Notes: generated by a model from the letters alone, not told the origin. A stretch of DNA of 64,000 nt from Elusimicrobiota bacterium (GCA_016212795.1 JACRDT010000046.1:7486-71485); one strand, 5' to 3'; positions 1 through 64,000 are shown, counted from the stretch's first letter. Numbers and translations: made by a program.

Positions 1-146
1 TCAGCACCAAGGGCATCGGCCGGGGGCTGGGCACCTACGGGATGAAGCTCCTCACCGAATCCTATCTCGGCGGCACGGTGGGCTTCACCTCGACCCAGGA
101 GGCCGGGACCACCTTCCGCTGCCGCTATCCCCTCAAGCGGGGGTAA
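1..146 (+). CDS. C-terminal fragment of a sensor histidine kinase (HATPase_c end); 5' part lies outside the window
   Basis: Frame 3 reads STKGIGRGLGTYGMKLLTESYLGGTVGFTSTQEAGTTFRCRYPLKRG then TAA at 144-146. The GxGxG ATP-lid motif and the GTTF ending are typical of HK catalytic domains. Confidence 0.6.
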   Translation, partial: STKGIGRGLGTYGMKLLTESYLGGTVGFTSTQEAGTTFRCRYPLKRG

Positions 147-164
147 CCGCGCCGCGGGCCTCCC

Positions 165-1631
165 TCATGCCCCGTACACGCGGCGCGACTGGAGGTACTG
201 GAAGACCTGGACCCGCAGCCACGCGGCCGACGCCGGCCGCTCGGCCAGCGCGCCCCTCACCAGCGCCGCCAGCCCCACCAGCCCGGGGTCCCGGGCGAGC
301 TCGTCGTCCACGAGCTTCCAAGCGTCCCCCACGGCCGCGTGCCCGGCGCCCTCGGCGCAGGCGGGCCAGCGCCCCATCCTCGCCCAGAACCCGGCCAGCC
401 TGTCGGTGAACGCCGCCGGCGCGTAGAGCCTCCGCGACAAGTCCCCCAAGCCCGCCAGCAGGGCCTCGCGGCTCATCAGGCGCGGCCGCACGTTGGTGAT
501 CCACGGCAGCCCCGAGGCCAGCCCGTCCCAGCTCAGCCTGCGCTCGGCCTGCAGCCGGTCGTGCAGCCGCGTGCCCCGGGTGAGGACGAGCGGCCCGACC
601 TGCGCCGAGGCCACCGGCACCCCGGCCAGGAACCGCTCGTGCCGGGCGAAAGCGTCAGGCCCGTCGGCGTCGAAGCCCACGATCATGCTGGCGATCACGT
701 TGATCCCGGCCGACTGGAACGTCCGCAGGCCCGCCGCCAGGTCCGCCCCCAGGTTGGGCGACTTGCCGGCCTCCTCCAGGCTCGCCCGGTCGGGGGACTC
801 CACGCCGATATAGGCGTGGCTCAGCCCCGCGCGGGCGCAGAGCGCCAGCAGCTCCTCGTCCCGGGCGTCCGCCACGGACATCTGGGCGAGGAACTGGACC
901 CCGCGCTCCCGGTTCCATCCGGCCACGGCGTCGAGCAGCTCCTTGGCCCGGCCCGGCGACGCGGCGAGGTTGTCGTCCGTCAGGAAGACCATCCGGTAGC
1001 CCAGCCCGTAGACCGCGTCCAGCTCGGCCAGGACCCTCGCCACCGGCTTGAAGCGGGGCTTGCGGCCGTAGTATTGGATCACCTCGCAGAACCCGCAGTC
1101 GTTGGGGCAGCCCCGCGAGGTCTGCACCGCGGCCGCCATGGCCCAGTCGTTCGGGTAGAGGTCCCAGCGGGGCAGAGGGGCGGACTCCAGGTCGGCCGGC
1201 GCTCCGAGGTACTCCTCCTTCCACTTCCCCTCGCGCAAGGCGGCGAACACCTCCGGGGCCACGGGCTCGAGTTCCCCCCGGACCAGGATGTCGCAGAAGG
1301 GCCGCACCGCCTCCGGCGAGAGCGTGGCGAACACCCCCCCCACGGCCACGGTCTTGCCGCGCCGGCGGAACTCCCCGGCCAGGGCCCGCATCCGGCCGTA
1401 CTGCCTGCTGTTGCACGTGATCCAGACGTGCTCGGCGGGGTGCTCCAGGTCGACGCCCTGGATGCGCTCGTCGCAGACCTCGACCCTCCAATCCCGCGGG
1501 GCGAGCGCCGCCAGCGTGGGCAGCGCGAGGCTCGCCACGAACGCCGCCGGCCTCGAGCCGGCCAGCCGCAGGACATCGGCCTCGAAATGGATGGGGACGC
1601 CGCAGTCGGGATTGACGATGTAGAGTCGCAA
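165..1631 (-). CDS. B12-binding-domain radical SAM protein
   Basis: 488-aa ORF with the radical-SAM cluster motif CxxxCxxC (TSRGCPNDCGFCEV) after an N-terminal B12-binding-like region. The TTG start at 1631 has no clear SD, so the 5' end is uncertain. Confidence 0.8.
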   Translation of the reverse strand: MRLYIVNPDCGVPIHFEADVLRLAGSRPAAFVASLALPTLAALAPRDWRVEVCDERIQGVDLEHPAEHVWITCNSRQYGRMRALAGEFRRRGKTVAVGGVFATLSPEAVRPFCDILVRGELEPVAPEVFAALREGKWKEEYLGAPADLESAPLPRWDLYPNDWAMAAAVQTSRGCPNDCGFCEVIQYYGRKPRFKPVARVLAELDAVYGLGYRMVFLTDDNLAASPGRAKELLDAVAGWNRERGVQFLAQMSVADARDEELLALCARAGLSHAYIGVESPDRASLEEAGKSPNLGADLAAGLRTFQSAGINVIASMIVGFDADGPDAFARHERFLAGVPVASAQVGPLVLTRGTRLHDRLQAERRLSWDGLASGLPWITNVRPRLMSREALLAGLGDLSRRLYAPAAFTDRLAGFWARMGRWPACAEGAGHAAVGDAWKLVDDELARDPGLVGLAALVRGALAERPASAAWLRVQVFQYLQSRRVYGA

Positions 1632-1641
1632 GGAGGCTGCC

Positions 1642-1716
1642 TGCGCCCGGCTGGACTTGAACCAGCGACCCTCCCGTTATGAGCGGGACGCTCTGACCAG
1701 ACTGAGCTACGGGCGC
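1642..1716 (-). tRNA. tRNA with CAU anticodon (elongator type; Met or lysidine-modified Ile2)
   Basis: The reverse complement GCGCCCGTAGCTCAGTCTGGTCAGAGCGTCCCGCTCATAACGGGAGGGTCGCTGGTTCAAGTCCAGCCGGGCGCA folds as a 75-nt cloverleaf (7-bp acceptor, GCTC/GAGC D stem, CTCATAA anticodon loop, GCTGG/CCAGC T stem). G1-C72 is paired and the GGG/CCC initiator signature is absent, so it is not tRNA-fMet. C4, C5 and the T arm resemble E. coli tRNA-Ile2 as I recall it. CCA is not encoded. Confidence 0.9.
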
Positions 1717-1854
1717 GCTTAATCGTTTCTCTTGACAGCGCCCTGTCCCGACGCGGTCGGGGCGGGCGCGTCGAAAGGATTCTACCACACTTTCCGCGGC
1801 CGCGGGGTCCGCCGGGGCGGCGGCTGCGGGGGGGGGCACGTGATTATTGGGGCT

Positions 1855-1921
1855 CTCGACGAGAGGTTGTGTCGCATTGTGGCCAGGTCTGCTGGAATGC
1901 GACACAACCCTCGACGGAGAG
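1855..1921. repeat. Palindromic element: 14-bp perfect inverted repeat with a 17-nt spacer, bracketed by ~11-nt direct repeats
   Basis: Arms GGTTGTGTCGCATT (1865-1878) and AATGCGACACAACC (1896-1909). Flanks CTCGACGAGAG (1855-1865) and CTCGACGGAGAG (1910-1921). Confidence 0.7.
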
Positions 1922-1922
1922 T

Positions 1923-2162
1923 TCAGAAAACGGCCTGGGTCCTGCCGTTGCGGCTCTCCGCCGGCCTGCGGCCGCCGGTTCCGCGCGGCTCGTTATGGAC
2001 TCCAAGGACGCGCTGGGCGTAGCGCACGCGCACGGCCAGGCAGCCCCGGGCCGGGACGCGCACGAAATAGCGCGGCTTGCCCGCGACCCACACGGAGGGG
2101 AGTTCGCGGCCGTCGTCGCGAACCGAGCCAACTCCGCGATTGATGTACATTATGATGGACAA
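1923..2162 (-). CDS. Candidate small hypothetical protein (79 aa) or gene fragment
   Basis: ATG ORF MSIIMYINRGVGSVRDDGRELPSVWVAGKPRYFVRVPARGCLAVRVRYAQRVLG... with strongly G/C-biased third codon positions, like the genuine genes here. It is divergent from the ATPase gene. No family recognised. Confidence 0.3.
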   Translation of the reverse strand: MSIIMYINRGVGSVRDDGRELPSVWVAGKPRYFVRVPARGCLAVRVRYAQRVLGVHNEPRGTGGRRPAESRNGRTQAVF

Positions 2163-2185
2163 ACTGCCTACTTATTGTATATCAT
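2156..2185 (+). promoter_or_regulatory. Candidate sigma70-type promoter placing the TSS at or next to the ATPase start codon (leaderless-type)
   Basis: TGGACA (2156-2161), a 16-18 nt spacer, then TATATC/TATCAT (2178-2185). ATG at 2194 lies only 8-10 nt downstream with no SD between them. Confidence 0.35.
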
Positions 2186-2193
2186 ACTGGACG

Positions 2194-3564
2194 ATGCGTC
2201 GCGAGACCTTGAACTACATCCTTACGGACCAGCGGCAGGAGACCGCCCGCCTGCTTGAGGGGGCCATCCTGCGCAGGCACCCCCCTGGCGCGGCCGAACA
2301 GCCCGCGAAGCGGCTGGCCACGGTCATCACGGGAGTCCGGCGTTGCGGCAAGTCGGTGTATGCGCACCAACTCTGCCGGGGGTCCCGGTACGCGGCCCTT
2401 AATTTCGACGACGAGCGCCTGACGTCTTTCGGGCCCGAAGACTTCGACCTCTTCCTCCAGGCCGCCAACGAGCTCGAGCCCGGCGTCACGACGCTGCTGA
2501 TGGACGAGATACAGAACATCCCCCATTGGGAGCTGTTCATCAACCGCCTGCTCAGGAAAGGCTATCGCTGCGTAATCACCGGCAGCAACGCGCGTCTGTT
2601 GAGCCGGGAGCTGGCGACCCATCTCACGGGGCGCACCCGCAGCATGGAGCTTTACCCGTTCTCGCTGAAGGAATTCCTCGAGGCGAACCTGGAACCGGCG
2701 GCTCGCGAGGAAACCCTAGACTCCATCGCCTCGGATTCGGGCGTTGTCCTGCCGCCCGAGAAGAAGGCGGGCCTGATGCGGCTCTTCGACCAGCACCTGG
2801 AGCAGGGCGGCTTCCCGGAAACGGTCATCGCCACCGGCGAGGCCCTGGCTTCCAAGCCGAAACCCGGCCGGAACGCGGCGGGCAAGGACTTGCTTTCTGG
2901 CCGCGCCCGCTATCTGCGCGAGCTCCACCAAAGCATCCTGCTCCGGGACATCGCCGCCCGCCGGCGGCTGCGCGAGACCAGGACCCTGCAGGAAGTCGCC
3001 CTCTTCGCCATCTCCCAGGCGGGCTCCCGGATCACATACCAGAAGACCGCCAGAAGCCTAGGCCTCAAGAGCGTGACCACGGCGAAGAAATACCTGGAAG
3101 CGCTGGAGGAGGTCTACCTGGCCTTTCAGGTGCTCGCGCATTGCGCCAAGCCCAAGGAGATCCTCCGCCAGGCCCGCAAGCTCTACCCCATCGACCTGGG
3201 GCTGCTCTCGGCCCTCTCCTTGAAATCCACTCCGGATTGGGGAGCGAGATTGGAGACCTTCGTCTTCCTCGAGCTCAAGCGCCGCGGCCGGGAGGTGTTC
3301 ACCGTCCTCGAGCCGGGCTATGAGGTGGATTTCCTGGTCCGCGAAGTCCGGCGCTGCGCGCAGCTGATCCAGGTCTGCTACAGGCTCTCCGACCCAGCGA
3401 CAAAGCGACGAGAGCTCAGCGCGCTCGTCCAGGCCGCGCGCCTCAAGGGCTGCCGCGAGCTGCTGGTCATCACCCATGACGAGCAAGACGAGATCCGGAT
3501 GGACGGCCTCACGATCCGCGTCCTGCCCGCCTGGCGCTGGGCTCTCGACGACGCGTCACGTTGA
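2194..3564 (+). CDS. AAA-type ATPase with C-terminal DUF4143-like region
   Basis: Walker A GVRRCGKS and an overall ATPase (AAA_14) plus DUF4143 architecture. I moved the start to the ATG at 2194 (MRRETLNY...), just after an AT-rich promoter-like stretch; the track ORF starts at 2077. Confidence 0.8.
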   Translation: MRRETLNYILTDQRQETARLLEGAILRRHPPGAAEQPAKRLATVITGVRRCGKSVYAHQLCRGSRYAALNFDDERLTSFGPEDFDLFLQAANELEPGVTTLLMDEIQNIPHWELFINRLLRKGYRCVITGSNARLLSRELATHLTGRTRSMELYPFSLKEFLEANLEPAAREETLDSIASDSGVVLPPEKKAGLMRLFDQHLEQGGFPETVIATGEALASKPKPGRNAAGKDLLSGRARYLRELHQSILLRDIAARRRLRETRTLQEVALFAISQAGSRITYQKTARSLGLKSVTTAKKYLEALEEVYLAFQVLAHCAKPKEILRQARKLYPIDLGLLSALSLKSTPDWGARLETFVFLELKRRGREVFTVLEPGYEVDFLVREVRRCAQLIQVCYRLSDPATKRRELSALVQAARLKGCRELLVITHDEQDEIRMDGLTIRVLPAWRWALDDASR

Positions 3565-3605
3565 CATCCTCGACCGCTGCGCGAGGCGCCTCCCATCTGG
3601 GTCGG

Positions 3606-6600
3606 TTAGACTGTGGCCAAGACCGCGGGCAGGGCCGGCGGCAGGGCGGGAGACGCCGGGGGTTGGAGGGGCGGGCCGCCCGAGTCCGTCTGCCGCCAGG
3701 GCCCGAATCCATGGTAGGTGCTCGACATCCGGGTCTTGGGCAGCTTCTTCTTGGGCGGGGCCGCCTTCCAGCCCTGCAGCCAGAGGCGCTCGAAGTAGGC
3801 CACGAAACCGGCCAGGTCGACGGGGTCGTCGATGAAGTTGGCGTTCTCGAAGCTGTTGTTCTCCGCGTTGGGCGAGAAGTTGAAAGAGCCGGTCTCGAGG
3901 AGCTTGCCGTCCACGATCATGAACTTGTTGTGCATCTTCTCGAACATGGGGTCGCCCTCGTCGCCGTTGGGGCCGGAGAGCAGGCGGATGTCGAAGCCGT
4001 GGTAGGCGAACCAGTCGTCGAGCTTGGCCAGCTTGGACTGGCTGTGGTCCATCACCATGCGGATCTTGACCTCGGGCCGGTTCTGCTTGACGGCCAGGAG
4101 GGCGTCGGCGATCCGCTGGGAGTAGAAGCTGAACATGGCGATCTCGATGGAGACCTTGGCCGCCTGGATGGCCCGGATGAGGGTGTCCTCGATCTGGCCG
4201 CGGGGCGAGAAGAGCTGGCGCGGGAAGGTCTCGCCGTTGAGGGCGATGGGCCGCTCGGAATCCTCGGGCGGGGGCGGGAAGGGGGCCCTGGCCTGCCCGC
4301 CGGCCGCCGCCTCGGCATCGGCGGACTCCGAGTCCTGCCAGGAGTCGGCCTGCGCGGCGTTGTCCGGGTCGAGCGTCCGGCTGAGGATCTCGTCGAGCTT
4401 GTCGTAATCGATGAACTCCGCCAGGTCCCGCTTGTAGTCGAAGTAGCGGGCGTAATACTCGACGCGCTTGGCTTCGTTGTTGAACAGGAAGTTCTCGAAG
4501 TGGTAGCGCTCGGCCACGTCGGTCACGTTGTAGGAGCCGAAGGCCACCAGCTCGTCGTCGAGGATCACGTACTTGTTGTGCATCACGCCCGAGCTCTTGC
4601 CGCGGAGCACCTTCACGTCGAAGCCTTCCTTGGCCAGGGCCACGACCTGGGCCTTGGGCTTCCTGGGCTGGCCCTCGTGGTTGATGCCTGAGGTGTAGAG
4701 GTGGGCGCGGTCCAGCACGATCTCGATCTTGACGCCGCGCTGTTTGGCGCGGCGCAGGGCGTCGAGCACGGCGTCGGAGGTGAACTCGTAGAGCGCGAGC
4801 TTGACCGACTTGCGCGCCGCGTCGATGGCGCGCACCAGCAGTTCCTGCACCGGGCCGTAGGGGCGCAGGGCGAACGACGGGAGGGCCACGCCGTGGAAAT
4901 CCACGGCCCGGGCCGCGGGCAACGGCGGCAGGTCCGGGGGCGGCGGCAGGGGCTGGGCCGGCGCGGGGTTGAGGACGTCGTTGGTCAGCTCGTCGTCCGT
5001 GGGCAGGACCGGGGCCGCGTCGGGCTTCGGGTAGGCCCGCGCGATGGAGAACATGTGCTCGAAGGCGAAGGCGTAGGCGCCCACGTCGGCCGCGTCGGTC
5101 AGGAACTGGGCGTTCTCGTAATTGTCCATGGAGGCGCGCTTGGTCCAGTTGGCGGAGCCCGACTCCACCAGCTTGCCGTCCAGGACCATGAACTTGTGGT
5201 GCGTCTTCTCGGCCATCGGGTAGTCGCTGTCCGGGTTGGGCCCGGCCAGGACCTTGATCTCGACGCCCTGGTGGGCCAGCCAGGCCGCGTAGGGGCCGAA
5301 GTACTCCGACTGCGACTGGCTCTCGTCCATGACGAACCGGACCGCCACGCCGCGCGCCTTGGCGCGGGCCAGGGCCTGGGCGATGCGCGTCGAGCGCATC
5401 GCGAACATGGCCACGTCCACGGACTTCTTGGCCGCGTCCAGTCCACGGACCACGGCGTCCTCGAAGGCCGAGCCGTTGGGAGTGAAGATATAGGAAGGGA
5501 GCTGCGCGCCGTTGAAATCCACGCTCAGCACGGACTCGGCCGGGGGCAGGGGCGCGGTCTTGGGCCAGGCGTGGTCCTTGGCCTGGGCGAAGGGCACGCT
5601 CAGCTTGCGCAGGTAGTCCCAGTACTCCTCCAGGGCCTGCACGCGCTCTTTCTCCACCGTGAAATTGGCGTTCTCGTAGTGCGAGTGCTCCGCGGTGAAC
5701 GACCAGTTGTACGAGCCGAACTCGGCCATCTTCCCGTCGAACACGGCGAACTTGTTGTGGTTGATGCCGTACTCGGTCACCCCGCGCAGGACCGTGAAGT
5801 CCACCTTCTCGCGGATGAGGCCCCAGACCTCGTTGGAGCGCCGCTGGCGGTAGGCGGCGTCGGGGTCGTTCTTCGGGAAGACGTTGGAGTAGTCGAGGAC
5901 GATCTCGACTTTCACCCCGCGCTTGCGGGCGCGCAGCAGGGCGTCGAGCACGTCGCGCTGCTTGAACTCGTAGAGCGCCAGGCGGATGCTCTTCCTGGAG
6001 GCATCGATGGCCTCGATGATCTTGGTCTCGACCGGCACGTTGGGCCGCAGCGCGACCGACGGGAACTTGTGGCGGTTGAAGGCGACCTCGCGCGAGGGGT
6101 AGGCCGCCCCGCCGCCGTCATCGGCGTTGGGCGCGGGCTCGTCAGGCGCGGCCTTCTTGCTTCCTTTGCGGCCCTTGCCCTTCTCCAGGCCCGCCACCGC
6201 GGCCTCGGCGACGGCCGAAACCCCGGCCGCGCCCTCGGAGCCGACGCTGCGCGCCCCGGTCTTGAACTCGAAGCTGCGGTCCGCGAAATCCTTCTGCCCC
6301 TGCAGGTCGGCCGGGACGGGCTCCTTGAAGGGCACGTCCTCGGCGAGGCGCTCGAGCGCGCTGCGGCCGGGGTTCGCCGCCGGGTCGTCCGGCGCGGCCG
6401 GGCGGACCGTCTCCCGCGGCGCCGTCGGTGCGACAACCGCGGGCGACAGAACGGGCGCGGGCAGGGCGGGGATGCCGACGGCCGACAGGCCGGCCGGCGC
6501 GGCCGGGGCCAGCGCGGCGGCCTCGCCGGGGAACGCCGGGGTCGGCGCCAGCCACCCGGGCCGCAGCTCCACCTGGGGCGCGACGACCGGGTTGGGGAGC

Positions 6601-6782
6601 AGGCCGTTGAGCCCCGCCTGCGGGACCGTCTGGTCCAGGCGAGGGCCCAGGAGCGGCGAGCCCAACATCGGGGGCACGACCGGCACGCCCGCGGAGCCTT
6701 GCCCGACGGGGACGGTATGGACCTGGACGGCCCGGCCAGGGACCGTCGCTATCAAGAGAATAGCTAGAAGCAGGCCCGACAT
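3606..6782 (-). CDS. Exported phospholipase-D-superfamily protein with four HKD motifs (two tandem PLD units)
   Basis: 1058 aa with an N-terminal signal-like segment MSGLLLAILLIATVPGRA and a Pro/Ala-rich linker. Four HxK(x4)D motifs: HNKFAVFD, HHKFMVLD, HNKYVILD, HNKFMIVD. The two halves are clearly paralogous (..SVALRPNVPVETKIIEAIDASRKSIRLALYEF.. vs ..SFALRPYGPVQELLVRAIDAARKSVKLALYEF..). Confidence 0.85.
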   Translation of the reverse strand: MSGLLLAILLIATVPGRAVQVHTVPVGQGSAGVPVVPPMLGSPLLGPRLDQTVPQAGLNGLLPNPVVAPQVELRPGWLAPTPAFPGEAAALAPAAPAGLSAVGIPALPAPVLSPAVVAPTAPRETVRPAAPDDPAANPGRSALERLAEDVPFKEPVPADLQGQKDFADRSFEFKTGARSVGSEGAAGVSAVAEAAVAGLEKGKGRKGSKKAAPDEPAPNADDGGGAAYPSREVAFNRHKFPSVALRPNVPVETKIIEAIDASRKSIRLALYEFKQRDVLDALLRARKRGVKVEIVLDYSNVFPKNDPDAAYRQRRSNEVWGLIREKVDFTVLRGVTEYGINHNKFAVFDGKMAEFGSYNWSFTAEHSHYENANFTVEKERVQALEEYWDYLRKLSVPFAQAKDHAWPKTAPLPPAESVLSVDFNGAQLPSYIFTPNGSAFEDAVVRGLDAAKKSVDVAMFAMRSTRIAQALARAKARGVAVRFVMDESQSQSEYFGPYAAWLAHQGVEIKVLAGPNPDSDYPMAEKTHHKFMVLDGKLVESGSANWTKRASMDNYENAQFLTDAADVGAYAFAFEHMFSIARAYPKPDAAPVLPTDDELTNDVLNPAPAQPLPPPPDLPPLPAARAVDFHGVALPSFALRPYGPVQELLVRAIDAARKSVKLALYEFTSDAVLDALRRAKQRGVKIEIVLDRAHLYTSGINHEGQPRKPKAQVVALAKEGFDVKVLRGKSSGVMHNKYVILDDELVAFGSYNVTDVAERYHFENFLFNNEAKRVEYYARYFDYKRDLAEFIDYDKLDEILSRTLDPDNAAQADSWQDSESADAEAAAGGQARAPFPPPPEDSERPIALNGETFPRQLFSPRGQIEDTLIRAIQAAKVSIEIAMFSFYSQRIADALLAVKQNRPEVKIRMVMDHSQSKLAKLDDWFAYHGFDIRLLSGPNGDEGDPMFEKMHNKFMIVDGKLLETGSFNFSPNAENNSFENANFIDDPVDLAGFVAYFERLWLQGWKAAPPKKKLPKTRMSSTYHGFGPWRQTDSGGPPLQPPASPALPPALPAVLATV

Positions 6783-6880
6783 GCCTGTAGCATACCACGT
6801 TCCTTATAGGACGGAAGGCGGCGAAGGACCTAGGAGGGGCCTACTATGCGGCCCAGGGAATTTCGGGCACTAGGGCCTAC

Positions 6881-6962
6881 CTCATGAAACGGCATTCGCC
6901 CCCTCGGCTACTCACCCCTGGCCGCTTGCTGGACTCGGCCAGGCCGCGGGGGAGGCGAGTTA
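6881..6962 (+). repeat. Orphan, inverted and degenerate copy of the PTS-operon hairpin/mini-ORF module
   Basis: The + strand CTCATGAAACGGCATTCGCCCCCTCGGCTACTCACCCC[nested hairpin CCTGGCC..GGCCAGG]CCGCGGGGGAGGCGAGTTAT aligns with the minus-strand modules at 54846-54903, 57612-57695 and 59543-59613. It is antisense to both flanking genes and overlaps the MMPL stop codon. Confidence 0.55.
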
Positions 6963-9500
6963 TTTCTTTCCCGGGCCGAACGGCCTGGTCCACAGGACGA
7001 GGGCCGGGAGCAGGGTCTGGGAGGAGACGAAGGCGATGACCATGGCCACGCCGATGAGCAGGCCGAAGAGGACCGTCGGGACGAACTTGGACAGGGCCAG
7101 GATGCCGAAGCCCACCGTGATGGTCAGGCAGGTGTAGAAGATCGGGTTGCCGATGGTCAGGTGGCAGTAATGCATGGCGCGGTTGTAGTCCCCGTCCCGC
7201 CGGATCTCCTGCTCGAAGCGGTAGAGGTATTGGATGGTGTTGTTGACCGCGATGCCCATGGCCACGGCCACGATGGTGATGGTCATGACGTCGAGGGAGA
7301 TGCCCCCCAGCCCCATCACCCCCAGGACGGTCAGGGAGGCCAGCGCCTGGGGCAGCAGGGCGACCAGGGAGATCGTGATGGAGCGGAACAGCACCAGGAG
7401 CATCGCGAAGAGCACCAGCAGGGAGAAGCCGATGCTCTTGATCTGCGAGGTGTAGAGGCTCTGGAGCAGGTTGTTGTAGAGGAGCAGGAGGCCGCTCACC
7501 CGGAACTGCTCCGGCTTGAGCCCCACCTTGGCGACCAGCTCGCCGCGGACGCGCTTGATGAACTCGGACCGGCGCAGGGCGGGGCTGGAGTCCTTGATGC
7601 GGGCCGTGATGCGCGCCTCCCCGTTCTCGATGGACACGTAGGGCGTGATCAGGAGGCCCCGGAACTGGTCGGCGACCGACTGGTAGAGGAGGGCCAGGCT
7701 CATGTCGTCGAGCGGCGCGCCGCCGTTGAGCTGGACGGCCATCTTCTTGAGCGTGGCCAACGACAGCACCTTGCCCGTCTCGGGAAGCCCCTCGAGGTAG
7801 TCGTGGACCTTCTCGACGGTGGAGATCCGCTCGGCCGTGTACCAGTACTTGGCCGCGTCCCCCGAGTCCTCGCCGAACTCCGAGAACTCGGCGAAGTCCT
7901 TGTCCGCGTCCGCGGCCGCCGGCTTCTTCTCCCCCGCCGCGGCCTTGGGGGAGCCCAACTGCAGGATGATCTCGATGGGCGTGGTCCCGCCCAGCGACTC
8001 GTCGATGAACTTCATCCCCCTGTAGATGTCCGTGTCCTTGCGAAAATAGTCGACGAAGCTGTTCTCGACCTGCAGCCGGTAGATCCCCACGGCCGTCCCG
8101 ACCGCCACGACCGCGGTGGCGAGGTAGATGACCGGCGTGTGGTTGACCGTGAAGCGCGCGAAGTAGAACGTCAGGGGGGCGCCCCACTCGGACGCCTCCT
8201 TGGCCCCGGGCCGCGGGAACAGGACCATCACGGCGGGCACGAGCCAGTAGATGAGGACCATGGAGACGACCACGCCCAGGGTCATGATCCAGCCGAACTG
8301 CACCACCGGGAGGATGTCGCAGAAGATCAGGGACTCGAAGCCCACGATGGTGGTCAGCTTCATGTAGAAGGCGGGGATGAAGGCCTCCCGCACCCCCTCC
8401 AGGACGAGGTCGTGGTTGCTCCCCTGGGGCTTGGCCCAGAGCACCTCGCGGTAGCGGGAGATGATGTAGATGGCCAGCTCCATGCTCAAGATGAGCTGGA
8501 GGGTGACGAAGTTGGCGGAGACCACGGTCACGTCCCAGTGGAACAAGCCCATGCCCGCCATCGTGAGGACCACCGACAAGACGCAAGCGCCCAGGGGGAG
8601 CAGCACCCAGCGGATGTGGCCGTAGATCACGAACAGCGTGACCGCGATGAAGAGCATGATGGCCGTGCCGAAGATGGCGATGTCGCTGCGGATGAAGCCC
8701 ATGATGTCGTCGATGATCATGGGGATGCCCCCGAGGAAGAACCGCGCCTCGGCGCCGTAGCGGCCGATGATGCCCCGGATCTCGGCGAGCTGGCGGTGGC
8801 GCTGGACGGCGACCTTGTCCTTGTAATGGCGGTAGCGGTCCTCCAGGCCCCCTAGCTCGGCCCGCTCGGCCGCGGCGATGGTCTTGCGGTAGTCTTTTTC
8901 CCGAAGCAGGGCGCGCCGCGCCACCAGCTCGCGGTCGGCCGCCTCGACGCGGAAATTGACCTGCATGGCCGTGGCCTTCTGGTCCGCGCTCACCAGCTGG
9001 TGCTGGTAGATCGGGCTGCTCCGGAACTCCTCGATGGCGTATCGAAGCTCCGCCTTCGGGGACTCCAAGGTCTTCATGTTGTCCTTGAGGTCCTTCAAGG
9101 GGCCCGGCGGGTTGCGCAGGAGCGGCACGTCCAGGACGGTGATGACGGAGGAGACCCCGGGGACCTTCCCGATCTCGTCGCGGACCTTCCTGAGCCGGTC
9201 GAGGGCGGGCTTGGCGAAGATGCCCTCCGGCGGCTGGTAGGCCACGACCACGAAGTCGCTGTTGTCGTAGCGCCCGCTGATGGCGCGGGAGAACTGCACG
9301 TCGTCGTCGTGCTCCAGCACCAGGGAGTCGCCCGAGGCGTCCGCGCGGAAGTCCTTGAGCCCCCAGCAGGAGAGGAGGCAGACCGCGCCCAGGACTCCGA
9401 GGGAGGCGCGAGGGCTGCGCAGCACGGCGCGGTCGTAGAGCTCCCACGCCCGGTCCGCCACGCGCCCCCAGAGCGCCCGGAGGTCCAGCTTCGCGCTCAC
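6960..9500 (-). CDS. RND-superfamily MMPL-type exporter (HpnN-like)
   Basis: 846-aa polytopic protein with two 6-TM bundles and two large periplasmic loops, typical of MMPL/HpnN exporters. Its GTG start lies 1 nt after the stop of the MlaC-like gene. Confidence 0.8.
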   Translation of the reverse strand: MSAKLDLRALWGRVADRAWELYDRAVLRSPRASLGVLGAVCLLSCWGLKDFRADASGDSLVLEHDDDVQFSRAISGRYDNSDFVVVAYQPPEGIFAKPALDRLRKVRDEIGKVPGVSSVITVLDVPLLRNPPGPLKDLKDNMKTLESPKAELRYAIEEFRSSPIYQHQLVSADQKATAMQVNFRVEAADRELVARRALLREKDYRKTIAAAERAELGGLEDRYRHYKDKVAVQRHRQLAEIRGIIGRYGAEARFFLGGIPMIIDDIMGFIRSDIAIFGTAIMLFIAVTLFVIYGHIRWVLLPLGACVLSVVLTMAGMGLFHWDVTVVSANFVTLQLILSMELAIYIISRYREVLWAKPQGSNHDLVLEGVREAFIPAFYMKLTTIVGFESLIFCDILPVVQFGWIMTLGVVVSMVLIYWLVPAVMVLFPRPGAKEASEWGAPLTFYFARFTVNHTPVIYLATAVVAVGTAVGIYRLQVENSFVDYFRKDTDIYRGMKFIDESLGGTTPIEIILQLGSPKAAAGEKKPAAADADKDFAEFSEFGEDSGDAAKYWYTAERISTVEKVHDYLEGLPETGKVLSLATLKKMAVQLNGGAPLDDMSLALLYQSVADQFRGLLITPYVSIENGEARITARIKDSSPALRRSEFIKRVRGELVAKVGLKPEQFRVSGLLLLYNNLLQSLYTSQIKSIGFSLLVLFAMLLVLFRSITISLVALLPQALASLTVLGVMGLGGISLDVMTITIVAVAMGIAVNNTIQYLYRFEQEIRRDGDYNRAMHYCHLTIGNPIFYTCLTITVGFGILALSKFVPTVLFGLLIGVAMVIAFVSSQTLLPALVLWTRPFGPGKK

Positions 9501-9501
9501 C

Positions 9502-10146
9502 CTACTTCTTGTCCTTGGACTTCCCCACGTTCTTGAGGTCGTCCGGGGTCGCCATGCCCTTCGACTTCATCTTCGCCAGCAGGTCCTTGGGCGAGCCCTT
9601 CTGGAGCACCTGGTCGTACTGGGCCCCGTAGGTCCTGATGAGGCTGACGCCCTCGATCTCCAGGTCGTAGATCTTCCAGGACGACCCGGCCCGGTAGAGC
9701 TTGAAGAAGACCTTGTAGCGCTGCCCCTTGGAGAGGATGTGCATCAGCATCCGGACCTTCCCCTTCTCCGCCGGAGCGGCGGGGTCGAAGGTCACGGTCT
9801 CGTTGGTGTAGATCTCGACTTTCTCGAAGCAGGAGTCGCGGACCGTCCGGCTGAACGAGTCGGTGTACTCCTTGCGCTGGTCCTCGTCGAATTTCGGCCA
9901 ATGCGACGTCCCCAACGCGAGCTTGCCCATCAGCGCGAAATCGGTCACGGGGTCCACGATGGCGAAGATCTTCCGCCGGCGCGCCTCGCGGTCGTTGGCC
10001 TTGTCCTTGAGAACGTCGATGATGGAGTTGACGGTCCTCTCGACGACCGACTTGACCGCCTCCCTGGCCTCCCCGGCCGGCTCCTGAGCCCCGGCGCGCA
10101 GGCCCAGCGTCAGGATCGCCGCGGCGAACACGATGGTCTTCCTCAT
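9502..10146 (-). CDS. MlaC/Ttg2D-family periplasmic lipid-binding protein
   Basis: 214 aa with a signal peptide MRKTIVFAAAILTLGLRAGA. The family-typical C-terminus is ..WKIYDLEIEGVSLIRTYGAQYDQVL. Confidence 0.8.
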   Translation of the reverse strand: MRKTIVFAAAILTLGLRAGAQEPAGEAREAVKSVVERTVNSIIDVLKDKANDREARRRKIFAIVDPVTDFALMGKLALGTSHWPKFDEDQRKEYTDSFSRTVRDSCFEKVEIYTNETVTFDPAAPAEKGKVRMLMHILSKGQRYKVFFKLYRAGSSWKIYDLEIEGVSLIRTYGAQYDQVLQKGSPKDLLAKMKSKGMATPDDLKNVGKSKDKK

Positions 10147-10152
10147 GTCAGG

Positions 10153-10974
10153 TCACTCCTTGATCCGCGCGTCGCGGTTCTGTTTGTAGGTATCCCGGAT
10201 GAGCGTGTAGGGGTCCAGGGCGTCCAGCTTGAGTTTCTCGTACTCCCCGAGGCGCAGGGAGATGTCGTTGAAGTACCCGCCGGCGGTGATGGGGACGGAG
10301 ATGTCCCACTCGACGATGTAGTACGGCGGGCTCAGCAGCGAGCCCGGGACCAGCCCGACGAAGTCGCGCAGGTTCGAGGGCCCCAGGAAGGGCAGCGTGA
10401 TCGGGAAGCCGTCGCCGAGCCCCCATTTCCCGAAGGTCTGCCCGAAGTCCGCCTTGGTGGGCTTCATGTCCAGCCAGGCCTCGGCCGGGTCGAGGAGGCC
10501 GCCCACGCCCAAGGTCGAGTTCACGAGGAACCGGCCCGTCTCGGACCCGACCTTGGAGAATCTCCCCTGCAGGCCCAGGGCCACGAACCGCACCGGGAAG
10601 CCCATGTTGGTGTAGCCCCGCCTGATGGCGACGCGCAGCGGCTCGGGAAGGACGATCCCGTAGAACTGGGCCGCCGGCTTGGCGGCCCAGAAGTAGAACT
10701 TGTCGTTGAAGTGGTACATGGCCCGGTTGTACCCTCTCAGGGGGTCGAACACGGGCTTGGACTGCTCGCCCTTCTTCTCGAACTCGCCGCCGAACTGGTC
10801 GAAGTCGGCGTCGGCCTTGTCCGCGGCCGGCGCGGCGGGAGGCGCCGGCTGTTCCGCGGGAGCCGCCGCGGGCTTCTTGTCCTTCTGCGCCGCCGCGGCC
10901 CAGGAGACGCCGACGGACCCCGCGCCCAGCACCACGGCCAGCGCCAACATGCGGATCATCGATCTCGATCTCAT
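10153..10974 (-). CDS. MlaA/VacJ-family lipoprotein
   Basis: VacJ-like core DPLRGYNRAMYHFNDKFYFW..P..VAIRRGYTNMGFPVRFVALGLQG..NSTLGVGGLLDPA. Start chosen at the ATG at 10974 (MRSRSMIRMLALAVVLGAG...), which has a GGGGGA SD; the track ORF starts at 11025. Confidence 0.8.
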   Translation of the reverse strand: MRSRSMIRMLALAVVLGAGSVGVSWAAAAQKDKKPAAAPAEQPAPPAAPAADKADADFDQFGGEFEKKGEQSKPVFDPLRGYNRAMYHFNDKFYFWAAKPAAQFYGIVLPEPLRVAIRRGYTNMGFPVRFVALGLQGRFSKVGSETGRFLVNSTLGVGGLLDPAEAWLDMKPTKADFGQTFGKWGLGDGFPITLPFLGPSNLRDFVGLVPGSLLSPPYYIVEWDISVPITAGGYFNDISLRLGEYEKLKLDALDPYTLIRDTYKQNRDARIKE

Positions 10975-11091
10975 CGCCCCATCCCCCTTGTCCAGCCTCG
11001 GCTCGGCAGGCCTACCGCGCATCATAGCACATTGAGGGTTTTAGCAACTCGCCACGAGGGAATCAAGGGGAAATGATAGAATCGGACGCCT

Positions 11092-12072
11092 ATGGGATCG
11101 CTCGACACGCTGCTCAAGGGGGTCTCGAGGTCGTTCTACCTCTCCCTGCGCGTCCTGCCCTCCGAGATCCGGCCGCAGCTTTCCCTGGCCTACCTCCTCG
11201 CCCGGGCCAGCGACACGGTCGCGGACACCAAGGCCGTCCCGAAAGAGAGGCGCCTCGACCTCCTGCGCCTGATGCGCCAAGGGCGGGCCGGCGCGGTCGC
11301 CGGGCTCGCTCCCGACCAGGGCCTGCCTGCCGAGCGCGAGCTCCTGGAGAGGTTCGACGAGTGCATGCTCCTCAAGGCCTCCTTCGCCGCCCAGGACCGG
11401 GCCCTCATCGACAAGCTGCTCGGCACCATCGTCAACGGCCAGATCTTCGACCTCGAGCGGTTCCCCGGGGAGGACGGCCGCGCCATCACGGCCCTCGCCG
11501 ACGACGCCGAGCTCGACTGCTACACCTACCTCGTGGCCGGGTGCGTCGGGGAGTTCTGGACGCGGCTGTGCGCCGCGCATCTCCAGCGGCTGAGGTCCTG
11601 GGACGTCGACGCCATGTGCGCCCTGGGCGAGCGCTTCGGCAAGGGCCTTCAGCTGGTCAACGTGCTGCGCGACATCCCCCGGGACCTCAGGATCGGGCGC
11701 TGCTACCTCCCGGTCAGGGACCCCGGGGCGCTGCTGGACCCCGCCCGGCTGCCGGACGTGCGGCCGGCGTTCCTCCGGTGGCTCGACCGGGCGACCGACC
11801 ACCTCGACGCCGGCTGGCGCTACACGCTGGCCATCCCCCCCTCGCTGTGGCGGCTGAGGCTGGCCTGCGTCTGGCCCATCTGGATCGGGCTCAAGACCGT
11901 CGCGCTGCTGCGCCGCGGCAACCCGCTCGACCCGGACCGGCACGTCATGGTCCCGCAGCGGGAAACCAACCGCCTCCTGGCGCGCTCGCTGCTGACCTGC
12001 TGGAGCGATAGGCTGCTCTCCGGCGCCTACGCCCGGATCCTGGCCGAGGCCCGCGCCGGCGAGGATCGGTAA
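11092..12072 (+). CDS. Squalene/phytoene-synthase-family (SQS_PSY, HpnC/HpnD-like) enzyme
   Basis: 326 aa with the N-terminal SRSFYLSLRVLP signature. Two DxxxD motifs (SDTVAD, RDIPRD..GRCYLP) sit at the positions expected for trans-isoprenyl diphosphate synthases of the head-to-head type. Confidence 0.75.
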   Translation: MGSLDTLLKGVSRSFYLSLRVLPSEIRPQLSLAYLLARASDTVADTKAVPKERRLDLLRLMRQGRAGAVAGLAPDQGLPAERELLERFDECMLLKASFAAQDRALIDKLLGTIVNGQIFDLERFPGEDGRAITALADDAELDCYTYLVAGCVGEFWTRLCAAHLQRLRSWDVDAMCALGERFGKGLQLVNVLRDIPRDLRIGRCYLPVRDPGALLDPARLPDVRPAFLRWLDRATDHLDAGWRYTLAIPPSLWRLRLACVWPIWIGLKTVALLRRGNPLDPDRHVMVPQRETNRLLARSLLTCWSDRLLSGAYARILAEARAGEDR

Positions 12073-12075
12073 CCC

Positions 12076-14244
12076 CTACCTCGGCTCCACCCTGTAGGAG
12101 GAGAAGAAGTCGCTCGCCGCGTGAGGCTGGGCCGCCTCCCTGCTGTCCAGGATTCTGTAGACCGCGACGCACCGGTCGGGGATCTCGCAGTCTTCGAACT
12201 CCTTGAGCGCGTGGCGCCTCCAGAAGTCACGCAGGCTGCGCAGCCCGGTCTCGGACAGGTCCAGCCTGGACGCGGTCCTGAACATCTCGCCGCGGTTCTC
12301 CACGACGTATCGGATGCCGTTCCGGTGGAACAGGCCCCACAGCGCCGAGCCGTCCGCGCTCGCGTTGGCCCAGGTCTCGAGGACCGCCGGGTGGTCCACG
12401 GAGGACGCCACGGCCGGCCTGCGCAGGTGGAAGCTCCGGCTGTCGCCGAGCAGCAGGACCCGCGCGTCCGGCTCGGCGCGGGCGTTGACATACTCGAACC
12501 CGGCGTAGGGCGGCGTCGGGTAGGAGACCGCAGTATGGCCCAGGAGCGCCGCATAGGGGCGCAGGCCCAGGAGGACCTCCTGCCTCGCTTCCTGCCGGAC
12601 GTTGAGGACGACCCAGATCGCGCCGATGGACACGCCCGCCGCGCAGGACCAGGCGACCAGGGGCCCGCGCAGCCAGGGAGCCTCGCCCCTCGACAGGGCC
12701 GCGGCGAGCAGCACGCTCAACGCCGCCAGCAGCGGGATGAAGAACCGCGTGAGCGGCGACAGAAGCCACAGCATGACCCACGCGGCCAGGCAGAACCAGG
12801 CCAGGAGGCGCTCCTGGCGCGGCGCGGGCGCCAGGACCAGGAGGGGAAGCAGGGACAGGTAGAGCGGGCCCGTCGACTGGTTGAGTTCCATGACCGGCCT
12901 CAGAAAGTGCCACGGGTGCAGCAAGAAGCCCTTGAGCCCCTCCCATGAGACGACCATGCCAAGCCGGGCGCCCGGGTCGGCGATCTGCCTCCAATCGGGG
13001 AGGACCCCCGCCCCAGACCCGAAGAGGCTCGAGAAGAACGGGTAGGCCGGATTACCGTAGAAGAGGACGTTCCTGGCCACCCACGGCGCGACCACGGCCG
13101 CGGCCACGGCCAGCGCCACGCCGGCTTCCCTCGCATCCGGCAGGCCGAGCCTCGGCCCGGCCCCTCGCCGGCCGGCCCAGCGAGCGCAAACCAGCGCGCC
13201 CAGGAACGCCGGCGGCATGACCCACGCCAGGTACTTCGTCGCCATGGCCAAGCCCAGGAAGACGCCGCAGACCACCAGCCAGCCCCTCCTCTCCCCGCTC
13301 CCCGCCGGGCTGCCCGGCACGGCGAGGAACGCGGCGAGGAAGAGCAGCTGGAACAGCGCCCACTCCATGCCGACCGAGACCTGGAAGCTCTCCGCGATGA
13401 CCACGGGCGCCAGGCTGAACATGGCGCAGGCCGGCGCCCCCGCCTCCCGGACGCCCAGCCGGCGGGCCAGCCCCAGCATCGCGCAGGCGACCCACAGCAG
13501 CATGCTGTGGTGCAGCATCGACGCCGATATCCCCCAGGAGTCGTACGCCAGCGTCAGCCCGTAGAGCATCTGGGGCAGGGCGGGGATGCCAGCGTAGGAG
13601 TTCTCCGGAACGGGCAGGATGCGGTGCTCGAGCAGGTATCGGGCGGGGAGCGCAAGATGGCAGACCAACGCGTCGTAGAACGTCTCAGGCACCATCGCGT
13701 ACCTGAGGCAGTGGAGCCAAATCCCCCAGAAGGACGCCGCCGACAGGACCGTCAGGACGGCGGGCCGGGCACGCCGCAGGCTTCCTCTGAACTCGGCCAC
13801 GAGCCCCCGGGCGCAAGCCGCCGCCGGGACGAACAGGAGCGCGGCGCACCCGGCCAGCAGCCACCGGCGCCACAAGCCGGCCATGCCCAGGAGAAACAGA
13901 GCCGAGCCCCACGCGCCGTAGCCGAGGCCGAAGCTGAACGCCAGGCCTTCCCAGGGGTTGTGCGGCTTCCATGAGAGCCTGCCGAGCAGCCAGCGGCCGG
14001 TGCCGGCCAGCAGCGCCGACAGCCCCAGCAAGCCGGCCAGCCGAGCCGCATGGCGCAGCAAGGCCTCGGGGAGGAACGCCCAGGACGAGAACCTCCAGGA
14101 CGCGAGATAGCCGCCCAAGGAGACGTCCGCGAGCACCTGCCAGGTGACGACCACGCCCCAGCAGACCAGCGCGCCCGTCAGCGCCGCGCGGGAGACCACC
14201 CCTGTCCAGCACCGGCTCCACCGGCCCATGCGCCATGATACCAT
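12076..14244 (-). CDS. Large polytopic membrane protein, possibly a GT-C-fold (ArnT/PMT-like) glycosyltransferase with a C-terminal soluble domain
   Basis: About 720 aa with more than 10 hydrophobic segments, then a ~170-aa soluble tail. The assignment rests on architecture only. The start is uncertain (TTG 14277, ATG 14244 or ATG 14229). Confidence 0.55.
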   Translation of the reverse strand: MVSWRMGRWSRCWTGVVSRAALTGALVCWGVVVTWQVLADVSLGGYLASWRFSSWAFLPEALLRHAARLAGLLGLSALLAGTGRWLLGRLSWKPHNPWEGLAFSFGLGYGAWGSALFLLGMAGLWRRWLLAGCAALLFVPAAACARGLVAEFRGSLRRARPAVLTVLSAASFWGIWLHCLRYAMVPETFYDALVCHLALPARYLLEHRILPVPENSYAGIPALPQMLYGLTLAYDSWGISASMLHHSMLLWVACAMLGLARRLGVREAGAPACAMFSLAPVVIAESFQVSVGMEWALFQLLFLAAFLAVPGSPAGSGERRGWLVVCGVFLGLAMATKYLAWVMPPAFLGALVCARWAGRRGAGPRLGLPDAREAGVALAVAAAVVAPWVARNVLFYGNPAYPFFSSLFGSGAGVLPDWRQIADPGARLGMVVSWEGLKGFLLHPWHFLRPVMELNQSTGPLYLSLLPLLVLAPAPRQERLLAWFCLAAWVMLWLLSPLTRFFIPLLAALSVLLAAALSRGEAPWLRGPLVAWSCAAGVSIGAIWVVLNVRQEARQEVLLGLRPYAALLGHTAVSYPTPPYAGFEYVNARAEPDARVLLLGDSRSFHLRRPAVASSVDHPAVLETWANASADGSALWGLFHRNGIRYVVENRGEMFRTASRLDLSETGLRSLRDFWRRHALKEFEDCEIPDRCVAVYRILDSREAAQPHAASDFFSSYRVEPR

Positions 14245-14322
14245 GGCGGGAGACCCCTGGGTAAGAGCGCCTAACAAGACCTAGGCGGGAGCCATGTGGC
14301 CGAGGAGCGCGGGGCAATGGAA

Positions 14323-14415
14323 CTACTTGCGGACTTCGAACTCCCGGACCAGGGCCTCGAACTTCGCGCTATTCTCCGCGTGCTTCCGGTCCACGGCCCG
14401 ACAGCGCTTCGCCAT
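14323..14415 (-). CDS. Candidate 30-aa protein downstream of the NYN/membrane pair
   Basis: ATG ORF MAKRCRAVDRKHAENSAKFEALVREFEVRK starting 10 nt after the upstream stop. Third codon positions are almost all G/C. The SD is weak and no family was recognised. Confidence 0.25.
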   Translation of the reverse strand: MAKRCRAVDRKHAENSAKFEALVREFEVRK

Positions 14416-14425
14416 CTCGGCGCTC

Positions 14426-14896
14426 TTAGGGTCTGAACTTCTGTTCCAGGCGCCGCTGCAGACGGTAGATCCCGCGATAGAGCGAGATCGTCACCTGGAC
14501 CGAGGAAAAGAGCGCCCCGGGCAGCGCCTCGACGTAGTCCTGCGCCATGAAGGACCCCGTCCCCGAATCCACGCCCAGGGCCATCGTGAGCGGCGCGAAG
14601 AGGATGAAGCGGTAGGTGGAGATCAGGCAGGCCACGTTCTCCACCACCGCGGTCACCTCCGCCGCCGGCAGGCCGCGCCAGAAGCCGGCGCCGATCAGGG
14701 CCTCCGCCGCGTAGAACCCGACCCGGCCCTCCACCGACGGGCCGACCAGGGCCCGCGCCCTCAGCCCCGGCCAGCAATAGGTCTCGAGCAGGAACCACAG
14801 GGGCGCCAGGTAGTAGTAGCCCTTGATGAGCTTGCCGGCCGCCTTGGACAGCTCGGACTCGGCCTCCGCCGCCGGGCGCTCGAAACGAGGGTCCAT
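14426..14896 (-). CDS. Small integral membrane protein (about 4 TM), unknown family
   Basis: 156 aa from the ATG at 14896 (MDPRFERP...), inside track ORF 14426..15268. The start overlaps the stop of the upstream NYN gene (TGATG). Hydrophobic segments include YYYLAPLWFLLETYCW, GFYAAEALIGAGFW, VACLISTYRFILFAPLTMAL. Confidence 0.6.
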   Translation of the reverse strand: MDPRFERPAAEAESELSKAAGKLIKGYYYLAPLWFLLETYCWPGLRARALVGPSVEGRVGFYAAEALIGAGFWRGLPAAEVTAVVENVACLISTYRFILFAPLTMALGVDSGTGSFMAQDYVEALPGALFSSVQVTISLYRGIYRLQRRLEQKFRP

Positions 14897-15594
14897 CAGA
14901 GCCGGTACTTCACCTGCCCTTCCTCGATGTAGACGAGGCCGGTGCGCAGGAGCTTCTCCAGCAGGCCCTTGGCCGGCGGCGCGGTCTTGCCGGCGCCGTG
15001 CTGGCTCTCGAGATAGTTGTAGAGCGACCGCTTGTTCGACGGCCGCTTGTCTGCGGCCATGCCGCCGAGGGCGGACAGGATCTCGCCCTCGATGCCGGCC
15101 TCCGCCGGGACCGGCTTGGCCGCCGCCGGCTGGCCGGACCTCGACGCCCGCGGCCGCCGGGACGATCCCCGGCCCCGCCGGGGCTCGGGCTTGGACTCCG
15201 TCTTGGGCTCGGCCTTGGCCTCGGCCCGGACCGCCACGGCCCTGCCGAGGTTGTCCGTCCGGCGGCACTCGCGGCCGTGCTCGACGATGTAGCGGATGAG
15301 GGCGTCATAGCCCTTGTCGCGAGAGAGCACCACGAACCCGATGGCGCGGTCGGCCTCGGTGTCCATCTTGCCGAGCATGTAGCTCAGATGGAAGTCGAGG
15401 TTGTTCTTGCCCTCGCCCCCGATCTTGACCCACTCGACCTTGGAGCCGAGGCTCTGCAGCCGCAGGACCAGCTCGAAGTCGAGCTTGTTCTGGCTCCTTC
15501 CCACGAAGATCAGGATCTTGTCGAAGGTGCCTCCGTCCTCCTCGAGTTTGACCTTCTGCGTGTTCTCGAAGTCGATGAATAGATACTGCGTCAC
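14896..15594 (-). CDS. NYN/LabA-like (PIN-fold) domain protein with a basic linker and a C-terminal winged-helix-like domain
   Basis: The N-terminus YLFIDFEN ... VVLSRDKGYDALI matches the NYN pattern (FIDxxN ... SxDxDF/Y). GTG start with a strong SD (AAGGAGGAG, 6-nt spacing). A TATAAT (15694-15699) lies ~95 nt upstream. Confidence 0.65.
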   Translation of the reverse strand: MTQYLFIDFENTQKVKLEEDGGTFDKILIFVGRSQNKLDFELVLRLQSLGSKVEWVKIGGEGKNNLDFHLSYMLGKMDTEADRAIGFVVLSRDKGYDALIRYIVEHGRECRRTDNLGRAVAVRAEAKAEPKTESKPEPRRGRGSSRRPRASRSGQPAAAKPVPAEAGIEGEILSALGGMAADKRPSNKRSLYNYLESQHGAGKTAPPAKGLLEKLLRTGLVYIEEGQVKYRL

Positions 15595-15694
15595 TTATGT
15601 CTCCTCCTTGGAAATGCGTCTCGTTGATTGAAACCGTCTAACAGGAACCGCCTTGCAGTGAATAGGTTGGCTTGCAGACAGAATGCTGAGTCCA

Positions 15695-17761
15695 TTATAC
15701 CTTTTTTTTCCGCTTGACCGCGCCCAGATACTCAAGGAAGGCCCGCGGCCCGGGCTTCCTGCCGAGGAACGCCCGCGCCTGCTCCTCGGGGTCGCGGCCC
15801 GCGCCGGGCTCGAGGACCAGCTCCCGCAGGCTCGGGCCCAGGATGGGGTCCGGGCTCCCGCCCGACTCGAAACGGCTGAACAGGTCCGCGCCCAGGACCT
15901 CGGCCCAGAGGGCCGCGTAGATCCCGACGGCCTGGCCCGCGAGGGGCCTCAGCCCGGCTTGCGGGTGGGTGCCGGGGGTCATAGGGAGGCGGCCGAACTT
16001 GACGGCGAGGCGCTCGTATTCCTCCGTGGTGTCCGTGATGCCCGCCGAATGGTATCGGATGTCCAGCATGGACAGCGCGACCTGGCGCAGCGCCGCGAGG
16101 CCGCTGGGCACGTCCCTGCAGAGGCGCAGCTTTCCCGGGAGTACCACCGCGGTCCCCGGGCGCCCCTGGCGGCGGCGCGTGATGGCTTCGAGCCCCGCGT
16201 CGGTCCAGGCCCAGTGCTCGAACACGACGCCGGCGACGTCCGCGAAGTCCTCCGGCGCGTCGGCCGCGGAGAGCCGCGCGTACTTGGCGCTGCTCAGGCT
16301 CAGGTGCAGGGCCCTGCCGAACTCGCGCAGCAAAGGGCCGAGTTCGCCGGGGGAGAGGAGCCCCGGCCGCGGCTCGATGCTCGCCACGAGCGCCGTGACC
16401 GCGGGCTGGCGCCGCCCGTCGCCGAGCCGCCTCGGGCGGATCAAGGCGTGCGCGAACGCGCCCGGCGGCTTGCCCTCGCGCCTGCCCAGGTCGAGGTAGA
16501 GATAGCCGAGCGCGGGCCTCTCCCGGCCCGCCTCCATCCCGGCATCGGCGACCTCGATGAGCGCGACGCCCGGGTGCCAGGAGGCGGCGGCCGGGACCCG
16601 CCGGAACTCGACCTTGTAGAGACGCCGGGCCAGCTCGAACATCCCGTCGACCACGGCCTCCACGGGGAACTGGGCGGCCAGGGCGTCCTCCTCGATGCCG
16701 CAGCGGGCCCTCTTGACCTGGTCCTCGTAGTAGCGCCAATCCCAGCCATGGATGACGCGATCCGACGCCTCCCGTCCCTCCTCGTCATCCTTGAGCGCCG
16801 CCAAGGCCTTGAGCTCGGCGTCCGCCAGCGACGAGAGCCCGCTTTCCAGGCTATAAAGGAAGCTCGTCACGGCCGACACGCTCCCCAGCATGCGCCCCTC
16901 GAGCACGCACGCGGCGTGGTCGCGGCAGCCGACGAGCTTGGCCGCCGCCTGCCTGAGGTCCAGCATCCTCTCGAGCACGGGGAGGTTGGCCTTGGCGGCC
17001 AGGTTCCCGTGGAGGCTGTCGAGGAGCTGGCGCGCCTCGGGGCGCTTCGCGCGGGCCATGAAGACGGCGAACTGCGCGCGCCCCGCCCCCACGCGCAGGC
17101 TGCCGTCCTCGCGCTGGAGCCCGGCGATGAAACCCGGCGGGAGCCCGGCGAGCTCCGGACTCGAGACGGCGACCGCGTCGTCGGCCTCGGCCCCGGCGAT
17201 GTTCTTCAGGAACGTCCGCTCGAGCCCGGCCAGCTCCTCCCTGATGCCCGCCAGCCGGACCGCGTCCTTGGCCGGCAGCCCCGCCCCGCCCCGCCTGAAA
17301 TCCCTGAGCTGGGCTTCCAGCAAGCGCCGGCTCTCTCCCGCCAGGCGCTCCGTGCGGCCTTCGAACCCCCGGAGCGCGTCGTAGAGGTCGGCGCGGCCGA
17401 ACGTCTCCAGCCGAGCCCTCTCCACCCGGACGCGGCAGGCGCGGCCGGCCTGGCGCACCGAAGTCGATGTCGAGACGAACCGCAGGAACGACGCCCCGGC
17501 CGTCTGCTCCGCCAGGTCGCTCAACGCGGCCTCCACGGCCTCCGGCGTGTTCGACAGCGCCCGCGCCTCGGGCGGGAGGTTCACCACGGCCTGGAGCGCC
17601 GACTCGGCGCGGCCCACGGCCTGCCGGCACGCCTTGGCGAGCTGCTTGGCCGAGAGGCCGAAGTCGAGGGCCAGGTGCGGGGAGAACGGCGCCGCCAGGG
17701 CATGGCCGCACGCCAACGCCTGGGCCGCGACGGCCAGCAGGAGGACGTTCGAGGACGGCAA
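15695..17761 (-). CDS. Exported M3-peptidase-family homolog with both zinc-binding His replaced (REFGR in place of HEXXH)
   Basis: M3/oligopeptidase-like sequence throughout (..GWDWRYYEDQV.., ..YLYLDLGRREGKPPGAF.., ..FEHWAW..). The active-site position reads LLREFGRALH. Signal-like N-terminus (K)RGRPLPSSNVLLLAVAAQALA. The start is non-ATG: TTG 17761, or CTG 17779 overlapping the upstream stop. Confidence 0.75.
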   Translation of the reverse strand: MPSSNVLLLAVAAQALACGHALAAPFSPHLALDFGLSAKQLAKACRQAVGRAESALQAVVNLPPEARALSNTPEAVEAALSDLAEQTAGASFLRFVSTSTSVRQAGRACRVRVERARLETFGRADLYDALRGFEGRTERLAGESRRLLEAQLRDFRRGGAGLPAKDAVRLAGIREELAGLERTFLKNIAGAEADDAVAVSSPELAGLPPGFIAGLQREDGSLRVGAGRAQFAVFMARAKRPEARQLLDSLHGNLAAKANLPVLERMLDLRQAAAKLVGCRDHAACVLEGRMLGSVSAVTSFLYSLESGLSSLADAELKALAALKDDEEGREASDRVIHGWDWRYYEDQVKRARCGIEEDALAAQFPVEAVVDGMFELARRLYKVEFRRVPAAASWHPGVALIEVADAGMEAGRERPALGYLYLDLGRREGKPPGAFAHALIRPRRLGDGRRQPAVTALVASIEPRPGLLSPGELGPLLREFGRALHLSLSSAKYARLSAADAPEDFADVAGVVFEHWAWTDAGLEAITRRRQGRPGTAVVLPGKLRLCRDVPSGLAALRQVALSMLDIRYHSAGITDTTEEYERLAVKFGRLPMTPGTHPQAGLRPLAGQAVGIYAALWAEVLGADLFSRFESGGSPDPILGPSLRELVLEPGAGRDPEEQARAFLGRKPGPRAFLEYLGAVKRKKKV

Positions 17762-17775
17762 GGGCCGACCGCGCT

Positions 17776-19101
17776 TCAGCGCCCGAGGACGCCGGCCGCC
17801 GGCGCGGACGGGGCCGCGCGGTAGGGGTCGTCGGCCAGGCCGATGAGGTAGAGGGCCGGCCGCAGGTTGGCGGCGAATGACGTCGCGATGGCCTGGACGC
17901 CCGGGTAGAAGCCGCCGTCCCACTGCGACTTGGGGCTCAGCTCGATGGTGAAGGAGAAGATGCCGCGGGTGGCCCACGCCCAGTCGGTCGTGTCGCCCGA
18001 GGCGATGTAGAGCTCGCTCGACTGCTGGGCCGTGTAGCCCGTCATCTTGGCCATGGACTCGGCCATGGCCTTGTACGCCGCGTGCGCCTTCCCGTCGGCG
18101 ATCGGGTCGTCCGTGTAGCCCCACGGGTAGAGCACCAGCTCGCTGAAGGTGTGGTAGCTCATCAGGATCTTGATGTTCGGCCGGGCCTCCACGAAAGCCT
18201 TCATCGCCGCGCTCTCGGGCTCGGAGAAAGCCGCCGTGCCGCAGTAGGTCTCGGACCTGGGGTTCGTCGAGGCCCCGCCCTCGCACCAGTGCCAGCCGTA
18301 GTTGCGGTTGAGGTCCACGCCCACCGACTTGTCGGCGTTCGCGCGCATGTTCTTGCGCTGCATGTGGTAGCGGTCGCCCGAAACGTCGTACTCGACGCCG
18401 TCGGGGTTGACCATGGGGATGAAATAGATGTCCCTCGTGGCGAGCAGGGCGGCGATGTCGGGCTTGGAGCGGTTCTCCACCAGATGCTTGGCCAGGAGCA
18501 GGGGGACCTCGTTGGACAGGTGCTCGCGCGCGTGGTGGTTTCCCATGAACACGATGCCCGGCTTGGAGCTGGCGGCCGAACCCCGGCTGACGGCGTTGAG
18601 GCGCAGGGCCAGGATGTCACGGCCGAGCAGGCTCTTGCCGACCGGGAAGACCGAGGCGAGCGACGGCGCGGCCTTCGCCAGGGCCCGGAGCGCCTCCTCG
18701 GTCTCCGAGTAGTTGTGGAACGCGGCGTCCTCCTTGGGGAAGTCCTTCGCGGCGAAGCGCTCGAGCAGCCCGACGGCGCTCACGACCTCCAGCCCGCGGG
18801 CCGCCAGGGCCGACACGGCCTCCGGCTGGGCGACGCCCATGATCCGGTCGCCCCGGACCTCCTCGATGGCCATCCCGGCCTCGAGCGCGGCCGTCCGGGC
18901 CTTCTTGTCCGCGGCCCGCAGCTCGACCCACAGCCTGGCATCCCCGTCGGACTCGACGGCCTCGACTTGCTCCACCGGGAGGCTCTTGAAATCGAGGTCG
19001 TGGCGCAGGCCGTCGCCGTCGAACCGGCCGTCGGGTGACGCCCACCCGCGGCCCGCGACGAGTAGCATGAAGAGGACGAGAATCTCGGCGAAGAATCTCA
19101 T
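17776..19101 (-). CDS. Exported M14-family zinc carboxypeptidase
   Basis: HxxE zinc motif (NHHAREHLSNE), second His (SYHTFSELVLYPWGY) and catalytic Glu context (FSFTIELSP). Start moved to the ATG at 19101 (MRFFAEILVLFMLLVAGRGWA) with a GGGAGG SD. Confidence 0.85.
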   Translation of the reverse strand: MRFFAEILVLFMLLVAGRGWASPDGRFDGDGLRHDLDFKSLPVEQVEAVESDGDARLWVELRAADKKARTAALEAGMAIEEVRGDRIMGVAQPEAVSALAARGLEVVSAVGLLERFAAKDFPKEDAAFHNYSETEEALRALAKAAPSLASVFPVGKSLLGRDILALRLNAVSRGSAASSKPGIVFMGNHHAREHLSNEVPLLLAKHLVENRSKPDIAALLATRDIYFIPMVNPDGVEYDVSGDRYHMQRKNMRANADKSVGVDLNRNYGWHWCEGGASTNPRSETYCGTAAFSEPESAAMKAFVEARPNIKILMSYHTFSELVLYPWGYTDDPIADGKAHAAYKAMAESMAKMTGYTAQQSSELYIASGDTTDWAWATRGIFSFTIELSPKSQWDGGFYPGVQAIATSFAANLRPALYLIGLADDPYRAAPSAPAAGVLGR

Positions 19102-19125
19102 AGCGCCTCCCTGGGGCTGGGAGGC

Positions 19126-19154
19126 ATTATAGACCATACCCCCGCAGGCGTCAA
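19126..19154 (-). promoter_or_regulatory. Near-consensus sigma70 promoter for the M14 carboxypeptidase gene
   Basis: The minus strand reads TTGACG (19154-19149), a 17-nt spacer, then TATAAT (19131-19126), 24 nt upstream of the ATG at 19101. Confidence 0.5.
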
Positions 19155-19157
19155 GCG

Positions 19158-19196
19158 AAAAAGGGACTTTGGGCCCAGACGCGCCTGGGCCCAAAG
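19158..19196 (-). terminator. Rho-independent terminator after the PrcB_C-like gene
   Basis: Perfect 12-bp stem CTTTGGGCCCAG / CTGGGCCCAAAG (19167-19178 / 19185-19196) with a 6-nt loop. On the minus strand it is followed by TCCCTTTTTCG. Confidence 0.7.
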
Positions 19197-19198
19197 GC

Positions 19199-20125
19199 CT
19201 ACTTGCCTTTCGTCTCCCTTACGAACCTGACCGGAAGGTCGCTGCGCGGGATGATCTGCATGGCGTACGGGGAGGTCGGCGTCTGCGGCGCAGACACGCC
19301 GGCCGCCGGCTCGACGACCCGGTAGCGCACCACGATGGAGGTCTCGGTCGGCCCGACGTCGACGACCTCGACGTCGTAGCCCGCCGTGGGCTGGTGCCCC
19401 AGGAAGACGGCCACGACCTCGTAGCGCTTGAAATCGACGCCCGGGATCGGCTCCTGCGACAGGCGGGTCCAGGCCTTGCGCCACTCCTCGGCGCTCATGA
19501 TGGTCATCGTGCCGTCCTCGTTGGCCCCGCCGTACTGCCCGCGCCAAGCCACCTGCGCCGGGCCGTCGGCCAGGGGGGCGGACTCCTTCGGAGGGGAGGC
19601 CAGCAGCTTGGCGGTCCGGCCCGAGATGGGCACGGCCCGGCGCGACCGGGCCTCCATCGACTCCCGGATGAGCTCCAGCTGCCTGATGTACTCGGCCATG
19701 TAGGCGCGGCGGGCGTTCATCGACATCCCCGGCGCCGCCTCCGGCGACGAGACGGGCTCGGACGCGTAGGACCCGTAGTACGGGAGGTCCTGGCGGCCGC
19801 CGGACGGCTGAGGCTCCGGGCCGCCGAGCCCCGGGCCGGCCGGCGCGGGCTTCGCTGTCCCCTCGGGCTTGACGCCCGCCGGCACGGACGAGCCGTCTTC
19901 CAGCGGAAGCGTCTGGCGCGTCCCCCCCAGCGGTGCGCCGGACGGGTCCGCGTCGGAGCGCTGCGCAGCGGGAGCAGGGGGGCTGGCCGCGGGGCGAAGC
20001 AGGCGGCCGGCCGCGAGCATCAACGCCAGACCGGCCAGCGCCGAGACCAGCCCGATGCCCGCCCGGCGGTAGGCCGGGTCGTTCCACAGGGCCGTCAGGC
20101 CCTTGCCGTTTCGCGGTTGGTCCAT
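19199..20125 (-). CDS. Membrane-anchored protein with a C-terminal PrcB_C-like domain
   Basis: N-terminal TM GIGLVSALAGLALMLAAG and a Pro/Ala/Gly-rich linker. The C-terminus EEWRKAWTRL..PGVDFKRYEVVAVFLGHQPTAGYDVEVVDV...SPYAMQIIPRSDLPVRFV resembles the PrcB C-terminal domain pattern (from memory). Confidence 0.55.
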   Translation of the reverse strand: MDQPRNGKGLTALWNDPAYRRAGIGLVSALAGLALMLAAGRLLRPAASPPAPAAQRSDADPSGAPLGGTRQTLPLEDGSSVPAGVKPEGTAKPAPAGPGLGGPEPQPSGGRQDLPYYGSYASEPVSSPEAAPGMSMNARRAYMAEYIRQLELIRESMEARSRRAVPISGRTAKLLASPPKESAPLADGPAQVAWRGQYGGANEDGTMTIMSAEEWRKAWTRLSQEPIPGVDFKRYEVVAVFLGHQPTAGYDVEVVDVGPTETSIVVRYRVVEPAAGVSAPQTPTSPYAMQIIPRSDLPVRFVRETKGK

Positions 20126-20135
20126 GGCCCGCGGC

Positions 20136-20642
20136 CTACGCCGCGAATTTCCTGGCGAGTTCCCGGGCCACGAAAGGCGTGACGAACTCGTCGACCGAAG
20201 CGCCCAGCCTCGCGACCTCTTTGACCATGGAAGAGGAGAGGTACGCGTACTTCTCGTCCGGCATGAGGAAGACGGTCTCCACGGCGCTCCACAGCCGCCT
20301 GTTCATCGCGGCGAGCTGGAATTCGTAGTCCATGTCCGAGACGACGCGCAGCCCGCGGATGAGGACCTTGCCTTTCCTGGCCTTGATGTAGTCGACGAGA
20401 AGCCCCGAATAGGTGTCGGCCTGCGCGTTCGGGATGCGCCGGATGGCATCCTCGGCCATCCTGAGCCTCTCGGACACGCTGAAGGTGTGCTTCTTGGCCG
20501 GGTTGTGGGCCACGGCCACGATCACGGCGTCGAAGATGCGGCTGGTGCGCTGGATGATGTCGAGGTGCCCCCGGGTCAGCGGGTCGAAGCTGCCCGGGTA
20601 GATGGCCAGCCCGCGGCCTCCCGACGACGGCCTGTTGCCCAT
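20136..20642 (-). CDS. coaD: Phosphopantetheine adenylyltransferase
   Basis: 168 aa with AIYPGSFDPLTRGHLDII (T/HxGH nucleotidyltransferase motif) and co-linear CoaD similarity. Confidence 0.9.
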   Translation of the reverse strand: MGNRPSSGGRGLAIYPGSFDPLTRGHLDIIQRTSRIFDAVIVAVAHNPAKKHTFSVSERLRMAEDAIRRIPNAQADTYSGLLVDYIKARKGKVLIRGLRVVSDMDYEFQLAAMNRRLWSAVETVFLMPDEKYAYLSSSMVKEVARLGASVDEFVTPFVARELARKFAA

Positions 20643-20659
20643 GTCCCTAATCTACAATA

Positions 20660-21949
20660 TTAACGCGCCCAGAGGGCGTCCAACGCGTCGCGGATCCGGT
20701 CGATCGCCTCGCGGGGGCGAGGGCGGCCCTTCGTCCCCGCGAACCGGGAATCCTTCTCCACGCCGGCCAGGAGCTTCTCCAGCTCGGGGATGGCCTGCTT
20801 GGCGCCGATGGCGGCCAGGCCCGAGGCGGCCTCGCCCACCACCCCGGGGTCCTCCTTCCCCAGGAATTTGACGAAGACGCCGGCGCTCGCCGGGTCGTTG
20901 ACCATGGCCAGGAGCTGGAGGACCATGGTCTGGCCGACCGGCCCCGGCTCGGCTTCGAGCTCCCAGGCCAGCTGCGGCGAGACCGTCTCCTTCATGGCCG
21001 AGAGGTCCTTGTCCTTGAGCAGGAGGGCCTTGTAGACGAGCTTGCGGCCGCGGGAGCCGACGGGGTAGTGCTTGAAGAGCCGCAGGAGCACGCGCGTCGA
21101 CACCGGCGACCTGGCCCTGGCCAGGGCGAGGATGGCGAAGTTCGCGTTCTGCCAGTCGTGCTCCGTGGGCGCGACGCCGAAGCTCTTGATCCAGTGCTCC
21201 AGGGGCCCGGCGTCGTCGCACCCGTAGACCGACGCGTGCGCCAGCACCTCGCGCAAAGCCGGCGGCGGCAGAGCCTTGTCCTCCAGGCTCGCGCAGAACT
21301 CCCGGCGGACCTCCTCCTGGCCGATGCACTGGGGCGGGCCGCCCTGCTCGGAGGCGGCCTGGCAGACGCCCTTCATCAGGAGCATGTAGGACGCCGCGGT
21401 CGAGCGCAGCTCCCCTGGCGCCCCGGCGTCGTTGAGGACGGCCTTGAGCGGCATGAAGACCGAGTAGTCCTTGATCGCGGCCGCGAACGAGAGCGCCCAG
21501 AGCCTGCTCTTCAACGGCTTGTCCGGGTCCATGGCCACGGCGGCCAGGCACGGGACCGCGGCCTTGCCCTGCGCGGCGACGGGGTGCCGGTACTCCTGGA
21601 TGCGCTTGTCGAGGCTCGACACGGTGCGCACGTCCCGCTTGTCAGATTCCAGCACGAGGCGGTCGATCCGGAGGAAGATCCTGTTGACGTTGTCGCACGC
21701 CGTCCTGCCCGGCGGCAGGTCCCGCTCGTCGAGGGTCCCCTTCTTCGGGGCCGGCGGCACCGTGAGGGAGGCGGGCGAGGGCTTCAAGCCCCCGGCCTGG
21801 GCCGCGGTCGCGGCGGCCGCGGGACTGGCGGCGGCCTTGCGCTTGGGGTTCTTCGGCCGCTTGTAGCGGTGCCACTCCGTGGGCGCCTCCGCAGCGATGA
21901 AGCCCGCGCAGAGCAGCAGCGTTGCCAGTCTCGCCGCGGTCGACGCCAA
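20660..21949 (-). CDS. Exported HEAT/armadillo-like repeat protein
   Basis: 429 aa with signal-like MASTAARLATLLLCAGFIAAEA and repeated helical-pair segments. The TTG start follows a GGAGG located in the last metH codons. Confidence 0.55.
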   Translation of the reverse strand: MASTAARLATLLLCAGFIAAEAPTEWHRYKRPKNPKRKAAASPAAAATAAQAGGLKPSPASLTVPPAPKKGTLDERDLPPGRTACDNVNRIFLRIDRLVLESDKRDVRTVSSLDKRIQEYRHPVAAQGKAAVPCLAAVAMDPDKPLKSRLWALSFAAAIKDYSVFMPLKAVLNDAGAPGELRSTAASYMLLMKGVCQAASEQGGPPQCIGQEEVRREFCASLEDKALPPPALREVLAHASVYGCDDAGPLEHWIKSFGVAPTEHDWQNANFAILALARARSPVSTRVLLRLFKHYPVGSRGRKLVYKALLLKDKDLSAMKETVSPQLAWELEAEPGPVGQTMVLQLLAMVNDPASAGVFVKFLGKEDPGVVGEAASGLAAIGAKQAIPELEKLLAGVEKDSRFAGTKGRPRPREAIDRIRDALDALWAR

Positions 21950-24900
21950 TCAGCCTCCGACCGCCGACGTCTCCTGCGGCCCGGCCGAGAAGTACCTCGC
22001 CTGGGGATGGTGGAACACCAGGGCCGAGACGCTCGCCTCGGGCTCCATCATGCACCCCTCGGTGAGGGCGATGCCCGCGTGCTTGGCCGGGTCGATGAGC
22101 CTGAAGAGCTTGCGCTGGTCTTCCAGCTCGGGGCAGGCCGGGTAGCCGAAGCTCACCCGCTTGCCGCGGTACTTGGCCTGGAACTTCTCGCGCAGAGTCA
22201 TGCCGGCGGGGTCCGGGAAGCCCCACTGGGCGCGCAGCCGCTCGTGCAGGAGCTCGGCGAAGGCCTCGGCGCTCTCGATGGCCACGGCCTGCAGGGCGTG
22301 GGACATGAGGTAGTCGCCGGCGGCGCGCCATTGCTCGGCCAGGGCCGCGACGCCGTGCCCGCAGGAGACGGCGAACAGCGCGAGGCAGTCCATCGCGCCG
22401 GAGGACTTGGGCGACACCCAGTCGGCGATGCAGAGCTTCTCCCCGAAGGCCTGCCGCGGGAAGGAGAAGGTCTCGACGGCCTTGCCGCCGGACGCCGAGT
22501 CGTAGAGCACGACGGCGTCTCCCTCGGACTGGGCGGCGAAGAAGCGGTACACCCCGCGAGGACGGATGAGGCCCTTCGAGATGATGTCGGCCTGGAGCTG
22601 CTTGACCTTCCGCTGGAGCTCCGCGGCCCTGGGCTCGCCCTCCTGCAGCGACTTCTCGACGTTCTTGAGGCCCAGGTGCTTGCCGTAGAGCATGATCGGG
22701 TTGATGTACGGGAAGACCTGCCCGATCTCGACGTCGCTGACGGCGTGGAGGGCCAGGTCCGGCGGCGCCGGGATCGCGGGGGCGGGCTGGCGCGGCGCGG
22801 CCTGGGACGCGGCGGGCGCCGCGGGCGCGGGATCGGCCGAGGGGCCCGGGGCCGCGGCCCCGGGGGACGCGTCAACCGGCGGCCCGGCCGGCCGGGCCTC
22901 GGGGGCCGACGGCGCCTTGCCGGGACCGCTGGCCCCGGGGTCGACCAGTACGTTCATGAGTTCGAGCCCCTTCATCGCGTCCCTGGCGTAGAGCACCTGG
23001 CCCTTGTACTGCGGGGCGATCTTGCTCGAGGTGAACTTCGCCGACAGCGCGGCGCCCCCCACGATGAAGGGGATCGTGATGCCGGCGTGGGCGAGGTCCT
23101 GGGCCGTGACCGCCATCTGCTCGGCCGACTTCACCAGGAGCCCCGAGAGGCCGACCGCGTCCGGCTTGTTCTTCTTGATCGCGTCGATGATGGCGTCCGG
23201 CGCCACCTTGATGCCCAGGTCGATGACCTGGAAGCCGTTGTTCTTGAGGATGATGTGGACCAGGTTCTTGCCGATCTCGTGGACGTCGCCCTTGACCGTG
23301 GCCAGCACGAGCTTGCCCCGGGAGACGGCCCCGCCGGCGCCCATGTGCGGCTCGAGGTACTCGACGGCCGCCTTCATGACCTCGGCGGACTGCAGCACCT
23401 CCGCCACGATGAGCTCGTTGGCCGCGAAGAGCCGCCCCACCTCGGCCATGCCCTTCATCAGCGGCCCGTTGACGATCTTCAGGGCCGGGAGCGTCGTCAG
23501 CAGCGCCGCGAGCGCCTCCACGAGCCCGTCCTTGGAGCCCTCCAGCACGCAGCGCGCGACGCGCTCCTCCGGGGGCAGGTCTGCCCGGGACTCCAACGGC
23601 GCGCCGGCGGCCGGCGCGGCCTTGAACCGGGCGGCGAACTCGGCCAGGGGGTCGGCGCCGGTCGGCAGGGCGGGGTCGCCCGGCCCCTTCCAGAAGAGCA
23701 GGCCCTCGGCCAGCTTCCTGTCGGCCTCGGGGACGGCGGCGTAGCGGGCGAGCTTCTCCGTGTTGACGATGGCCAGGTCCAGGCCGGCCTGCACGCAGTG
23801 GTAGAGGAAGACCGCGTTGAGCACCTCGCGGCCGGCCGGCGGCAGGCCGAAGGACACGTTCGAGACGCCGAGGATGGTCTTCGACCGGGGCAGGGCCTTC
23901 TTGATGAGCCGGACGCCCTCGATGGTCTCGCGGGCGGTCCCCCAGTAGTTCTTGTCGCCCGACGCGGCCGGGAAGACCAGGGCGTCGAAATAGAGGTCCT
24001 CCGGCGCGAAGCCGTGCTTCTTGGTCAGGAGCTCGAAGGCTCGCGCGGCGACGGCGAGCTTGCGCTCGCGCGTCAGGGCCATGCCCGCGGCCTTGTCCTC
24101 GTCGATGAGGCCGACCACCAGCGCGGCGCCGTGGACGCGGGCGATGGCCGCGACCCGGCCGAGCTTCTCCTCGCCGTCCTCGAGGTTGACCGAGTTGACC
24201 AGGGATTTGCCGGGGCAGAGCGCGAGCCCCGCCTCCACGACGGCCGGGTCGGTCGCGTCGATCATGATGGGGGAGCGCACCTTCCTGACGAGCTGCCCCA
24301 GGAAGGCCGCCATGTCGGCCTTCTCGTCGCGCTCCGGGTTCGACAGGCACACGTCGAGCACCTGCGCGCCCGCCTTGACCTGCCGGCGGCCGACCTCGGA
24401 GGCCTCCTCGTAGGCGCCCTTGGCGATGAGCTCCCTGAAGGCCTTGGAGCCCAGCGCGTTGGCGCGCTCACCGACCAGGACCGGGCGGTTGCCCTCCTCG
24501 ACGGTCAGGGCCTCGAGGCCGGCGACCATGGAGGGGCGCCTGCGGCTCGCCTGCCTCGGGGGCACGCCCGCCGTCATGGCCGCGACGAGGCGGATGTGGG
24601 CCGGGGTCGTGCCGCAGCAGCCGCCCACGATGTTGACCCACCCTTGGGAGCAGAAGCGCTCCACCATCTTGGCCATGGCCGCCGGGGTGTCGCCGTAGCG
24701 GCCGTTCTCGTCGGGCATCCCCGCGTTCGGGTAGCAGATGACCGGGAAGCGCGACAGGGCCGCCAGGGTGCGCAGGTGGTCGGCCATGGCATCGGCGCCC
24801 GTGGCGCAGTTCATGCCGAGCGCGAAGAGCTCGCGGTGGGCGAGGGAGGCGTAGAGGGCCTCGACGGTCTGCCCGGCCAGCATCGTGCCCGAGGGCTCGA

Positions 24901-25522
24901 TCGAGGCCGAGACGACGACCGGGACCCCGCGGCCCAGGCGCTTGAAGGCGGCGTCGACCCCGGCCAGGGTGGCCTTGATGTTCAGGGGGTCCTGCTGGGT
25001 CTCGACGAGCAGGAGGTCGCACCCGGCGTCCACCAGGTCCAGCGCCCAGGCCTCGCCCGCGCTTTTGACCTCGTCGTAGGAGATGCCGCCCGTGACCATG
25101 ATGGTCTTGGTCCCCGGGCCCATGGCGCCGGCCACGAACCGGGGCTTCCTGGGCGTCGAGTGCTTCTTGGCGGCGCGCAGGGCCAGCTCCACCGCGGCGC
25201 GGTTGATTGCCGAGGCCTTGGCCGCCAGGCCGTATTCCTCGAGGACGTAGGGGACCGCGCCGAAGGTGCAGGTCTCCACGATGTCCGCGCCCGCCGCGAA
25301 ATAGGCGTCGTGGACCGAGGTGATCAGGTCCCGCCGGGTCAGGACCAGGTGCTCGTTGCAGCCCTCGTACTCGGGGCCGCCGAAATCCTGGGGCTTGAGC
25401 CCCCTGGCCTGGAGCTCGGTCCCCATGGCGCCGTCGAGCACGAGGATGCTGTGCTTGAGGAGCTCCTTGAGCTCTTCTTCCCGTCCGCGGTCCGCGGCAA
25501 CGCCCTTCTTCTTGGCAGCCAT
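21950..25522 (-). CDS. metH: Cobalamin-dependent methionine synthase
   Basis: 1190 aa co-linear with MetH: Hcy S-methyltransferase, pterin-binding, B12-cap/B12-binding (..GDVHEIGKN..) and AdoMet-activation domains. A ~60-aa Pro/Ala-rich insert precedes the activation domain. Confidence 0.95.
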   Translation of the reverse strand: MAAKKKGVAADRGREEELKELLKHSILVLDGAMGTELQARGLKPQDFGGPEYEGCNEHLVLTRRDLITSVHDAYFAAGADIVETCTFGAVPYVLEEYGLAAKASAINRAAVELALRAAKKHSTPRKPRFVAGAMGPGTKTIMVTGGISYDEVKSAGEAWALDLVDAGCDLLLVETQQDPLNIKATLAGVDAAFKRLGRGVPVVVSASIEPSGTMLAGQTVEALYASLAHRELFALGMNCATGADAMADHLRTLAALSRFPVICYPNAGMPDENGRYGDTPAAMAKMVERFCSQGWVNIVGGCCGTTPAHIRLVAAMTAGVPPRQASRRRPSMVAGLEALTVEEGNRPVLVGERANALGSKAFRELIAKGAYEEASEVGRRQVKAGAQVLDVCLSNPERDEKADMAAFLGQLVRKVRSPIMIDATDPAVVEAGLALCPGKSLVNSVNLEDGEEKLGRVAAIARVHGAALVVGLIDEDKAAGMALTRERKLAVAARAFELLTKKHGFAPEDLYFDALVFPAASGDKNYWGTARETIEGVRLIKKALPRSKTILGVSNVSFGLPPAGREVLNAVFLYHCVQAGLDLAIVNTEKLARYAAVPEADRKLAEGLLFWKGPGDPALPTGADPLAEFAARFKAAPAAGAPLESRADLPPEERVARCVLEGSKDGLVEALAALLTTLPALKIVNGPLMKGMAEVGRLFAANELIVAEVLQSAEVMKAAVEYLEPHMGAGGAVSRGKLVLATVKGDVHEIGKNLVHIILKNNGFQVIDLGIKVAPDAIIDAIKKNKPDAVGLSGLLVKSAEQMAVTAQDLAHAGITIPFIVGGAALSAKFTSSKIAPQYKGQVLYARDAMKGLELMNVLVDPGASGPGKAPSAPEARPAGPPVDASPGAAAPGPSADPAPAAPAASQAAPRQPAPAIPAPPDLALHAVSDVEIGQVFPYINPIMLYGKHLGLKNVEKSLQEGEPRAAELQRKVKQLQADIISKGLIRPRGVYRFFAAQSEGDAVVLYDSASGGKAVETFSFPRQAFGEKLCIADWVSPKSSGAMDCLALFAVSCGHGVAALAEQWRAAGDYLMSHALQAVAIESAEAFAELLHERLRAQWGFPDPAGMTLREKFQAKYRGKRVSFGYPACPELEDQRKLFRLIDPAKHAGIALTEGCMMEPEASVSALVFHHPQARYFSAGPQETSAVGG

Positions 25523-25526
25523 GAGG

Positions 25527-25979
25527 TCAGACTCCCCAATACCACTTGATTTTATTGTCGGCGATCGGCGCCTTGGCGTTGCGCGTGCGGAGCTGGTCGA
25601 TGGTCGCCTTGATCCACCCCTGCTGCTTGGCGCCCAGGGTGAACGTGATGCCGTACTGGTTGGAGCGCACGCTCCCTTCCCGGATCACGCGCGCGACCCG
25701 ACCCGACAGCGTGGCGGCCGCCGCGCCCTGCCCGATCCGGAAGAAATAGAGCGCGGCCCGCTGGAGGTTCGACCCGCACTCCACGAGCCCCCCGCCCATG
25801 CTGAGGTTCCTCAGGCGCCCTTCGGCGGCCCTGGTCTTGCCGTCCTGGGCCCACACGGTGACCGGCAGGTCGCACGGGAAGCGCTCGAACACGCGCTTGG
25901 CCTGCTTCTCCTCGCCGAAGGCCCGCCTCAGGCGGATGGGGTTGTGGAACGAGCTGGGGGAGCTGGAGCTTCCGAACAT
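25527..25979 (-). CDS. PilZ-domain (c-di-GMP-binding) protein
   Basis: 150 aa with RxxxR (RLRRAFGEEK..) and the downstream N-x-S-x-x-G motif (RNLSMGGGLVE). Its stop lies 4 nt before the metH ATG. Confidence 0.75.
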   Translation of the reverse strand: MFGSSSSPSSFHNPIRLRRAFGEEKQAKRVFERFPCDLPVTVWAQDGKTRAAEGRLRNLSMGGGLVECGSNLQRAALYFFRIGQGAAAATLSGRVARVIREGSVRSNQYGITFTLGAKQQGWIKATIDQLRTRNAKAPIADNKIKWYWGV

Positions 25980-25986
25980 GTCTGTG

Positions 25987-25995
25987 ATTTTATCA
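25987..25995 (-). promoter_or_regulatory. Extended -10 element (TGATAAAAT) 7 nt upstream of the PilZ ATG (leaderless-type)
   Basis: The minus strand reads TGATAAAAT-CACAGAC-ATG with no SD between. Confidence 0.35.
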
Positions 25996-26017
25996 TTTTC
26001 AGCCCCGACGCCCGGGT

Positions 26018-29000
26018 TCAGCGGCGGCGGGTCGGGGCGCGAGCTGGCGCGGGCCCGCCGCGGACCGCGGAGATGGGAAAATCCATGCCGCGGCTGTCCA
26101 CCACGGGGTATTGGGCCTGGGCCCTGTACTTCTGCGAGACCTCGGGCAAGCGCGATTCCACGAAGCTCAAGAGCTCCCGGACCGTGACGGCGCCGTCTTT
26201 GGGGCTCCCGTCCGCCCGGCCCGACAGGCCTTCCAGCAGGGTATGGGTGAAGACCCCGTGCCCCAGGGCCTTGACCTCGGCCGCGATCTGGTCCTGGGTG
26301 GAAGCCGCCACCACATGGACTCCCGCGGCCCGCGCCAGCGTGGCCAGGGCCTTGCGCTCCTCGAACCCCCGCCCGGCGAAGGCGAGCAGGGCGCCGCCGG
26401 ACTTGCAGGCGTCCATCAAGAGCAGCACCTTCCTGGCTCCCAGGGCCGCGACCGCGGCCTGAAGGTCGGCGGAGGACAGGGCGTTGGCCCTGAGCTCCTC
26501 CTCCCGTTCCGGGAACGTCAGCTCATGCGGCACGAAGTACCAGGCGTTCCCCACGCCCTCACCGTGCCCGGCCAGGTAGACCACCACCACGTCCTGGGGG
26601 GCGGCGTCCTTGAGCGACTCGAGCCCGGCGAGGATGCCCGCTTTGGTCGCCTCCCGGTCGAAGACGGCCGCGCGCCGCACGTCTTGGAAGAGCCCTGCCC
26701 CGGAGGAGCCGAAGAAATCGAGGAGCCCCTGCGCGTCGGCGCGGGCGTAATTGAGGTCGAGCGCTGGGTTCTTGTACTTGTTGATGCCCACCGCGAGCAC
26801 GTGCAGGACGGCCCGTTTGGCCGGGCCTGCCCGCGTCACCACGACCTCGTCCGGGTTGCCCTCGATGCGGTCCCGGCTCAAGGCCACGGCCCGCAGGGTG
26901 TTCTCGCCTTCGAGCATGGCGACATGGAAGACGCGCGTGGACGCCCGGGATCCCGGGCCCGTGACCTTGATGTCCCGGCCCTCGCCCTCGACCACCTTCC
27001 CGTTGTGATAGAGGCGAAGCTCGTCCACGCCGCCGCCGCGGTCCTCGACCTCCACGGCCACCTCCGCGGTCTCGCCAGGCGGCTCGGAGCCGTCCTTGGG
27101 CGAGACGATGCGCACCCGGGGAGGCGGGGCGAACCCGCGGCTGAGCCCGGGAAGGCTCTCGGCGGAGAGCGGGGCTCCGGCCAGGACGCGGGCCAGGAGG
27201 CCGGGGACATAGTAGCCTTCGGAGAACGCCTCGAGCGGGTAGGACTCTAGCCCCACGGTCCATCGGATGGACTTCACGCCTTCCCGCGAGCCGTCGAAGA
27301 AGCCGTCCGGCGTGACCGCGACCCAGCCATGGTTCGTGCGCACGACGCGGCAGAGTTCCTTGCCGGAGACGGCCTCCCAGATCCTGACCGTGCCGTCCGC
27401 CCCTCCGCTGAAGAGCTTCTTCCCGTCCGGGCCGAAGGCGAGCGCCCTCATCGTGTCGGCATGCCCCTGCAGGTCCGCCGTCAGGCTGCCCGTCCCGGGG
27501 TCCCACAGCTTGACGGCCCCCTCCCTGTCGGCCGTGGCGAGGCGCGCGCCGTCCCGGCTGAACGTCAAGAGGCTGATCGCCGCAGGGTGGGCCTTGAAGG
27601 ACCTGGCCATGACCCCCGAAGAGACGTCCCAGAGCTTGACGGTCCCCTCGGTGTTCCCGGTGGCCAGCGTCCGGCCGTCCGGGCTGAAGCCCATGCCCGA
27701 CACCCATTGGCCGTCCTCCAGGGTCCGGAGCCGCTCCCCGCTCAAGGCGTCCCAGAGCTTGACGCCGGCCTCCTTCGACCTCGCGGTGGCCAGGAACCTG
27801 CCGTCCGGACCGAGCGCGACACGACCGTAGTAGGAGTCCGCGGTGTCCGCGAAGGTCCTGACCGGGGCGCTCGCCGCGACATCCCAAAGGACGACCGCGT
27901 CTTCCTTGTTCTTGGTCAAGGCGAGGACCTTCCCATCGGAGGAGAGCGCGAAGGGCGAGTGGCCGGGGATGCTCCGCCGTTCTTCCTTCGGCGGCAGGCC
28001 GTAGACCTTGATGCTGTCCGGCGTCGCCACGAACATGCCTGCGCCGCCAGCGATGACCTCGGCGGGCTCCGCGGACCGGCCATCGCCGGGGAAGGACGGC
28101 AGCCTCCGCCCCGCGGCGAGGTCCCACACGGTCAGCCCGTCCATGCTGACGACCGCCAGGAACCCGCCATCCGGACTGACCGAGAGGTGGCGGACCGCCG
28201 TCCAGTCGTGGGAGAAGGAGCGGACCTCCTTGCCGGTCGAGAGGCGCCAGAGCTTGAGCGCGAAGCAGCTGCTCGTGACCAGTCGGCTGCCGTCGGGGCT
28301 GAACGCGGCCGCCATGACCGGGCCCATCTCGGTGCGGATGGTCTTGAGCGCCGCTCCGGTGGCGAGGTCCCAGAGCTTGGCGGAGTTGTCGTTGCTCCCG
28401 GTGACCAGGGTCCTCCCATCCGGGGCGAAGGCCAAAGAATCGATCCCCTCGCCATGCCCCGCGAAGGTCTTGAGCAGGGCTCCGGAGGCGAGGTCCCAGA
28501 GCTTGGCCGTCTTGTCATAGCTCCCCGTGGCCAAAAGCCTGCCGTCCGGGCTGATGACGGCCGTCACGACGCTTTTGGCGTGACCCTGGAAAGTCCTGAC
28601 CTGCGCGCCGGTGGAGGTGTCCCAGAGCGTGGCCGCGGAGCCGGGCCCCGCCACGGCCAGGAGCTTGCCGTCAGGGCTGAAGCTGCCCGGACCGAACGCC
28701 CAGCCCCTGGAGCGGATGGCCGAGAGCTCGGCGCCCGTCTCCAGGTCCAGGACCCGGATGGTGTCTTCCACGTCCGCCGTGGCCAGGAGCCTGCCATCCG
28801 GGCTGACGCCGGCGCTCATCAACGTCCGCCGGGGCCCCTGGAAGGCCTTGAGCTCCTCGCCCGTGGCGACGTCCCAGAGCTTGGCCGCGCCGTCGGAGCC
28901 CGCCGTGACCAGGCGCTTGCCGTCCGGCATCAAGCCGGCGAGCCGGAGGTCCACCCCGGACTGCTTGAACGTCCTCAGCTCGGCGCCCGTGGCCAGGTCC

Positions 29001-29224
29001 CAGACCTTGGCCGTCATGTCCTTGCTCCCCGTGGCCAAGAGCCTGCCGTCCGGGCTGACGGAGAGCGTGACGACGCATTGCTGGTGCCCGGTCTGGACGG
29101 TCAACTCCGGCCTGGGGCCGGCCGAGGCGGGGTCCGACGCCTGTCCGGCCGCCTGGGCCCGCCAGGACAGGCAGAAGACCGCAAGCGCGGCCCTCAGCCC
29201 CCCCCTCGGCCCTGGCATACGCAT
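26018..29224 (-). CDS. Exported WD40-repeat (about 14 blades) protein with a C-terminal caspase-like (peptidase C14) domain
   Basis: Repeated ..SPDG..LATGS.D.TAKLWD.. units over ~600 aa. The C-terminal caspase His/Cys dyad contexts are VVYLAGHGE and LLLMDACKSGG. Start placed at the ATG at 29224 (MRMPGPRGGLRAALAVFCLSWRAQAAG, signal-like). Confidence 0.85.
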   Translation of the reverse strand: MRMPGPRGGLRAALAVFCLSWRAQAAGQASDPASAGPRPELTVQTGHQQCVVTLSVSPDGRLLATGSKDMTAKVWDLATGAELRTFKQSGVDLRLAGLMPDGKRLVTAGSDGAAKLWDVATGEELKAFQGPRRTLMSAGVSPDGRLLATADVEDTIRVLDLETGAELSAIRSRGWAFGPGSFSPDGKLLAVAGPGSAATLWDTSTGAQVRTFQGHAKSVVTAVISPDGRLLATGSYDKTAKLWDLASGALLKTFAGHGEGIDSLAFAPDGRTLVTGSNDNSAKLWDLATGAALKTIRTEMGPVMAAAFSPDGSRLVTSSCFALKLWRLSTGKEVRSFSHDWTAVRHLSVSPDGGFLAVVSMDGLTVWDLAAGRRLPSFPGDGRSAEPAEVIAGGAGMFVATPDSIKVYGLPPKEERRSIPGHSPFALSSDGKVLALTKNKEDAVVLWDVAASAPVRTFADTADSYYGRVALGPDGRFLATARSKEAGVKLWDALSGERLRTLEDGQWVSGMGFSPDGRTLATGNTEGTVKLWDVSSGVMARSFKAHPAAISLLTFSRDGARLATADREGAVKLWDPGTGSLTADLQGHADTMRALAFGPDGKKLFSGGADGTVRIWEAVSGKELCRVVRTNHGWVAVTPDGFFDGSREGVKSIRWTVGLESYPLEAFSEGYYVPGLLARVLAGAPLSAESLPGLSRGFAPPPRVRIVSPKDGSEPPGETAEVAVEVEDRGGGVDELRLYHNGKVVEGEGRDIKVTGPGSRASTRVFHVAMLEGENTLRAVALSRDRIEGNPDEVVVTRAGPAKRAVLHVLAVGINKYKNPALDLNYARADAQGLLDFFGSSGAGLFQDVRRAAVFDREATKAGILAGLESLKDAAPQDVVVVYLAGHGEGVGNAWYFVPHELTFPEREEELRANALSSADLQAAVAALGARKVLLLMDACKSGGALLAFAGRGFEERKALATLARAAGVHVVAASTQDQIAAEVKALGHGVFTHTLLEGLSGRADGSPKDGAVTVRELLSFVESRLPEVSQKYRAQAQYPVVDSRGMDFPISAVRGGPAPARAPTRRR

Positions 29225-29259
29225 ATGGTAGCATGGATGTATTCTTGGGAGGTGACCGC

Positions 29260-31134
29260 GTGAAGGAACTGAACTGGCGCTTGGTGCTTCTGGGAGGCTT
29301 GTTGTGCGCCGTGGCCGCCGCCGCGACACCTTATGTGACGTTGAAGCTGGGGCAGAGCGTCGACCTGACGATGGGCGGGATGTTCCTGGCCGCCTATGTC
29401 CTGGGCGGGCGGGTGGGCGGCCAGGCGCTCGCCATCCAGCTCAACATCATCCAGACCATGATCGGCGTCGTGTCCGGCATCGCCTTCATGGTCGTCATCC
29501 TCGCGGCGTTCTTCTACATCCAGAACGTCTTCGGGCGGGACATCGGCTTCAACCCGACGACCTGGCAGATGTTCCTCTGGCTGCTCATCTCCGCGAACCT
29601 CGGCGTGTTCATGGGCATCATCCCGAGGCGCTCGATCCTGAAGGACCGCTCGCTCCCCTGGCCGGCCAGCAAGGCGACCCTGAGCGTCGCCCAGACGCTG
29701 ACCGATCCCAAGGCGACGGCCGCCACCAAGGCCAGACGCGACGTCCTGATGGTCAGCACCGCAACGGCGGGGTTCCTGACGTTCCTGCGCGACGGGCTCG
29801 GCGTCATCACGCCCATCGTCGGCAACGCCGCCCTGAACATCTCGCTGGGGCCCGAGTTCGCGGCGTTCGGCATCGGCATGCTGGTGCCTTTGTCCGTGGG
29901 GCTCTCGGGCCTGCTGGGGACGTGGATCGTCAGCGCTTTCGGCGAGACGGCGGCGAAGTACGCGGCGCTCTCGGGCGTCGCGCCGCAGGGCTTCGACGCC
30001 TGCCTCGACGTTCTGGGCAAGGTGTCCGGTCTCGACGGCGCGGAGAAGGCGAAAGCCCTCGACTTCCTGGCCGCGGGCTGCGGCAAGGCCGCGGAATTCG
30101 CCGGCGCCTCCTCCCACTTCAAATACGTGGTGCAGTGGATGATGTGGCCGGCCACGGCCATGATGGTCGCCGCCGCGCTCACGAGCGTGATCATCCCGCT
30201 CGTCCAGAACTTCTTGAGCCGCGGGAAGGGGCCGGCAGAGGAAGAGGTCCGTTCCCTGGCCGACGAGGAGATCCCCCTCTGGTGGACCGCGACCGGCATC
30301 TCCGTCTGCGTGGCGCTCCTCGTCTGGCTGACGAGCTCGTGGTTCTCGATGTCCTGGACGGAGGTGCTGCTGGCGGTCGCCATCCAGCCCGTCCTGATCG
30401 TGGCCGGCCTGAGGGTGCTGGGGATCACCGGGTCAGGGCCCGTCTCCCTGATGGCCAACGCCACGCAGTTCCTGTTCGGGCTGATCTGGCCCGCGCAGAT
30501 CCGGTCCAACCTTGCAGCGGCGTACATCAGCGCCAACCCGCAGGCCTCGTCGGAGAACGTGGTGCCGTCGTTCTGGGTGGCCCAGCGCCTGGGGGGGCGG
30601 TTCAAGACCCTCATCCTGGCCCAGTTGATCGTGATCCCGATCGGCGCGCTGTTGACTCCCCTCATGTTCAACATGCTCGAGCACACCTACGGCATCGGGC
30701 TCAATCCGGGCCAGCTTTCCGCCCCCACGGGACTCAAGATCGCCACGCTGGCCATCGTGATGGAGAAAGGGCTGTCCTTCCTGCCGCGAGGCGCCCTCCA
30801 CGCCTCCATCGTCGCGATCGCGATCGGGGTCCTCTTCGAGCTCCTCCTCGCCGTCCGAAGACGCGATGCCCGCGGCAACGACGCGAGCCGCTTCTGGTGG
30901 GTCCCGATCCCCGCGGCGCTCGGCTTCGCGCTGATCCTGCCGGCCTCTTTGAACATCGGCATCGCCGTGGGGAGCGTGCTCTCGGCCATCTGGCATCGCT
31001 TTTCCCCGGCTGAAGGGGGGTCCTTCGAGTCGTATGCGACGCCCCTGGCCTCGGGGTTGGTGGCGGGGGAGGCGATGGTGGGCTCGATCCTGCTCCCGGC
31101 GCTGGCGATGGTGCTGGAAATGCTCCCTCGATAG
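29260..31134 (+). CDS. OPT-family oligopeptide transporter
   Basis: Polytopic ~624 aa with an OPT-like N-terminus ELNWRLVLLGGLLCAVAAAATPYVTLKLGQ. I prefer the GTG at 29260 because GGGAGG lies 7 nt upstream; the track ATG at 29233 has no SD. Confidence 0.8.
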   Translation: MKELNWRLVLLGGLLCAVAAAATPYVTLKLGQSVDLTMGGMFLAAYVLGGRVGGQALAIQLNIIQTMIGVVSGIAFMVVILAAFFYIQNVFGRDIGFNPTTWQMFLWLLISANLGVFMGIIPRRSILKDRSLPWPASKATLSVAQTLTDPKATAATKARRDVLMVSTATAGFLTFLRDGLGVITPIVGNAALNISLGPEFAAFGIGMLVPLSVGLSGLLGTWIVSAFGETAAKYAALSGVAPQGFDACLDVLGKVSGLDGAEKAKALDFLAAGCGKAAEFAGASSHFKYVVQWMMWPATAMMVAAALTSVIIPLVQNFLSRGKGPAEEEVRSLADEEIPLWWTATGISVCVALLVWLTSSWFSMSWTEVLLAVAIQPVLIVAGLRVLGITGSGPVSLMANATQFLFGLIWPAQIRSNLAAAYISANPQASSENVVPSFWVAQRLGGRFKTLILAQLIVIPIGALLTPLMFNMLEHTYGIGLNPGQLSAPTGLKIATLAIVMEKGLSFLPRGALHASIVAIAIGVLFELLLAVRRRDARGNDASRFWWVPIPAALGFALILPASLNIGIAVGSVLSAIWHRFSPAEGGSFESYATPLASGLVAGEAMVGSILLPALAMVLEMLPR

Positions 31135-31147
31135 ACGCCTCAAAAAG

Positions 31148-31179
31148 CGACGGCCACCGCGTGCTTGCGGTGGCCGTCG
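31148..31179. terminator. Bidirectional terminator-like hairpin between convergent genes
   Basis: Perfect 13-bp stem CGACGGCCACCGC / GCGGTGGCCGTCG with a 6-nt loop, lying between the OPT stop (31134) and the lipoprotein stop (31199). Confidence 0.6.
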
Positions 31180-31198
31180 GACCTCCGGGCGTTGCGCC

Positions 31199-31846
31199 TT
31201 AGTCGAACTTGATGCCGTCGGCGCCCAGGTCGTTGAGCTTCTTGATGGACCTCTCCATCCCCTCCAGGCGGCGATGATGCGGAGGGAAATGCGGGTTGGG
31301 CCCGAAGTCGCGGCAGTAGAGGTCGCGCGAGCCGATGAGGCAGGTCTCGTCGCGCAGCCGCGACAGGAACGAGCCGATCGCTTGCGCGTTCGAGGCGTCG
31401 GCGAAGTCCGCGCGCCAATCCTCGTTGCAGGCCTGATAGACGTCCTCGACCACCATGCGCCCGTTGAAGCCGCAGGGCGCCCCGTCGCGGATCCTCCGCC
31501 AGGGCCGGCCCACGTATTCGACCTTGCGGTCGCTGGTCAGGTCGAAGGGCTGGCCGATGTCCTTGCCGCGGAGCGTGAAGTTCCAGCCGTTGCTGGCGGG
31601 AGCCTGCCCAGAGAACACGGCCTGCTTGTCCTTGCCCTGGCTGACGGTCACGGTGAACTTGCGGGAGCGGTCGGCCGAGAACTCGACCTTGGTCGGTCCG
31701 GCCGGGAACTCCACGGTCTTGCCGCTCTGGTCCACGATCCTGAGCGGGGCCGATCCCGCCAGGGTCAACTGCCCGTCGCGCGTTTCCTCGCCGCAGGCGG
31801 CCAAGAGCACCACCGCCAGGCCCAAGACGTACGAAATCCTCTTCAT
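31199..31846 (-). CDS. Lipoprotein, unknown family
   Basis: 215 aa with a signal peptide and lipobox MKRISYVLGLAVVLLAAC, and a GGGAGG SD. Confidence 0.6.
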   Translation of the reverse strand: MKRISYVLGLAVVLLAACGEETRDGQLTLAGSAPLRIVDQSGKTVEFPAGPTKVEFSADRSRKFTVTVSQGKDKQAVFSGQAPASNGWNFTLRGKDIGQPFDLTSDRKVEYVGRPWRRIRDGAPCGFNGRMVVEDVYQACNEDWRADFADASNAQAIGSFLSRLRDETCLIGSRDLYCRDFGPNPHFPPHHRRLEGMERSIKKLNDLGADGIKFD

Positions 31847-32204
31847 TCCCCCACCTCCCTGCAGATCCTGAGAGAGATTCTATCACGCGCCAAGAGGCTC
31901 CCGTCTAGGCACCATGGCCCCGGCGTTCCAGACTTTGGTCCTACCCCGGAGTGGGCCCAAAGGCCTAAAGGCGCCAGCCCGGCCCCGACGGGCTCAGGCC
32001 TGATGGACGGGAGGCCACGAATCTGCGCCTGTCGCGAGGCGCGGCGCACCGGTCCAGCGGGCCCAGCCCCCGTAGGACCTTCGGGTCCACCTGCCACACG
32101 CTGCCGAGATTGTAGGTCTTGCGGTCAGCGCCGTTCAAGCCATGTAGACGAAGGGAAGGCAGGGATGGTTCCCAGCACCCTGGCGCGAGGCCGCTCAAAC
32201 GCGA

Positions 32205-32232
32205 CAGGCGCCCCCCTCGCGGGGGACGCCTG
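32205..32232 (-). terminator. Terminator-like hairpin downstream of the VIT-vWA gene
   Basis: 12-bp stem with one mismatch (CAGGCGCCCCCC / GGGGGACGCCTG) and a 4-nt loop, followed on the minus strand by a weak U-tract (TCGCGTTTGA). Confidence 0.35.
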
Positions 32233-32269
32233 CGCCGTCTAGAAGCGGCCCGGCCCCGGCCGCTCCGCC

Positions 32270-34597
32270 CTACTTCTCCACGATCCGGTAGGCCTTGCCG
32301 CCGAGCACGAAGGTCACCCGGCGGCCCAGCGAGAGCCACTGGCTCGCCTGCGGGTGCTTGCGGGTCAGCTCGAAGTACTTGTCGCTCAGGAATTCGATCT
32401 CGGTCACCGGCAGCGACTTGTCGAGCTCGTAGGCGCCGTCGACCCACTGGTCGCCCCGCTTGTAGAAGGTCTTGCCGCCGACCTGGCGCATCTCGGTGCG
32501 CAGGGTCTCGGCCTTCTTGCGCATCTCGTCTCTGGACTCGCCGTCATAGACGGTCCCGCCAGCCCCGCCGGCCGTGTCCCACCGCTTCCCCGCGGCCGGG
32601 GCCATGGCGAGCGCCTCCGCCGCCATGGGCGCGGCCACCGCGGACTTCTCCTCCGTCAGCCTGCGGCTGAAGGCCTGGCCGCGGAGGGCGCTGACGACGC
32701 CCCCGCCGCCCCCGCCCATGGCGACGCCCGGCGCGGGCATGCCCTGGGCATCGGCCGCCATCACGTTGAAAGCCTGCCGGCTGCGGTTGCGCAGCTGGAC
32801 CATGTCCGCCTCCTCCACGATGAGGAGCGAGGTGTAGGGCGTCACGATGCCGTAGCGCTTGGCGAGCTTGGTCACCTCGTCGATGACCTCCTGGTTCCTG
32901 CCCGCCCCGGCCAGCCGGACCTCGTCGAGCAGATGCGCCACCTTGCGGTGGGCCCAGAGCCTCGGCAGGTAGTCGTCCTCCGTCTTCTCCTTGGGCAGGT
33001 TCAGGGCGAACTCCTGGCGCGTGGGCGCGCCCGCGGCCCGGCCGGTGAGCACCATGCTGCCCTTGCCTTCCTTGCCGTAGCGGCCGATGAGGACCACGGG
33101 GTCGCCGTGGTAGATGTCGGAGACGTCCTTCGGGTAGACCTGGGCGACCTCCACCCCGTTCCACTCGAACTTGGCGTCCGTGATGGCGGGCTTGGAGATG
33201 CGGTCGACCATCTGCCCGACCTTCACCTCGATATCCTCGCCCGGCAGCACGTAGTCGCGGCTGCCCTTCTGTCCCTCGGCCAGCTTGTCGATGAAGAGGC
33301 TGTTGACGTCCTTGCCCGCGCCCAGGAGGAAGAAGCGGGCGCGCAGGCCCTTGTTGCGCTCGTGGATGCTCCGGAGCAGCTCGTCGGTGTTGGTCTCGCC
33401 CACCGTGGGCAGGCCGTCCGTCAGGAAGACCAGCATGGGCAGGCGCTCCTTGGACTTGCCGGACTCCAGGAGCCCCATGGCGGCATCGAGGGCGTCCTTG
33501 ATGTTGGTCCCGCCCGAGGCCTCGATCTTGTCGGCGTAGCGCCGGCCGCGGCCCTTGCCTTCCTCCGTGGCCGCGATGAGCGACTGCGCCATGGATTCGA
33601 CGCCGGTGGCGAAGTCCACGATGCCGAACCGGTCGTCGCCGGAGAGCTTGTTGAGGCAGGATTTGAGGGCCTTGCGGGCCTGCTCCATCTTGCCGTCCTC
33701 GTCCATGCTGCCCGAGCGGTCGACGACGAACACCACGTCCTTGGGGTCGCTCTTGGCGTCGGTCTTGACCGTGGGCGTGAGGCTCATCATGAAGAAGCCG
33801 TCCTCCCCGGCCTCGCGGTGGCTGATGAGCGAGGAGCCCATCTTGCCCTCGTCGAGGGAGTAGAGGACGACCATCTCCCCGCCCTCGCCGCCGGTCTTGT
33901 AGCTGACCGAGGCCTTCTTGTCGCCCTGCCGGTCGATGTCCGCCGTGTGCGTCGGGGAATAAAGGAGGCGGATGGGCGCCTGGCTCTCGAGGCCGATCTT
34001 CACGGTCCGGCCGCCGGACCCGTCGATCTTGGCCAGCGGCAGCTTGAGCGAGTACAGGGCGCCGGCCTTGGGCAGGATCTGGGTGTAGTTGAACCGGAGC
34101 GTCACGCTCGAGTTGGGCTCGATGGGGAAGACCCGGGCGCGCACCATGCGCTCGCCCTGGAGCTCGAGGAGCGCGGGGTCGCGCATCTGCCGGACGATGT
34201 TCTCGTAGGTGGTCCGGGCCGTGTTGGCGTCCAGGAGCTCGGCCTTGAGGAGCTTGTCGCCGACCTTCATCTCCATCTTGTTGATGACCGCGTCGCCCGG
34301 GATGGGCATGAGGATCTCGCCCTCGAGCCGGCCCGACCCCTCGTTGCGGAACACCGTCTCGATCCAGAGCTCGGCCACCTGCATCTTCACCTGGCCCTCG
34401 ACCTTCTGCTCCCTCAGCGGCAGGGGGATGACGTCCGGCCGCGGCAGGGGGATGGGCATGGGGAACGGCCGGGTGGGCGGCGGCATGAAGATGGGCGGCG
34501 GCCGGCCGATGGGCCAGGCGATGAGCCGCTGGGCCTGGGCCTCGACGGCCCCGAAGGCCGCCAGCAAAGCGATGGTGAAGATCGTCCTGAGGTTCAT
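32270..34597 (-). CDS. Exported VIT-domain plus von Willebrand factor A-domain protein
   Basis: VIT-like N-terminal region (..AELWIETVFRNEGSGRLEGEILMPIPGDAVI..) followed by a vWA MIDAS motif (VVFVVDRSGSM). Start moved to the ATG at 34597 (MNLRTIFTIALLAAFGAVEAQA) with a GGGAGG SD. Confidence 0.85.
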   Translation of the reverse strand: MNLRTIFTIALLAAFGAVEAQAQRLIAWPIGRPPPIFMPPPTRPFPMPIPLPRPDVIPLPLREQKVEGQVKMQVAELWIETVFRNEGSGRLEGEILMPIPGDAVINKMEMKVGDKLLKAELLDANTARTTYENIVRQMRDPALLELQGERMVRARVFPIEPNSSVTLRFNYTQILPKAGALYSLKLPLAKIDGSGGRTVKIGLESQAPIRLLYSPTHTADIDRQGDKKASVSYKTGGEGGEMVVLYSLDEGKMGSSLISHREAGEDGFFMMSLTPTVKTDAKSDPKDVVFVVDRSGSMDEDGKMEQARKALKSCLNKLSGDDRFGIVDFATGVESMAQSLIAATEEGKGRGRRYADKIEASGGTNIKDALDAAMGLLESGKSKERLPMLVFLTDGLPTVGETNTDELLRSIHERNKGLRARFFLLGAGKDVNSLFIDKLAEGQKGSRDYVLPGEDIEVKVGQMVDRISKPAITDAKFEWNGVEVAQVYPKDVSDIYHGDPVVLIGRYGKEGKGSMVLTGRAAGAPTRQEFALNLPKEKTEDDYLPRLWAHRKVAHLLDEVRLAGAGRNQEVIDEVTKLAKRYGIVTPYTSLLIVEEADMVQLRNRSRQAFNVMAADAQGMPAPGVAMGGGGGGVVSALRGQAFSRRLTEEKSAVAAPMAAEALAMAPAAGKRWDTAGGAGGTVYDGESRDEMRKKAETLRTEMRQVGGKTFYKRGDQWVDGAYELDKSLPVTEIEFLSDKYFELTRKHPQASQWLSLGRRVTFVLGGKAYRIVEK

Positions 34598-34733
34598 GTT
34601 CCGCCTCCCGTTGGTCGCGCCCGTTCCCGTCATGGCCTGTTCGACACCGCCGAGGGTCCGCGGTTCCCTCGGCGGGCTCCGCCGGCCCTCTCCCACGGAT
34701 GATACAATTACGGCGCGGCCCGCGCCATGGCGA

Positions 34734-36737
34734 TCAGTCGAACAGCCGCACCAGGGCGTCCTCGTTGGTGTCGCGCCCCAGGAATCCCCGGAGCAGCTCC
34801 TCCGGCGGGACCGAGCCCCCTGGCTCGAGGATGCGACGGCGGTACTCCAGGCCCACGGCCGGGTCGAGCAGGCTCGTGGAGCGAAAGCGCGTGAGGACGT
34901 CCATGGCGATGGCCTCGGACCAGCGGTAGATGTAGAGCCCGACGCCCGCGCCTCCCTTAATGACGTTGTACTTCAGCTCCGGGTGGGTGCCGGGGGACTG
35001 CGGGATGAGGGAGGCTTCGTCGTAGAGCCTGCGGTTGCGGCCGCTGATGTCCTGGATGTCCCTGGAATGCACGTCCAGGTCCCAGAGCGGCGGGGCCGTC
35101 CCCGCGTGGTAGGCGAGGCTCGCGTAGGCCGCCCGGGACCGGACCACGCCGTCGACCATCTCCTCGGGGACGGGCCGGCCGTCCTTGACGTGCCCGGAGA
35201 GCCGCCGGAGGACCTCCTGGTCCCAAGCCCAGTTCTCCATGACCTTGGCCGGGACGTCCACGAAATCCTCCTCGACGCGCCGGCCCGCGAAGCGGGCGTG
35301 CCGCGGCCTGGAGACGAGCTGGTGGAGGACGTGGCCGAAGCCGTGCAGGAGGTTGACCAGGTCGCCCTGCTGCAGGAGCATCGGGCCGCCCTTGGGCTTG
35401 CGGAAGTTCGTGACCAGCACGGTCATCGCCATCCGGCACGGCTCCCCGCCGGCGCGGTTGCTCATCAGCGGGTAGTCGGGGTTGCTCTTGACCTTCCCTT
35501 CGCGGTTGAAGAGGTCCAGATAGAAGCGGCCAAGGAGGGCGCCCGTCGCAGCGTCGCGACCCTCGAAGAGCCGGACGTCCGGGTGCCAGGCGTCGGCGGG
35601 GCGCACTTCTTGGAACCGGAGCCCGAAGGCCTCCCCGGCTGCAACCAGCAGGCGCTCGAGGACGCGCTCGAGCGGGAAGTACGCGGCGACCGCGGCAGGG
35701 TCGGCCACGCGGCCGCGCTGGCGCAGCTTCTTTTCGTAATACCTGATATCCCAGGCGTAGACCTTCTCCGCGCCCGGCTCGTCTTCGCGCTTGAGGGCCA
35801 GCAAGGCCGCCGCCTGCCTGGCGGCCGTGGCCGCGAGCCGCTCCCTGAGCCGCTCGTTGAAAGCGCGCACCCGCTCCGGCGTCCTGGCCATCCTGTCCTC
35901 CAGCACGAACGCCGCGAAGTCGGTGTAGCCCAGCAGCCGCCCGACCCTGCGCCGCAGGCCGAAGATCTCCTCCTGGATGACCAGGTTGTCGGGGTAGGTG
36001 CGGTTGTTGTTGACGGATTCGAGCTTCTTCCTGGTCGCCGGGACCTTGCAGTCCGCCATGACGGCAATATAGGGGGCGTAGTCCGCGTACACCTTGAACC
36101 GGCCGTCCGGGAGGCGCTCGAAGAGGGACCATTGGTCCTCGGGCACCCCCTCCAGCTCGGCGCGCTCGAACACGACGTAGTCGTCCGATTCGATCTGGTT
36201 GCGGTTGTAGGCCAGCTCGTAGTCGATGAGCGCCTTCTTCAGGATCCTGACGCGGGCCCGGTCCTCCTCGGAGAGAAGCACCCCGTTGCGCCGGAACTCG
36301 TCCAGGAGGCGGCCGAGCAGCCGGGCGTCCTCGGCGTCGAGCGCCTCCCGGCGGTCCGCGGTCGAGCGGAGGGCGCGGTAGACGTCGTCGCGGCTGAGCG
36401 TCTCCAGGGCGAGCTTGGACACGCGGGCGTTGCAGGCCTCGGCGGCCGCCCGAAGCGGCAGGGAGGGCGAGACCTCCCTCAGCACCGTCAGGGGAGCGGC
36501 CTCCTCCTCCATGTCGGCCAAGAGGAGGTCGAGTTCCCGCACCGTGTTGGCGAACGTGCGCTCGGCGTCGGGGACGGCCAGGAGGGCCTTGAGCCGCTCC
36601 GCCGCGGCCTCGACCACGGCCGCGCATCGGGCCGAGACGGCCGTCGGCTTCGTCTGGAACCGGAACAGCTGGCACGAAGGGGCCGCCTGGGCCCCGGACG
36701 CGGCCAGCCACGAGACGACGAGCAGGTGTGCCGTCAT
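34734..36737 (-). CDS. Exported M3-peptidase-family homolog lacking the catalytic Glu (HGFGH in place of HEXXH)
   Basis: M3-like throughout (..AWDIRYYEKK.., ..FYLDLFNREGK.., ..MENWAWD..). The active-site position reads NLLHGFGHVLH, and the third-ligand context VDVPAK has Asp where Glu is usual. Signal-like MTAHLLVVSWLAASGAQA. The ATG at 36737 overlaps the upstream stop (ATGA). Confidence 0.8.
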   Translation of the reverse strand: MTAHLLVVSWLAASGAQAAPSCQLFRFQTKPTAVSARCAAVVEAAAERLKALLAVPDAERTFANTVRELDLLLADMEEEAAPLTVLREVSPSLPLRAAAEACNARVSKLALETLSRDDVYRALRSTADRREALDAEDARLLGRLLDEFRRNGVLLSEEDRARVRILKKALIDYELAYNRNQIESDDYVVFERAELEGVPEDQWSLFERLPDGRFKVYADYAPYIAVMADCKVPATRKKLESVNNNRTYPDNLVIQEEIFGLRRRVGRLLGYTDFAAFVLEDRMARTPERVRAFNERLRERLAATAARQAAALLALKREDEPGAEKVYAWDIRYYEKKLRQRGRVADPAAVAAYFPLERVLERLLVAAGEAFGLRFQEVRPADAWHPDVRLFEGRDAATGALLGRFYLDLFNREGKVKSNPDYPLMSNRAGGEPCRMAMTVLVTNFRKPKGGPMLLQQGDLVNLLHGFGHVLHQLVSRPRHARFAGRRVEEDFVDVPAKVMENWAWDQEVLRRLSGHVKDGRPVPEEMVDGVVRSRAAYASLAYHAGTAPPLWDLDVHSRDIQDISGRNRRLYDEASLIPQSPGTHPELKYNVIKGGAGVGLYIYRWSEAIAMDVLTRFRSTSLLDPAVGLEYRRRILEPGGSVPPEELLRGFLGRDTNEDALVRLFD

Positions 36738-38320
36738 GACGCTTTGCCTCTCAGACCGATGATGATGAGCGCCGCCGCCACGGCAACGATGGGCAGCCAG
36801 ATCGCCAGCCGCCTCCTGGAACGCCCTCCCGCGACGGCGCCCGTGTCCCAGCGGCGGATAGCGTCGGCAGCGGCTTTGGCCCGCGCTCCTCTCGGGCCGG
36901 GGCCGGCTGCGGCGCCGCCCGCGCGCGCCGTCTCCACCCGCGGTCCCGCCGAGTCTGCCTCCTGGCCCAGCAAGGACCTGGCCCCGGCCAGCAGGCTGCC
37001 GGCGACCCTCTTCCCGGCGCGGGCGAGCAGCCCACCGATGCCCGCGGGCGCCCCGGAGGAAGACGCCTCGGTCTCCGCGACCGCCTTGTCGAAGACGGCG
37101 GCCGCCGACTCGTCGATGGCCGCCATCAGCTCCTTGAATCCCGGCGGCTCCTCGGCGCTCTCCTCCTCCCCCGAACCTGCCTCGGCACCCATCTCTCGGG
37201 CGACCTCTTCGGCCGCGGCTTGGAGGTCCTCGGGCTGGACGAACTCCCCCTTCCGGTACGACATGCCGCCAGCCGCCGGGTTGCACTCCCCCGACACCAT
37301 GGCGCAGGACCGGGTCCAGACGAGGTCGTTGCCGCTCTCCGAGACCCCCATGTCCCGCAGCACGGTCCGCCCGAGCTCGGGCCGTTCCTGGTGGACCCGC
37401 TTAAGCCGATCGAAATCCTCCCGCTTGATGACGTCGAAGAAATCCACCCGCTTCAGAAGCGCTTGCGGCTGGGCGGCCAGGCCAGCGCGCAGGGCCGCGA
37501 GCTCGACTTGGGACGCGGGGGAGCCGTCCTTCCTGACGATGGCACGGCCGCCGCCGGGTCCGGCACCGACGGAAAGACCGACCCGCTCGAGCGCGCCCCG
37601 GTAAGCCGGCAGGGCAGCGAGGGCCAACTCGTCCTCCGGCCCGCGGCGCGGCCCGCCGGCGGGGACGCCCGCACCCTGGGCCGACACCCCGCCGGCCGCG
37701 GTCCCGCCCGGCATCCCGCCGAAAGCGCCGAGCGCGCCGCGCATCCGCTCGGCGGACCCCATGGCTCGGGCCATACCCGCTCCCTTCACCCGGCCCTGGG
37801 ACAGCATCTCCACGCCGCGGCCGCCGCCGGAGCCACGGCTCGCGCCGCCTGGCCGGTCCGCGCCGGCGCGTCCCGCTCCCCCGTCGTCTCCCGTCCTGGT
37901 CGGGCCCGCGTCCGCCCCCGCCAGCGCCGCCGCGGCCGACCCCTCCCCCTGGCCGCGGCTTCCGCCCGGCACGCCCTCGGGGGCCTCCGCCAAGGCGCGG
38001 TCCATGATCGCGTTGAACTTCTGATAGTACTCCCGGGTCGTCTGGTGCTCCTGGCGCAGCTGCTCGAGCTCGACGCGGCTGGCCCCGGGATCCTGCTGGA
38101 GCTCCCTCATCCGGCTCTCCATGTCGCGCAGGCCCGAGGAGAGCTCCCCGACCAGGTCGTTGAGCTTGAAGCCGTCGAGATAAACGATCCTCTCGCCGCC
38201 CTCCCGGCGGACCTCGGGAGGCTTGGCCAGGTCGATCCAGCCCTGCTCCAGGCCCGGGCCTGGCGCCGCCGCTGACGCTCTCGCCGCGATCGACAGGACC
38301 ACCCAGAGTGTCGCGATCAT
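36734..38320 (-). CDS. Exported, C-terminally membrane-anchored Gly/Ala-rich protein, unknown family
   Basis: About 528 aa with signal-like MIATLWVVLSIAARASAAA, long G/A/R-rich low-complexity stretches and a terminal TM LAIWLPIVAVAAALIIIGL. I prefer the ATG at 38320 to the track's TTG at 38329. Confidence 0.5.
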   Translation of the reverse strand: MIATLWVVLSIAARASAAAPGPGLEQGWIDLAKPPEVRREGGERIVYLDGFKLNDLVGELSSGLRDMESRMRELQQDPGASRVELEQLRQEHQTTREYYQKFNAIMDRALAEAPEGVPGGSRGQGEGSAAAALAGADAGPTRTGDDGGAGRAGADRPGGASRGSGGGRGVEMLSQGRVKGAGMARAMGSAERMRGALGAFGGMPGGTAAGGVSAQGAGVPAGGPRRGPEDELALAALPAYRGALERVGLSVGAGPGGGRAIVRKDGSPASQVELAALRAGLAAQPQALLKRVDFFDVIKREDFDRLKRVHQERPELGRTVLRDMGVSESGNDLVWTRSCAMVSGECNPAAGGMSYRKGEFVQPEDLQAAAEEVAREMGAEAGSGEEESAEEPPGFKELMAAIDESAAAVFDKAVAETEASSSGAPAGIGGLLARAGKRVAGSLLAGARSLLGQEADSAGPRVETARAGGAAAGPGPRGARAKAAADAIRRWDTGAVAGGRSRRRLAIWLPIVAVAAALIIIGLRGKAS

Positions 38321-38451
38321 CTGCAGCAAGAGGATAGCGCATCAAGGGGCGGGTGTCCAGAAGGCCCCTTTACCGATAATTTACCTTCCATTAACATCGC
38401 CGCGGTTGATTTTCCCCGTCGAAGGGCTATGCTATTAATGGAGGTGGTTTT

Positions 38452-39075
38452 ATGACGATCAAGACCTTGGCGGCCTGCATCCTGGTGTCCCTGGCGGCGC
38501 AGTCCGCCGGCGCGGGCGACCGCCCGTCCAGGACCTCCTCCCGACCGGCGCGGCCATCCAGGCCGGCCTCGGTTTCCGCGGTCGTGACCCATTCCTCCGG
38601 CCGCAACCCCGTCCGGATCTCGGCCCAGGGGACAGCCGTCTCCCCTCGGCCCGCCGGCAAGAGGTCCTCGTCCGGCGCCGCGGCCTCGCCGTCCCACTCG
38701 CATTCCTCGAACACCAACATCGCCGCGTCCGACTTCCGCTCCTTCTCGCCGGGAAGCTACCACAAGGGCTTCCGGGGCTTCAACGGCAGGCGCCAGGCCG
38801 ACGACCCGCCGGCGCAGCAGGCCGTCCCGGGGGCGTTGATCCGCACCGCCGGCATGGGCTACAGCGTCGGCCCGGTCGAACCCTCGTCCGTCCACGCCGT
38901 CGACGGCGGCTCGAGCTTCGTCAACGAGACGAACTGGGGCGGGGTGTCGACCGACGGGATCGGCGTCCAGGGCCCCGGGAAGAAGGACTTCTGGATGCTG
39001 ACCGGCGGCAGCGGCGGCAGCACCGGCGGCAACGCCTTCTCCCAGCGCACCGACACCACGCTCCCCGGGGAATAG
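38452..39075 (+). CDS. Exported hypothetical protein
   Basis: 207 aa with signal peptide MTIKTLAACILVSLAAQSAGA, a GGAGGTGG SD and a Ser/Pro/Gly-rich sequence. No family recognised. Confidence 0.5.
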   Translation: MTIKTLAACILVSLAAQSAGAGDRPSRTSSRPARPSRPASVSAVVTHSSGRNPVRISAQGTAVSPRPAGKRSSSGAAASPSHSHSSNTNIAASDFRSFSPGSYHKGFRGFNGRRQADDPPAQQAVPGALIRTAGMGYSVGPVEPSSVHAVDGGSSFVNETNWGGVSTDGIGVQGPGKKDFWMLTGGSGGSTGGNAFSQRTDTTLPGE

Positions 39076-39133
39076 AGACCCCCGAAAATCGTAGAATCCT
39101 CGGCACGGGCCCGCGCCGCGGCCCGTGGCGCCC

Positions 39134-39898
39134 ATGCCCTTCTTCGACGCGCACAACCACGTCCACCTCGCCGGCGACGGGCCTCGCCTGAGCGGCATGC
39201 TGGGCCGCGCCCGGCAGGCCGGGGTCTCCCGCATGGCCTGCAACAGCGTCGAGCAGAAAGACTGGCCCCTGGTGGCCGACCTCTCCCGGCGCCACCCGTC
39301 CGTCCACGCCTGCTTCGGCATCCACCCCTGGTACGCCAAGACGGCCGCGGGCGAGTGGCTGCGCGAGCTCGAGAGCCGCCTGCTGGCGACGCCCTCCTGC
39401 CTCGGGGAGATCGGCCTCGACCGCGCCGTCGAGGGCGCGGACCTCCCGCGGCAGGAGCGGGTCTTCTCGCTGCAGGCCGACCTGGCCGAACGGCTCGGGC
39501 GGCCCATGATGCTCCACTGCGTGCGCGCCTGGGACCTCATGATGGCCCGTCTGCGCCGCGCCCCGCCCGGCCGCCCCTTCCTCCTGCACGCCTACAGCGG
39601 GCCGGCCGAGTTGGTACCCGAACTCGCCGGCCTCGGGGCGTTCTTCTCGTTCGGGGGCGACGCGGCCGATCCCGGGCGGATCAAGCTGCGCAAGGCCTTG
39701 GCCGCCGTGCCGGTCGACCGCTTGCTCTTCGAGACCGACGCCCCCCCCGAGGAGGACGGCTGCGCCGACTGGTACGCCGAGCCGGCCGGCGTCGTGCGGG
39801 TGGTGGACCTGGCCGCGAAGGTCCTCGGCCGCCGTCCCGAGGAGCTGGCCCGGGAAGCCTGGCGGAACGGCGAGGCCCTGCTGCGCGGGCTGGTCTGA
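39134..39898 (+). CDS. TatD-family metal-dependent hydrolase
   Basis: MPFFDAHNHVHL (HxH metal motif) and co-linear TatD-like sequence. The track ORF starts at GTG 39125; I prefer the ATG at 39134. Confidence 0.85.
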   Translation: MPFFDAHNHVHLAGDGPRLSGMLGRARQAGVSRMACNSVEQKDWPLVADLSRRHPSVHACFGIHPWYAKTAAGEWLRELESRLLATPSCLGEIGLDRAVEGADLPRQERVFSLQADLAERLGRPMMLHCVRAWDLMMARLRRAPPGRPFLLHAYSGPAELVPELAGLGAFFSFGGDAADPGRIKLRKALAAVPVDRLLFETDAPPEEDGCADWYAEPAGVVRVVDLAAKVLGRRPEELAREAWRNGEALLRGLV

Positions 39899-39917
39899 GC
39901 GGGTCTGCGAGTTTAGG

Positions 39918-39923
39918 TATAAT
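39918..39923 (+). promoter_or_regulatory. Consensus -10 box (TATAAT) ending 6 nt before the ATP-grasp gene ATG (leaderless-type)
   Basis: GGTATAATATTTCCATG with no SD and no clear -35. Confidence 0.35.
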
Positions 39924-39929
39924 ATTTCC

Positions 39930-42389
39930 ATGATCAACCCTCAGGATGCCGCCGTCGCCGAATCTCCGCGAGAGCTGAAGGGCTCCTCCCTGCTCCTGAT
40001 CAGCTCCCAGAACCCCACCAAGCGCTTCATCTACCAGCGCTTGAAGGCCCTCGGCGTGCGCATCCTGCTGCTGGCCCCGGAGTCCACCTGGGTCTCGCGC
40101 TACGCGGACCTCCTCATCACCGCCGACACCCTCGACCTGACCGAGTGCCTGGCCACGGTCGAGGGCGCGCTCAAGGAGCATCCCGTCGACGGCTGCCTGA
40201 CCTTCTGGGAGGAGGCGGTCCCGCTCGCCGGGGCGCTGTGCGAGAAGTTCGGCTGGCACGGCAACACCCAGCAGGCCGCGCTCAACGCGCGCAACAAGCT
40301 CCTGACGCGCAAGTGCCTCGAGGCGGCGGGGCTCTCGCGCTACTCGCCCGACTGGGCGCAGATCAAGAACCTCAAGGACCTCGAGCGCGAGACCAAGCGC
40401 ATAGGCTTCCCGCTCGTCCTCAAGCCCGCCTGGGGCGAGCGCAGCCAGTTCGTGGTGCGGCTCGACGACCTCCAGGAGGCCAAGAACGCCTTCGAATACA
40501 TCCGCGCCAACATGACCCCCGTCTTCGACCACATCTACAGCTACGGCACCGAGATCCTGGCCGAGGGCTACCTCTCGGGCGCCGAGGTGGACCTCGACGT
40601 CGTCCTGCAGGACGGGGAGATCCGGTTCTACGCCTTCAACGACAACTTCCCGACCAAGGAGCCCTTCTTCATCGAGACCGGCGACGCCATGCCCTCCCGG
40701 CACGAGGACAGCGACCTCCAGGCCGTCCTCGAGATGGCCAAGAAGGCCATCCCCGCGCTGGGCCTCAAGAACGGCGCGATCCACGTGGAGGCCAAGATCT
40801 GCGCGGAGGGCCCCAAGCTGCTCGAGATCAACGCCCGGATGGGCGGCGACTACCTCTACGACTGGATCAACACCGTGTGGGGGGTGGACCTCATCGAAGA
40901 GTCGGCCAAGATCGCGGCGGGCATCCCCTGCAGGATCAAGCGGCCCAAGGAGCCGCTGGTTCACCTCGTCGGCAACTACATCATCCCGCCGTCCTCCGGC
41001 GTCATCAGCGGCCTGGCCACGCCCGAGAAGGACCCCGCGCGCATCCACGACATCACCCTGCTCAAGGAGCCGGGCGACCCGGTGCTCGTCCCGCCCGAAG
41101 GGTTCGAGACCATCGGCTGGGTGGTGGGCAAGGGCGGGACCTACGCCGAGGCGGAGGAGAACCTCGAGACGGCCATGCGCGGCGTCCTCGCCAAGATCGT
41201 GGCGTTCGACTCGACCTCGACCATCGGCAAGACCAGGCGCAAGAACCGCTTCAACGCCGCCCACGTGGCCCGGCGCCGGATCATCCAGTCCGCCCGCATG
41301 GAGAAGATCCGCGGCCTGGACATCGCCGCGCAGAAGCCCCTGCACGTGGGCATCCTGTGCAACAAGTACGAGGAGACGGTGCCCGAGGGCGCCAAGGAGA
41401 GCGAGGCCGCCGTGCACCAGGACCTCACCTCCGTGGGCCTCAACATCCAGAAGGCCATCGAGAAGAAGGGCCACCGCGTCACCTTCTTCGACATGAACGA
41501 GACGCCGCTGCCCTTCGAGAAGATCGCCGAGGCCAACGTGGACCTGGTCTTCAACGTGTGCGAGCGGATCAACAACTCGAGCCTCCTCGAGCCCCACGCG
41601 GCCGCCATCCTCGACTGCCTGGGCACCCCCTACACGGGCTCCAACCCCCTCTCCCTGGCCTTGTGCATCGACAAGATCAAGGTCAAGAAGATCCTGGAGT
41701 ACCACGGCCTGCCCACCCCGAAGTTCGACTACGTCTTCGCCAAGGACGACGAGATCCGGGAGGACCTCCGCTACCCCCTCATCGTCAAGCTCGCCAACAC
41801 CGACAACTCGATCGGGCTGTCGAACAAGTCGGTCGTGACCAGCCTCAAGGACCTCAAGGACCAGGTCGCCTGGCTCTTCGAGAAATACAACCGGCCCGTC
41901 CTCATCGAGGAGTACATCGAGGGCGACGAGGTGGACGTCTCCATCATGGGCAACGAGGAGCGCGTGAAGGTCCTGCCGCTCTCGCGGTCCATCTTCGAGG
42001 ACATGCCGCCCGGGGTCTGGCACATCTACCCCTTCCAGGCCAAGTGGTCCAAGAACGACGTCTACGAGAAGATCAGGGTCGAGCGGCCGGCCAAGTACTC
42101 GCAGAAGCTCACGGCCCTCATCTCGGAGATCTGCCTCGACGCCTACAACATCTTCGACTGCCACGACTACGCGCGCATCGAGGTGCGCATCGACAAGCTC
42201 GGCAACCCCTACATCATCGAGATCAACCCGAACCCCTCCATCAACCGCGGGGACTGCGTGCCCAACTGCGCCGAGATGATCGGGCTGTCCTACGAGGACT
42301 TCATCGAGGAGATCCTGAAGGAGGCCGTCAGCCGCTACCGCGAGCGGCCGCCCTACTACCACCTTCAGAGCGCGCTGGTCACGCTCTGA
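39930..42389 (+). CDS. Fusion of two ATP-grasp ligase modules (N-terminal amino-acid-ligase/carnosine-synthase-like, C-terminal D-Ala-D-Ala-ligase-like)
   Basis: 819 aa. The N-terminal half carries ATP-grasp hallmarks (..FPLVLKPAWGERSQFV.., ..LLEINARMGGD..). The C-terminal half is Ddl-like (..LHVGILCNKYEE.., ..LLEPHAAAILDCLGTPYTGS.., ..YPLIVKLANTDNSIGLS.., ..LIEEYIEGDEVDVSIMGN.., ..IIEINPNPS..). Confidence 0.8.
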   Translation: MINPQDAAVAESPRELKGSSLLLISSQNPTKRFIYQRLKALGVRILLLAPESTWVSRYADLLITADTLDLTECLATVEGALKEHPVDGCLTFWEEAVPLAGALCEKFGWHGNTQQAALNARNKLLTRKCLEAAGLSRYSPDWAQIKNLKDLERETKRIGFPLVLKPAWGERSQFVVRLDDLQEAKNAFEYIRANMTPVFDHIYSYGTEILAEGYLSGAEVDLDVVLQDGEIRFYAFNDNFPTKEPFFIETGDAMPSRHEDSDLQAVLEMAKKAIPALGLKNGAIHVEAKICAEGPKLLEINARMGGDYLYDWINTVWGVDLIEESAKIAAGIPCRIKRPKEPLVHLVGNYIIPPSSGVISGLATPEKDPARIHDITLLKEPGDPVLVPPEGFETIGWVVGKGGTYAEAEENLETAMRGVLAKIVAFDSTSTIGKTRRKNRFNAAHVARRRIIQSARMEKIRGLDIAAQKPLHVGILCNKYEETVPEGAKESEAAVHQDLTSVGLNIQKAIEKKGHRVTFFDMNETPLPFEKIAEANVDLVFNVCERINNSSLLEPHAAAILDCLGTPYTGSNPLSLALCIDKIKVKKILEYHGLPTPKFDYVFAKDDEIREDLRYPLIVKLANTDNSIGLSNKSVVTSLKDLKDQVAWLFEKYNRPVLIEEYIEGDEVDVSIMGNEERVKVLPLSRSIFEDMPPGVWHIYPFQAKWSKNDVYEKIRVERPAKYSQKLTALISEICLDAYNIFDCHDYARIEVRIDKLGNPYIIEINPNPSINRGDCVPNCAEMIGLSYEDFIEEILKEAVSRYRERPPYYHLQSALVTL

Positions 42390-42403
42390 CGTCATTGACG
42401 TCA
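42387..42403. promoter_or_regulatory. Tandem palindromic octamers TGACGTCA-T-TGACGTCA (possible transcription-factor site)
   Basis: TGACGTCATTGACGTCA begins at the ATP-grasp stop codon, ~85 nt upstream of the AbfB-domain gene start. Confidence 0.3.
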
Positions 42404-42486
42404 CGGGCCATGAGCGTGGAATAGCGAGGACCCCGGCCTCTTTGGTATCATCACGGCGGCGGCACATCCTCCTGGGAGAAACGACC

Positions 42487-43752
42487 ATGCGCCACCCTGC
42501 CTCTCGAACATCCAGCTATCTTCTGCCGGCCCTCTTCGTCGCCCTGGCCGCCGCTCCGCCGCGGCCGGCGGCGGCGCAGACCACGAAAGAGGCCGTCCGG
42601 GCCCGCTCGGACAAGGCCCACCGGGAGCTGGATTGCGAGGCCGGCCGGTGCGTCAACGAAGAAGAGCCGGCCGCTCCGGCGCGGCCCGAGGCCAAGCCCG
42701 TCGCGCCGCCTGTGGTCAAATCCAAACCGGCCGCGCCGCCCGAGGTCGCTCCCAAGCCGGCCGAGCCTCCCGCCAAGCCCCGGCCGGCCGTCAAGCCCGA
42801 GCCGGCCCCGGAGCCCGCTCCCCGGCGGGACCCGCCGCCCGCGCCCCCCAAGAGGCGCGCGGTCCCCGTCACCCTCTATTGGCACATGGCCGACGACGCC
42901 GACGTCTACCTCAACGGCTCCCCCTTGCGCCCCTACTCGCCCTCCTTCAAGACGCGGCCCGACGAAGCGCCCCTCCCCGCCTTCTCCGCCAAGGCCGAGC
43001 TCGCCGACGGGGACGTGTTCACGGTCGGCGGCCGCCGGGGCGGGAGCTTCGGCTTCATGCTCATCGCGACCGACGCCTCGGGCGCCGTCGTTTTCATGAC
43101 CGACCAGCGGGCCTGGAAGGTCTACAAGCCGGGGGAACGCGAGGATTGGTTCAAGCCGGAGACGGCCCGGTCGTGCGAGTCCGAGCCGGTCACGGTGCAG
43201 CCCAGCCCCTGGGGTCCCCAGACGACGCTCAACGGCCAGCACGGCAACAAGGCCTCCTCCATCTGGTCGGCCCCCTCCGAGAGGTTCGCCTACCTCCACG
43301 GGACCGTCCGCCTCCCGGGAGCCGGCGAGTTCGCCGACCGGGCGATCTCCGTACGTTCGGTCAACTATCCCGCCCGGCTCATCAGGCTCCGCGACTTCCT
43401 GGCGGTGCTCTCCGACGTGGAGACCGAGGAGGCGTCCTTCAAGAAGGTCCCGGGCCTGGCGGACCCCTCCGCGCTCTCCTTCGAGTCGGCCAGCCGTCCC
43501 GGGCACTTCCTCCGGCATCAGGGCGGCCGCCTGAAGCTCCACCAGGATAGCGGCGACAGGCTCTTCAAGGAAGACGCCACCTTCAAGACGGTCCCCGGCC
43601 TGGCCGACGCCGCGGCGGTCTCCTTCGAGTCCTTCAATTACCCCGGCCATTTCATCCGGCACCGGGATTTCCAGCTGTTCATCGAGAAAGGCTCCGACGA
43701 GCTGTTCCGCCAGGACGCGACCTTCAGCCTCGTCGACAGCCGGGAGCGATAG
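42487..43752 (+). CDS. Exported protein with a Pro-rich linker and a C-terminal AbfB-type (beta-trefoil) carbohydrate-binding domain
   Basis: Signal-like MRHPASRTSSYLLPALFVALAAAPPRPAAA and a (K/E)P-rich spacer. C-terminal repeats ..SFESASRPGHFLRHQGGRLKL.. and ..SFESFNYPGHFIRHRDFQLFI.. are typical of the AbfB domain. Confidence 0.7.
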   Translation: MRHPASRTSSYLLPALFVALAAAPPRPAAAQTTKEAVRARSDKAHRELDCEAGRCVNEEEPAAPARPEAKPVAPPVVKSKPAAPPEVAPKPAEPPAKPRPAVKPEPAPEPAPRRDPPPAPPKRRAVPVTLYWHMADDADVYLNGSPLRPYSPSFKTRPDEAPLPAFSAKAELADGDVFTVGGRRGGSFGFMLIATDASGAVVFMTDQRAWKVYKPGEREDWFKPETARSCESEPVTVQPSPWGPQTTLNGQHGNKASSIWSAPSERFAYLHGTVRLPGAGEFADRAISVRSVNYPARLIRLRDFLAVLSDVETEEASFKKVPGLADPSALSFESASRPGHFLRHQGGRLKLHQDSGDRLFKEDATFKTVPGLADAAAVSFESFNYPGHFIRHRDFQLFIEKGSDELFRQDATFSLVDSRER

Positions 43753-43758
43753 CCCGGG

Positions 43759-45330
43759 ATGCCTCCTACCCGCGTGCCCCAGCCGGCGGCGATGCTCGCC
43801 TTTTTGCTCGCGGCCGCGTCCACGGCCCGGGCGGATGTGCCCTTCTTCGGGGTGGTGATCGAGGCGGAAACGTCGGTCCCGGCGCACGCGCCGGCGGCCG
43901 GGCGGGTCGTCTCCTTGGAAGCCGGGGTCGGGGCCGACGTTAAGGAAGGGCAGGTGCTGGCGCGGCTCGACATCGGGGGGCAGGAGACCCGCGGGGACGA
44001 CACCCCGCTCGCGGAGGCCGAGGCGTCGGCGGCCGCCGCGATCGTCAGGCTGGAATCGGCGAAGAAGGACTACGACCGCGCCCGACAGCTGCGCGAGGCG
44101 ATGCTCATCAGCAACGCGGAGTTCGACGCCATCGAGAGCGCCTACAAGCTGGCCCAGGCGGACGACGCGTCCGCCAAACGCAAGCTGGAATCCGCCCGCA
44201 AGGGCAAGCGGCAGGCGGGAGCGGGCGCGCCCCAGGCGGCGATCGCCTCGCCCATCGCGGGGACCGTGATCGAGCGGGCGGTCTCGGTGGGGGAGGCGGT
44301 GGCCCCGGGAGGCCCGGACGCACCTTTCCGGGTCACGCCGGATCCGACCAGGATGAAGCTGACCTTGAGGCTCGACAGGGAGTCGGCCGCCAAGGTCTCG
44401 GTCGGCCAGAAGGCGTGGCTTCGGACCTCGGGCCAGCGCAGCCGGGTCTTCAACGGCACGGTCTCCAGGGTCGAAGACGCCGAGGCCGTGGTCTCGGTGG
44501 AGAACCCTGAGCGCCTGCTCTGGCCGGGGCTCGACGTGGACGGCGCGGTGACGACGGAGGGCGCGGCGCTCGCCGCGCCGGCCTTGACCGCGGAGCAGAA
44601 GGCCTTCGGCGACAACGACGCGGCGGTGGTGATCGGGATCGAGCGATACCCGGACCTGCCGCCGTCCGAGTTCTCCGGCTCCGACGCCCAGCTCGTGGCC
44701 AAGTACCTCCTGGCCCTGGGGATCCGCCAGGCCAACCTCCAGCTGCTCACGGACGCCAAGGCCAGCTACGGGGGCATCCGAAAGACGATCGAATCCTGGC
44801 TCCCGGGCCGGATCAAGAAAGGGAGCAGGGTGTTCGTCTACTACTCCGGCCACGGCGCCCCCGATCCCGCCTCGGGCGACGCCTACATGGTGCCGTCGGA
44901 CGGCGACCCCAACTACCTGTCCGACACGGGCTACCCGCTCAAGCGCCTCTACGAGAAGCTCGGCAACCTCCCGGCCTCCGAGGTCATGGTCGTGCTGGAC
45001 TCGTGCTACTCGGGGGCGGGCTTCAGGTCCCTGTTGGCCAAGGGCGCGAGGCCCCTGGTCACCATGGCCGCGCCTGCCAACCTAGCCCCCTCCCTGGCGG
45101 TGCTCACCGCGACCAAGGCGGGCCAGATCTCGACCTCGTCCCCGGAGCGCCGGCACGGCCTGATGACCTACCATTTCCTCAAGGCGCTTTCCGACGGCAA
45201 GAGGAGCCTCGCCGAGGCGTTCGCCTACGTCCGACCGGCCGTGGAGGACGAAGCCAAGGCGCTCAACGCCGAGCAGACCCCGGAGCTGACGCCCTCCCCG
45301 GCCGAGGGCCGCTTCCTCCTCAGGAAGTGA
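43759..45330 (+). CDS. Fusion of a periplasmic adaptor (HlyD/MFP-like) module with a C-terminal caspase-like (C14) domain
   Basis: The N-terminal half has a lipoyl-like motif (AAGRVVSLEAGVGADVKEGQVLARLD), a coiled-coil hairpin and a second half-barrel (IASPIAGTVIERAVSVGEAV). The C-terminal half has caspase His/Cys contexts VFVYYSGHGAP and VMVVLDSCYSGAG. It starts 6 nt after the AbfB gene stop. Confidence 0.75.
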   Translation: MPPTRVPQPAAMLAFLLAAASTARADVPFFGVVIEAETSVPAHAPAAGRVVSLEAGVGADVKEGQVLARLDIGGQETRGDDTPLAEAEASAAAAIVRLESAKKDYDRARQLREAMLISNAEFDAIESAYKLAQADDASAKRKLESARKGKRQAGAGAPQAAIASPIAGTVIERAVSVGEAVAPGGPDAPFRVTPDPTRMKLTLRLDRESAAKVSVGQKAWLRTSGQRSRVFNGTVSRVEDAEAVVSVENPERLLWPGLDVDGAVTTEGAALAAPALTAEQKAFGDNDAAVVIGIERYPDLPPSEFSGSDAQLVAKYLLALGIRQANLQLLTDAKASYGGIRKTIESWLPGRIKKGSRVFVYYSGHGAPDPASGDAYMVPSDGDPNYLSDTGYPLKRLYEKLGNLPASEVMVVLDSCYSGAGFRSLLAKGARPLVTMAAPANLAPSLAVLTATKAGQISTSSPERRHGLMTYHFLKALSDGKRSLAEAFAYVRPAVEDEAKALNAEQTPELTPSPAEGRFLLRK

Positions 45331-45355
45331 GCCGGACGACCGGCACGCCTGTCGT

Positions 45356-46786
45356 TCAGCGGTAATCGATCGCGACGGCGATGGCCAGCAACGCCAGCGC
45401 CACCGGGAAATAGACGAACACGGCGAACTTGACCGTGTGCCGGATGTACTTGAAGAACCCGACCCCGGCCATGGTGCACACCGTGAAGGCGATCCCGTCC
45501 CACGGCATCCAGAAGTTGAACGCGCCGGTGGCGTACTGGAAGGCCAGCACGACGACCTGCTTGGAGAACCCCAGGACGTCGGCCAGCGGCGCCAGGATCG
45601 GCATCACCACCACCGCCGTTCCGGTCGCGCTGGAGATCACCGCCGCCGACAAGGCGCTGATGCCGAACATGACGAACGCGATCACGATGTGCGGAGCCCC
45701 GGCGAGATAGCCGGCGAAGAAATTCAGCATCGTGTCCAGGATCTTGCCGTCCTTCAGGATGAACCCCATCGCGCAGGCGGCGCTCATCATGACCACGGCG
45801 ATCATGACGCTGCGCATGCCCTCGATGTTCTTCTCGATCATGGCCGTGACCGACAGGCCGCCCGCCAGCGGGATCACGATCCCCATCCAGAAGTACACCG
45901 ACGCGATCTCCCGGAACCCCCAGTCGTGCCTGATCAGGCCGACGAGGAGGATCCCGAAGCCGGCCGCCAGCAACGCCAAGGCCGCCGCCCTCCTGCCGGT
46001 CAGCTCGTAGTCCGCCGGGTTCTTGTCGTGCTTGTCCTGCTCTTGGCGCTTGCGCTTGTCCTCGTCATAGGAAAGGGACTTGCGGGGGTCTTTCTTGACC
46101 GCGTAGGCGTAATGCATGATCGCGATGCTCACGGCCGACATGAAGACGACGAAGGAGATCACCCGGAACCATGACCCGGAATACGCCGGCAGCCCGGCGA
46201 GGGCCTGGCCGATCAGGACGTTGTAGGGATTGGTGATGCCGGCGGCGAAGCCGATCGGCACGCTCCAATACAGGATGAGCACCGCCACCATCGAATCGAA
46301 CCCGAGCGACAGCATCAGCGGCGTCAGCACCAGGATGAAGGGGATCCCCTCCTCGTACATGCCGAAGGTGGCGCCGCACAGCCCGAAGGCGAACACGGTG
46401 ATCGGGATGAAGAAGAGGCCCAGCCGTTGGGTCCTGGTGATCAGCAGGTGCAGCCCGGCGGCGATGGCGTTCGTCGCGATGATGGCGGTGATCGCCCCGG
46501 CGGCCAGCATGATCAAGAACGAGCGCTCCGCCCCATCCAGCGCGCCGCGCATGAACAAGGTCCACGTCGCGGCGAAGCCCTGCGGGACGGAAGGGACCGC
46601 GTGGAACGATCCTGGCACCACGATCTCGCGCGGCACGCCCATGACGTCGATGAGCTTGCGCTCGAATTCGCCCCCCGGGATGATGAACGTCAGGACCGAG
46701 AACAAGACGCACATCCCGAACACCACGATCATGGGGTTGACGTTGCTGACCAGGTCCACGAACAGCTGGCGGTAAGTCTTGGTCAT
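45356..46786 (-). CDS. YfcC/DcuC-like anion or amino-acid carrier
   Basis: 476-aa polytopic protein with an N-terminus and overall pattern like the YfcC family (..MIVVFGMCVLFSVLTFIIPGGEFE..). Confidence 0.75.
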   Translation of the reverse strand: MTKTYRQLFVDLVSNVNPMIVVFGMCVLFSVLTFIIPGGEFERKLIDVMGVPREIVVPGSFHAVPSVPQGFAATWTLFMRGALDGAERSFLIMLAAGAITAIIATNAIAAGLHLLITRTQRLGLFFIPITVFAFGLCGATFGMYEEGIPFILVLTPLMLSLGFDSMVAVLILYWSVPIGFAAGITNPYNVLIGQALAGLPAYSGSWFRVISFVVFMSAVSIAIMHYAYAVKKDPRKSLSYDEDKRKRQEQDKHDKNPADYELTGRRAAALALLAAGFGILLVGLIRHDWGFREIASVYFWMGIVIPLAGGLSVTAMIEKNIEGMRSVMIAVVMMSAACAMGFILKDGKILDTMLNFFAGYLAGAPHIVIAFVMFGISALSAAVISSATGTAVVVMPILAPLADVLGFSKQVVVLAFQYATGAFNFWMPWDGIAFTVCTMAGVGFFKYIRHTVKFAVFVYFPVALALLAIAVAIDYR

Positions 46787-46787
46787 A

Positions 46788-48017
46788 TCAAGGCGCGGCG
46801 GCCGCGCGCAGGAGCCCGGCTCGCACGAACTCCACGGGCGTCTTCTGGAACATGGCCAGCTCGGCGAGCATGGCGTTGCGGCGGACCCGCCCGGCGTCCA
46901 CCGCGGGCGTCCCGACCATGTTGTACACCTCGCCCGTCCTCGCGTCGATGACGATCGCGTCGCTGTCGTCCTGCGGCGGAGGGGGCGCTCCCCCCTCGGC
47001 CGGCGCGCTCTTCGCGCCGAACGACCTCGTCAGGTCGACCTCGACGACGCTGGCCCCGTGGCGCCTGAAGGCCTCGATCATGTCGCCCGCTTGCTGGGCG
47101 CTGGCCGCCCCCTCGCCGCCGCCGATGATCCGGGCCTCCACGCCCGCCCCGGCCGGGCCCATCCTGGAGATCATCGCGTCGATCGAGGGCCCGATGCTCG
47201 TCCCCGGCTGGATGTGGGCCAGGGCCGCCGTCCGGCTGGGCCGCTCGTAGACCGTGACGATGATGCAGGGTCCGGCGCCGAAGGTCTGAACGTAGCGTTC
47301 CAGCCCCGCCTGGTCGCGGGTGATGCCCGCCTGGTTTTGCATGACGTCGACGACGTCCGTCGAGAGGGCGCGCATCGCGGGCCGCGGGTGCGCCTCCCGG
47401 TAGGCCCGCGTGCGGCGGACCATCTCCCGCAGCGCGCGCCCGCGCCGCTCCAGCCGCCGGTCGAGCTCGCGCTGCCCGGCGATCTCCTCCAGGCTGGGGG
47501 CCGATAGCCCCAGTTTCTTCATGAGGTAGCCCTGGAACGGCACGCCTTCCTGGCTGAGCAGGACCGCGACCGAGACCGGGGAGATCCCTTCGGCCTGGGC
47601 GTCCGGGTCTTGGCTGTAAGAAGCGCGGACATCCGCCACGCGGCCGTCCTCGAAGCGGACGACCGCCGAGGGGCTCTTCTTGCCGGCCGCGCGATAGCTC
47701 AGCAGCGCCGGGGTCCCGGCGGGCCCTTCGTCGAAGACGACGACGCTCTCCGCGTTGTGGAACAGAATCCTGGCCTCGGCCGCCAGGTGGAGGTTGAACG
47801 TCTCATTGTCGTAGCTCGCGTCGGCCGGGTCGGACCGGCGCGTCCAGCCCTCCCCCAAGGCCCCTTTCGCGAACAGGTCCCCCACGGTCGGCTGCTTCTT
47901 GATGAGGACGACCGTGGGCACGCCTTCCTCCGCGACAGCCGACGGCCAGGCGTGCCAGGGAACGGCTAGCAGGCCGGCGGCAAGACCGGGGATCACGGGC
48001 CGGATCAGCCGGTTCAA
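46788..48017 (-). CDS. Exported hypothetical protein with a CheD-like Cys/His segment
   Basis: 409 aa, TTG start with an AAGGGAGAG SD, signal-like MNRLIRPVIPGLAAGLLAVPWHAWPSAVA. The segment FGAGPCIIVTVYERPSRTAALAHIQPG parallels the CheD motif GSC(I/V)G(I/V)ALYD....GGLAH(I/V)MLP with the same Cys-to-His spacing (from memory). Confidence 0.5.
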   Translation of the reverse strand: MNRLIRPVIPGLAAGLLAVPWHAWPSAVAEEGVPTVVLIKKQPTVGDLFAKGALGEGWTRRSDPADASYDNETFNLHLAAEARILFHNAESVVVFDEGPAGTPALLSYRAAGKKSPSAVVRFEDGRVADVRASYSQDPDAQAEGISPVSVAVLLSQEGVPFQGYLMKKLGLSAPSLEEIAGQRELDRRLERRGRALREMVRRTRAYREAHPRPAMRALSTDVVDVMQNQAGITRDQAGLERYVQTFGAGPCIIVTVYERPSRTAALAHIQPGTSIGPSIDAMISRMGPAGAGVEARIIGGGEGAASAQQAGDMIEAFRRHGASVVEVDLTRSFGAKSAPAEGGAPPPPQDDSDAIVIDARTGEVYNMVGTPAVDAGRVRRNAMLAELAMFQKTPVEFVRAGLLRAAAAP

Positions 48018-48044
48018 GGACGCTCTCCCTTCACGCTCTTGGGG

Positions 48045-48944
48045 TCAGAACGTCAGGTCTTTCTCGGCCTCGACGCGGCCGTCGAACCTGGCCTTGAACA
48101 CGACCTTCTTGCCCGCCACGGCGGCGGGCTCGAACTCGATGGGGCTGACGATGGCGTGGACGGTCTCGCGGGTCTCGCCCGGGATGACCCCGCGCCGGAA
48201 GCTGGCGGGCTGGAGCGTCATGTCCAGGAACCCGCCGACCCCGGGCAGCGACGTCGAGAGCTCGATCCTCCCTTTCGCGGCGCAGTGCAGCCCCTGGGCG
48301 TCGTAGAGGACCACGTAGAAGAACGCCCGCTGCCTCCCCTCCGCGCCCGCCCCGCCCTTCACCGGCAGGACCTCCAGGTCGGTGACGGCATCGGTGGCCG
48401 CCTGCGTGATGTTGTCCATCGGCAGCTTGGAGAGCTCCTCCATCTTGGCCCACACTCCCGGCCCGCCCGAGCAGTGCGCTTCGGACTGGCTCTGCGTCGC
48501 CCCCTGCCCGACCAGGGCCTTCCTGCATTCGAGGATCGCGGGGTCGGGCGCCGCGACCGGCGCCGCGCCCTCCCCCTCCAGCGTGATGTCCTTGACCGCC
48601 ACGGGCTTGCCCAGCTCGATGGGCTTCCTCTTCTTGCTCTGCTGCATGAAGTACCAGCCGCCGACGAGCAGGAGGACGCCCGGGACGAGCGACACGAACG
48701 GGTTCCTCTTGCGGACGGTGATGGGCTCGATGACCAGCTCACGCCGCCCGGCCGCGGGCTTGCCGCCCTGGGCTCCCCCGGCCTGCGGGCCGGCCGGGAG
48801 GTCAGGGCCCGCGGCCGGGATCGAGGCGCCGACCGGCGGGATGGACAGCGCCGGCACCCCGCTGGGCGGGTTCATCGTGAACCCGCATAGGCCGCACGAC
48901 GCCGCGCCGTCGGGCTGCTCGGACGCGCAATTCGGGCATTTCAT
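48045..48944 (-). CDS. Zinc-ribbon, single-pass membrane protein, unknown family
   Basis: MKCPNCASEQPDGAASCGLCGF (CxxC...CxxC) and a TM FVSLVPGVLLLVGGWYFM. The ATG overlaps the nfeD stop (ATGA). Confidence 0.55.
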   Translation of the reverse strand: MKCPNCASEQPDGAASCGLCGFTMNPPSGVPALSIPPVGASIPAAGPDLPAGPQAGGAQGGKPAAGRRELVIEPITVRKRNPFVSLVPGVLLLVGGWYFMQQSKKRKPIELGKPVAVKDITLEGEGAAPVAAPDPAILECRKALVGQGATQSQSEAHCSGGPGVWAKMEELSKLPMDNITQAATDAVTDLEVLPVKGGAGAEGRQRAFFYVVLYDAQGLHCAAKGRIELSTSLPGVGGFLDMTLQPASFRRGVIPGETRETVHAIVSPIEFEPAAVAGKKVVFKARFDGRVEAEKDLTF

Positions 48945-50293
48945 GGCATCCCCCGCACCTTCAAGGTCAAGCCGTCCGCCGAGTCCACGACGACCTCGGC
49001 TCCCTCGGCGATGTCCCCTCCGAGGCTGCGCGCCTTCCAGAGCTCCCCGTGCCAGAAGACGGTCCCGGTCGGCGTCAGCGCCGTCTTGGCGACGGCCGTC
49101 TCCCCGCCGATGTCCTCCAGGCCGATGTCGGTCTTGCGGCCGAGGGCCGTCCTGCTGACGGCCAGCAAGCCGGCGAAGATGGCCAGCAAGGTCCCCAGCG
49201 AGCTCGCCAGGGCGCCGTAGGAGACGGCCAGGCCCCCGCCGCTGTCCTTGAACAGCATCATGGACCCGAAGATGACGGAAGCGGAGCCGCTGAGCGCCAG
49301 GAGGCCGTAGCTCGTGATCTTGAGCTCGAGCAGGAGGAACACGACCCCCAGCATGATGAGCAGCACGCCCGCGTAGCTCGCGGAGAGCGTCTGGAACGAG
49401 TAGAAGGCCAGGACCAGCGACACCGCGCCGACCACGCCAGGGAGGACGAGCCCGGGGCTGTAGAGCTCGATGAGGAGCCCCGCGCCTCCCAGGCTCATGA
49501 GGAGCATCGCGATGTTGGGGTCCGCCACGGTCGCCAGGAGCCGCTGCCGGGCCGTCATGGGCAGGCGCTCGACCCGGGCGCCCTTGGTGGACAGCGGCGC
49601 CTGGAAATCGGCGAGCTTCCTCCCCTCCACGAGGCGGAGGAGCTCGTCGAGGCCGGCCGCCTCCAGATCGACGATGCGCAGCGCCACGGCCTGGCCGGAG
49701 ATGATGGAGGTGCTCTTGCTGACCATCTCGTAGGCCAGCCCCGCGTTGCGGCCCCGGCGCGTCGCGATGGCCTGCAGGTAGGCCCCGGCGTCCTGGGTGA
49801 GCTTCGCCTCCATGACGTCGCCCGTCTTTTCCTTCTCTTTGTCCTTGTCCTTCTCCTTCCCGAACCGCGGCGCGTCGAAATCCCGCCCCAGCGCGACCGG
49901 ATGGGCCGCGCCGATGTTGGTCCCGGGCGCCATGGCCGCCACATGGGCGGCCATCGTGATGAAGACGCCGGCCGAGGCGGCCCTGGCCCCCGCGGGCGCC
50001 ACGTAGACGACCACCGGCACCTGGGCGCCGAAGAAGTCCTTGACGATCTCGCGCATGGGCAGGTCCAAGCCGCCCGGCGTGTCCAGCTCCACCACCAAGG
50101 CGTCGTATTTCCCCTGCTCCGCCTTGGCGACGGCGCCTTTCATGTACTCGGCGGCCGCCGGGCTGATGATGCCGCTGTAGGACGCGACCAGCACGCGCGG
50201 CTCGGGCCGCGACGGGCCGGACGCGGCCTTGGCCCCGAAAGCGGCCACCGGCAGCAGGGCCAGCAGGGCCGCGGCCGCCCGCCGGACGGTCAT
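48941..50293 (-). CDS. NfeD-family membrane-bound ClpP-class serine protease (long form)
   Basis: About 450 aa from the ATG at 50293 (MTVRRAAAALLALLPVAAFG). It has a ClpP-like domain (..ELDTPGGLDLPMREI..PAGARAASAGVFI..), a TM bundle and a C-terminal OB-fold (..GTVFWHGELWKARS..). The ATG overlaps the lepB stop (ATGA). Confidence 0.85.
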   Translation of the reverse strand: MTVRRAAAALLALLPVAAFGAKAASGPSRPEPRVLVASYSGIISPAAAEYMKGAVAKAEQGKYDALVVELDTPGGLDLPMREIVKDFFGAQVPVVVYVAPAGARAASAGVFITMAAHVAAMAPGTNIGAAHPVALGRDFDAPRFGKEKDKDKEKEKTGDVMEAKLTQDAGAYLQAIATRRGRNAGLAYEMVSKSTSIISGQAVALRIVDLEAAGLDELLRLVEGRKLADFQAPLSTKGARVERLPMTARQRLLATVADPNIAMLLMSLGGAGLLIELYSPGLVLPGVVGAVSLVLAFYSFQTLSASYAGVLLIMLGVVFLLLELKITSYGLLALSGSASVIFGSMMLFKDSGGGLAVSYGALASSLGTLLAIFAGLLAVSRTALGRKTDIGLEDIGGETAVAKTALTPTGTVFWHGELWKARSLGGDIAEGAEVVVDSADGLTLKVRGMP

Positions 50294-51294
50294 CGCGCCA
50301 CGCCCATCCTTGACGGCGGCCAGTAGATGAACCAGGCGCGCCCCTTGAGATACTTGAGCTCCACCGGCCCCCAGTAGCGGGAATCGCACGAATGGTCCCT
50401 GTTGTCGCCCATCACCATGAAGCTTCCCTTGGGGACGGTCACCGGCCCGAACTGGTCCCTCATGGTCCCCTCGAGCGCGCGGTCCAGGGCGTGCGTCTGC
50501 CAGAGCTCCTGGTACTTCTCCCTGGTCAGGAGCTTGGCCTTGGGGGACCCAGGCTGGCGGTCCGGGTCCCGGCTGTCCTGGTTGACGTACGGCTCGACCG
50601 GGGATTGGCCGTTGATCTTGACCTGCCCGTCGGCCACCTCGATCGTGTCGCCGGGGATGCCGACCACCCGCTTGATGAAGTCCTTCCCGTACTGGATGGA
50701 GCCGCAGTGCAGCTCCCTGGGGTCGTCGGAGGGGAACCGGAAGACCACGATGTCCCCCCGCCTGATGCCGCGCAGGGCCAGCACCCTCTTGCCGGAGAAC
50801 GGCACCCGCAGGCCGTAGATGAACTTGTTCACGAAGAGGTGGTCCCCCTCGATGAAGGTGTTGCGCATCGAGCCCGAGGGGATCTTGAAAGCCTGGACCA
50901 CGCAGTACATCAGGACGGACGCCAGGATCACGGCCGAGAAGACGGTCTCGGCCCACTCCCAGTCCTCGGCCAGGTAGTACTTCCTCTTCTCCGCCTTGTC
51001 CCCGCCCATGTAGGCGCGCCAGAAGCCCGCGGCGCCGCAGATGAGCCCGATGAAGAGGCTCGGGTAGAGTTCCCTGCTCGTCGTAGCCTCCGCCGCGACG
51101 GCGATCCGGCCCAGGCGCCCCTCCATCGACATGGCCAGCACCATGACGATCGAAAACCCGGCCAGCCCGAGGAACGTCCCGTGCCAGAGCCCGCTCTTGA
51201 GGGGGGTGTCGATGGCGCCGCTCTCCCTCCAGCGGTTGGACAGCCACGCGTAGGCGCCCATCGCGACGCCGATCCAGAACAAGCGAGTTTCCAT
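50290..51294 (-). CDS. lepB: Signal peptidase I
   Basis: Catalytic Ser box IPSGSMRNTF, Lys box YGKDFIKRVVGIPGD and the GDNRDHSCDSRYWG box. Confidence 0.9.
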   Translation of the reverse strand: METRLFWIGVAMGAYAWLSNRWRESGAIDTPLKSGLWHGTFLGLAGFSIVMVLAMSMEGRLGRIAVAAEATTSRELYPSLFIGLICGAAGFWRAYMGGDKAEKRKYYLAEDWEWAETVFSAVILASVLMYCVVQAFKIPSGSMRNTFIEGDHLFVNKFIYGLRVPFSGKRVLALRGIRRGDIVVFRFPSDDPRELHCGSIQYGKDFIKRVVGIPGDTIEVADGQVKINGQSPVEPYVNQDSRDPDRQPGSPKAKLLTREKYQELWQTHALDRALEGTMRDQFGPVTVPKGSFMVMGDNRDHSCDSRYWGPVELKYLKGRAWFIYWPPSRMGVAR

Positions 51295-51301
51295 TTTCTT
51301 C

Positions 51302-53092
<1,791 letters not shown>

Positions 53093-53099
53093 GCGGCGG

Positions 53100-54845
53100 T
53101 CACGTCGCCCTGTCCGGCGGGCCGCCCGCCTGGTCGCGCAGGAGCCGCTTGATCTCCTCGGACTCGGCGCAGCTCAGGGCCTGGCCCACCAGCTTGGCCA
53201 TGGCGTCGTAGCGCAGGGAGCGGATCGCCTGCTTGACCCGGAAGAACATCCTGGGCGTCACCGAGAGGCTGTCGACGCCCATCCCGACGAGCAGCGGGAT
53301 CGCCTGCCAATCCGAGGCCATCTCCCCGCACACGCTCACCCACCGGCCCTTCTTGCGCGCCGTCTGGACGATGTGGTCCATGAGCCGCACCAGCGCGGGG
53401 TGGAACGGGTCGTAGAGGTGGGAGACGTGCTCGTTGAGGCGGTCGACGGCCAGCACGTACTGGATCAGGTCGTTGGTCCCGATCGAGATGAAGTCCAGCA
53501 TCGGCAGGAAGGCGTCGAGCATGATCGCGGCCGACGGGATCTCGATCATGGCCCCGAGCTCGATCTTCTCGGCCGTCTCCACGCCCTCGGCGTGCAGCTC
53601 GGCCAGCGCGAGGTTGATCAGGCGCCGGACGGAGTGCACCTCGCCGACCGAGGACACCATCGGGATGAGGATGCGGACGTTGCCCTTGGCCGAGGCCCGC
53701 AGGATCGCCCGCAGCTGAGTCTTGAAGAGGTCGAGGTGCCTCATGAAGAGGCGGATGCCCCTGAGCCCCATGAAGGGGTTGACCTCGTTCTTGGGGGCGT
53801 CGATGCCCAGCTGCACCAGGCGGTCGCCCCCCAGGTCCGCGGTGCGGATCACGACGGGCCTGGGCGCGAAGGCCTTGACCACCGCCGAGTAGGCCTTGGC
53901 CTGCTCCTCCTCCGAGGGCGGCGTGGCGCGGTTGAAGAAGAGGAACTCGGTCCGGAAGAGGCCGATGCCGTCGGCCTGCAGGTTCAGGAGCGCCTTGAAC
54001 TCGTCGGGCGTGTCGAGGTTCGCGTGGAACTCGAAGACCTTGGAGTCGAGGGTCATCGTCGGCAGGCCCTTCAGGGAGGTGAGCGCCTTCTCCTCCTCCA
54101 GGGCCTTGTGCTGGGCATGGTGGTACTTATCGAGGGTCTCGGGCCCCGGGTTGATGATGACGAGCCCCTGCTCGCCGTCGAGGATGACCGTCTCGCCCGT
54201 CTTGACGCGATGGCTCACGTCGGAGAGCCCCACCACCGCGGGAATCTCCATGGTCTGCGCCAGGATGGCCGTGTGGCTGGTCTTGCCGCCGAGGTCCGTG
54301 GCGAAGCCGAGGATCTTCGTCTCCTGCAGCCCGATGGTGTCCGAGGGGAGGAGGTTGCGGGCGATCAGGATGCAGTTCTCCGAGATGTCCGCCAGGCTGC
54401 GCCGGGTCTGCTTGAGCAGGTGGGAGATGAGCCTCTTGCCCACGTCGAAGAGGTCGTGGCGCCGCTCCCGGAAGAACTCGTCCTCCATCTTCTCGAACTG
54501 CTTGTTGACGGCCTCCAGCGACTCGGACAAGGCGAACTCGGCGTTGACCCCCTCCTTCACGATCCGCTGGGGGACGTCGTGGGTGATGAGGCTGTCGCGC
54601 AGGATCAGGCGGTGGGCGTCGATGAGCTTGGCGTGCTTCTTGCCCAGGACCCTGAGGACCTTGGCCTCGGCCACGTCGAGGTCGCGGTGCGTCGCCTTGA
54701 GCGCCGCCTTGAAGCGCTTCACCTCGGCCCGGAGCTTGTCCCGGTCGATCTCGATCCTGTTGATGACGATCTCCTCGTCCTCCAGGACATAGGCCTTGCC
54801 GATCGAGATGCCCGGGCTGGCCGCGACCCCCTTGATGACGATCAT
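53100..54845 (-). CDS. ptsI: Phosphoenolpyruvate-protein phosphotransferase (PTS Enzyme I)
   Basis: 581 aa co-linear with EI: phospho-His region GGKTSHTAILA and a C-terminal PEP-utilising TIM barrel (..FISIGTNDLIQY..). Confidence 0.95.
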   Translation of the reverse strand: MIVIKGVAASPGISIGKAYVLEDEEIVINRIEIDRDKLRAEVKRFKAALKATHRDLDVAEAKVLRVLGKKHAKLIDAHRLILRDSLITHDVPQRIVKEGVNAEFALSESLEAVNKQFEKMEDEFFRERRHDLFDVGKRLISHLLKQTRRSLADISENCILIARNLLPSDTIGLQETKILGFATDLGGKTSHTAILAQTMEIPAVVGLSDVSHRVKTGETVILDGEQGLVIINPGPETLDKYHHAQHKALEEEKALTSLKGLPTMTLDSKVFEFHANLDTPDEFKALLNLQADGIGLFRTEFLFFNRATPPSEEEQAKAYSAVVKAFAPRPVVIRTADLGGDRLVQLGIDAPKNEVNPFMGLRGIRLFMRHLDLFKTQLRAILRASAKGNVRILIPMVSSVGEVHSVRRLINLALAELHAEGVETAEKIELGAMIEIPSAAIMLDAFLPMLDFISIGTNDLIQYVLAVDRLNEHVSHLYDPFHPALVRLMDHIVQTARKKGRWVSVCGEMASDWQAIPLLVGMGVDSLSVTPRMFFRVKQAIRSLRYDAMAKLVGQALSCAESEEIKRLLRDQAGGPPDRAT

Positions 54846-54964
54846 ATCACTCGCCTCCCCCGCGGGGAGGCGAGTAGCGTGGGGGCATATGCCGTTTCAT
54901 CAGTCTGCCTCTCCCCCGCGGGGAGGCGAGTAGCCGAGGGGGCCGACTCGCCGTTCTCCTTGGT
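54846..54964 (-). repeat. Two tandem copies of the SD-sequestering hairpin module (proximal intact, distal decayed) in the ptsH-ptsI spacer
   Basis: The proximal copy has an 11-bp perfect stem at 54850-54860 / 54864-54874 containing the ptsI GGAGG. The distal copy (54903-54964) retains GGGGAGGCGAG-like and GCTACTCGCC segments, but its left arm is imperfect and the mini-ORF ATG reads AGG. Confidence 0.6.
54847..54900 (-). CDS. Candidate 17-codon mini-ORF reading through the hairpin and stopping 1 nt before the ptsI ATG
   Basis: ATG AAA CGG CAT ATG CCC CCA CGC TAC TCG CCT CCC CGC GGG GGA GGC GAG TGA (MKRHMPPRYSPPRGGGE). GGGGGAGAGG from the decayed copy lies 7 nt upstream of its ATG. Confidence 0.3.
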   Translation of the reverse strand: MKRHMPPRYSPPRGGGE

Positions 54965-55231
54965 TCATTCCTCGTCAAACTTCCTCTGAAACAGCCTCTC
55001 CAGCGCCTTCAGCGCCTCCGCCTCGTCGGGCCCCGTGGCCGTGAGGGTGACCCGGGCTCCGTGCTCGGCGGCCAGAAGCATGATGCCCATCACGCTCTTG
55101 CCGTTCACCTCGACGCCTTCCTTGCACACGACGATCTTGCTCTTGAAGCGGCTCGCCTCCTGCACGAACATCGCCGCGGGCCTGGCGTGCAGGCCGAGCC
55201 TGGTGCTGACCGTGATGGTCTTGGTCACCAT
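54965..55231 (-). CDS. ptsH: Phosphocarrier protein HPr
   Basis: 88 aa MVTKTITVSTRLGLHARPAA.. with His15 and Ser46 (GKSVMG) contexts. It is embedded in the 3' part of track ORF 54965..56005 and overlaps the EIID stop by 7 nt. Confidence 0.9.
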   Translation of the reverse strand: MVTKTITVSTRLGLHARPAAMFVQEASRFKSKIVVCKEGVEVNGKSVMGIMLLAAEHGARVTLTATGPDEAEALKALERLFQRKFDEE

Positions 55232-56079
55232 GGCCGGACCGCCGTCCCCAGGGACGCCGCGACGACCCCGACCAACGCCGCCGCGGCGTACATCTTGCGG
55301 GACGTCACGCTGCGCGCCCGCGCCGCCCAGCCCGCCGCGAAAGCCAGGGCGAACCCCCCCGCCTGTCCAAGGGAGCCCCCCATTATAGAGAATAGTACCG
55401 CTGCCGCGCACCCGAAAGTGAGTCCCATCCCTCCCAGCCGGACCAGCTTGATGCACGGCTGCCAGGGGATGTCGCCGATCCCCTGCGCGATCCGGTCGCC
55501 CCATTCGTAGCCGATCCCCAGGCCTCTCCAGCGCAAGAGCAGGACCGGGACGTTGTAGGCGACGAGATAGCCCCCCACGCACGCCGCCGCGACCGCCCGT
55601 TCGCCCGCCCCCATCGCCAACCCCGCGGTCGCCACGGCCAGCGCCAGGGCGGCGCAGAACGGCCGCCAGGCCCCCCAGAACAGCGAATCCCCGATCGCCG
55701 CCAAGGCGCCTGACGAGGCCTTCTTGAGCGCCTCCAGCCTTTCCTCCAGCGGGGCCCTCTCCTCCTCGGCGCTCTCGGCGATCCTGGCCTCCAGGGCGCA
55801 CGCCATGCCCAACCCCAGCCCCACCATGTACGGCTGCGTGTTGTAGAAGACGCAGTGCCTCGAGAGAGCCTGCCGGCCCCTCTCGCGCGACCCCCCGTAG
55901 CAGCGGCGGAGCCACGGCTCCATGCAGTAGCCGAACGCCAGCCCTTGCATGTTCTCGAAGCTCCAAAGGGATTGGATGAAGAAGGACCGCGCGAACAGCC
56001 TCCATCTCATCCCGGGGCCCATCCGGGGGCGGCGCCCTTTCATGACGGCGGGCTCCGCGGGGGTCCCAGGCGTCGTCAT
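55225..56079 (-). CDS. PTS mannose/fructose/sorbose-family EIID component
   Basis: EIID-like N-terminal signature ..RLFARSFFIQSLWSFENMQGLAFGYCMEPWL.. and a membrane C-terminus. The ATG at 56079 overlaps the EIIC stop (ATGA). Confidence 0.8.
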   Translation of the reverse strand: MTTPGTPAEPAVMKGRRPRMGPGMRWRLFARSFFIQSLWSFENMQGLAFGYCMEPWLRRCYGGSRERGRQALSRHCVFYNTQPYMVGLGLGMACALEARIAESAEEERAPLEERLEALKKASSGALAAIGDSLFWGAWRPFCAALALAVATAGLAMGAGERAVAAACVGGYLVAYNVPVLLLRWRGLGIGYEWGDRIAQGIGDIPWQPCIKLVRLGGMGLTFGCAAAVLFSIMGGSLGQAGGFALAFAAGWAARARSVTSRKMYAAAALVGVVAASLGTAVRPW

Positions 56080-56699
56080 CGCTTGACCCTCAGGCTGTGG
56101 GCCAGCATGCCCGCGCCGAACCAGGGCGCCAAGGACAGGGCGGTCCACAGCCCCGCCCCGAGCACCGTCCGCGCTTCGGCCGCCCAGGGCTGGACGCCCA
56201 ACGGCTTCAACGCCAGCAGCGCCGCCAGCAGCAGCGCCAGCGTGGCGCCGAACTCGATGACCAACTCCCGCGCGACCAGCCCGCCCAGGCTGACCTCCGC
56301 TCCCCGCCTGATGCCCGCCCCTACGACGCGCGACATCCGCCCGCGCCGCCGCCGCAGGGGGTTGTCCACCAGCCGCTCGTGCAGCCAGCCCAGGAAGAGC
56401 CCGGCCGGGACGGCCAACGACACCGGGAGGGGCTGGGGCCCGATCGCCAGGAGGACCCCGGCCCCGGCGGAGACGGTGGCGTTGGCCGGGATCTGCCCCC
56501 CCACCGGCAGCTTGTCGTGGCTCAACAACTCGACGACCAGCCCGACCAGCACGCCCGTCGTCAGGTCCCCGAACGCCAGCCCCAGGAGCGGCCCGATCAC
56601 GATGGCCCGGGACACCATGATCTGCAGCGCCAGCGTGGCGTCCAGCTCGGCCGCGGCCACGGCGGCCGCCCCGACCGCGAGCCCCAGGCTGCCGGTCAC
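56076..56699 (-). CDS. PTS mannose-family EIIC component (short form)
   Basis: 207-aa polytopic protein placed between EIIB(Man) and EIID. The GTG start overlaps the EIIB stop (GTGA). It is shorter than the ManY-type EIIC I recall. Confidence 0.7.
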   Translation of the reverse strand: MTGSLGLAVGAAAVAAAELDATLALQIMVSRAIVIGPLLGLAFGDLTTGVLVGLVVELLSHDKLPVGGQIPANATVSAGAGVLLAIGPQPLPVSLAVPAGLFLGWLHERLVDNPLRRRRGRMSRVVGAGIRRGAEVSLGGLVARELVIEFGATLALLLAALLALKPLGVQPWAAEARTVLGAGLWTALSLAPWFGAGMLAHSLRVKR

Positions 56700-57193
56700 G
56701 GCTGCCCAGGCCCCCCCGAGCCGATGAGCGCGACGATGTCGACCTCGGCGTCGCCGGGAACGGCGCGCCCCTCCACCCGCACCCCCCGCCTGCCGATCTC
56801 CAGGATGGCCTCGCGGTCCGCCCGGCTCAGGAAGATGGCCTTCCCCAGCTGCACCCGCCCCGCGGAGTAGTGGAGCCCGCCCACGTTCACCCGCTCGAGC
56901 CTCACGCCCTGCTTGAGGAGCTCGAGGACCTCTTGCGGCCCGGGCGCCAGGACCAGCGCCTTCTCCGGCTTGCCGGCGCAGACCGCCAGGCGCGCCGGCG
57001 CCTCGCTCACGCGCAGGATCTGCAGCCCCACCGACTCAGGCAGGGCCATCCTCATGAGCAGCGCCTGCGTCTCGTCTTGCGCTGCGCCGTCAGACACGAC
57101 CACCACCTCCTGGGCGCCCAGCTGCGGGACCCAGCCCTCCACGACCTGCCCGTGCACGAGCCGGTCGTCGATGCGCACCAAGACGATAGGCAT
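56696..57193 (-). CDS. PTS mannose/sorbose-family EIIB component
   Basis: MPIVLVRIDDRLVHGQVVEGW (phospho-His motif of EIIB-Man). Confidence 0.85.
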   Translation of the reverse strand: MPIVLVRIDDRLVHGQVVEGWVPQLGAQEVVVVSDGAAQDETQALLMRMALPESVGLQILRVSEAPARLAVCAGKPEKALVLAPGPQEVLELLKQGVRLERVNVGGLHYSAGRVQLGKAIFLSRADREAILEIGRRGVRVEGRAVPGDAEVDIVALIGSGGPGQP

Positions 57194-57197
57194 ATGA

Positions 57198-57611
57198 TTA
57201 CCGGGTCCTCGCCCGCACCATCTGGCGGATGTCGCACACCGCGCTGCGCCCGTTCTTCAAGACCTTCTCCAGCAGCTCCCCCAGCGGCAGGTCTCCGCGG
57301 TGGCTGAAGGCCGTCACCAGCATCGCCAGATTGACCCCGCTGACCAGCTCCGTCCCGCTCTTGTCCTTGACCGCGGGGAACGCCAGGTTGACCGGGGTCC
57401 CGGCGGGCATGTCCGTGAACACGATGAGGCCGTCCTCGCCGCTCAGGCGCTCGACGACCGCCTTCATCTTCTCGCGCATCTCGCCCAGGCTCTGCCGGAC
57501 CGACAGGGAAACGACCTGGACCCCCGCCGTCTGGCTGCCGACGATGGCTTCCGCCGCCTCCACCAGGTAGGCGCCGAACTCCCCGTGCGTGACGACGATG
57601 CAGTTGATCAT
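57198..57611 (-). CDS. PTS mannose-family EIIA component
   Basis: MINCIVVTHGEFG (His10 phosphorylation motif of EIIA-Man), 137 aa. Confidence 0.85.
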   Translation of the reverse strand: MINCIVVTHGEFGAYLVEAAEAIVGSQTAGVQVVSLSVRQSLGEMREKMKAVVERLSGEDGLIVFTDMPAGTPVNLAFPAVKDKSGTELVSGVNLAMLVTAFSHRGDLPLGELLEKVLKNGRSAVCDIRQMVRARTR

Positions 57612-57673
57612 ATCACTCGCCCTCCCCCCGCTTGGGAGGATCGAGTACGGGGGGGAGAGTAGCGGGGGGGCAT
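57608..57673 (-). CDS. Candidate 21-codon mini-ORF whose stop overlaps the EIIA start (ATGA)
   Basis: ATG CCC CCC CGC TAC TCT ... GTG ATA TGA (MPPRYSPPRTRSSQAGGGRVI). No SD close to its ATG. Confidence 0.2.
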   Translation of the reverse strand: MPPRYSPPRTRSSQAGGGRVI

Positions 57674-57695
57674 ATTCTGTTTCAAAGGAACTCCC
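57612..57695 (-). repeat. Expanded/variant copy of the SD-sequestering hairpin module in the rapZ-EIIA spacer
   Basis: The minus strand reads ..GAAACAGAATATGCCCCCCCGCTACTCTCCCCCCCGTACTCGATCCTCCCAAGCGGGGGGAGGGCGAGTGATATG. The same ends are kept as in the other copies, with an internal duplication. CTCGATCCTCCC pairs with GGGAGGGCGAG imperfectly. Confidence 0.5.
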
Positions 57696-58589
57696 TCACC
57701 CCGCCCGGTGGATGTCCCGATGAAATTCCTGTATCGGATGCCCGCTGCGCCGGAGCCTCTTCGCCAGGTAATGCGTGATGAACACGCTGCGGTGGCGCCC
57801 GCCCGTGCAGCCGACGGCGATGGTCAGATAGGATTTACCCTCCCGCACGTAGAAGGGCAGGAGCTTCAAGATGAATTCCAGGTAGTCGTCCAGGAACCTC
57901 TTAGCCTGGGCCTCCGCGAGGATGTAGCGCTGGACGCCGGGATAGAGCCCGGTGAGCCGCCGCAGGCGGCCGACGTAGTTGGGGTTCGGCAGGAAGCGGA
58001 CGTCCATGACGATGTCGGCGTCCATGGGCAGCCCGTATTTGTAGCCGAATGAGACCACGGAGAGCGTCATCTCCCGGGTCCGGGTCAGCCCCAGGGTCTC
58101 GGACAGGGTCTCCTTGAGCTCCCCCAGGGTCATGGTCGTCGTGTCGATGACCTTGTCCGCTATCTCCCGGAGCGGGAGCAGCCTGTTGCGCTCCTCTCGG
58201 ATGGCGTCCGAGAGCTTCCTGCCCAGGGGGTGGCGGTGGCGCGTCTCGGAGAACCGCTGGATCACGGTGGGATCGGCGGCCTCAAGGAAGATGATCCTGT
58301 GGTCGATCCCCTTGGTCTTGAACCTCTTGAGGATGCCGGGCAGCCCGGCGAGCCAGCGGCCCTCCCGGATGTCCATCCCCAGCGCGACCCGAGAGAGCTT
58401 GCGAGCTTGGTAGACCTGGGCCGCGAACTGGTCCAGCAGTGAGATGGGGAGGTTGTCGACGCAGAAGAAACCAAGGTCCTCGAACGCCTTCAGCGCCTGG
58501 CTCTTGCCCGCGCCGGAGATCCCCGTGATGATGAAGAACTTGCGGCCCTTGTCGGCCTTGGCCTGGCCGCCGCGCGCGCGGGCCCTCAT
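57696..58589 (-). CDS. rapZ: RNase adapter protein RapZ (YvcJ/YhbJ family P-loop protein)
   Basis: FFIITGISGAGKSQALKAFEDLGFFCVDNLP and a C-terminal ..AVGCTGGRHRSV.. motif. The ATG at 58589 overlaps the hprK stop (ATGA). Confidence 0.9.
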   Translation of the reverse strand: MRARARGGQAKADKGRKFFIITGISGAGKSQALKAFEDLGFFCVDNLPISLLDQFAAQVYQARKLSRVALGMDIREGRWLAGLPGILKRFKTKGIDHRIIFLEAADPTVIQRFSETRHRHPLGRKLSDAIREERNRLLPLREIADKVIDTTTMTLGELKETLSETLGLTRTREMTLSVVSFGYKYGLPMDADIVMDVRFLPNPNYVGRLRRLTGLYPGVQRYILAEAQAKRFLDDYLEFILKLLPFYVREGKSYLTIAVGCTGGRHRSVFITHYLAKRLRRSGHPIQEFHRDIHRAG

Positions 58590-59542
58590 GCCCCTGGCTT
58601 CCCGCCCCTCGGGGCGGCACGCATCTTCTCGATGAGCCTCCGGTTGAAGGTTTCCGCGGCAAAGTACCCCTGGCCGCGCAACCGCTGGTTGAGCGCCGCG
58701 ACTTCGATGAGGATCGCCAGATTCCGGCCGGGGCTGACGGCGATCCTGATGAGCGGGATGCGGATACCCACGATGGAGGTGTTCAAGGATTCCAGGCCGC
58801 TGCGGTCGTACTTGGCCTGGGCGTCCCACGGCTCCAACTGGACGGCAAGCTCGACGGGCACGCGGTCCAGGATGGCCCCCACGCCGAAGAGCTGCTTGAC
58901 GTCGATGATGCCCAGGCCGCGGACCTCGATGTAATGCCTGAGCGGCTCGGGGCACATGCCCCAAAGGACCCCGCCCCTGCGGTGCTGCACCTCGATGGCG
59001 TCGTCGGCCACCAGGATGTGGCCCCGCTTGAGCAGCTCCAGCGCGCATTCCGACTTCCCGATCCCCGGCTCCCCCTGGATGAGCAAGCCCAGGCCGTAGA
59101 CCTCGACCAGGACGCCGTGGATGACCGTCCTGGGGGCGAGGCGTTCCTCCAGGAACGCGCTCAGGTCGCCGACCAGGAGCGCCGTGTCGAGCCTCGAGCG
59201 CAAGAGCGGCACGCCGCTCTTCCGGCAGGCCTGCACCAGGATGGGCGGCGCCTTCAAGTTGTGGGTCAGGATGAGGCACGGCAGCTGCGGGTGGGCGAGC
59301 ATCGCGCTGAGCGCGCCCTGCAGCGCCTTCTGCGGCGCCTTCATGCAGAAGGACTGCTCGCCGTTGCCGATGATCTGGATGCGCTCCGGCCGGAAATGGT
59401 CCTGCGAGCCGATGAGCGCCAGGCCGGGCCGGTTGAGGTCGGAGACCGTGATCTTGCGGCCCAGGGATTTCTCGCCGGCGATCAGCTCAAGGCCGAGCTC
59501 GTCTTTCTCCTCTTTGAGCAGGTCGCCGACGGTCACGTTCAT
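58586..59542 (-). CDS. hprK: HPr kinase/phosphorylase
   Basis: 318 aa with the P-loop GEPGIGKSECALEL and co-linear HprK similarity. Confidence 0.95.
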   Translation of the reverse strand: MNVTVGDLLKEEKDELGLELIAGEKSLGRKITVSDLNRPGLALIGSQDHFRPERIQIIGNGEQSFCMKAPQKALQGALSAMLAHPQLPCLILTHNLKAPPILVQACRKSGVPLLRSRLDTALLVGDLSAFLEERLAPRTVIHGVLVEVYGLGLLIQGEPGIGKSECALELLKRGHILVADDAIEVQHRRGGVLWGMCPEPLRHYIEVRGLGIIDVKQLFGVGAILDRVPVELAVQLEPWDAQAKYDRSGLESLNTSIVGIRIPLIRIAVSPGRNLAILIEVAALNQRLRGQGYFAAETFNRRLIEKMRAAPRGGKPGA

Positions 59543-59613
59543 ATCACTCGCCTCCCCCGCGGGGAGGCGAGTAGCCAGGGCTAACCGCCGTTATCATGGC
59601 CCGTTCCTTCCCG
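59543..59613 (-). repeat. Intact copy of the SD-sequestering hairpin module in the hpf-hprK spacer
   Basis: An 11-bp perfect stem at 59547-59557 / 59561-59571 (CTCGCCTCCCC / GGGGAGGCGAG on the minus strand) contains the hprK SD. The GAGTGATATG junction is identical to the ptsI copy. Confidence 0.6.
59544..59597 (-). CDS. Candidate 17-codon mini-ORF reading through the hairpin and stopping 1 nt before the hprK ATG
   Basis: ATG ATA ACG GCG GTT AGC CCT GGC TAC TCG CCT CCC CGC GGG GGA GGC GAG TGA (MITAVSPGYSPPRGGGE). SD GAAGGAA (59604-59610) lies 6 nt upstream. Confidence 0.3.
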   Translation of the reverse strand: MITAVSPGYSPPRGGGE

Positions 59614-60135
59614 TCAGCGCTTTCTAACAGGCTGGATGATGCAGTAGGACTCGTCGTCGCGCCGGTAGATCACCTGCAGCTGCTTGGAGTCGCGGTCCTC
59701 GAAGAGCATGAAGGCGTGCCCCGCCTCGTCCATGCGGACCGCCGCCTCCTGCGGGGTGATCGGGGATACCGCCGTCTTGACGACGGCGAACTGCAGCGCC
59801 GCCGCCGGAGCCGGCTGCCCCTCCCTCGAGGAGTCATCCGGCGTCTTATGGTGGTCGCGCAGCCGCTCCTTGTATTTCTTAATCTGGCCGTCGATCTTGT
59901 CGGTCGCCAGGTCGATGGCGGAATACAGGTCCCCGGCCGAGGCCAGCGCCCGAAACGTCTGGCGCGAGCCGTGGATAACGATCTCCGCTTTGTGGGCCCT
60001 CTTCTCGATGAACAATACCACTTGCGCCCAGACAAGGTGGTCGAAATACCGTTCGGCCTTCCCGACCTTCTGCCGGACGTAGCTGTCGATGGCGTCAGTG
60101 ATTTTGAGTCGTCTGGCTGTCAGATTGATTTTCAT
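59614..60135 (-). CDS. hpf: Ribosome hibernation promoting factor (long HPF)
   Basis: MKINLTARRLKITDAIDSYVRQKVGKAERYF.. (S30AE/HPF N-domain) plus a C-terminal dimerisation domain (..GHAFMLFEDRDSKQLQVIYRRDD..). Start moved to the ATG at 60135 with a GAGAGGAA SD. Confidence 0.9.
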   Translation of the reverse strand: MKINLTARRLKITDAIDSYVRQKVGKAERYFDHLVWAQVVLFIEKRAHKAEIVIHGSRQTFRALASAGDLYSAIDLATDKIDGQIKKYKERLRDHHKTPDDSSREGQPAPAAALQFAVVKTAVSPITPQEAAVRMDEAGHAFMLFEDRDSKQLQVIYRRDDESYCIIQPVRKR

Positions 60136-60166
60136 AGCCGGTGTTCCTCTCAAAAAATAGCAGTAC

Positions 60167-60195
60167 ATTAAATCACTTTCATGCTGCCCTGTCAA
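60167..60195 (-). promoter_or_regulatory. Near-consensus sigma70 promoter for hpf (and probably the downstream PTS string)
   Basis: The minus strand reads TTGACA (60195-60190), a 17-nt spacer, then TTTAAT (60172-60167), ~30 nt upstream of the hpf ATG. Confidence 0.5.
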
Positions 60196-60257
60196 TCGGA
60201 CATCCATATTCATAAAGGCTCTGCTGTGTTCATTACCCTTTATTAGAAAATTCGTCG

Positions 60258-60286
60258 TTGACCGGACGATAATAATAAGCTAATAT
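60258..60286 (+). promoter_or_regulatory. Near-consensus sigma70 promoter for dnaA
   Basis: TTGACC (60258-60263), a 17-nt spacer, then TAATAT (60281-60286). The predicted ~80-nt leader contains the DnaA boxes. Confidence 0.5.
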
Positions 60287-60352
60287 TTGATATTCACTGG
60301 GCGTCCTATCGGCTAATGCTTGTTTTTACGTCGTTTTTTACTTGTTCTCGAG

Positions 60353-60372
60353 TTATGAACACTTGTGGATAA
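60353..60372. promoter_or_regulatory. DnaA boxes immediately upstream of the dnaA start
   Basis: TGTGGATAA at 60364-60372 is the perfect complement of TTATCCACA. TTATGAACA at 60353-61 matches 7 of 9. Confidence 0.6.
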
Positions 60373-60375
60373 CCT

Positions 60376-61731
60376 GTGCACAACGAACTGACCCCTCAGC
60401 AGCTTTGGACCCAGGCGATCGACAAGATCAGGCCTGACATCGGCGACGAGAACGTCGACCTCTGGCTCAAGCCGGTCGAAGCCAGTCGGCTCGACAACAA
60501 CGTCCTGCTGCTGCGCGTCCCGAACCGCTTCTTCTGCGACGGCATCAGGGACCGCTTCCAGAAGAAGCTCTGCGCCATCATCCAGCACATCGCTGGCGGC
60601 GAGGTCTCCCTTGATTACGAGATCGCCAAGGACCTCAAGAACGTCCTGCCGGCTACCGACCCGATCTCCCAGCCCAGCGGCCAGACGGGCTTCACCCTCG
60701 GCGAACTCAACCCTCGCTACACCTTCGCCTCCTTCGTCATCGGGGCGTCCAACAGGTTCGCCCACGCGACCGCGGAAGCCGTCGCGCGGACGCCCGGCAC
60801 CCAGTACAACCCGTTCTTCATCTACGGGGGCGTGGGCCTGGGCAAGACCCATCTGATGCACGCCATCGGCCAGGCGATGCGCAGCCAGCACAGCCGCTCG
60901 CGCGTCCTCTACACGACGTCCGAGCGGTTCGTCAACGAGTTCGTCACCGCCATCCAGCACAACAAGATCGACGACTTCCGGGCCAAGTACAGGAGCCTCG
61001 ACTGCCTGCTCATCGACGACGTCCAGTTCCTCATCGGCCGCGAGCGCAGCGAGCAGGAGTTCTTCCATACCTTCAACTCCCTCTTCGACATCCGCAAGCA
61101 GATCGTCCTGACCTCCGACCGCTCCCCGAAGGACATGTCCCCGAGCGAGCAACGCATCATCTCCAGGTTCGAGTGGGGCGTCGTCGCCGACATCAAGCCC
61201 CCCGACCTGGAGACCCGCATCGCCATCCTGAGGCAGAAAGCCGAGGCCGAACAGATCGACGTCCCGGACGACGTCGTCGTCTTCGTCGCCACCGCGGTCA
61301 AGTCCAACATCCGCGCTCTGGAGGGGTCGTTGATCCGGCTCAAGGCCTACTCCTCCATGACCGGCAGCAGCCTCACGGTGGACACGGCCAAGGAGATACT
61401 CCGGGATTCCCTGAGCCACGAGGTCTCCCCGCCGATCAACATCGAGACCATCATCAAGGTCGTGGCCCAGCGTTACTCCGTCGACATCAAGGACCTCAAG
61501 GGCCATTCCCGGGCAGGCTCGGTGGTCCTGCCCCGCCAGATCGCGATGTTCCTGGCTTGCAGCATGACCGACTTGTCCTATACCGAGATCGGCAGGCATT
61601 TCGGCGGCAAAGACCACACGACGGTCCTCCACGCCAAGAAGAAGATCCAGAACCTGCTGGAAGCGGACCTGATCACGCTGGAGCGGGTCAACACCCTTAA
61701 ATCCGAGATCACCTCTGTGGAATCAACGTGA
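60376..61731 (+). CDS. dnaA: Chromosomal replication initiator protein DnaA
   Basis: 451 aa, GTG start, Walker A GGVGLGKTHL, AAA+ core and a C-terminal DNA-binding domain (..FGGKDHTTVLHA..). Confidence 0.95.
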   Translation: MHNELTPQQLWTQAIDKIRPDIGDENVDLWLKPVEASRLDNNVLLLRVPNRFFCDGIRDRFQKKLCAIIQHIAGGEVSLDYEIAKDLKNVLPATDPISQPSGQTGFTLGELNPRYTFASFVIGASNRFAHATAEAVARTPGTQYNPFFIYGGVGLGKTHLMHAIGQAMRSQHSRSRVLYTTSERFVNEFVTAIQHNKIDDFRAKYRSLDCLLIDDVQFLIGRERSEQEFFHTFNSLFDIRKQIVLTSDRSPKDMSPSEQRIISRFEWGVVADIKPPDLETRIAILRQKAEAEQIDVPDDVVVFVATAVKSNIRALEGSLIRLKAYSSMTGSSLTVDTAKEILRDSLSHEVSPPINIETIIKVVAQRYSVDIKDLKGHSRAGSVVLPRQIAMFLACSMTDLSYTEIGRHFGGKDHTTVLHAKKKIQNLLEADLITLERVNTLKSEITSVEST

Positions 61732-61746
61732 ACAACCTCTCTTTTC

Positions 61747-61802
61747 TGTGGATAACCGGGTCCGCGGTGCATAAGGCGCGCGGCGCCGCCGAGTTATCCA
61801 CG
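61747..61802. promoter_or_regulatory. DnaA boxes in the dnaA-dnaN spacer
   Basis: TGTGGATAA at 61747-61755 (perfect) and TTATCCACG at 61794-61802 (8 of 9), in opposite orientations. A 7-of-9 box TGTGGAATC sits at 61716-61724 inside the dnaA 3' end. Confidence 0.55.
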
Positions 61803-61872
61803 CCCGCGGGCGCCGCCGCCCCGATTCAAACCAACGAAATCCACTCCATACACATCGTTAAATAGGATGATT

Positions 61873-62988
61873 ATGAAAATAGCATGTAATAAAGAAACGC
61901 TGATTCAGGCCGTAGAGACCATCCAGTCCGCCCTCTCGAGCCGGACCACGCTCCCGATCCTCCTGAACTTCCTCATGGAGACCGAGAACAGGAAGATCAA
62001 GGTCGTCTCGACCGACCTGGAGATGGGCATCAAGCACTACGTCAACGGGGAGATCGAGAACGACGGCAGCATCACGCTGCCGGCCAGGAAGTTCAGCGAC
62101 ATCCTCCGGACGCTGCCGGAGGGCAAGGACGTGGAGCTCCACGTCGACGCCGGCAGCAAGGTGCAGCTCAAGTGCGGGCGCTCGCACTTCGGCATCATCG
62201 GGGCCCCGAAATCCGAATACCCGGTACTCCCCGAGGTCAACAAGAACAACGCCTTCGAGATCCCGGCCGTCGTGCTCGAGAAGATGATCGACAAGACGAT
62301 CTTCTCCGTCTCGTCCGACGAGACGCGCCACGTCCTTAACGGGGTCTTTTGGTCGGCCAAGAAGGGCGACCTCGAGATGGTCTCGACGGACGGGCGGCGT
62401 CTCTCCGCGATCAAGAAGAAGAAGCTCCTGTCGGACGACAAGGCCTTCGAAATCATCGTGCCGACGAAGATACTCGGCGAGATGCAGAAGGCCGTCAAGG
62501 GGGATGGGAAGGGCAAGGGCGACGAGGCGGTCAACATCGCCGTGACCGACAGCCAGATATGGTTCCAGATCGGGGCCACCACGATGATCTCCCGCCTGCT
62601 GGCCGGGAGCTTCCCAAACTATCACCAGGTCATCCCGCAGAAGAAGGACATCGTCGTGACCATCGCCACCAAGGACCTGCTCGCCGTGACGAAGAGGGCG
62701 TCGTTGTGCGTCGGGGAGAGGGGCGGCGCGGTGAAGTACACCCTCCGCCGTGGCGCGCTCGTCGTGGCCGCCTCGAGCCAGAACCTTGAGTTCAACGACG
62801 AACTCCCTCTCGATTACGACGGCGCGGAGTTCCAGACGGCCTTCAACCCGGCGTTCGTCATGGAGGCGCTCAAGCACATCGAGACCGACAAGACGCAGAT
62901 CTCCATGACCAGCCCCGTCAACCCGGCGCTGTTCGAGCCGGCGGGCGGCGACGATTACCTCTTCGTCGTGATGCCCATGAGGGCCTAG
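61873..62988 (+). CDS. dnaN: DNA polymerase III beta sliding clamp
   Basis: [21 protein letters not shown].. co-linear with DnaN (three-domain clamp). I prefer the second ATG (61873) because AGGA lies 5 nt upstream; the track ORF starts at 61867. Confidence 0.95.
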
Positions 62989-62997
62989 GCGCTACCG

Positions 62998-63285
62998 ATG
63001 CGCAAGCGGTGGGCGACGGCCAACGACCTCGTTCAGGATTTCAAGAGGCGCCTCCAACTCCAGCCGGACAAGCTGTCGATCCTGAACGACGTCTGGGAGA
63101 GGGAGCTGGGGCCCCTTGCCAAGCACCTGGAGCTGGCCGGCGTGAGGAAGGGCACGCTCTACGTGCGGCCGGCCTCGGCGGCCGCCGCGCAGGAGTTGCG
63201 GCTGCGTTCCTCGTCGCTGCTGCGGGCGCTCAACAAGTACTTCACGAGGCAGTGGATCAAGGCGTTGAAGGCGACGGTCAGGTGA
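62998..63285 (+). CDS. DUF721/DciA-like small protein
   Basis: 95 aa with ..[44 protein letters not shown].. typical of DUF721. It sits in the classical position between dnaN and gyrB. Confidence 0.7.
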
Positions 63286-63362
63286 AAGGGCGCAAGCCGC
63301 GCGAGCGATCGAACCCAGGGCCAGAGGATAGACCAGTGGATAGTGCGAACAGGGGTGGAGAC

Positions 63363-64000
63363 ATGCCGGAGACCAAGACGGAAGAGACCCAGGCCAAGGA
63401 GGTCCCGTCCAAGGCGCCCAAAGGCGGCAGCGACTACGATTCGTCGAAGATCCAGGTCCTGGAGGGCCTGGAGGCGGTCCGCAAGCGCCCCGCCATGTAC
63501 ATCGGGAGCACGGGGCCCGGCGGGCTGCACCACCTGGTGTACGAGGCGGTGGATAATTCCGTCGACGAGATCCTGGCCGGGCGCTGCACCACCGTGGACG
63601 TCATCCTGCACCAGGGCAACCTCGTCACGGTGTTGGACAACGGGTCTGGCATCCCCGTCGACGCCATGCGGGACCCCAAGCTGCCGCCGAACATCCGCGG
63701 CAAGTCGGCCCTCGAGGTGGTGATGACCGTCCTGCACGCGGGCGGTAAGTTCGACAAGGGGGCCTATAAGATATCCGGCGGGCTCCACGGCGTCGGCATC
63801 TCGGTGGTCAACGCCCTTTCGGAGTGGCTGGAGGTCGAGGTCTACCGGGACGGCAAGACCTACAAGCAGCGCTACGAGCGGGGCAAGCCGAAGACCGGCG
63901 TCGACGTGGTGGGCAAGTCCGACGACCACGGCACCCGCGTGACCTTCAAGCCCGACCCGGACATCTTCGACGGACACCAGTTCTCCTACGACGTCCTCTC
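63363..64000 (+). CDS. gyrB: DNA gyrase subunit B, N-terminal part (continues beyond the window)
   Basis: Not in the ORF track because it is open at the window edge. ATG at 63363; the translation ..[60 protein letters not shown].. carries GHKL ATPase motifs of GyrB. Confidence 0.95.

Follow-up and report, generated by a model that had tools for sequence, protein, structure and literature searches.

The window, a 64,000-nt stretch of DNA from an Elusimicrobiota bacterium, contains on its minus strand the operon hpf-hprK-rapZ-EIIA-EIIB-IIC-IID-ptsH-ptsI, divergent from dnaA, whose gene identities (hpf, hprK, rapZ, EIIA-man, EIIB, IIC, IID, HPr and PtsI) were confirmed by Pfam. A module of about 55 nt lies directly 5' of hprK, EIIA and ptsI, on the same strand. 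An earlier, sequence-only reading had described this module in the hpf-hprK, rapZ-EIIA and ptsH-ptsI spacers, and all the sequence features that it reported there were recovered; also as it described, the other junctions of the operon are ATGA, GTGA or ATGGTGA overlaps, or a 4-nt gap, and are module-free. Its count of one module per spacer stood except at ptsH-ptsI, which is made up of two tandem copies (A' and A), and a fifth copy (D) was found outside the operon. The copies and the short open reading frames that run through them, here called relay ORFs, are the following:

53100-60213, minus strand: host operon hpf-hprK-rapZ-EIIA-EIIB-IIC-IID-ptsH-ptsI (open reading frames and Pfam)
59538-59597, minus strand: copy B, hpf-hprK spacer (covariance-model match of 66.8 bits, exact palindrome, fold)
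59545-59573, minus strand: 13-bp hairpin of copy B, with GGAGG at 59551-59555 and the hprK ATG at 59540-59542
59544-59597, minus strand: hprK relay mini-ORF, MITAVSPGYSPPRGGGE and a stop (translation); its UGA lies 1 nt 5' of the present hprK AUG
57607-57685, minus strand: copy C, rapZ-EIIA spacer, degenerate, with a 19-nt loop insert (covariance-model match of 57.7 bits)
57685 (TTG) or 57673 (ATG) to 57608, minus strand: EIIA relay ORF, ending in AUGA on the EIIA start (translation)
54901-54958, minus strand: copy A', tandem, upstream of copy A (covariance-model match of 36.5 bits, 5' arm match)
54841-54900, minus strand: copy A, directly 5' of ptsI, with its hairpin at 54848-54876 (covariance-model match of 74.9 bits, exact palindrome)
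54968 to 54900, minus strand: ptsH-ptsI relay ORF1, MNQGERRVGPLGYSPPRGGEAD and a stop (translation)
54900 to 54847, minus strand: ptsI relay ORF2, MKRHMPPRYSPPRGGGE and a stop (translation)
6885-6968, plus strand: copy D, with an extra inner hairpin, outside the operon (covariance-model match of 52.9 bits)

The EIIA copy had been regarded as imperfect, and copy C, with its insert, indeed folds no better than shuffled sequences (z = -0.4). The 3' arm of copy A' is also imperfect (GGGGGAGAGGCAG). Copy D lies between an MMPL gene (6960-9500, minus strand) and a PLD gene (3606-6782, minus strand), both assigned by Pfam, in antisense to the two of them, and its tail, GAGTTAT, runs over the stop codon of the MMPL gene. 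Altogether, the element accounts for four of the approximately eight same-strand spacers of 35-180 nt in the window. A contig from an independent Logan assembly (L022) begins inside the hprK hairpin, implying that the element is not the artefact of a single assembly and that it breaks assemblies as repeats do.

The consensus of the module is AACGG..CCCCCTCGG-CTAC-TCGCCTCCCC-GCG-GGGGAGGCGA-GTGATATGA. An 11-bp perfect stem pairing the GGAGG of the downstream gene had been proposed, and RNAfold not only confirmed it but extended it with a U-G and an A-U pair to 13 bp, for a stem of -26 kcal/mol (-26.3 kcal/mol for the core hairpin). At its center is a 25-nt palindrome, CTCGCCTCCCCGCGGGGGAGGCGAG, exact at 54850-54874 and 59547-59571 on the minus strand, where 0.01 occurrences were expected from shuffles; the whole spacers that contain it gave folding z-scores of -3.3 and -3.7. 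In its canonical form the hairpin is perfect and GC-rich, the 3' arm being a strong Shine-Dalgarno (SD) sequence, GGGGGAGG, and the 5' arm the anti-SD. Conservation reaches beyond the hairpin into a leader, (A/G/T)TGA-AAC(G/A)G..GCCCCC.CG(G)CTAC, with three matches against 0.05 expected (canonically AAC(G/A)G..GCCCCC(T)CGG-CTAC), whose CTAC, on the 5' side of the stem in the sense strand, never varies and is thus read as GTAG 3' of the stem on the opposite strand. Copies A and B share a stretch of 36 identical nt. The canonical tail, GTGA(T/C)ATGA, places an ATG 8 nt past the SD with UGA stops in the two remaining frames; as two frames of the tail GUGAUAUGA contain UGA and the third one AUG, ribosomes arriving in any frame stop at, or read into, the downstream start.

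Several known classes of RNA element were considered for this module and discarded. The Rfam scan of the window gave no match overlapping the spacers at E<=5, its sole match above the gathering threshold being a tRNA; this agrees with the earlier impression that no described RNA family was involved and led us to reject an Rfam cis-regulatory family or riboswitch. A structured RNA under selection for pairing was rejected as well, because covariation in the stem, which the sequence-only reading had named as a check, amounted to one compensated cell in 128, and 124 of 500 shuffles did as well. It is the sequence of the element, rather than its pairing, that is conserved, the 25-bp palindrome being nearly invariant across genomes; the diverged copies L004m and L004h have lost the outer stem. 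In RNA thermometers of the ROSE or fourU type the stem pairing the SD is weak and mismatched, and opens at about physiological temperature, whereas this stem is perfect, 13 bp long, rich in G/C and worth -26.3 kcal/mol. An intrinsic terminator or attenuator with a U-tract was likewise discarded, since the terminator scan was negative at the elements, which carry no U-tract and end in UGAUAUGA.

The mini-ORFs translate as had been described, with the addition that the one of EIIA can also begin at TTG 57685. In the window copies an ORF coming from upstream crosses both arms of the stem and ends at -4 or +1 with respect to the gene start. The termini of the hprK and ptsI copies are UGA-N-AUG, and those of the EIIA copy, as well as of the metG and L014 ptsH copies found elsewhere, are AUGA or AUGGUGA. 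In the ptsH-ptsI spacer, relay ORF1 opens within an ATGA that includes the ptsH stop, and its own stop shares a UGAUG with the start of ORF2, forming a chain of two mini-ORFs. The relay ATG of hprK, together with the GGAAGGA upstream of it, is most likely the ancestral start and SD of hprK. The predicted probability of being unpaired was 0.07-0.17 for the SDs of hprK, EIIA and ptsI as compared with 0.37-0.78 for the start codons of the mini-ORFs. With the SD masked and an ORF crossing both arms, hairpin-gated coupling is the most reasonable way in which hprK, EIIA and ptsI would still be translated; however, it may be, on the contrary, that the hairpin lowers or shuts off expression of the genes downstream.

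The relay ORFs are not statistically compelling, as open frames and GTG/TTG codons are common at 70% GC, in-frame start-like codons are also found upstream of copies that do not sit at gene starts (L003, L004t and L012), and any frame entering the tail ends at the start. For this last reason, the equal length of 17 codons that two mini-ORFs keep despite offsetting indels, which was noted earlier and stands, is weak evidence. Moreover, the copy between efp and a HAD gene (L002) lacks a relay ORF start with its own ribosome-binding site (RBS), so that coupling through relay ORFs cannot hold for every copy.

Six orthologous operons (L014, L015, L017 and L023-L025), with HprK 69-83% identical and the same gene order, were compared with that of the window. 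Their hpf-hprK spacers measure 1-18 nt, and their rapZ-EIIA and ptsH-ptsI junctions range from a 4-nt overlap to 18 nt, the ptsH-ptsI gap of L017 being assembly junk. No covariance-model match was detected at the three junctions in any of the six, including the closest ones (83% and 81% HprK identity). These data contradict the expectation that orthologous spacers would keep the stem and the mini-ORF frame, and imply that the copies of the window are lineage-specific insertions. The comparison of filled and empty sites places the insertion right after the ancestral start, at ATGA, TTGA or ATGGTGA junctions. Removing the segment from TAACGG to GATATGA from the hpf-hprK spacer leaves TGA-16 nt-ATGAACGTGACC, which matches the 1-18-nt spacers of the relatives, and removing the element together with one ATGA leaves TGA-cgggaaggaacgggcc-ATGAACGTG, a normal junction with an SD. 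The 5' flank of the rapZ-EIIA copy is TTGA, and TTG is the start codon of EIIA in L024 and L025; similarly, relay ORF1 starts within the ATGA by which ptsH and ptsI overlap in L023 and L024. L014 belongs to the same metagenome-assembled genome (MAG; JACQWX01) as the canonical copies L003 and L004, and its three operon junctions are empty; at IID-ptsH it has its own diverged insertion with ATGGTGA on both flanks, the heptamer that constitutes the uninterrupted IID-ptsH junction in the window, L015 and L017.

Near-identical cores, searched with a pattern blind to start codons, were found only in Elusimicrobia. At other loci they lie at efp-HAD, at BMC-EutN, between two tRNA-Pro genes, at tRNA-Leu/psd in antisense, and past the stop codon of a PGM gene, 57 nt 5' of the RBS of metK itself. 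The covariance model added further diverged copies at tmk-holB and holB-metG in L004, where the tmk ORF reads through the copy and about 29 of its C-terminal residues are encoded by the element. Perfect matches to the pattern numbered two in each of two representative MAGs. The tie to start codons holds for 10 of the 14 known copies, which are in sense orientation at intercistronic junctions, their 3' ATG (or GTG) being the start of the gene or lying at most 7 nt from it; in the sense, start-linked copies the SD spacing is exactly 8 nt. It does not hold for the other four (D, L003, L004t and L012), which depart from this pattern, as the antisense copy D, those at the tRNA-Pro pair and in antisense to tRNA-Leu, and that past the PGM stop illustrate. 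Three of the observations that the sequence-only reading had named as speaking against it were made in part. Seven of 12 copies have TGA as their 5' flank, and eight have (A/G/C)TGA at the 3' end. Flanking repeats vary from 3 to 7 nt (TGA, ATGA, ATGAAA or ATGGTGA) and could in part be the element's own termini. Neither terminal inverted repeats nor a target duplication of fixed length were found among the copies, which have a single hairpin, and no transposase domain was found in about 45 genes of the window.

Taken together, these data suggest that the module is probably a small dispersed repeat, putatively mobile, of a narrow Elusimicrobia group, rather than a part of the PTS operon. A cis-regulatory RNA device dedicated to the operon, which gates hprK, EIIA and ptsI by upstream translation and so sets the stoichiometry of the modules, would agree with the way in which the three sites split the operon into the blocks hpf / hprK-rapZ / EIIABCD-ptsH / ptsI, with the masked SDs and relay ORFs, and with the 36-nt identity of copies A and B. 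Nevertheless, it is very unlikely, and largely refuted by the comparative data: all six orthologous operons do without it, even at 83% and 81% HprK identity, copies of it are also found beside unrelated genes and tRNAs and in antisense, the stem does not covary, and the EIIA copy is decaying. Thus, of the coupling proposed from the sequence, the masked SD and the ORFs crossing both arms stand, but a PTS-specific module or a structurally selected RNA is unsupported. We give hardly any credence to a palindrome bound by protein at the DNA level, such as an operator or a site of recombination that recurs in the operon. The perfect 25-bp palindrome and the conservation of sequence rather than pairing would fit it; the sites, however, are intra-operonic and at translation starts instead of promoters, with no promoter-like sites found adjoining the elements in a scan of the window, the leader and tail are asymmetric and follow the direction of transcription, and copies lie between tRNA genes and within the 3' end of a gene (the tmk tail).

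REP/BIME sequences, which go with a cognate RAYT transposase gene, are extragenic, number tens to hundreds of copies that face either way and frequently form inverted pairs, and are imperfect palindromes whose stem is preceded on the 5' side by a conserved GT(A/G)G head. The element resembles them in its GC-rich palindrome of 25-35 nt with an adjoining invariant tetranucleotide, and in being extragenic, present in several copies and disruptive to short-read assemblies. An extragenic palindrome of this kind acting mainly on the mRNA and not on translation, whether by blocking 3'-5' exonucleases, by offering RNases a place to process the transcript or by attenuating weakly, would give unequal stabilities to the segments of the operon, the position at start codons being incidental to the tolerance of insertions. 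The copies past stop codons (L012 and D), that between tRNA genes (L003), the occurrence in both orientations and a stem that can form on either strand are in line with this explanation, as is the CTAC/GTAG tetranucleotide, although this lies on the opposite side of the stem with respect to E. coli REPs. We consider it unlikely in view of the strong bias in orientation and position, with 10 of 14 copies in sense at gene starts and an SD spacing of 8 nt, the negative terminator scan and lack of a U-tract, and a 13-bp stem that is short for RNase III. No inverted pairs of the REPIN/BIME style were seen among the 14 copies; in contrast to REPs, an SD, an ATG and a leader are part of the element, its perfect copies are few (two per representative MAG), and no RAYT was found among about 45 genes of the window.

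Rickettsia palindromic elements insert in frame inside genes, and the read-through of the tmk copy recalls them, as well as other MITEs that have turned into coding sequence; most copies of the element are nonetheless intergenic, and the read-through case lies at the end of the gene. MITEs are marked by terminal inverted repeats together with a target-site duplication of fixed length, and IS200/IS605-derived PATEs by a subterminal hairpin at each end and insertion 3' of a fixed tetranucleotide; the copies of the element showed no terminal inverted repeats, one hairpin only and flanking repeats of 3-7 nt, along with the TGA that often flanks them. A downstream RBS held in a stem through which an upstream ORF reads before stopping at, or beside, the start codon is also found in systems coupled by RNA unfolding or termination-reinitiation, such as rpmI-rplT, MS2/fr coat-lysis and f1 VII-IX (reviewed, with the RNA-unfolding model, in PMC12548453), and in mgtQ, an intergenic ORF that opens the mgtB RBS (PMC8092293). 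Those are single, locus-specific and conserved, whereas the element is a portable repeat at many unrelated junctions. The mycobacterial interspersed repetitive units, or MIRUs (Supply et al. 1997, as summarised in PMC12548453 and PMC4473831), are described in those summaries as containing small ORFs that overlap or abut the upstream stop and the downstream start (-4 spacing), and are presumed to enter at start codons and to be tolerated via translational coupling. Compared by description and not by sequence, both are short (about 50-100 nt) dispersed repeats of intercistronic spacers in operons, oriented with the genes (for the element, in 10 of 14 copies) and sometimes in tandem, and the relay ORFs overlap or abut the flanking stop and start as MIRU ORFs do. 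However, MIRUs are defined without dyad symmetry, whereas the element has at its core a perfect stem of 13 bp by which it masks its own SD; its hosts are Elusimicrobia instead of Actinobacteria, and some of its copies are antisense or next to tRNAs.

The best reading of the sequence data is therefore an undescribed, MIRU-like, palindrome-bearing intercistronic repeat, tolerated by preserving a translational coupling that we infer. In the lineage of the window, four copies would have inserted in three junctions that were ancestrally overlapping or nearly so, each immediately 3' of (A/T/G)TGA at the old start codon. Insertion at this point would keep the stop of the upstream gene, turn the old RBS and start codon into the beginning of a short relay ORF, and have the downstream gene start at an ATG carried or duplicated at the 3' end of the element. 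With the new SD buried in a stem of -26 kcal/mol, free 30S subunits should initiate poorly; ribosomes coming from the upstream gene or the relay ORF would unwind the stem, terminate at UGA-N-AUG or AUGA, and re-initiate or leave the SD open to another ribosome. The coupling that the junction had before the insertion would thereby be preserved, making the insertion nearly neutral, which would explain the survival of copies inside operons.

A bolder proposal, which we put forward tentatively and regard as possible but doubtful, is that the element is a non-autonomous mobile 'translational-coupling cassette', an independently evolved Elusimicrobia analogue of MIRUs that targets stop-start overlaps (NTGA) and brings its own self-masked RBS and start codon. 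Its mobilisation might possibly proceed through recognition of the hairpin, and in places it may have been domesticated, as in the rapZ-EIIA spacer of L015, where a relic of the 3' arm alone may serve as the SD. If this proposal were true, the translation of each invaded gene would become strictly dependent on that of the gene upstream.

Reading the minus strand from 54700 to 59800 confirmed and extended the observation that hprK, EIIA and ptsI are each preceded by the same module, an element of about 55 nt made up of a leader, a 5' arm carrying an anti-SD, a 3' arm carrying the SD and a tail with an ATG. The view of this element as a regulatory module specific for the PTS genes was not supported; it is best read as a dispersed and recently inserted repeat. 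Pfam assigned the genes of the operon as in the sequence-only reading (hpf, rapZ, EIIA-man, EIIB-sorbose, IIC, IID, HPr and PtsI), and the hprK product matched at 100% a protein entered in the database as HPr(Ser) kinase/phosphatase, for which Hpr_kinase_N and Hpr_kinase_C domains are precomputed. The 25-nt palindrome CTCGCCTCCCCGCGGGGGAGGCGAG was exact at two sites only, with 0.01 expected from shuffles, and the 3' arm plus tail, GGGGGAGGCGAGTGATATG, occurred three times within the operon. The 5' arm, GCTACTCGCCTCCCC, was found four times, revealing a second, imperfect copy in the ptsH-ptsI spacer. In an independent assembly, a Logan contig begins inside the hprK hairpin, indicating that the sequence is real and repeat-like in assembly.

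Copies of the element in the window
59547-59571, minus strand: exact palindrome of the hpf-hprK copy
rapZ-EIIA spacer, minus strand: imperfect copy
54901-54958, minus strand: upstream tandem copy of the ptsH-ptsI spacer
54850-54874, minus strand: exact palindrome of the second ptsH-ptsI copy
6885-6968, plus strand: fifth copy (copy D)

The proposed pairing of the downstream SD was reproduced by RNAfold, with a core stem of 13 bp (-26.3 kcal/mol). Both spacers with a perfect copy folded better than shuffles (z = -3.3 and -3.7); the EIIA copy, already described as imperfect, is degenerate (z = -0.4). Rfam gave no family for the element, either at the gathering threshold over the whole window or at E<=5 over the operon, in agreement with the earlier impression that this is not a described RNA family. 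A terminator was ruled out, the terminator and promoter scan being empty at the elements, and so was an RNA thermometer, since a stem of this length and stability is not of the thermometer type. The succession of hairpin and ..GAAAC in the tandem pair recalls a CRISPR repeat, an identity discarded in view of the 56-nt period and of an inter-hairpin segment that is conserved from copy to copy; a sigma-54 promoter in the leader was rejected for its unsuitable GG/GC spacing.

The element was not confined to the PTS operon, as copies were also located at unrelated genes, at tRNAs and in antisense orientation. Within the window, the leader ATGAAACGGCAT..GCCCCC.CGGCTAC is common to copy D and to the copies at ptsI and EIIA. 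Copy D lies between two genes of the minus strand, identified by Pfam as MMPL and PLD, and is antisense to both. A covariance model of ten copies, run with filters off over the 64-kb window, recovered exactly the five copies listed above and nothing further above noise. When one genome per species and the JGI metagenomes were scanned with the start-codon-blind pattern GCTACTCNCC-N3-33-GGGGAGGCGAGT, true matches came from Elusimicrobia only, with cores near-identical to those of the window except for the loop (GTG, against GCG in the window) and the tail (GACATG, against GATATG). The metagenomes contributed a single true additional copy (L012), the remaining matches being unrelated repeats or chance, and no copies were present in the viral contigs searched. 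The covariance model added two diverged copies in locus L004.

Copies of the element at other loci
L002: efp/HAD hydrolase junction; GTG start of the HAD gene inside the tail
L005: junction of a BMC shell gene and EutN; ATG inside the tail
L003: tRNA-Pro(ggg)/tRNA-Pro(cgg) spacer, which the copy fills
L004, 7701-7760: in antisense orientation, with tRNA-Leu on one side and the start of psd on the other
L004, 2995-3081: tmk-holB; the tmk (thymidylate kinase) ORF lacks a stop ahead of the element and continues through it
L004, holB-metG: mini-ORF opening in TGATG on the holB stop and closing in ATGA on the metG start
L012: immediately 3' of the phosphoglucomutase stop, 57 nt upstream of the RBS of metK itself

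The tmk product of L004 has 635 residues, of which the last ~29, beyond the end of the Tmk domain at residue 606, are encoded by the element; the ORF stops 4 nt upstream of the holB ATG. A subfamily (L014:14220-14360 and window 6885-6968) bears an extra inner hairpin, CCCCTGGC...GCCAGGGG, to which the L014 member adds a second one of 8 bp, CCGTGCGA...TCGCACGG; the family is modular and has diversified within genomes.

The PLD protein next to copy D (3606-6782, minus strand; 1058 aa) contains four PLD-like (PLDc_2) domains that constitute a four-fold internal DNA repeat. Its orthologues are widespread in Elusimicrobia, with identities of at most 63-64% over the full length and up to 71% in two partial fragments; the neighbourhood of one of them (L026) is not syntenic with the window and offers no empty-site comparison for copy D. 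A WD40 beta-propeller protein of 1103 aa is encoded at 26018-29329 on the minus strand, with 126-nt periodic repeats, seven copies of which are listed between 27596 and 29079. Gaps of 0.6-1.3 kb and ~70% GC between the GC3-filtered gene calls (14278-14895, 19195-20135, 37287-38426 and 48945-50289) probably hold genes missed by this crude filter.

The sequence-only reading had asked whether the stem and the mini-ORF frame are kept in orthologous spacers. We compared the same operon in six relatives whose HprK is 69-83% identical; gene order was the same in all six, including the divergent dnaA, and the element was absent from all three junctions.

Spacers at the three junctions in the six relatives
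hpf-hprK: 1, 9, 4, 18, 9 and 15 nt
rapZ-EIIA: 1, 15, 17 and 13 nt; two overlaps
ptsH-ptsI: 12, 9 and 18 nt; two ATGA overlaps; one assembly gap

The covariance model likewise detected no copy in these six operons or in L026. One of the operons (L014) belongs to the same MAG (JACQWX01) as L003 and L004, so that a genome carrying the element has these three junctions empty. The comparison leads us to read the 71-, 84- and 119-nt spacers of the window as lineage-specific insertions. Look-ups of presence/absence polymorphism by exact protein returned only short Logan fragments or no record. The operon is back-to-back with dnaA-dnaN-dciA-gyrB in 7/7 genomes examined, which locates it at the presumed replication origin region; in the window, the divergent hpf/dnaA gap (60214-60375) is AT-rich (38% GC) and has sigma-70-like promoter matches. 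The 294-nt ptsH-ptsI "spacer" of L017 (14602-14895), one of the six relatives, contains an N-run and long G/C homopolymers and almost certainly results from faulty scaffolding or assembly; the gyrB of this locus has an intein domain. At rapZ-EIIA of L015 (GCA_041662295.1; 11845-11859), the 15-nt spacer gggggcgagtgaaag-ATG is close to the 3' arm and tail of the element, GGGGGAGGCGAGTGAT-ATG, and lacks the 5' arm. It may descend from an old insertion that lost its anti-SD half and kept a strong SD, now unmasked, or the likeness may be a pre-existing similarity.

The ends of the copies are compatible either with a short target duplication at NTGA overlaps or with an element whose target is TGA and whose own terminus is ATGA. 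At IID-ptsH, L014 has its own diverged family member of 127 nt, beginning GTGAAACGGCG..GCCCCCACG and flanked on each side by ATGGTGA, the heptamer in which the IID stop and the ptsH start overlap, still intact, in L015, L017 and the window. Subtracting the element and one ATGA from hpf-hprK gives TGA-cgggaaggaacgggcc-ATGAACGTGACC, an ordinary junction with an SD, and restores the HprK N-terminus of the relatives (V/M-x-V-T-V-G); the start is GTG in five of the six and an element-side ATG in the window. The 5' flank at rapZ-EIIA is TTGA, and the EIIA start in L024 and L025 is TTG-ATC-AAC. At ptsH-ptsI, the ATGA that forms the gene overlap in L023 and L024 is retained at the ptsH stop, where it now opens ORF1 (54968 to 54900); once through the first hairpin, this ORF terminates in a UGAUG at which ORF2 (54900 to 54847) starts, and ORF2 crosses the second hairpin to end in UGA-U-AUG at ptsI. 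Overall, TGA lies directly 5' of the AAC(G/A)G leader in 7/12 copies, the NTGA end is found in 8/12, and the apparent flank duplications vary from 3 to 7 nt. None of the ~45 window genes scanned encodes a transposase.

Stable structure at the RBS impedes de novo initiation, and a stem of -26 kcal/mol over the SD should make it very inefficient. Pairing was predicted for the SDs of hprK, EIIA and ptsI, with a mean P(unpaired) of 0.07-0.17, and a more open state (0.37-0.78) for the start codons of the relay ORFs, the short ORFs that run through the hairpin to the downstream gene start. The MFE structure predicted for 54901-54964 has the leader GGCGAGU of the upstream tandem copy paired with the 5' arm ACUCGCC of that copy, while the degenerate 3' arm, GGGGGAGAGG, stays unpaired 7 nt before the ORF2 AUG; an SD for this second relay ORF could thus be exposed by an alternative structure.

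Our translations of the mini-ORFs agreed with the original ones, and in all eight sense junction copies a stem-crossing ORF stops at position -7, -4, +1 or +4, counted from the start of the gene, this ORF being the upstream gene itself in one of the eight. Relay peptides differ between subfamilies (..YSPPRGGGE-stop vs ..MLASPRGRLAT-stop), and it would be ribosome passage, if anything, rather than the peptide product that matters. In the tail G-UGA-U-AUG-A two frames meet a stop and the third a start codon, which weakens the argument that offsetting indels preserve 17 codons. Open frames also arise by chance in GC-rich sequence, and the notion that relay starts are exclusive to gene-preceding copies was dropped when a scripted check found in-frame GTG, TTG or ATG codons upstream in non-genic copies too. 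Hairpin-gated coupling was supported in part: the masked SDs and stem-crossing ORFs favour it, while the stem shows no covariation, being conserved as sequence, and L002 lacks a relay start preceded by an RBS of its own. The two diverged copies of L004 have lost the outer stem.

In the mechanism that we infer, ribosomes arriving from the upstream cistron or the relay ORF would open the stem, as in the RNA-unfolding model of coupling (reviewed in PMC12548453), and re-initiate at the adjacent AUG, thus retaining the coupling of the ancestral overlapping junctions. Such translational coupling would best explain how expression of the invaded genes is maintained.

The closest described analogue is the MIRU. 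MIRUs are gene-oriented intergenic repeats within operons, with small ORFs whose ends overlap the neighbouring genes; their insertion has been proposed to occur at start codons, coupling at -4 spacing making it tolerable (PMC12548453, PMC4473831). The Elusimicrobia family has in common with them its intercistronic siting, its orientation, the neighbour-overlapping small ORFs and the logic of start-codon insertion and coupling; it differs in its host phylum and in being palindromic, whereas MIRUs are defined by no dyad symmetry. The element also recalls REP sequences, in that its GC-rich palindrome adjoins a tetranucleotide that does not vary. However, the geometry of tetranucleotide and stem is different here, the element is strongly sense- and start-codon-biased, inverted doublets are absent and perfect copies per genome are few. 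Among the papers searched, none links Elusimicrobia to such repeats. Given the coupling logic, we infer that the family could be a palindromic, SD-masking counterpart of MIRUs.

If so, intercistronic repeats that seek start codons and survive via coupling would not be restricted to mycobacteria and would be a solution at which selfish DNA arrives repeatedly where genes are densely packed; the present version has in addition an anti-SD/SD hairpin of its own, by which coupling should be enforced. It would also provide a natural, portable coupling module for testing models of RNA unfolding and re-initiation. Furthermore, long, "regulatory-looking" spacers of MAGs with perfect SD-masking hairpins can be recent insertions, and such elements fragment assemblies, can create or replace start codons, as at hprK, and can append element-encoded tails to proteins, as in the tmk product of L004.
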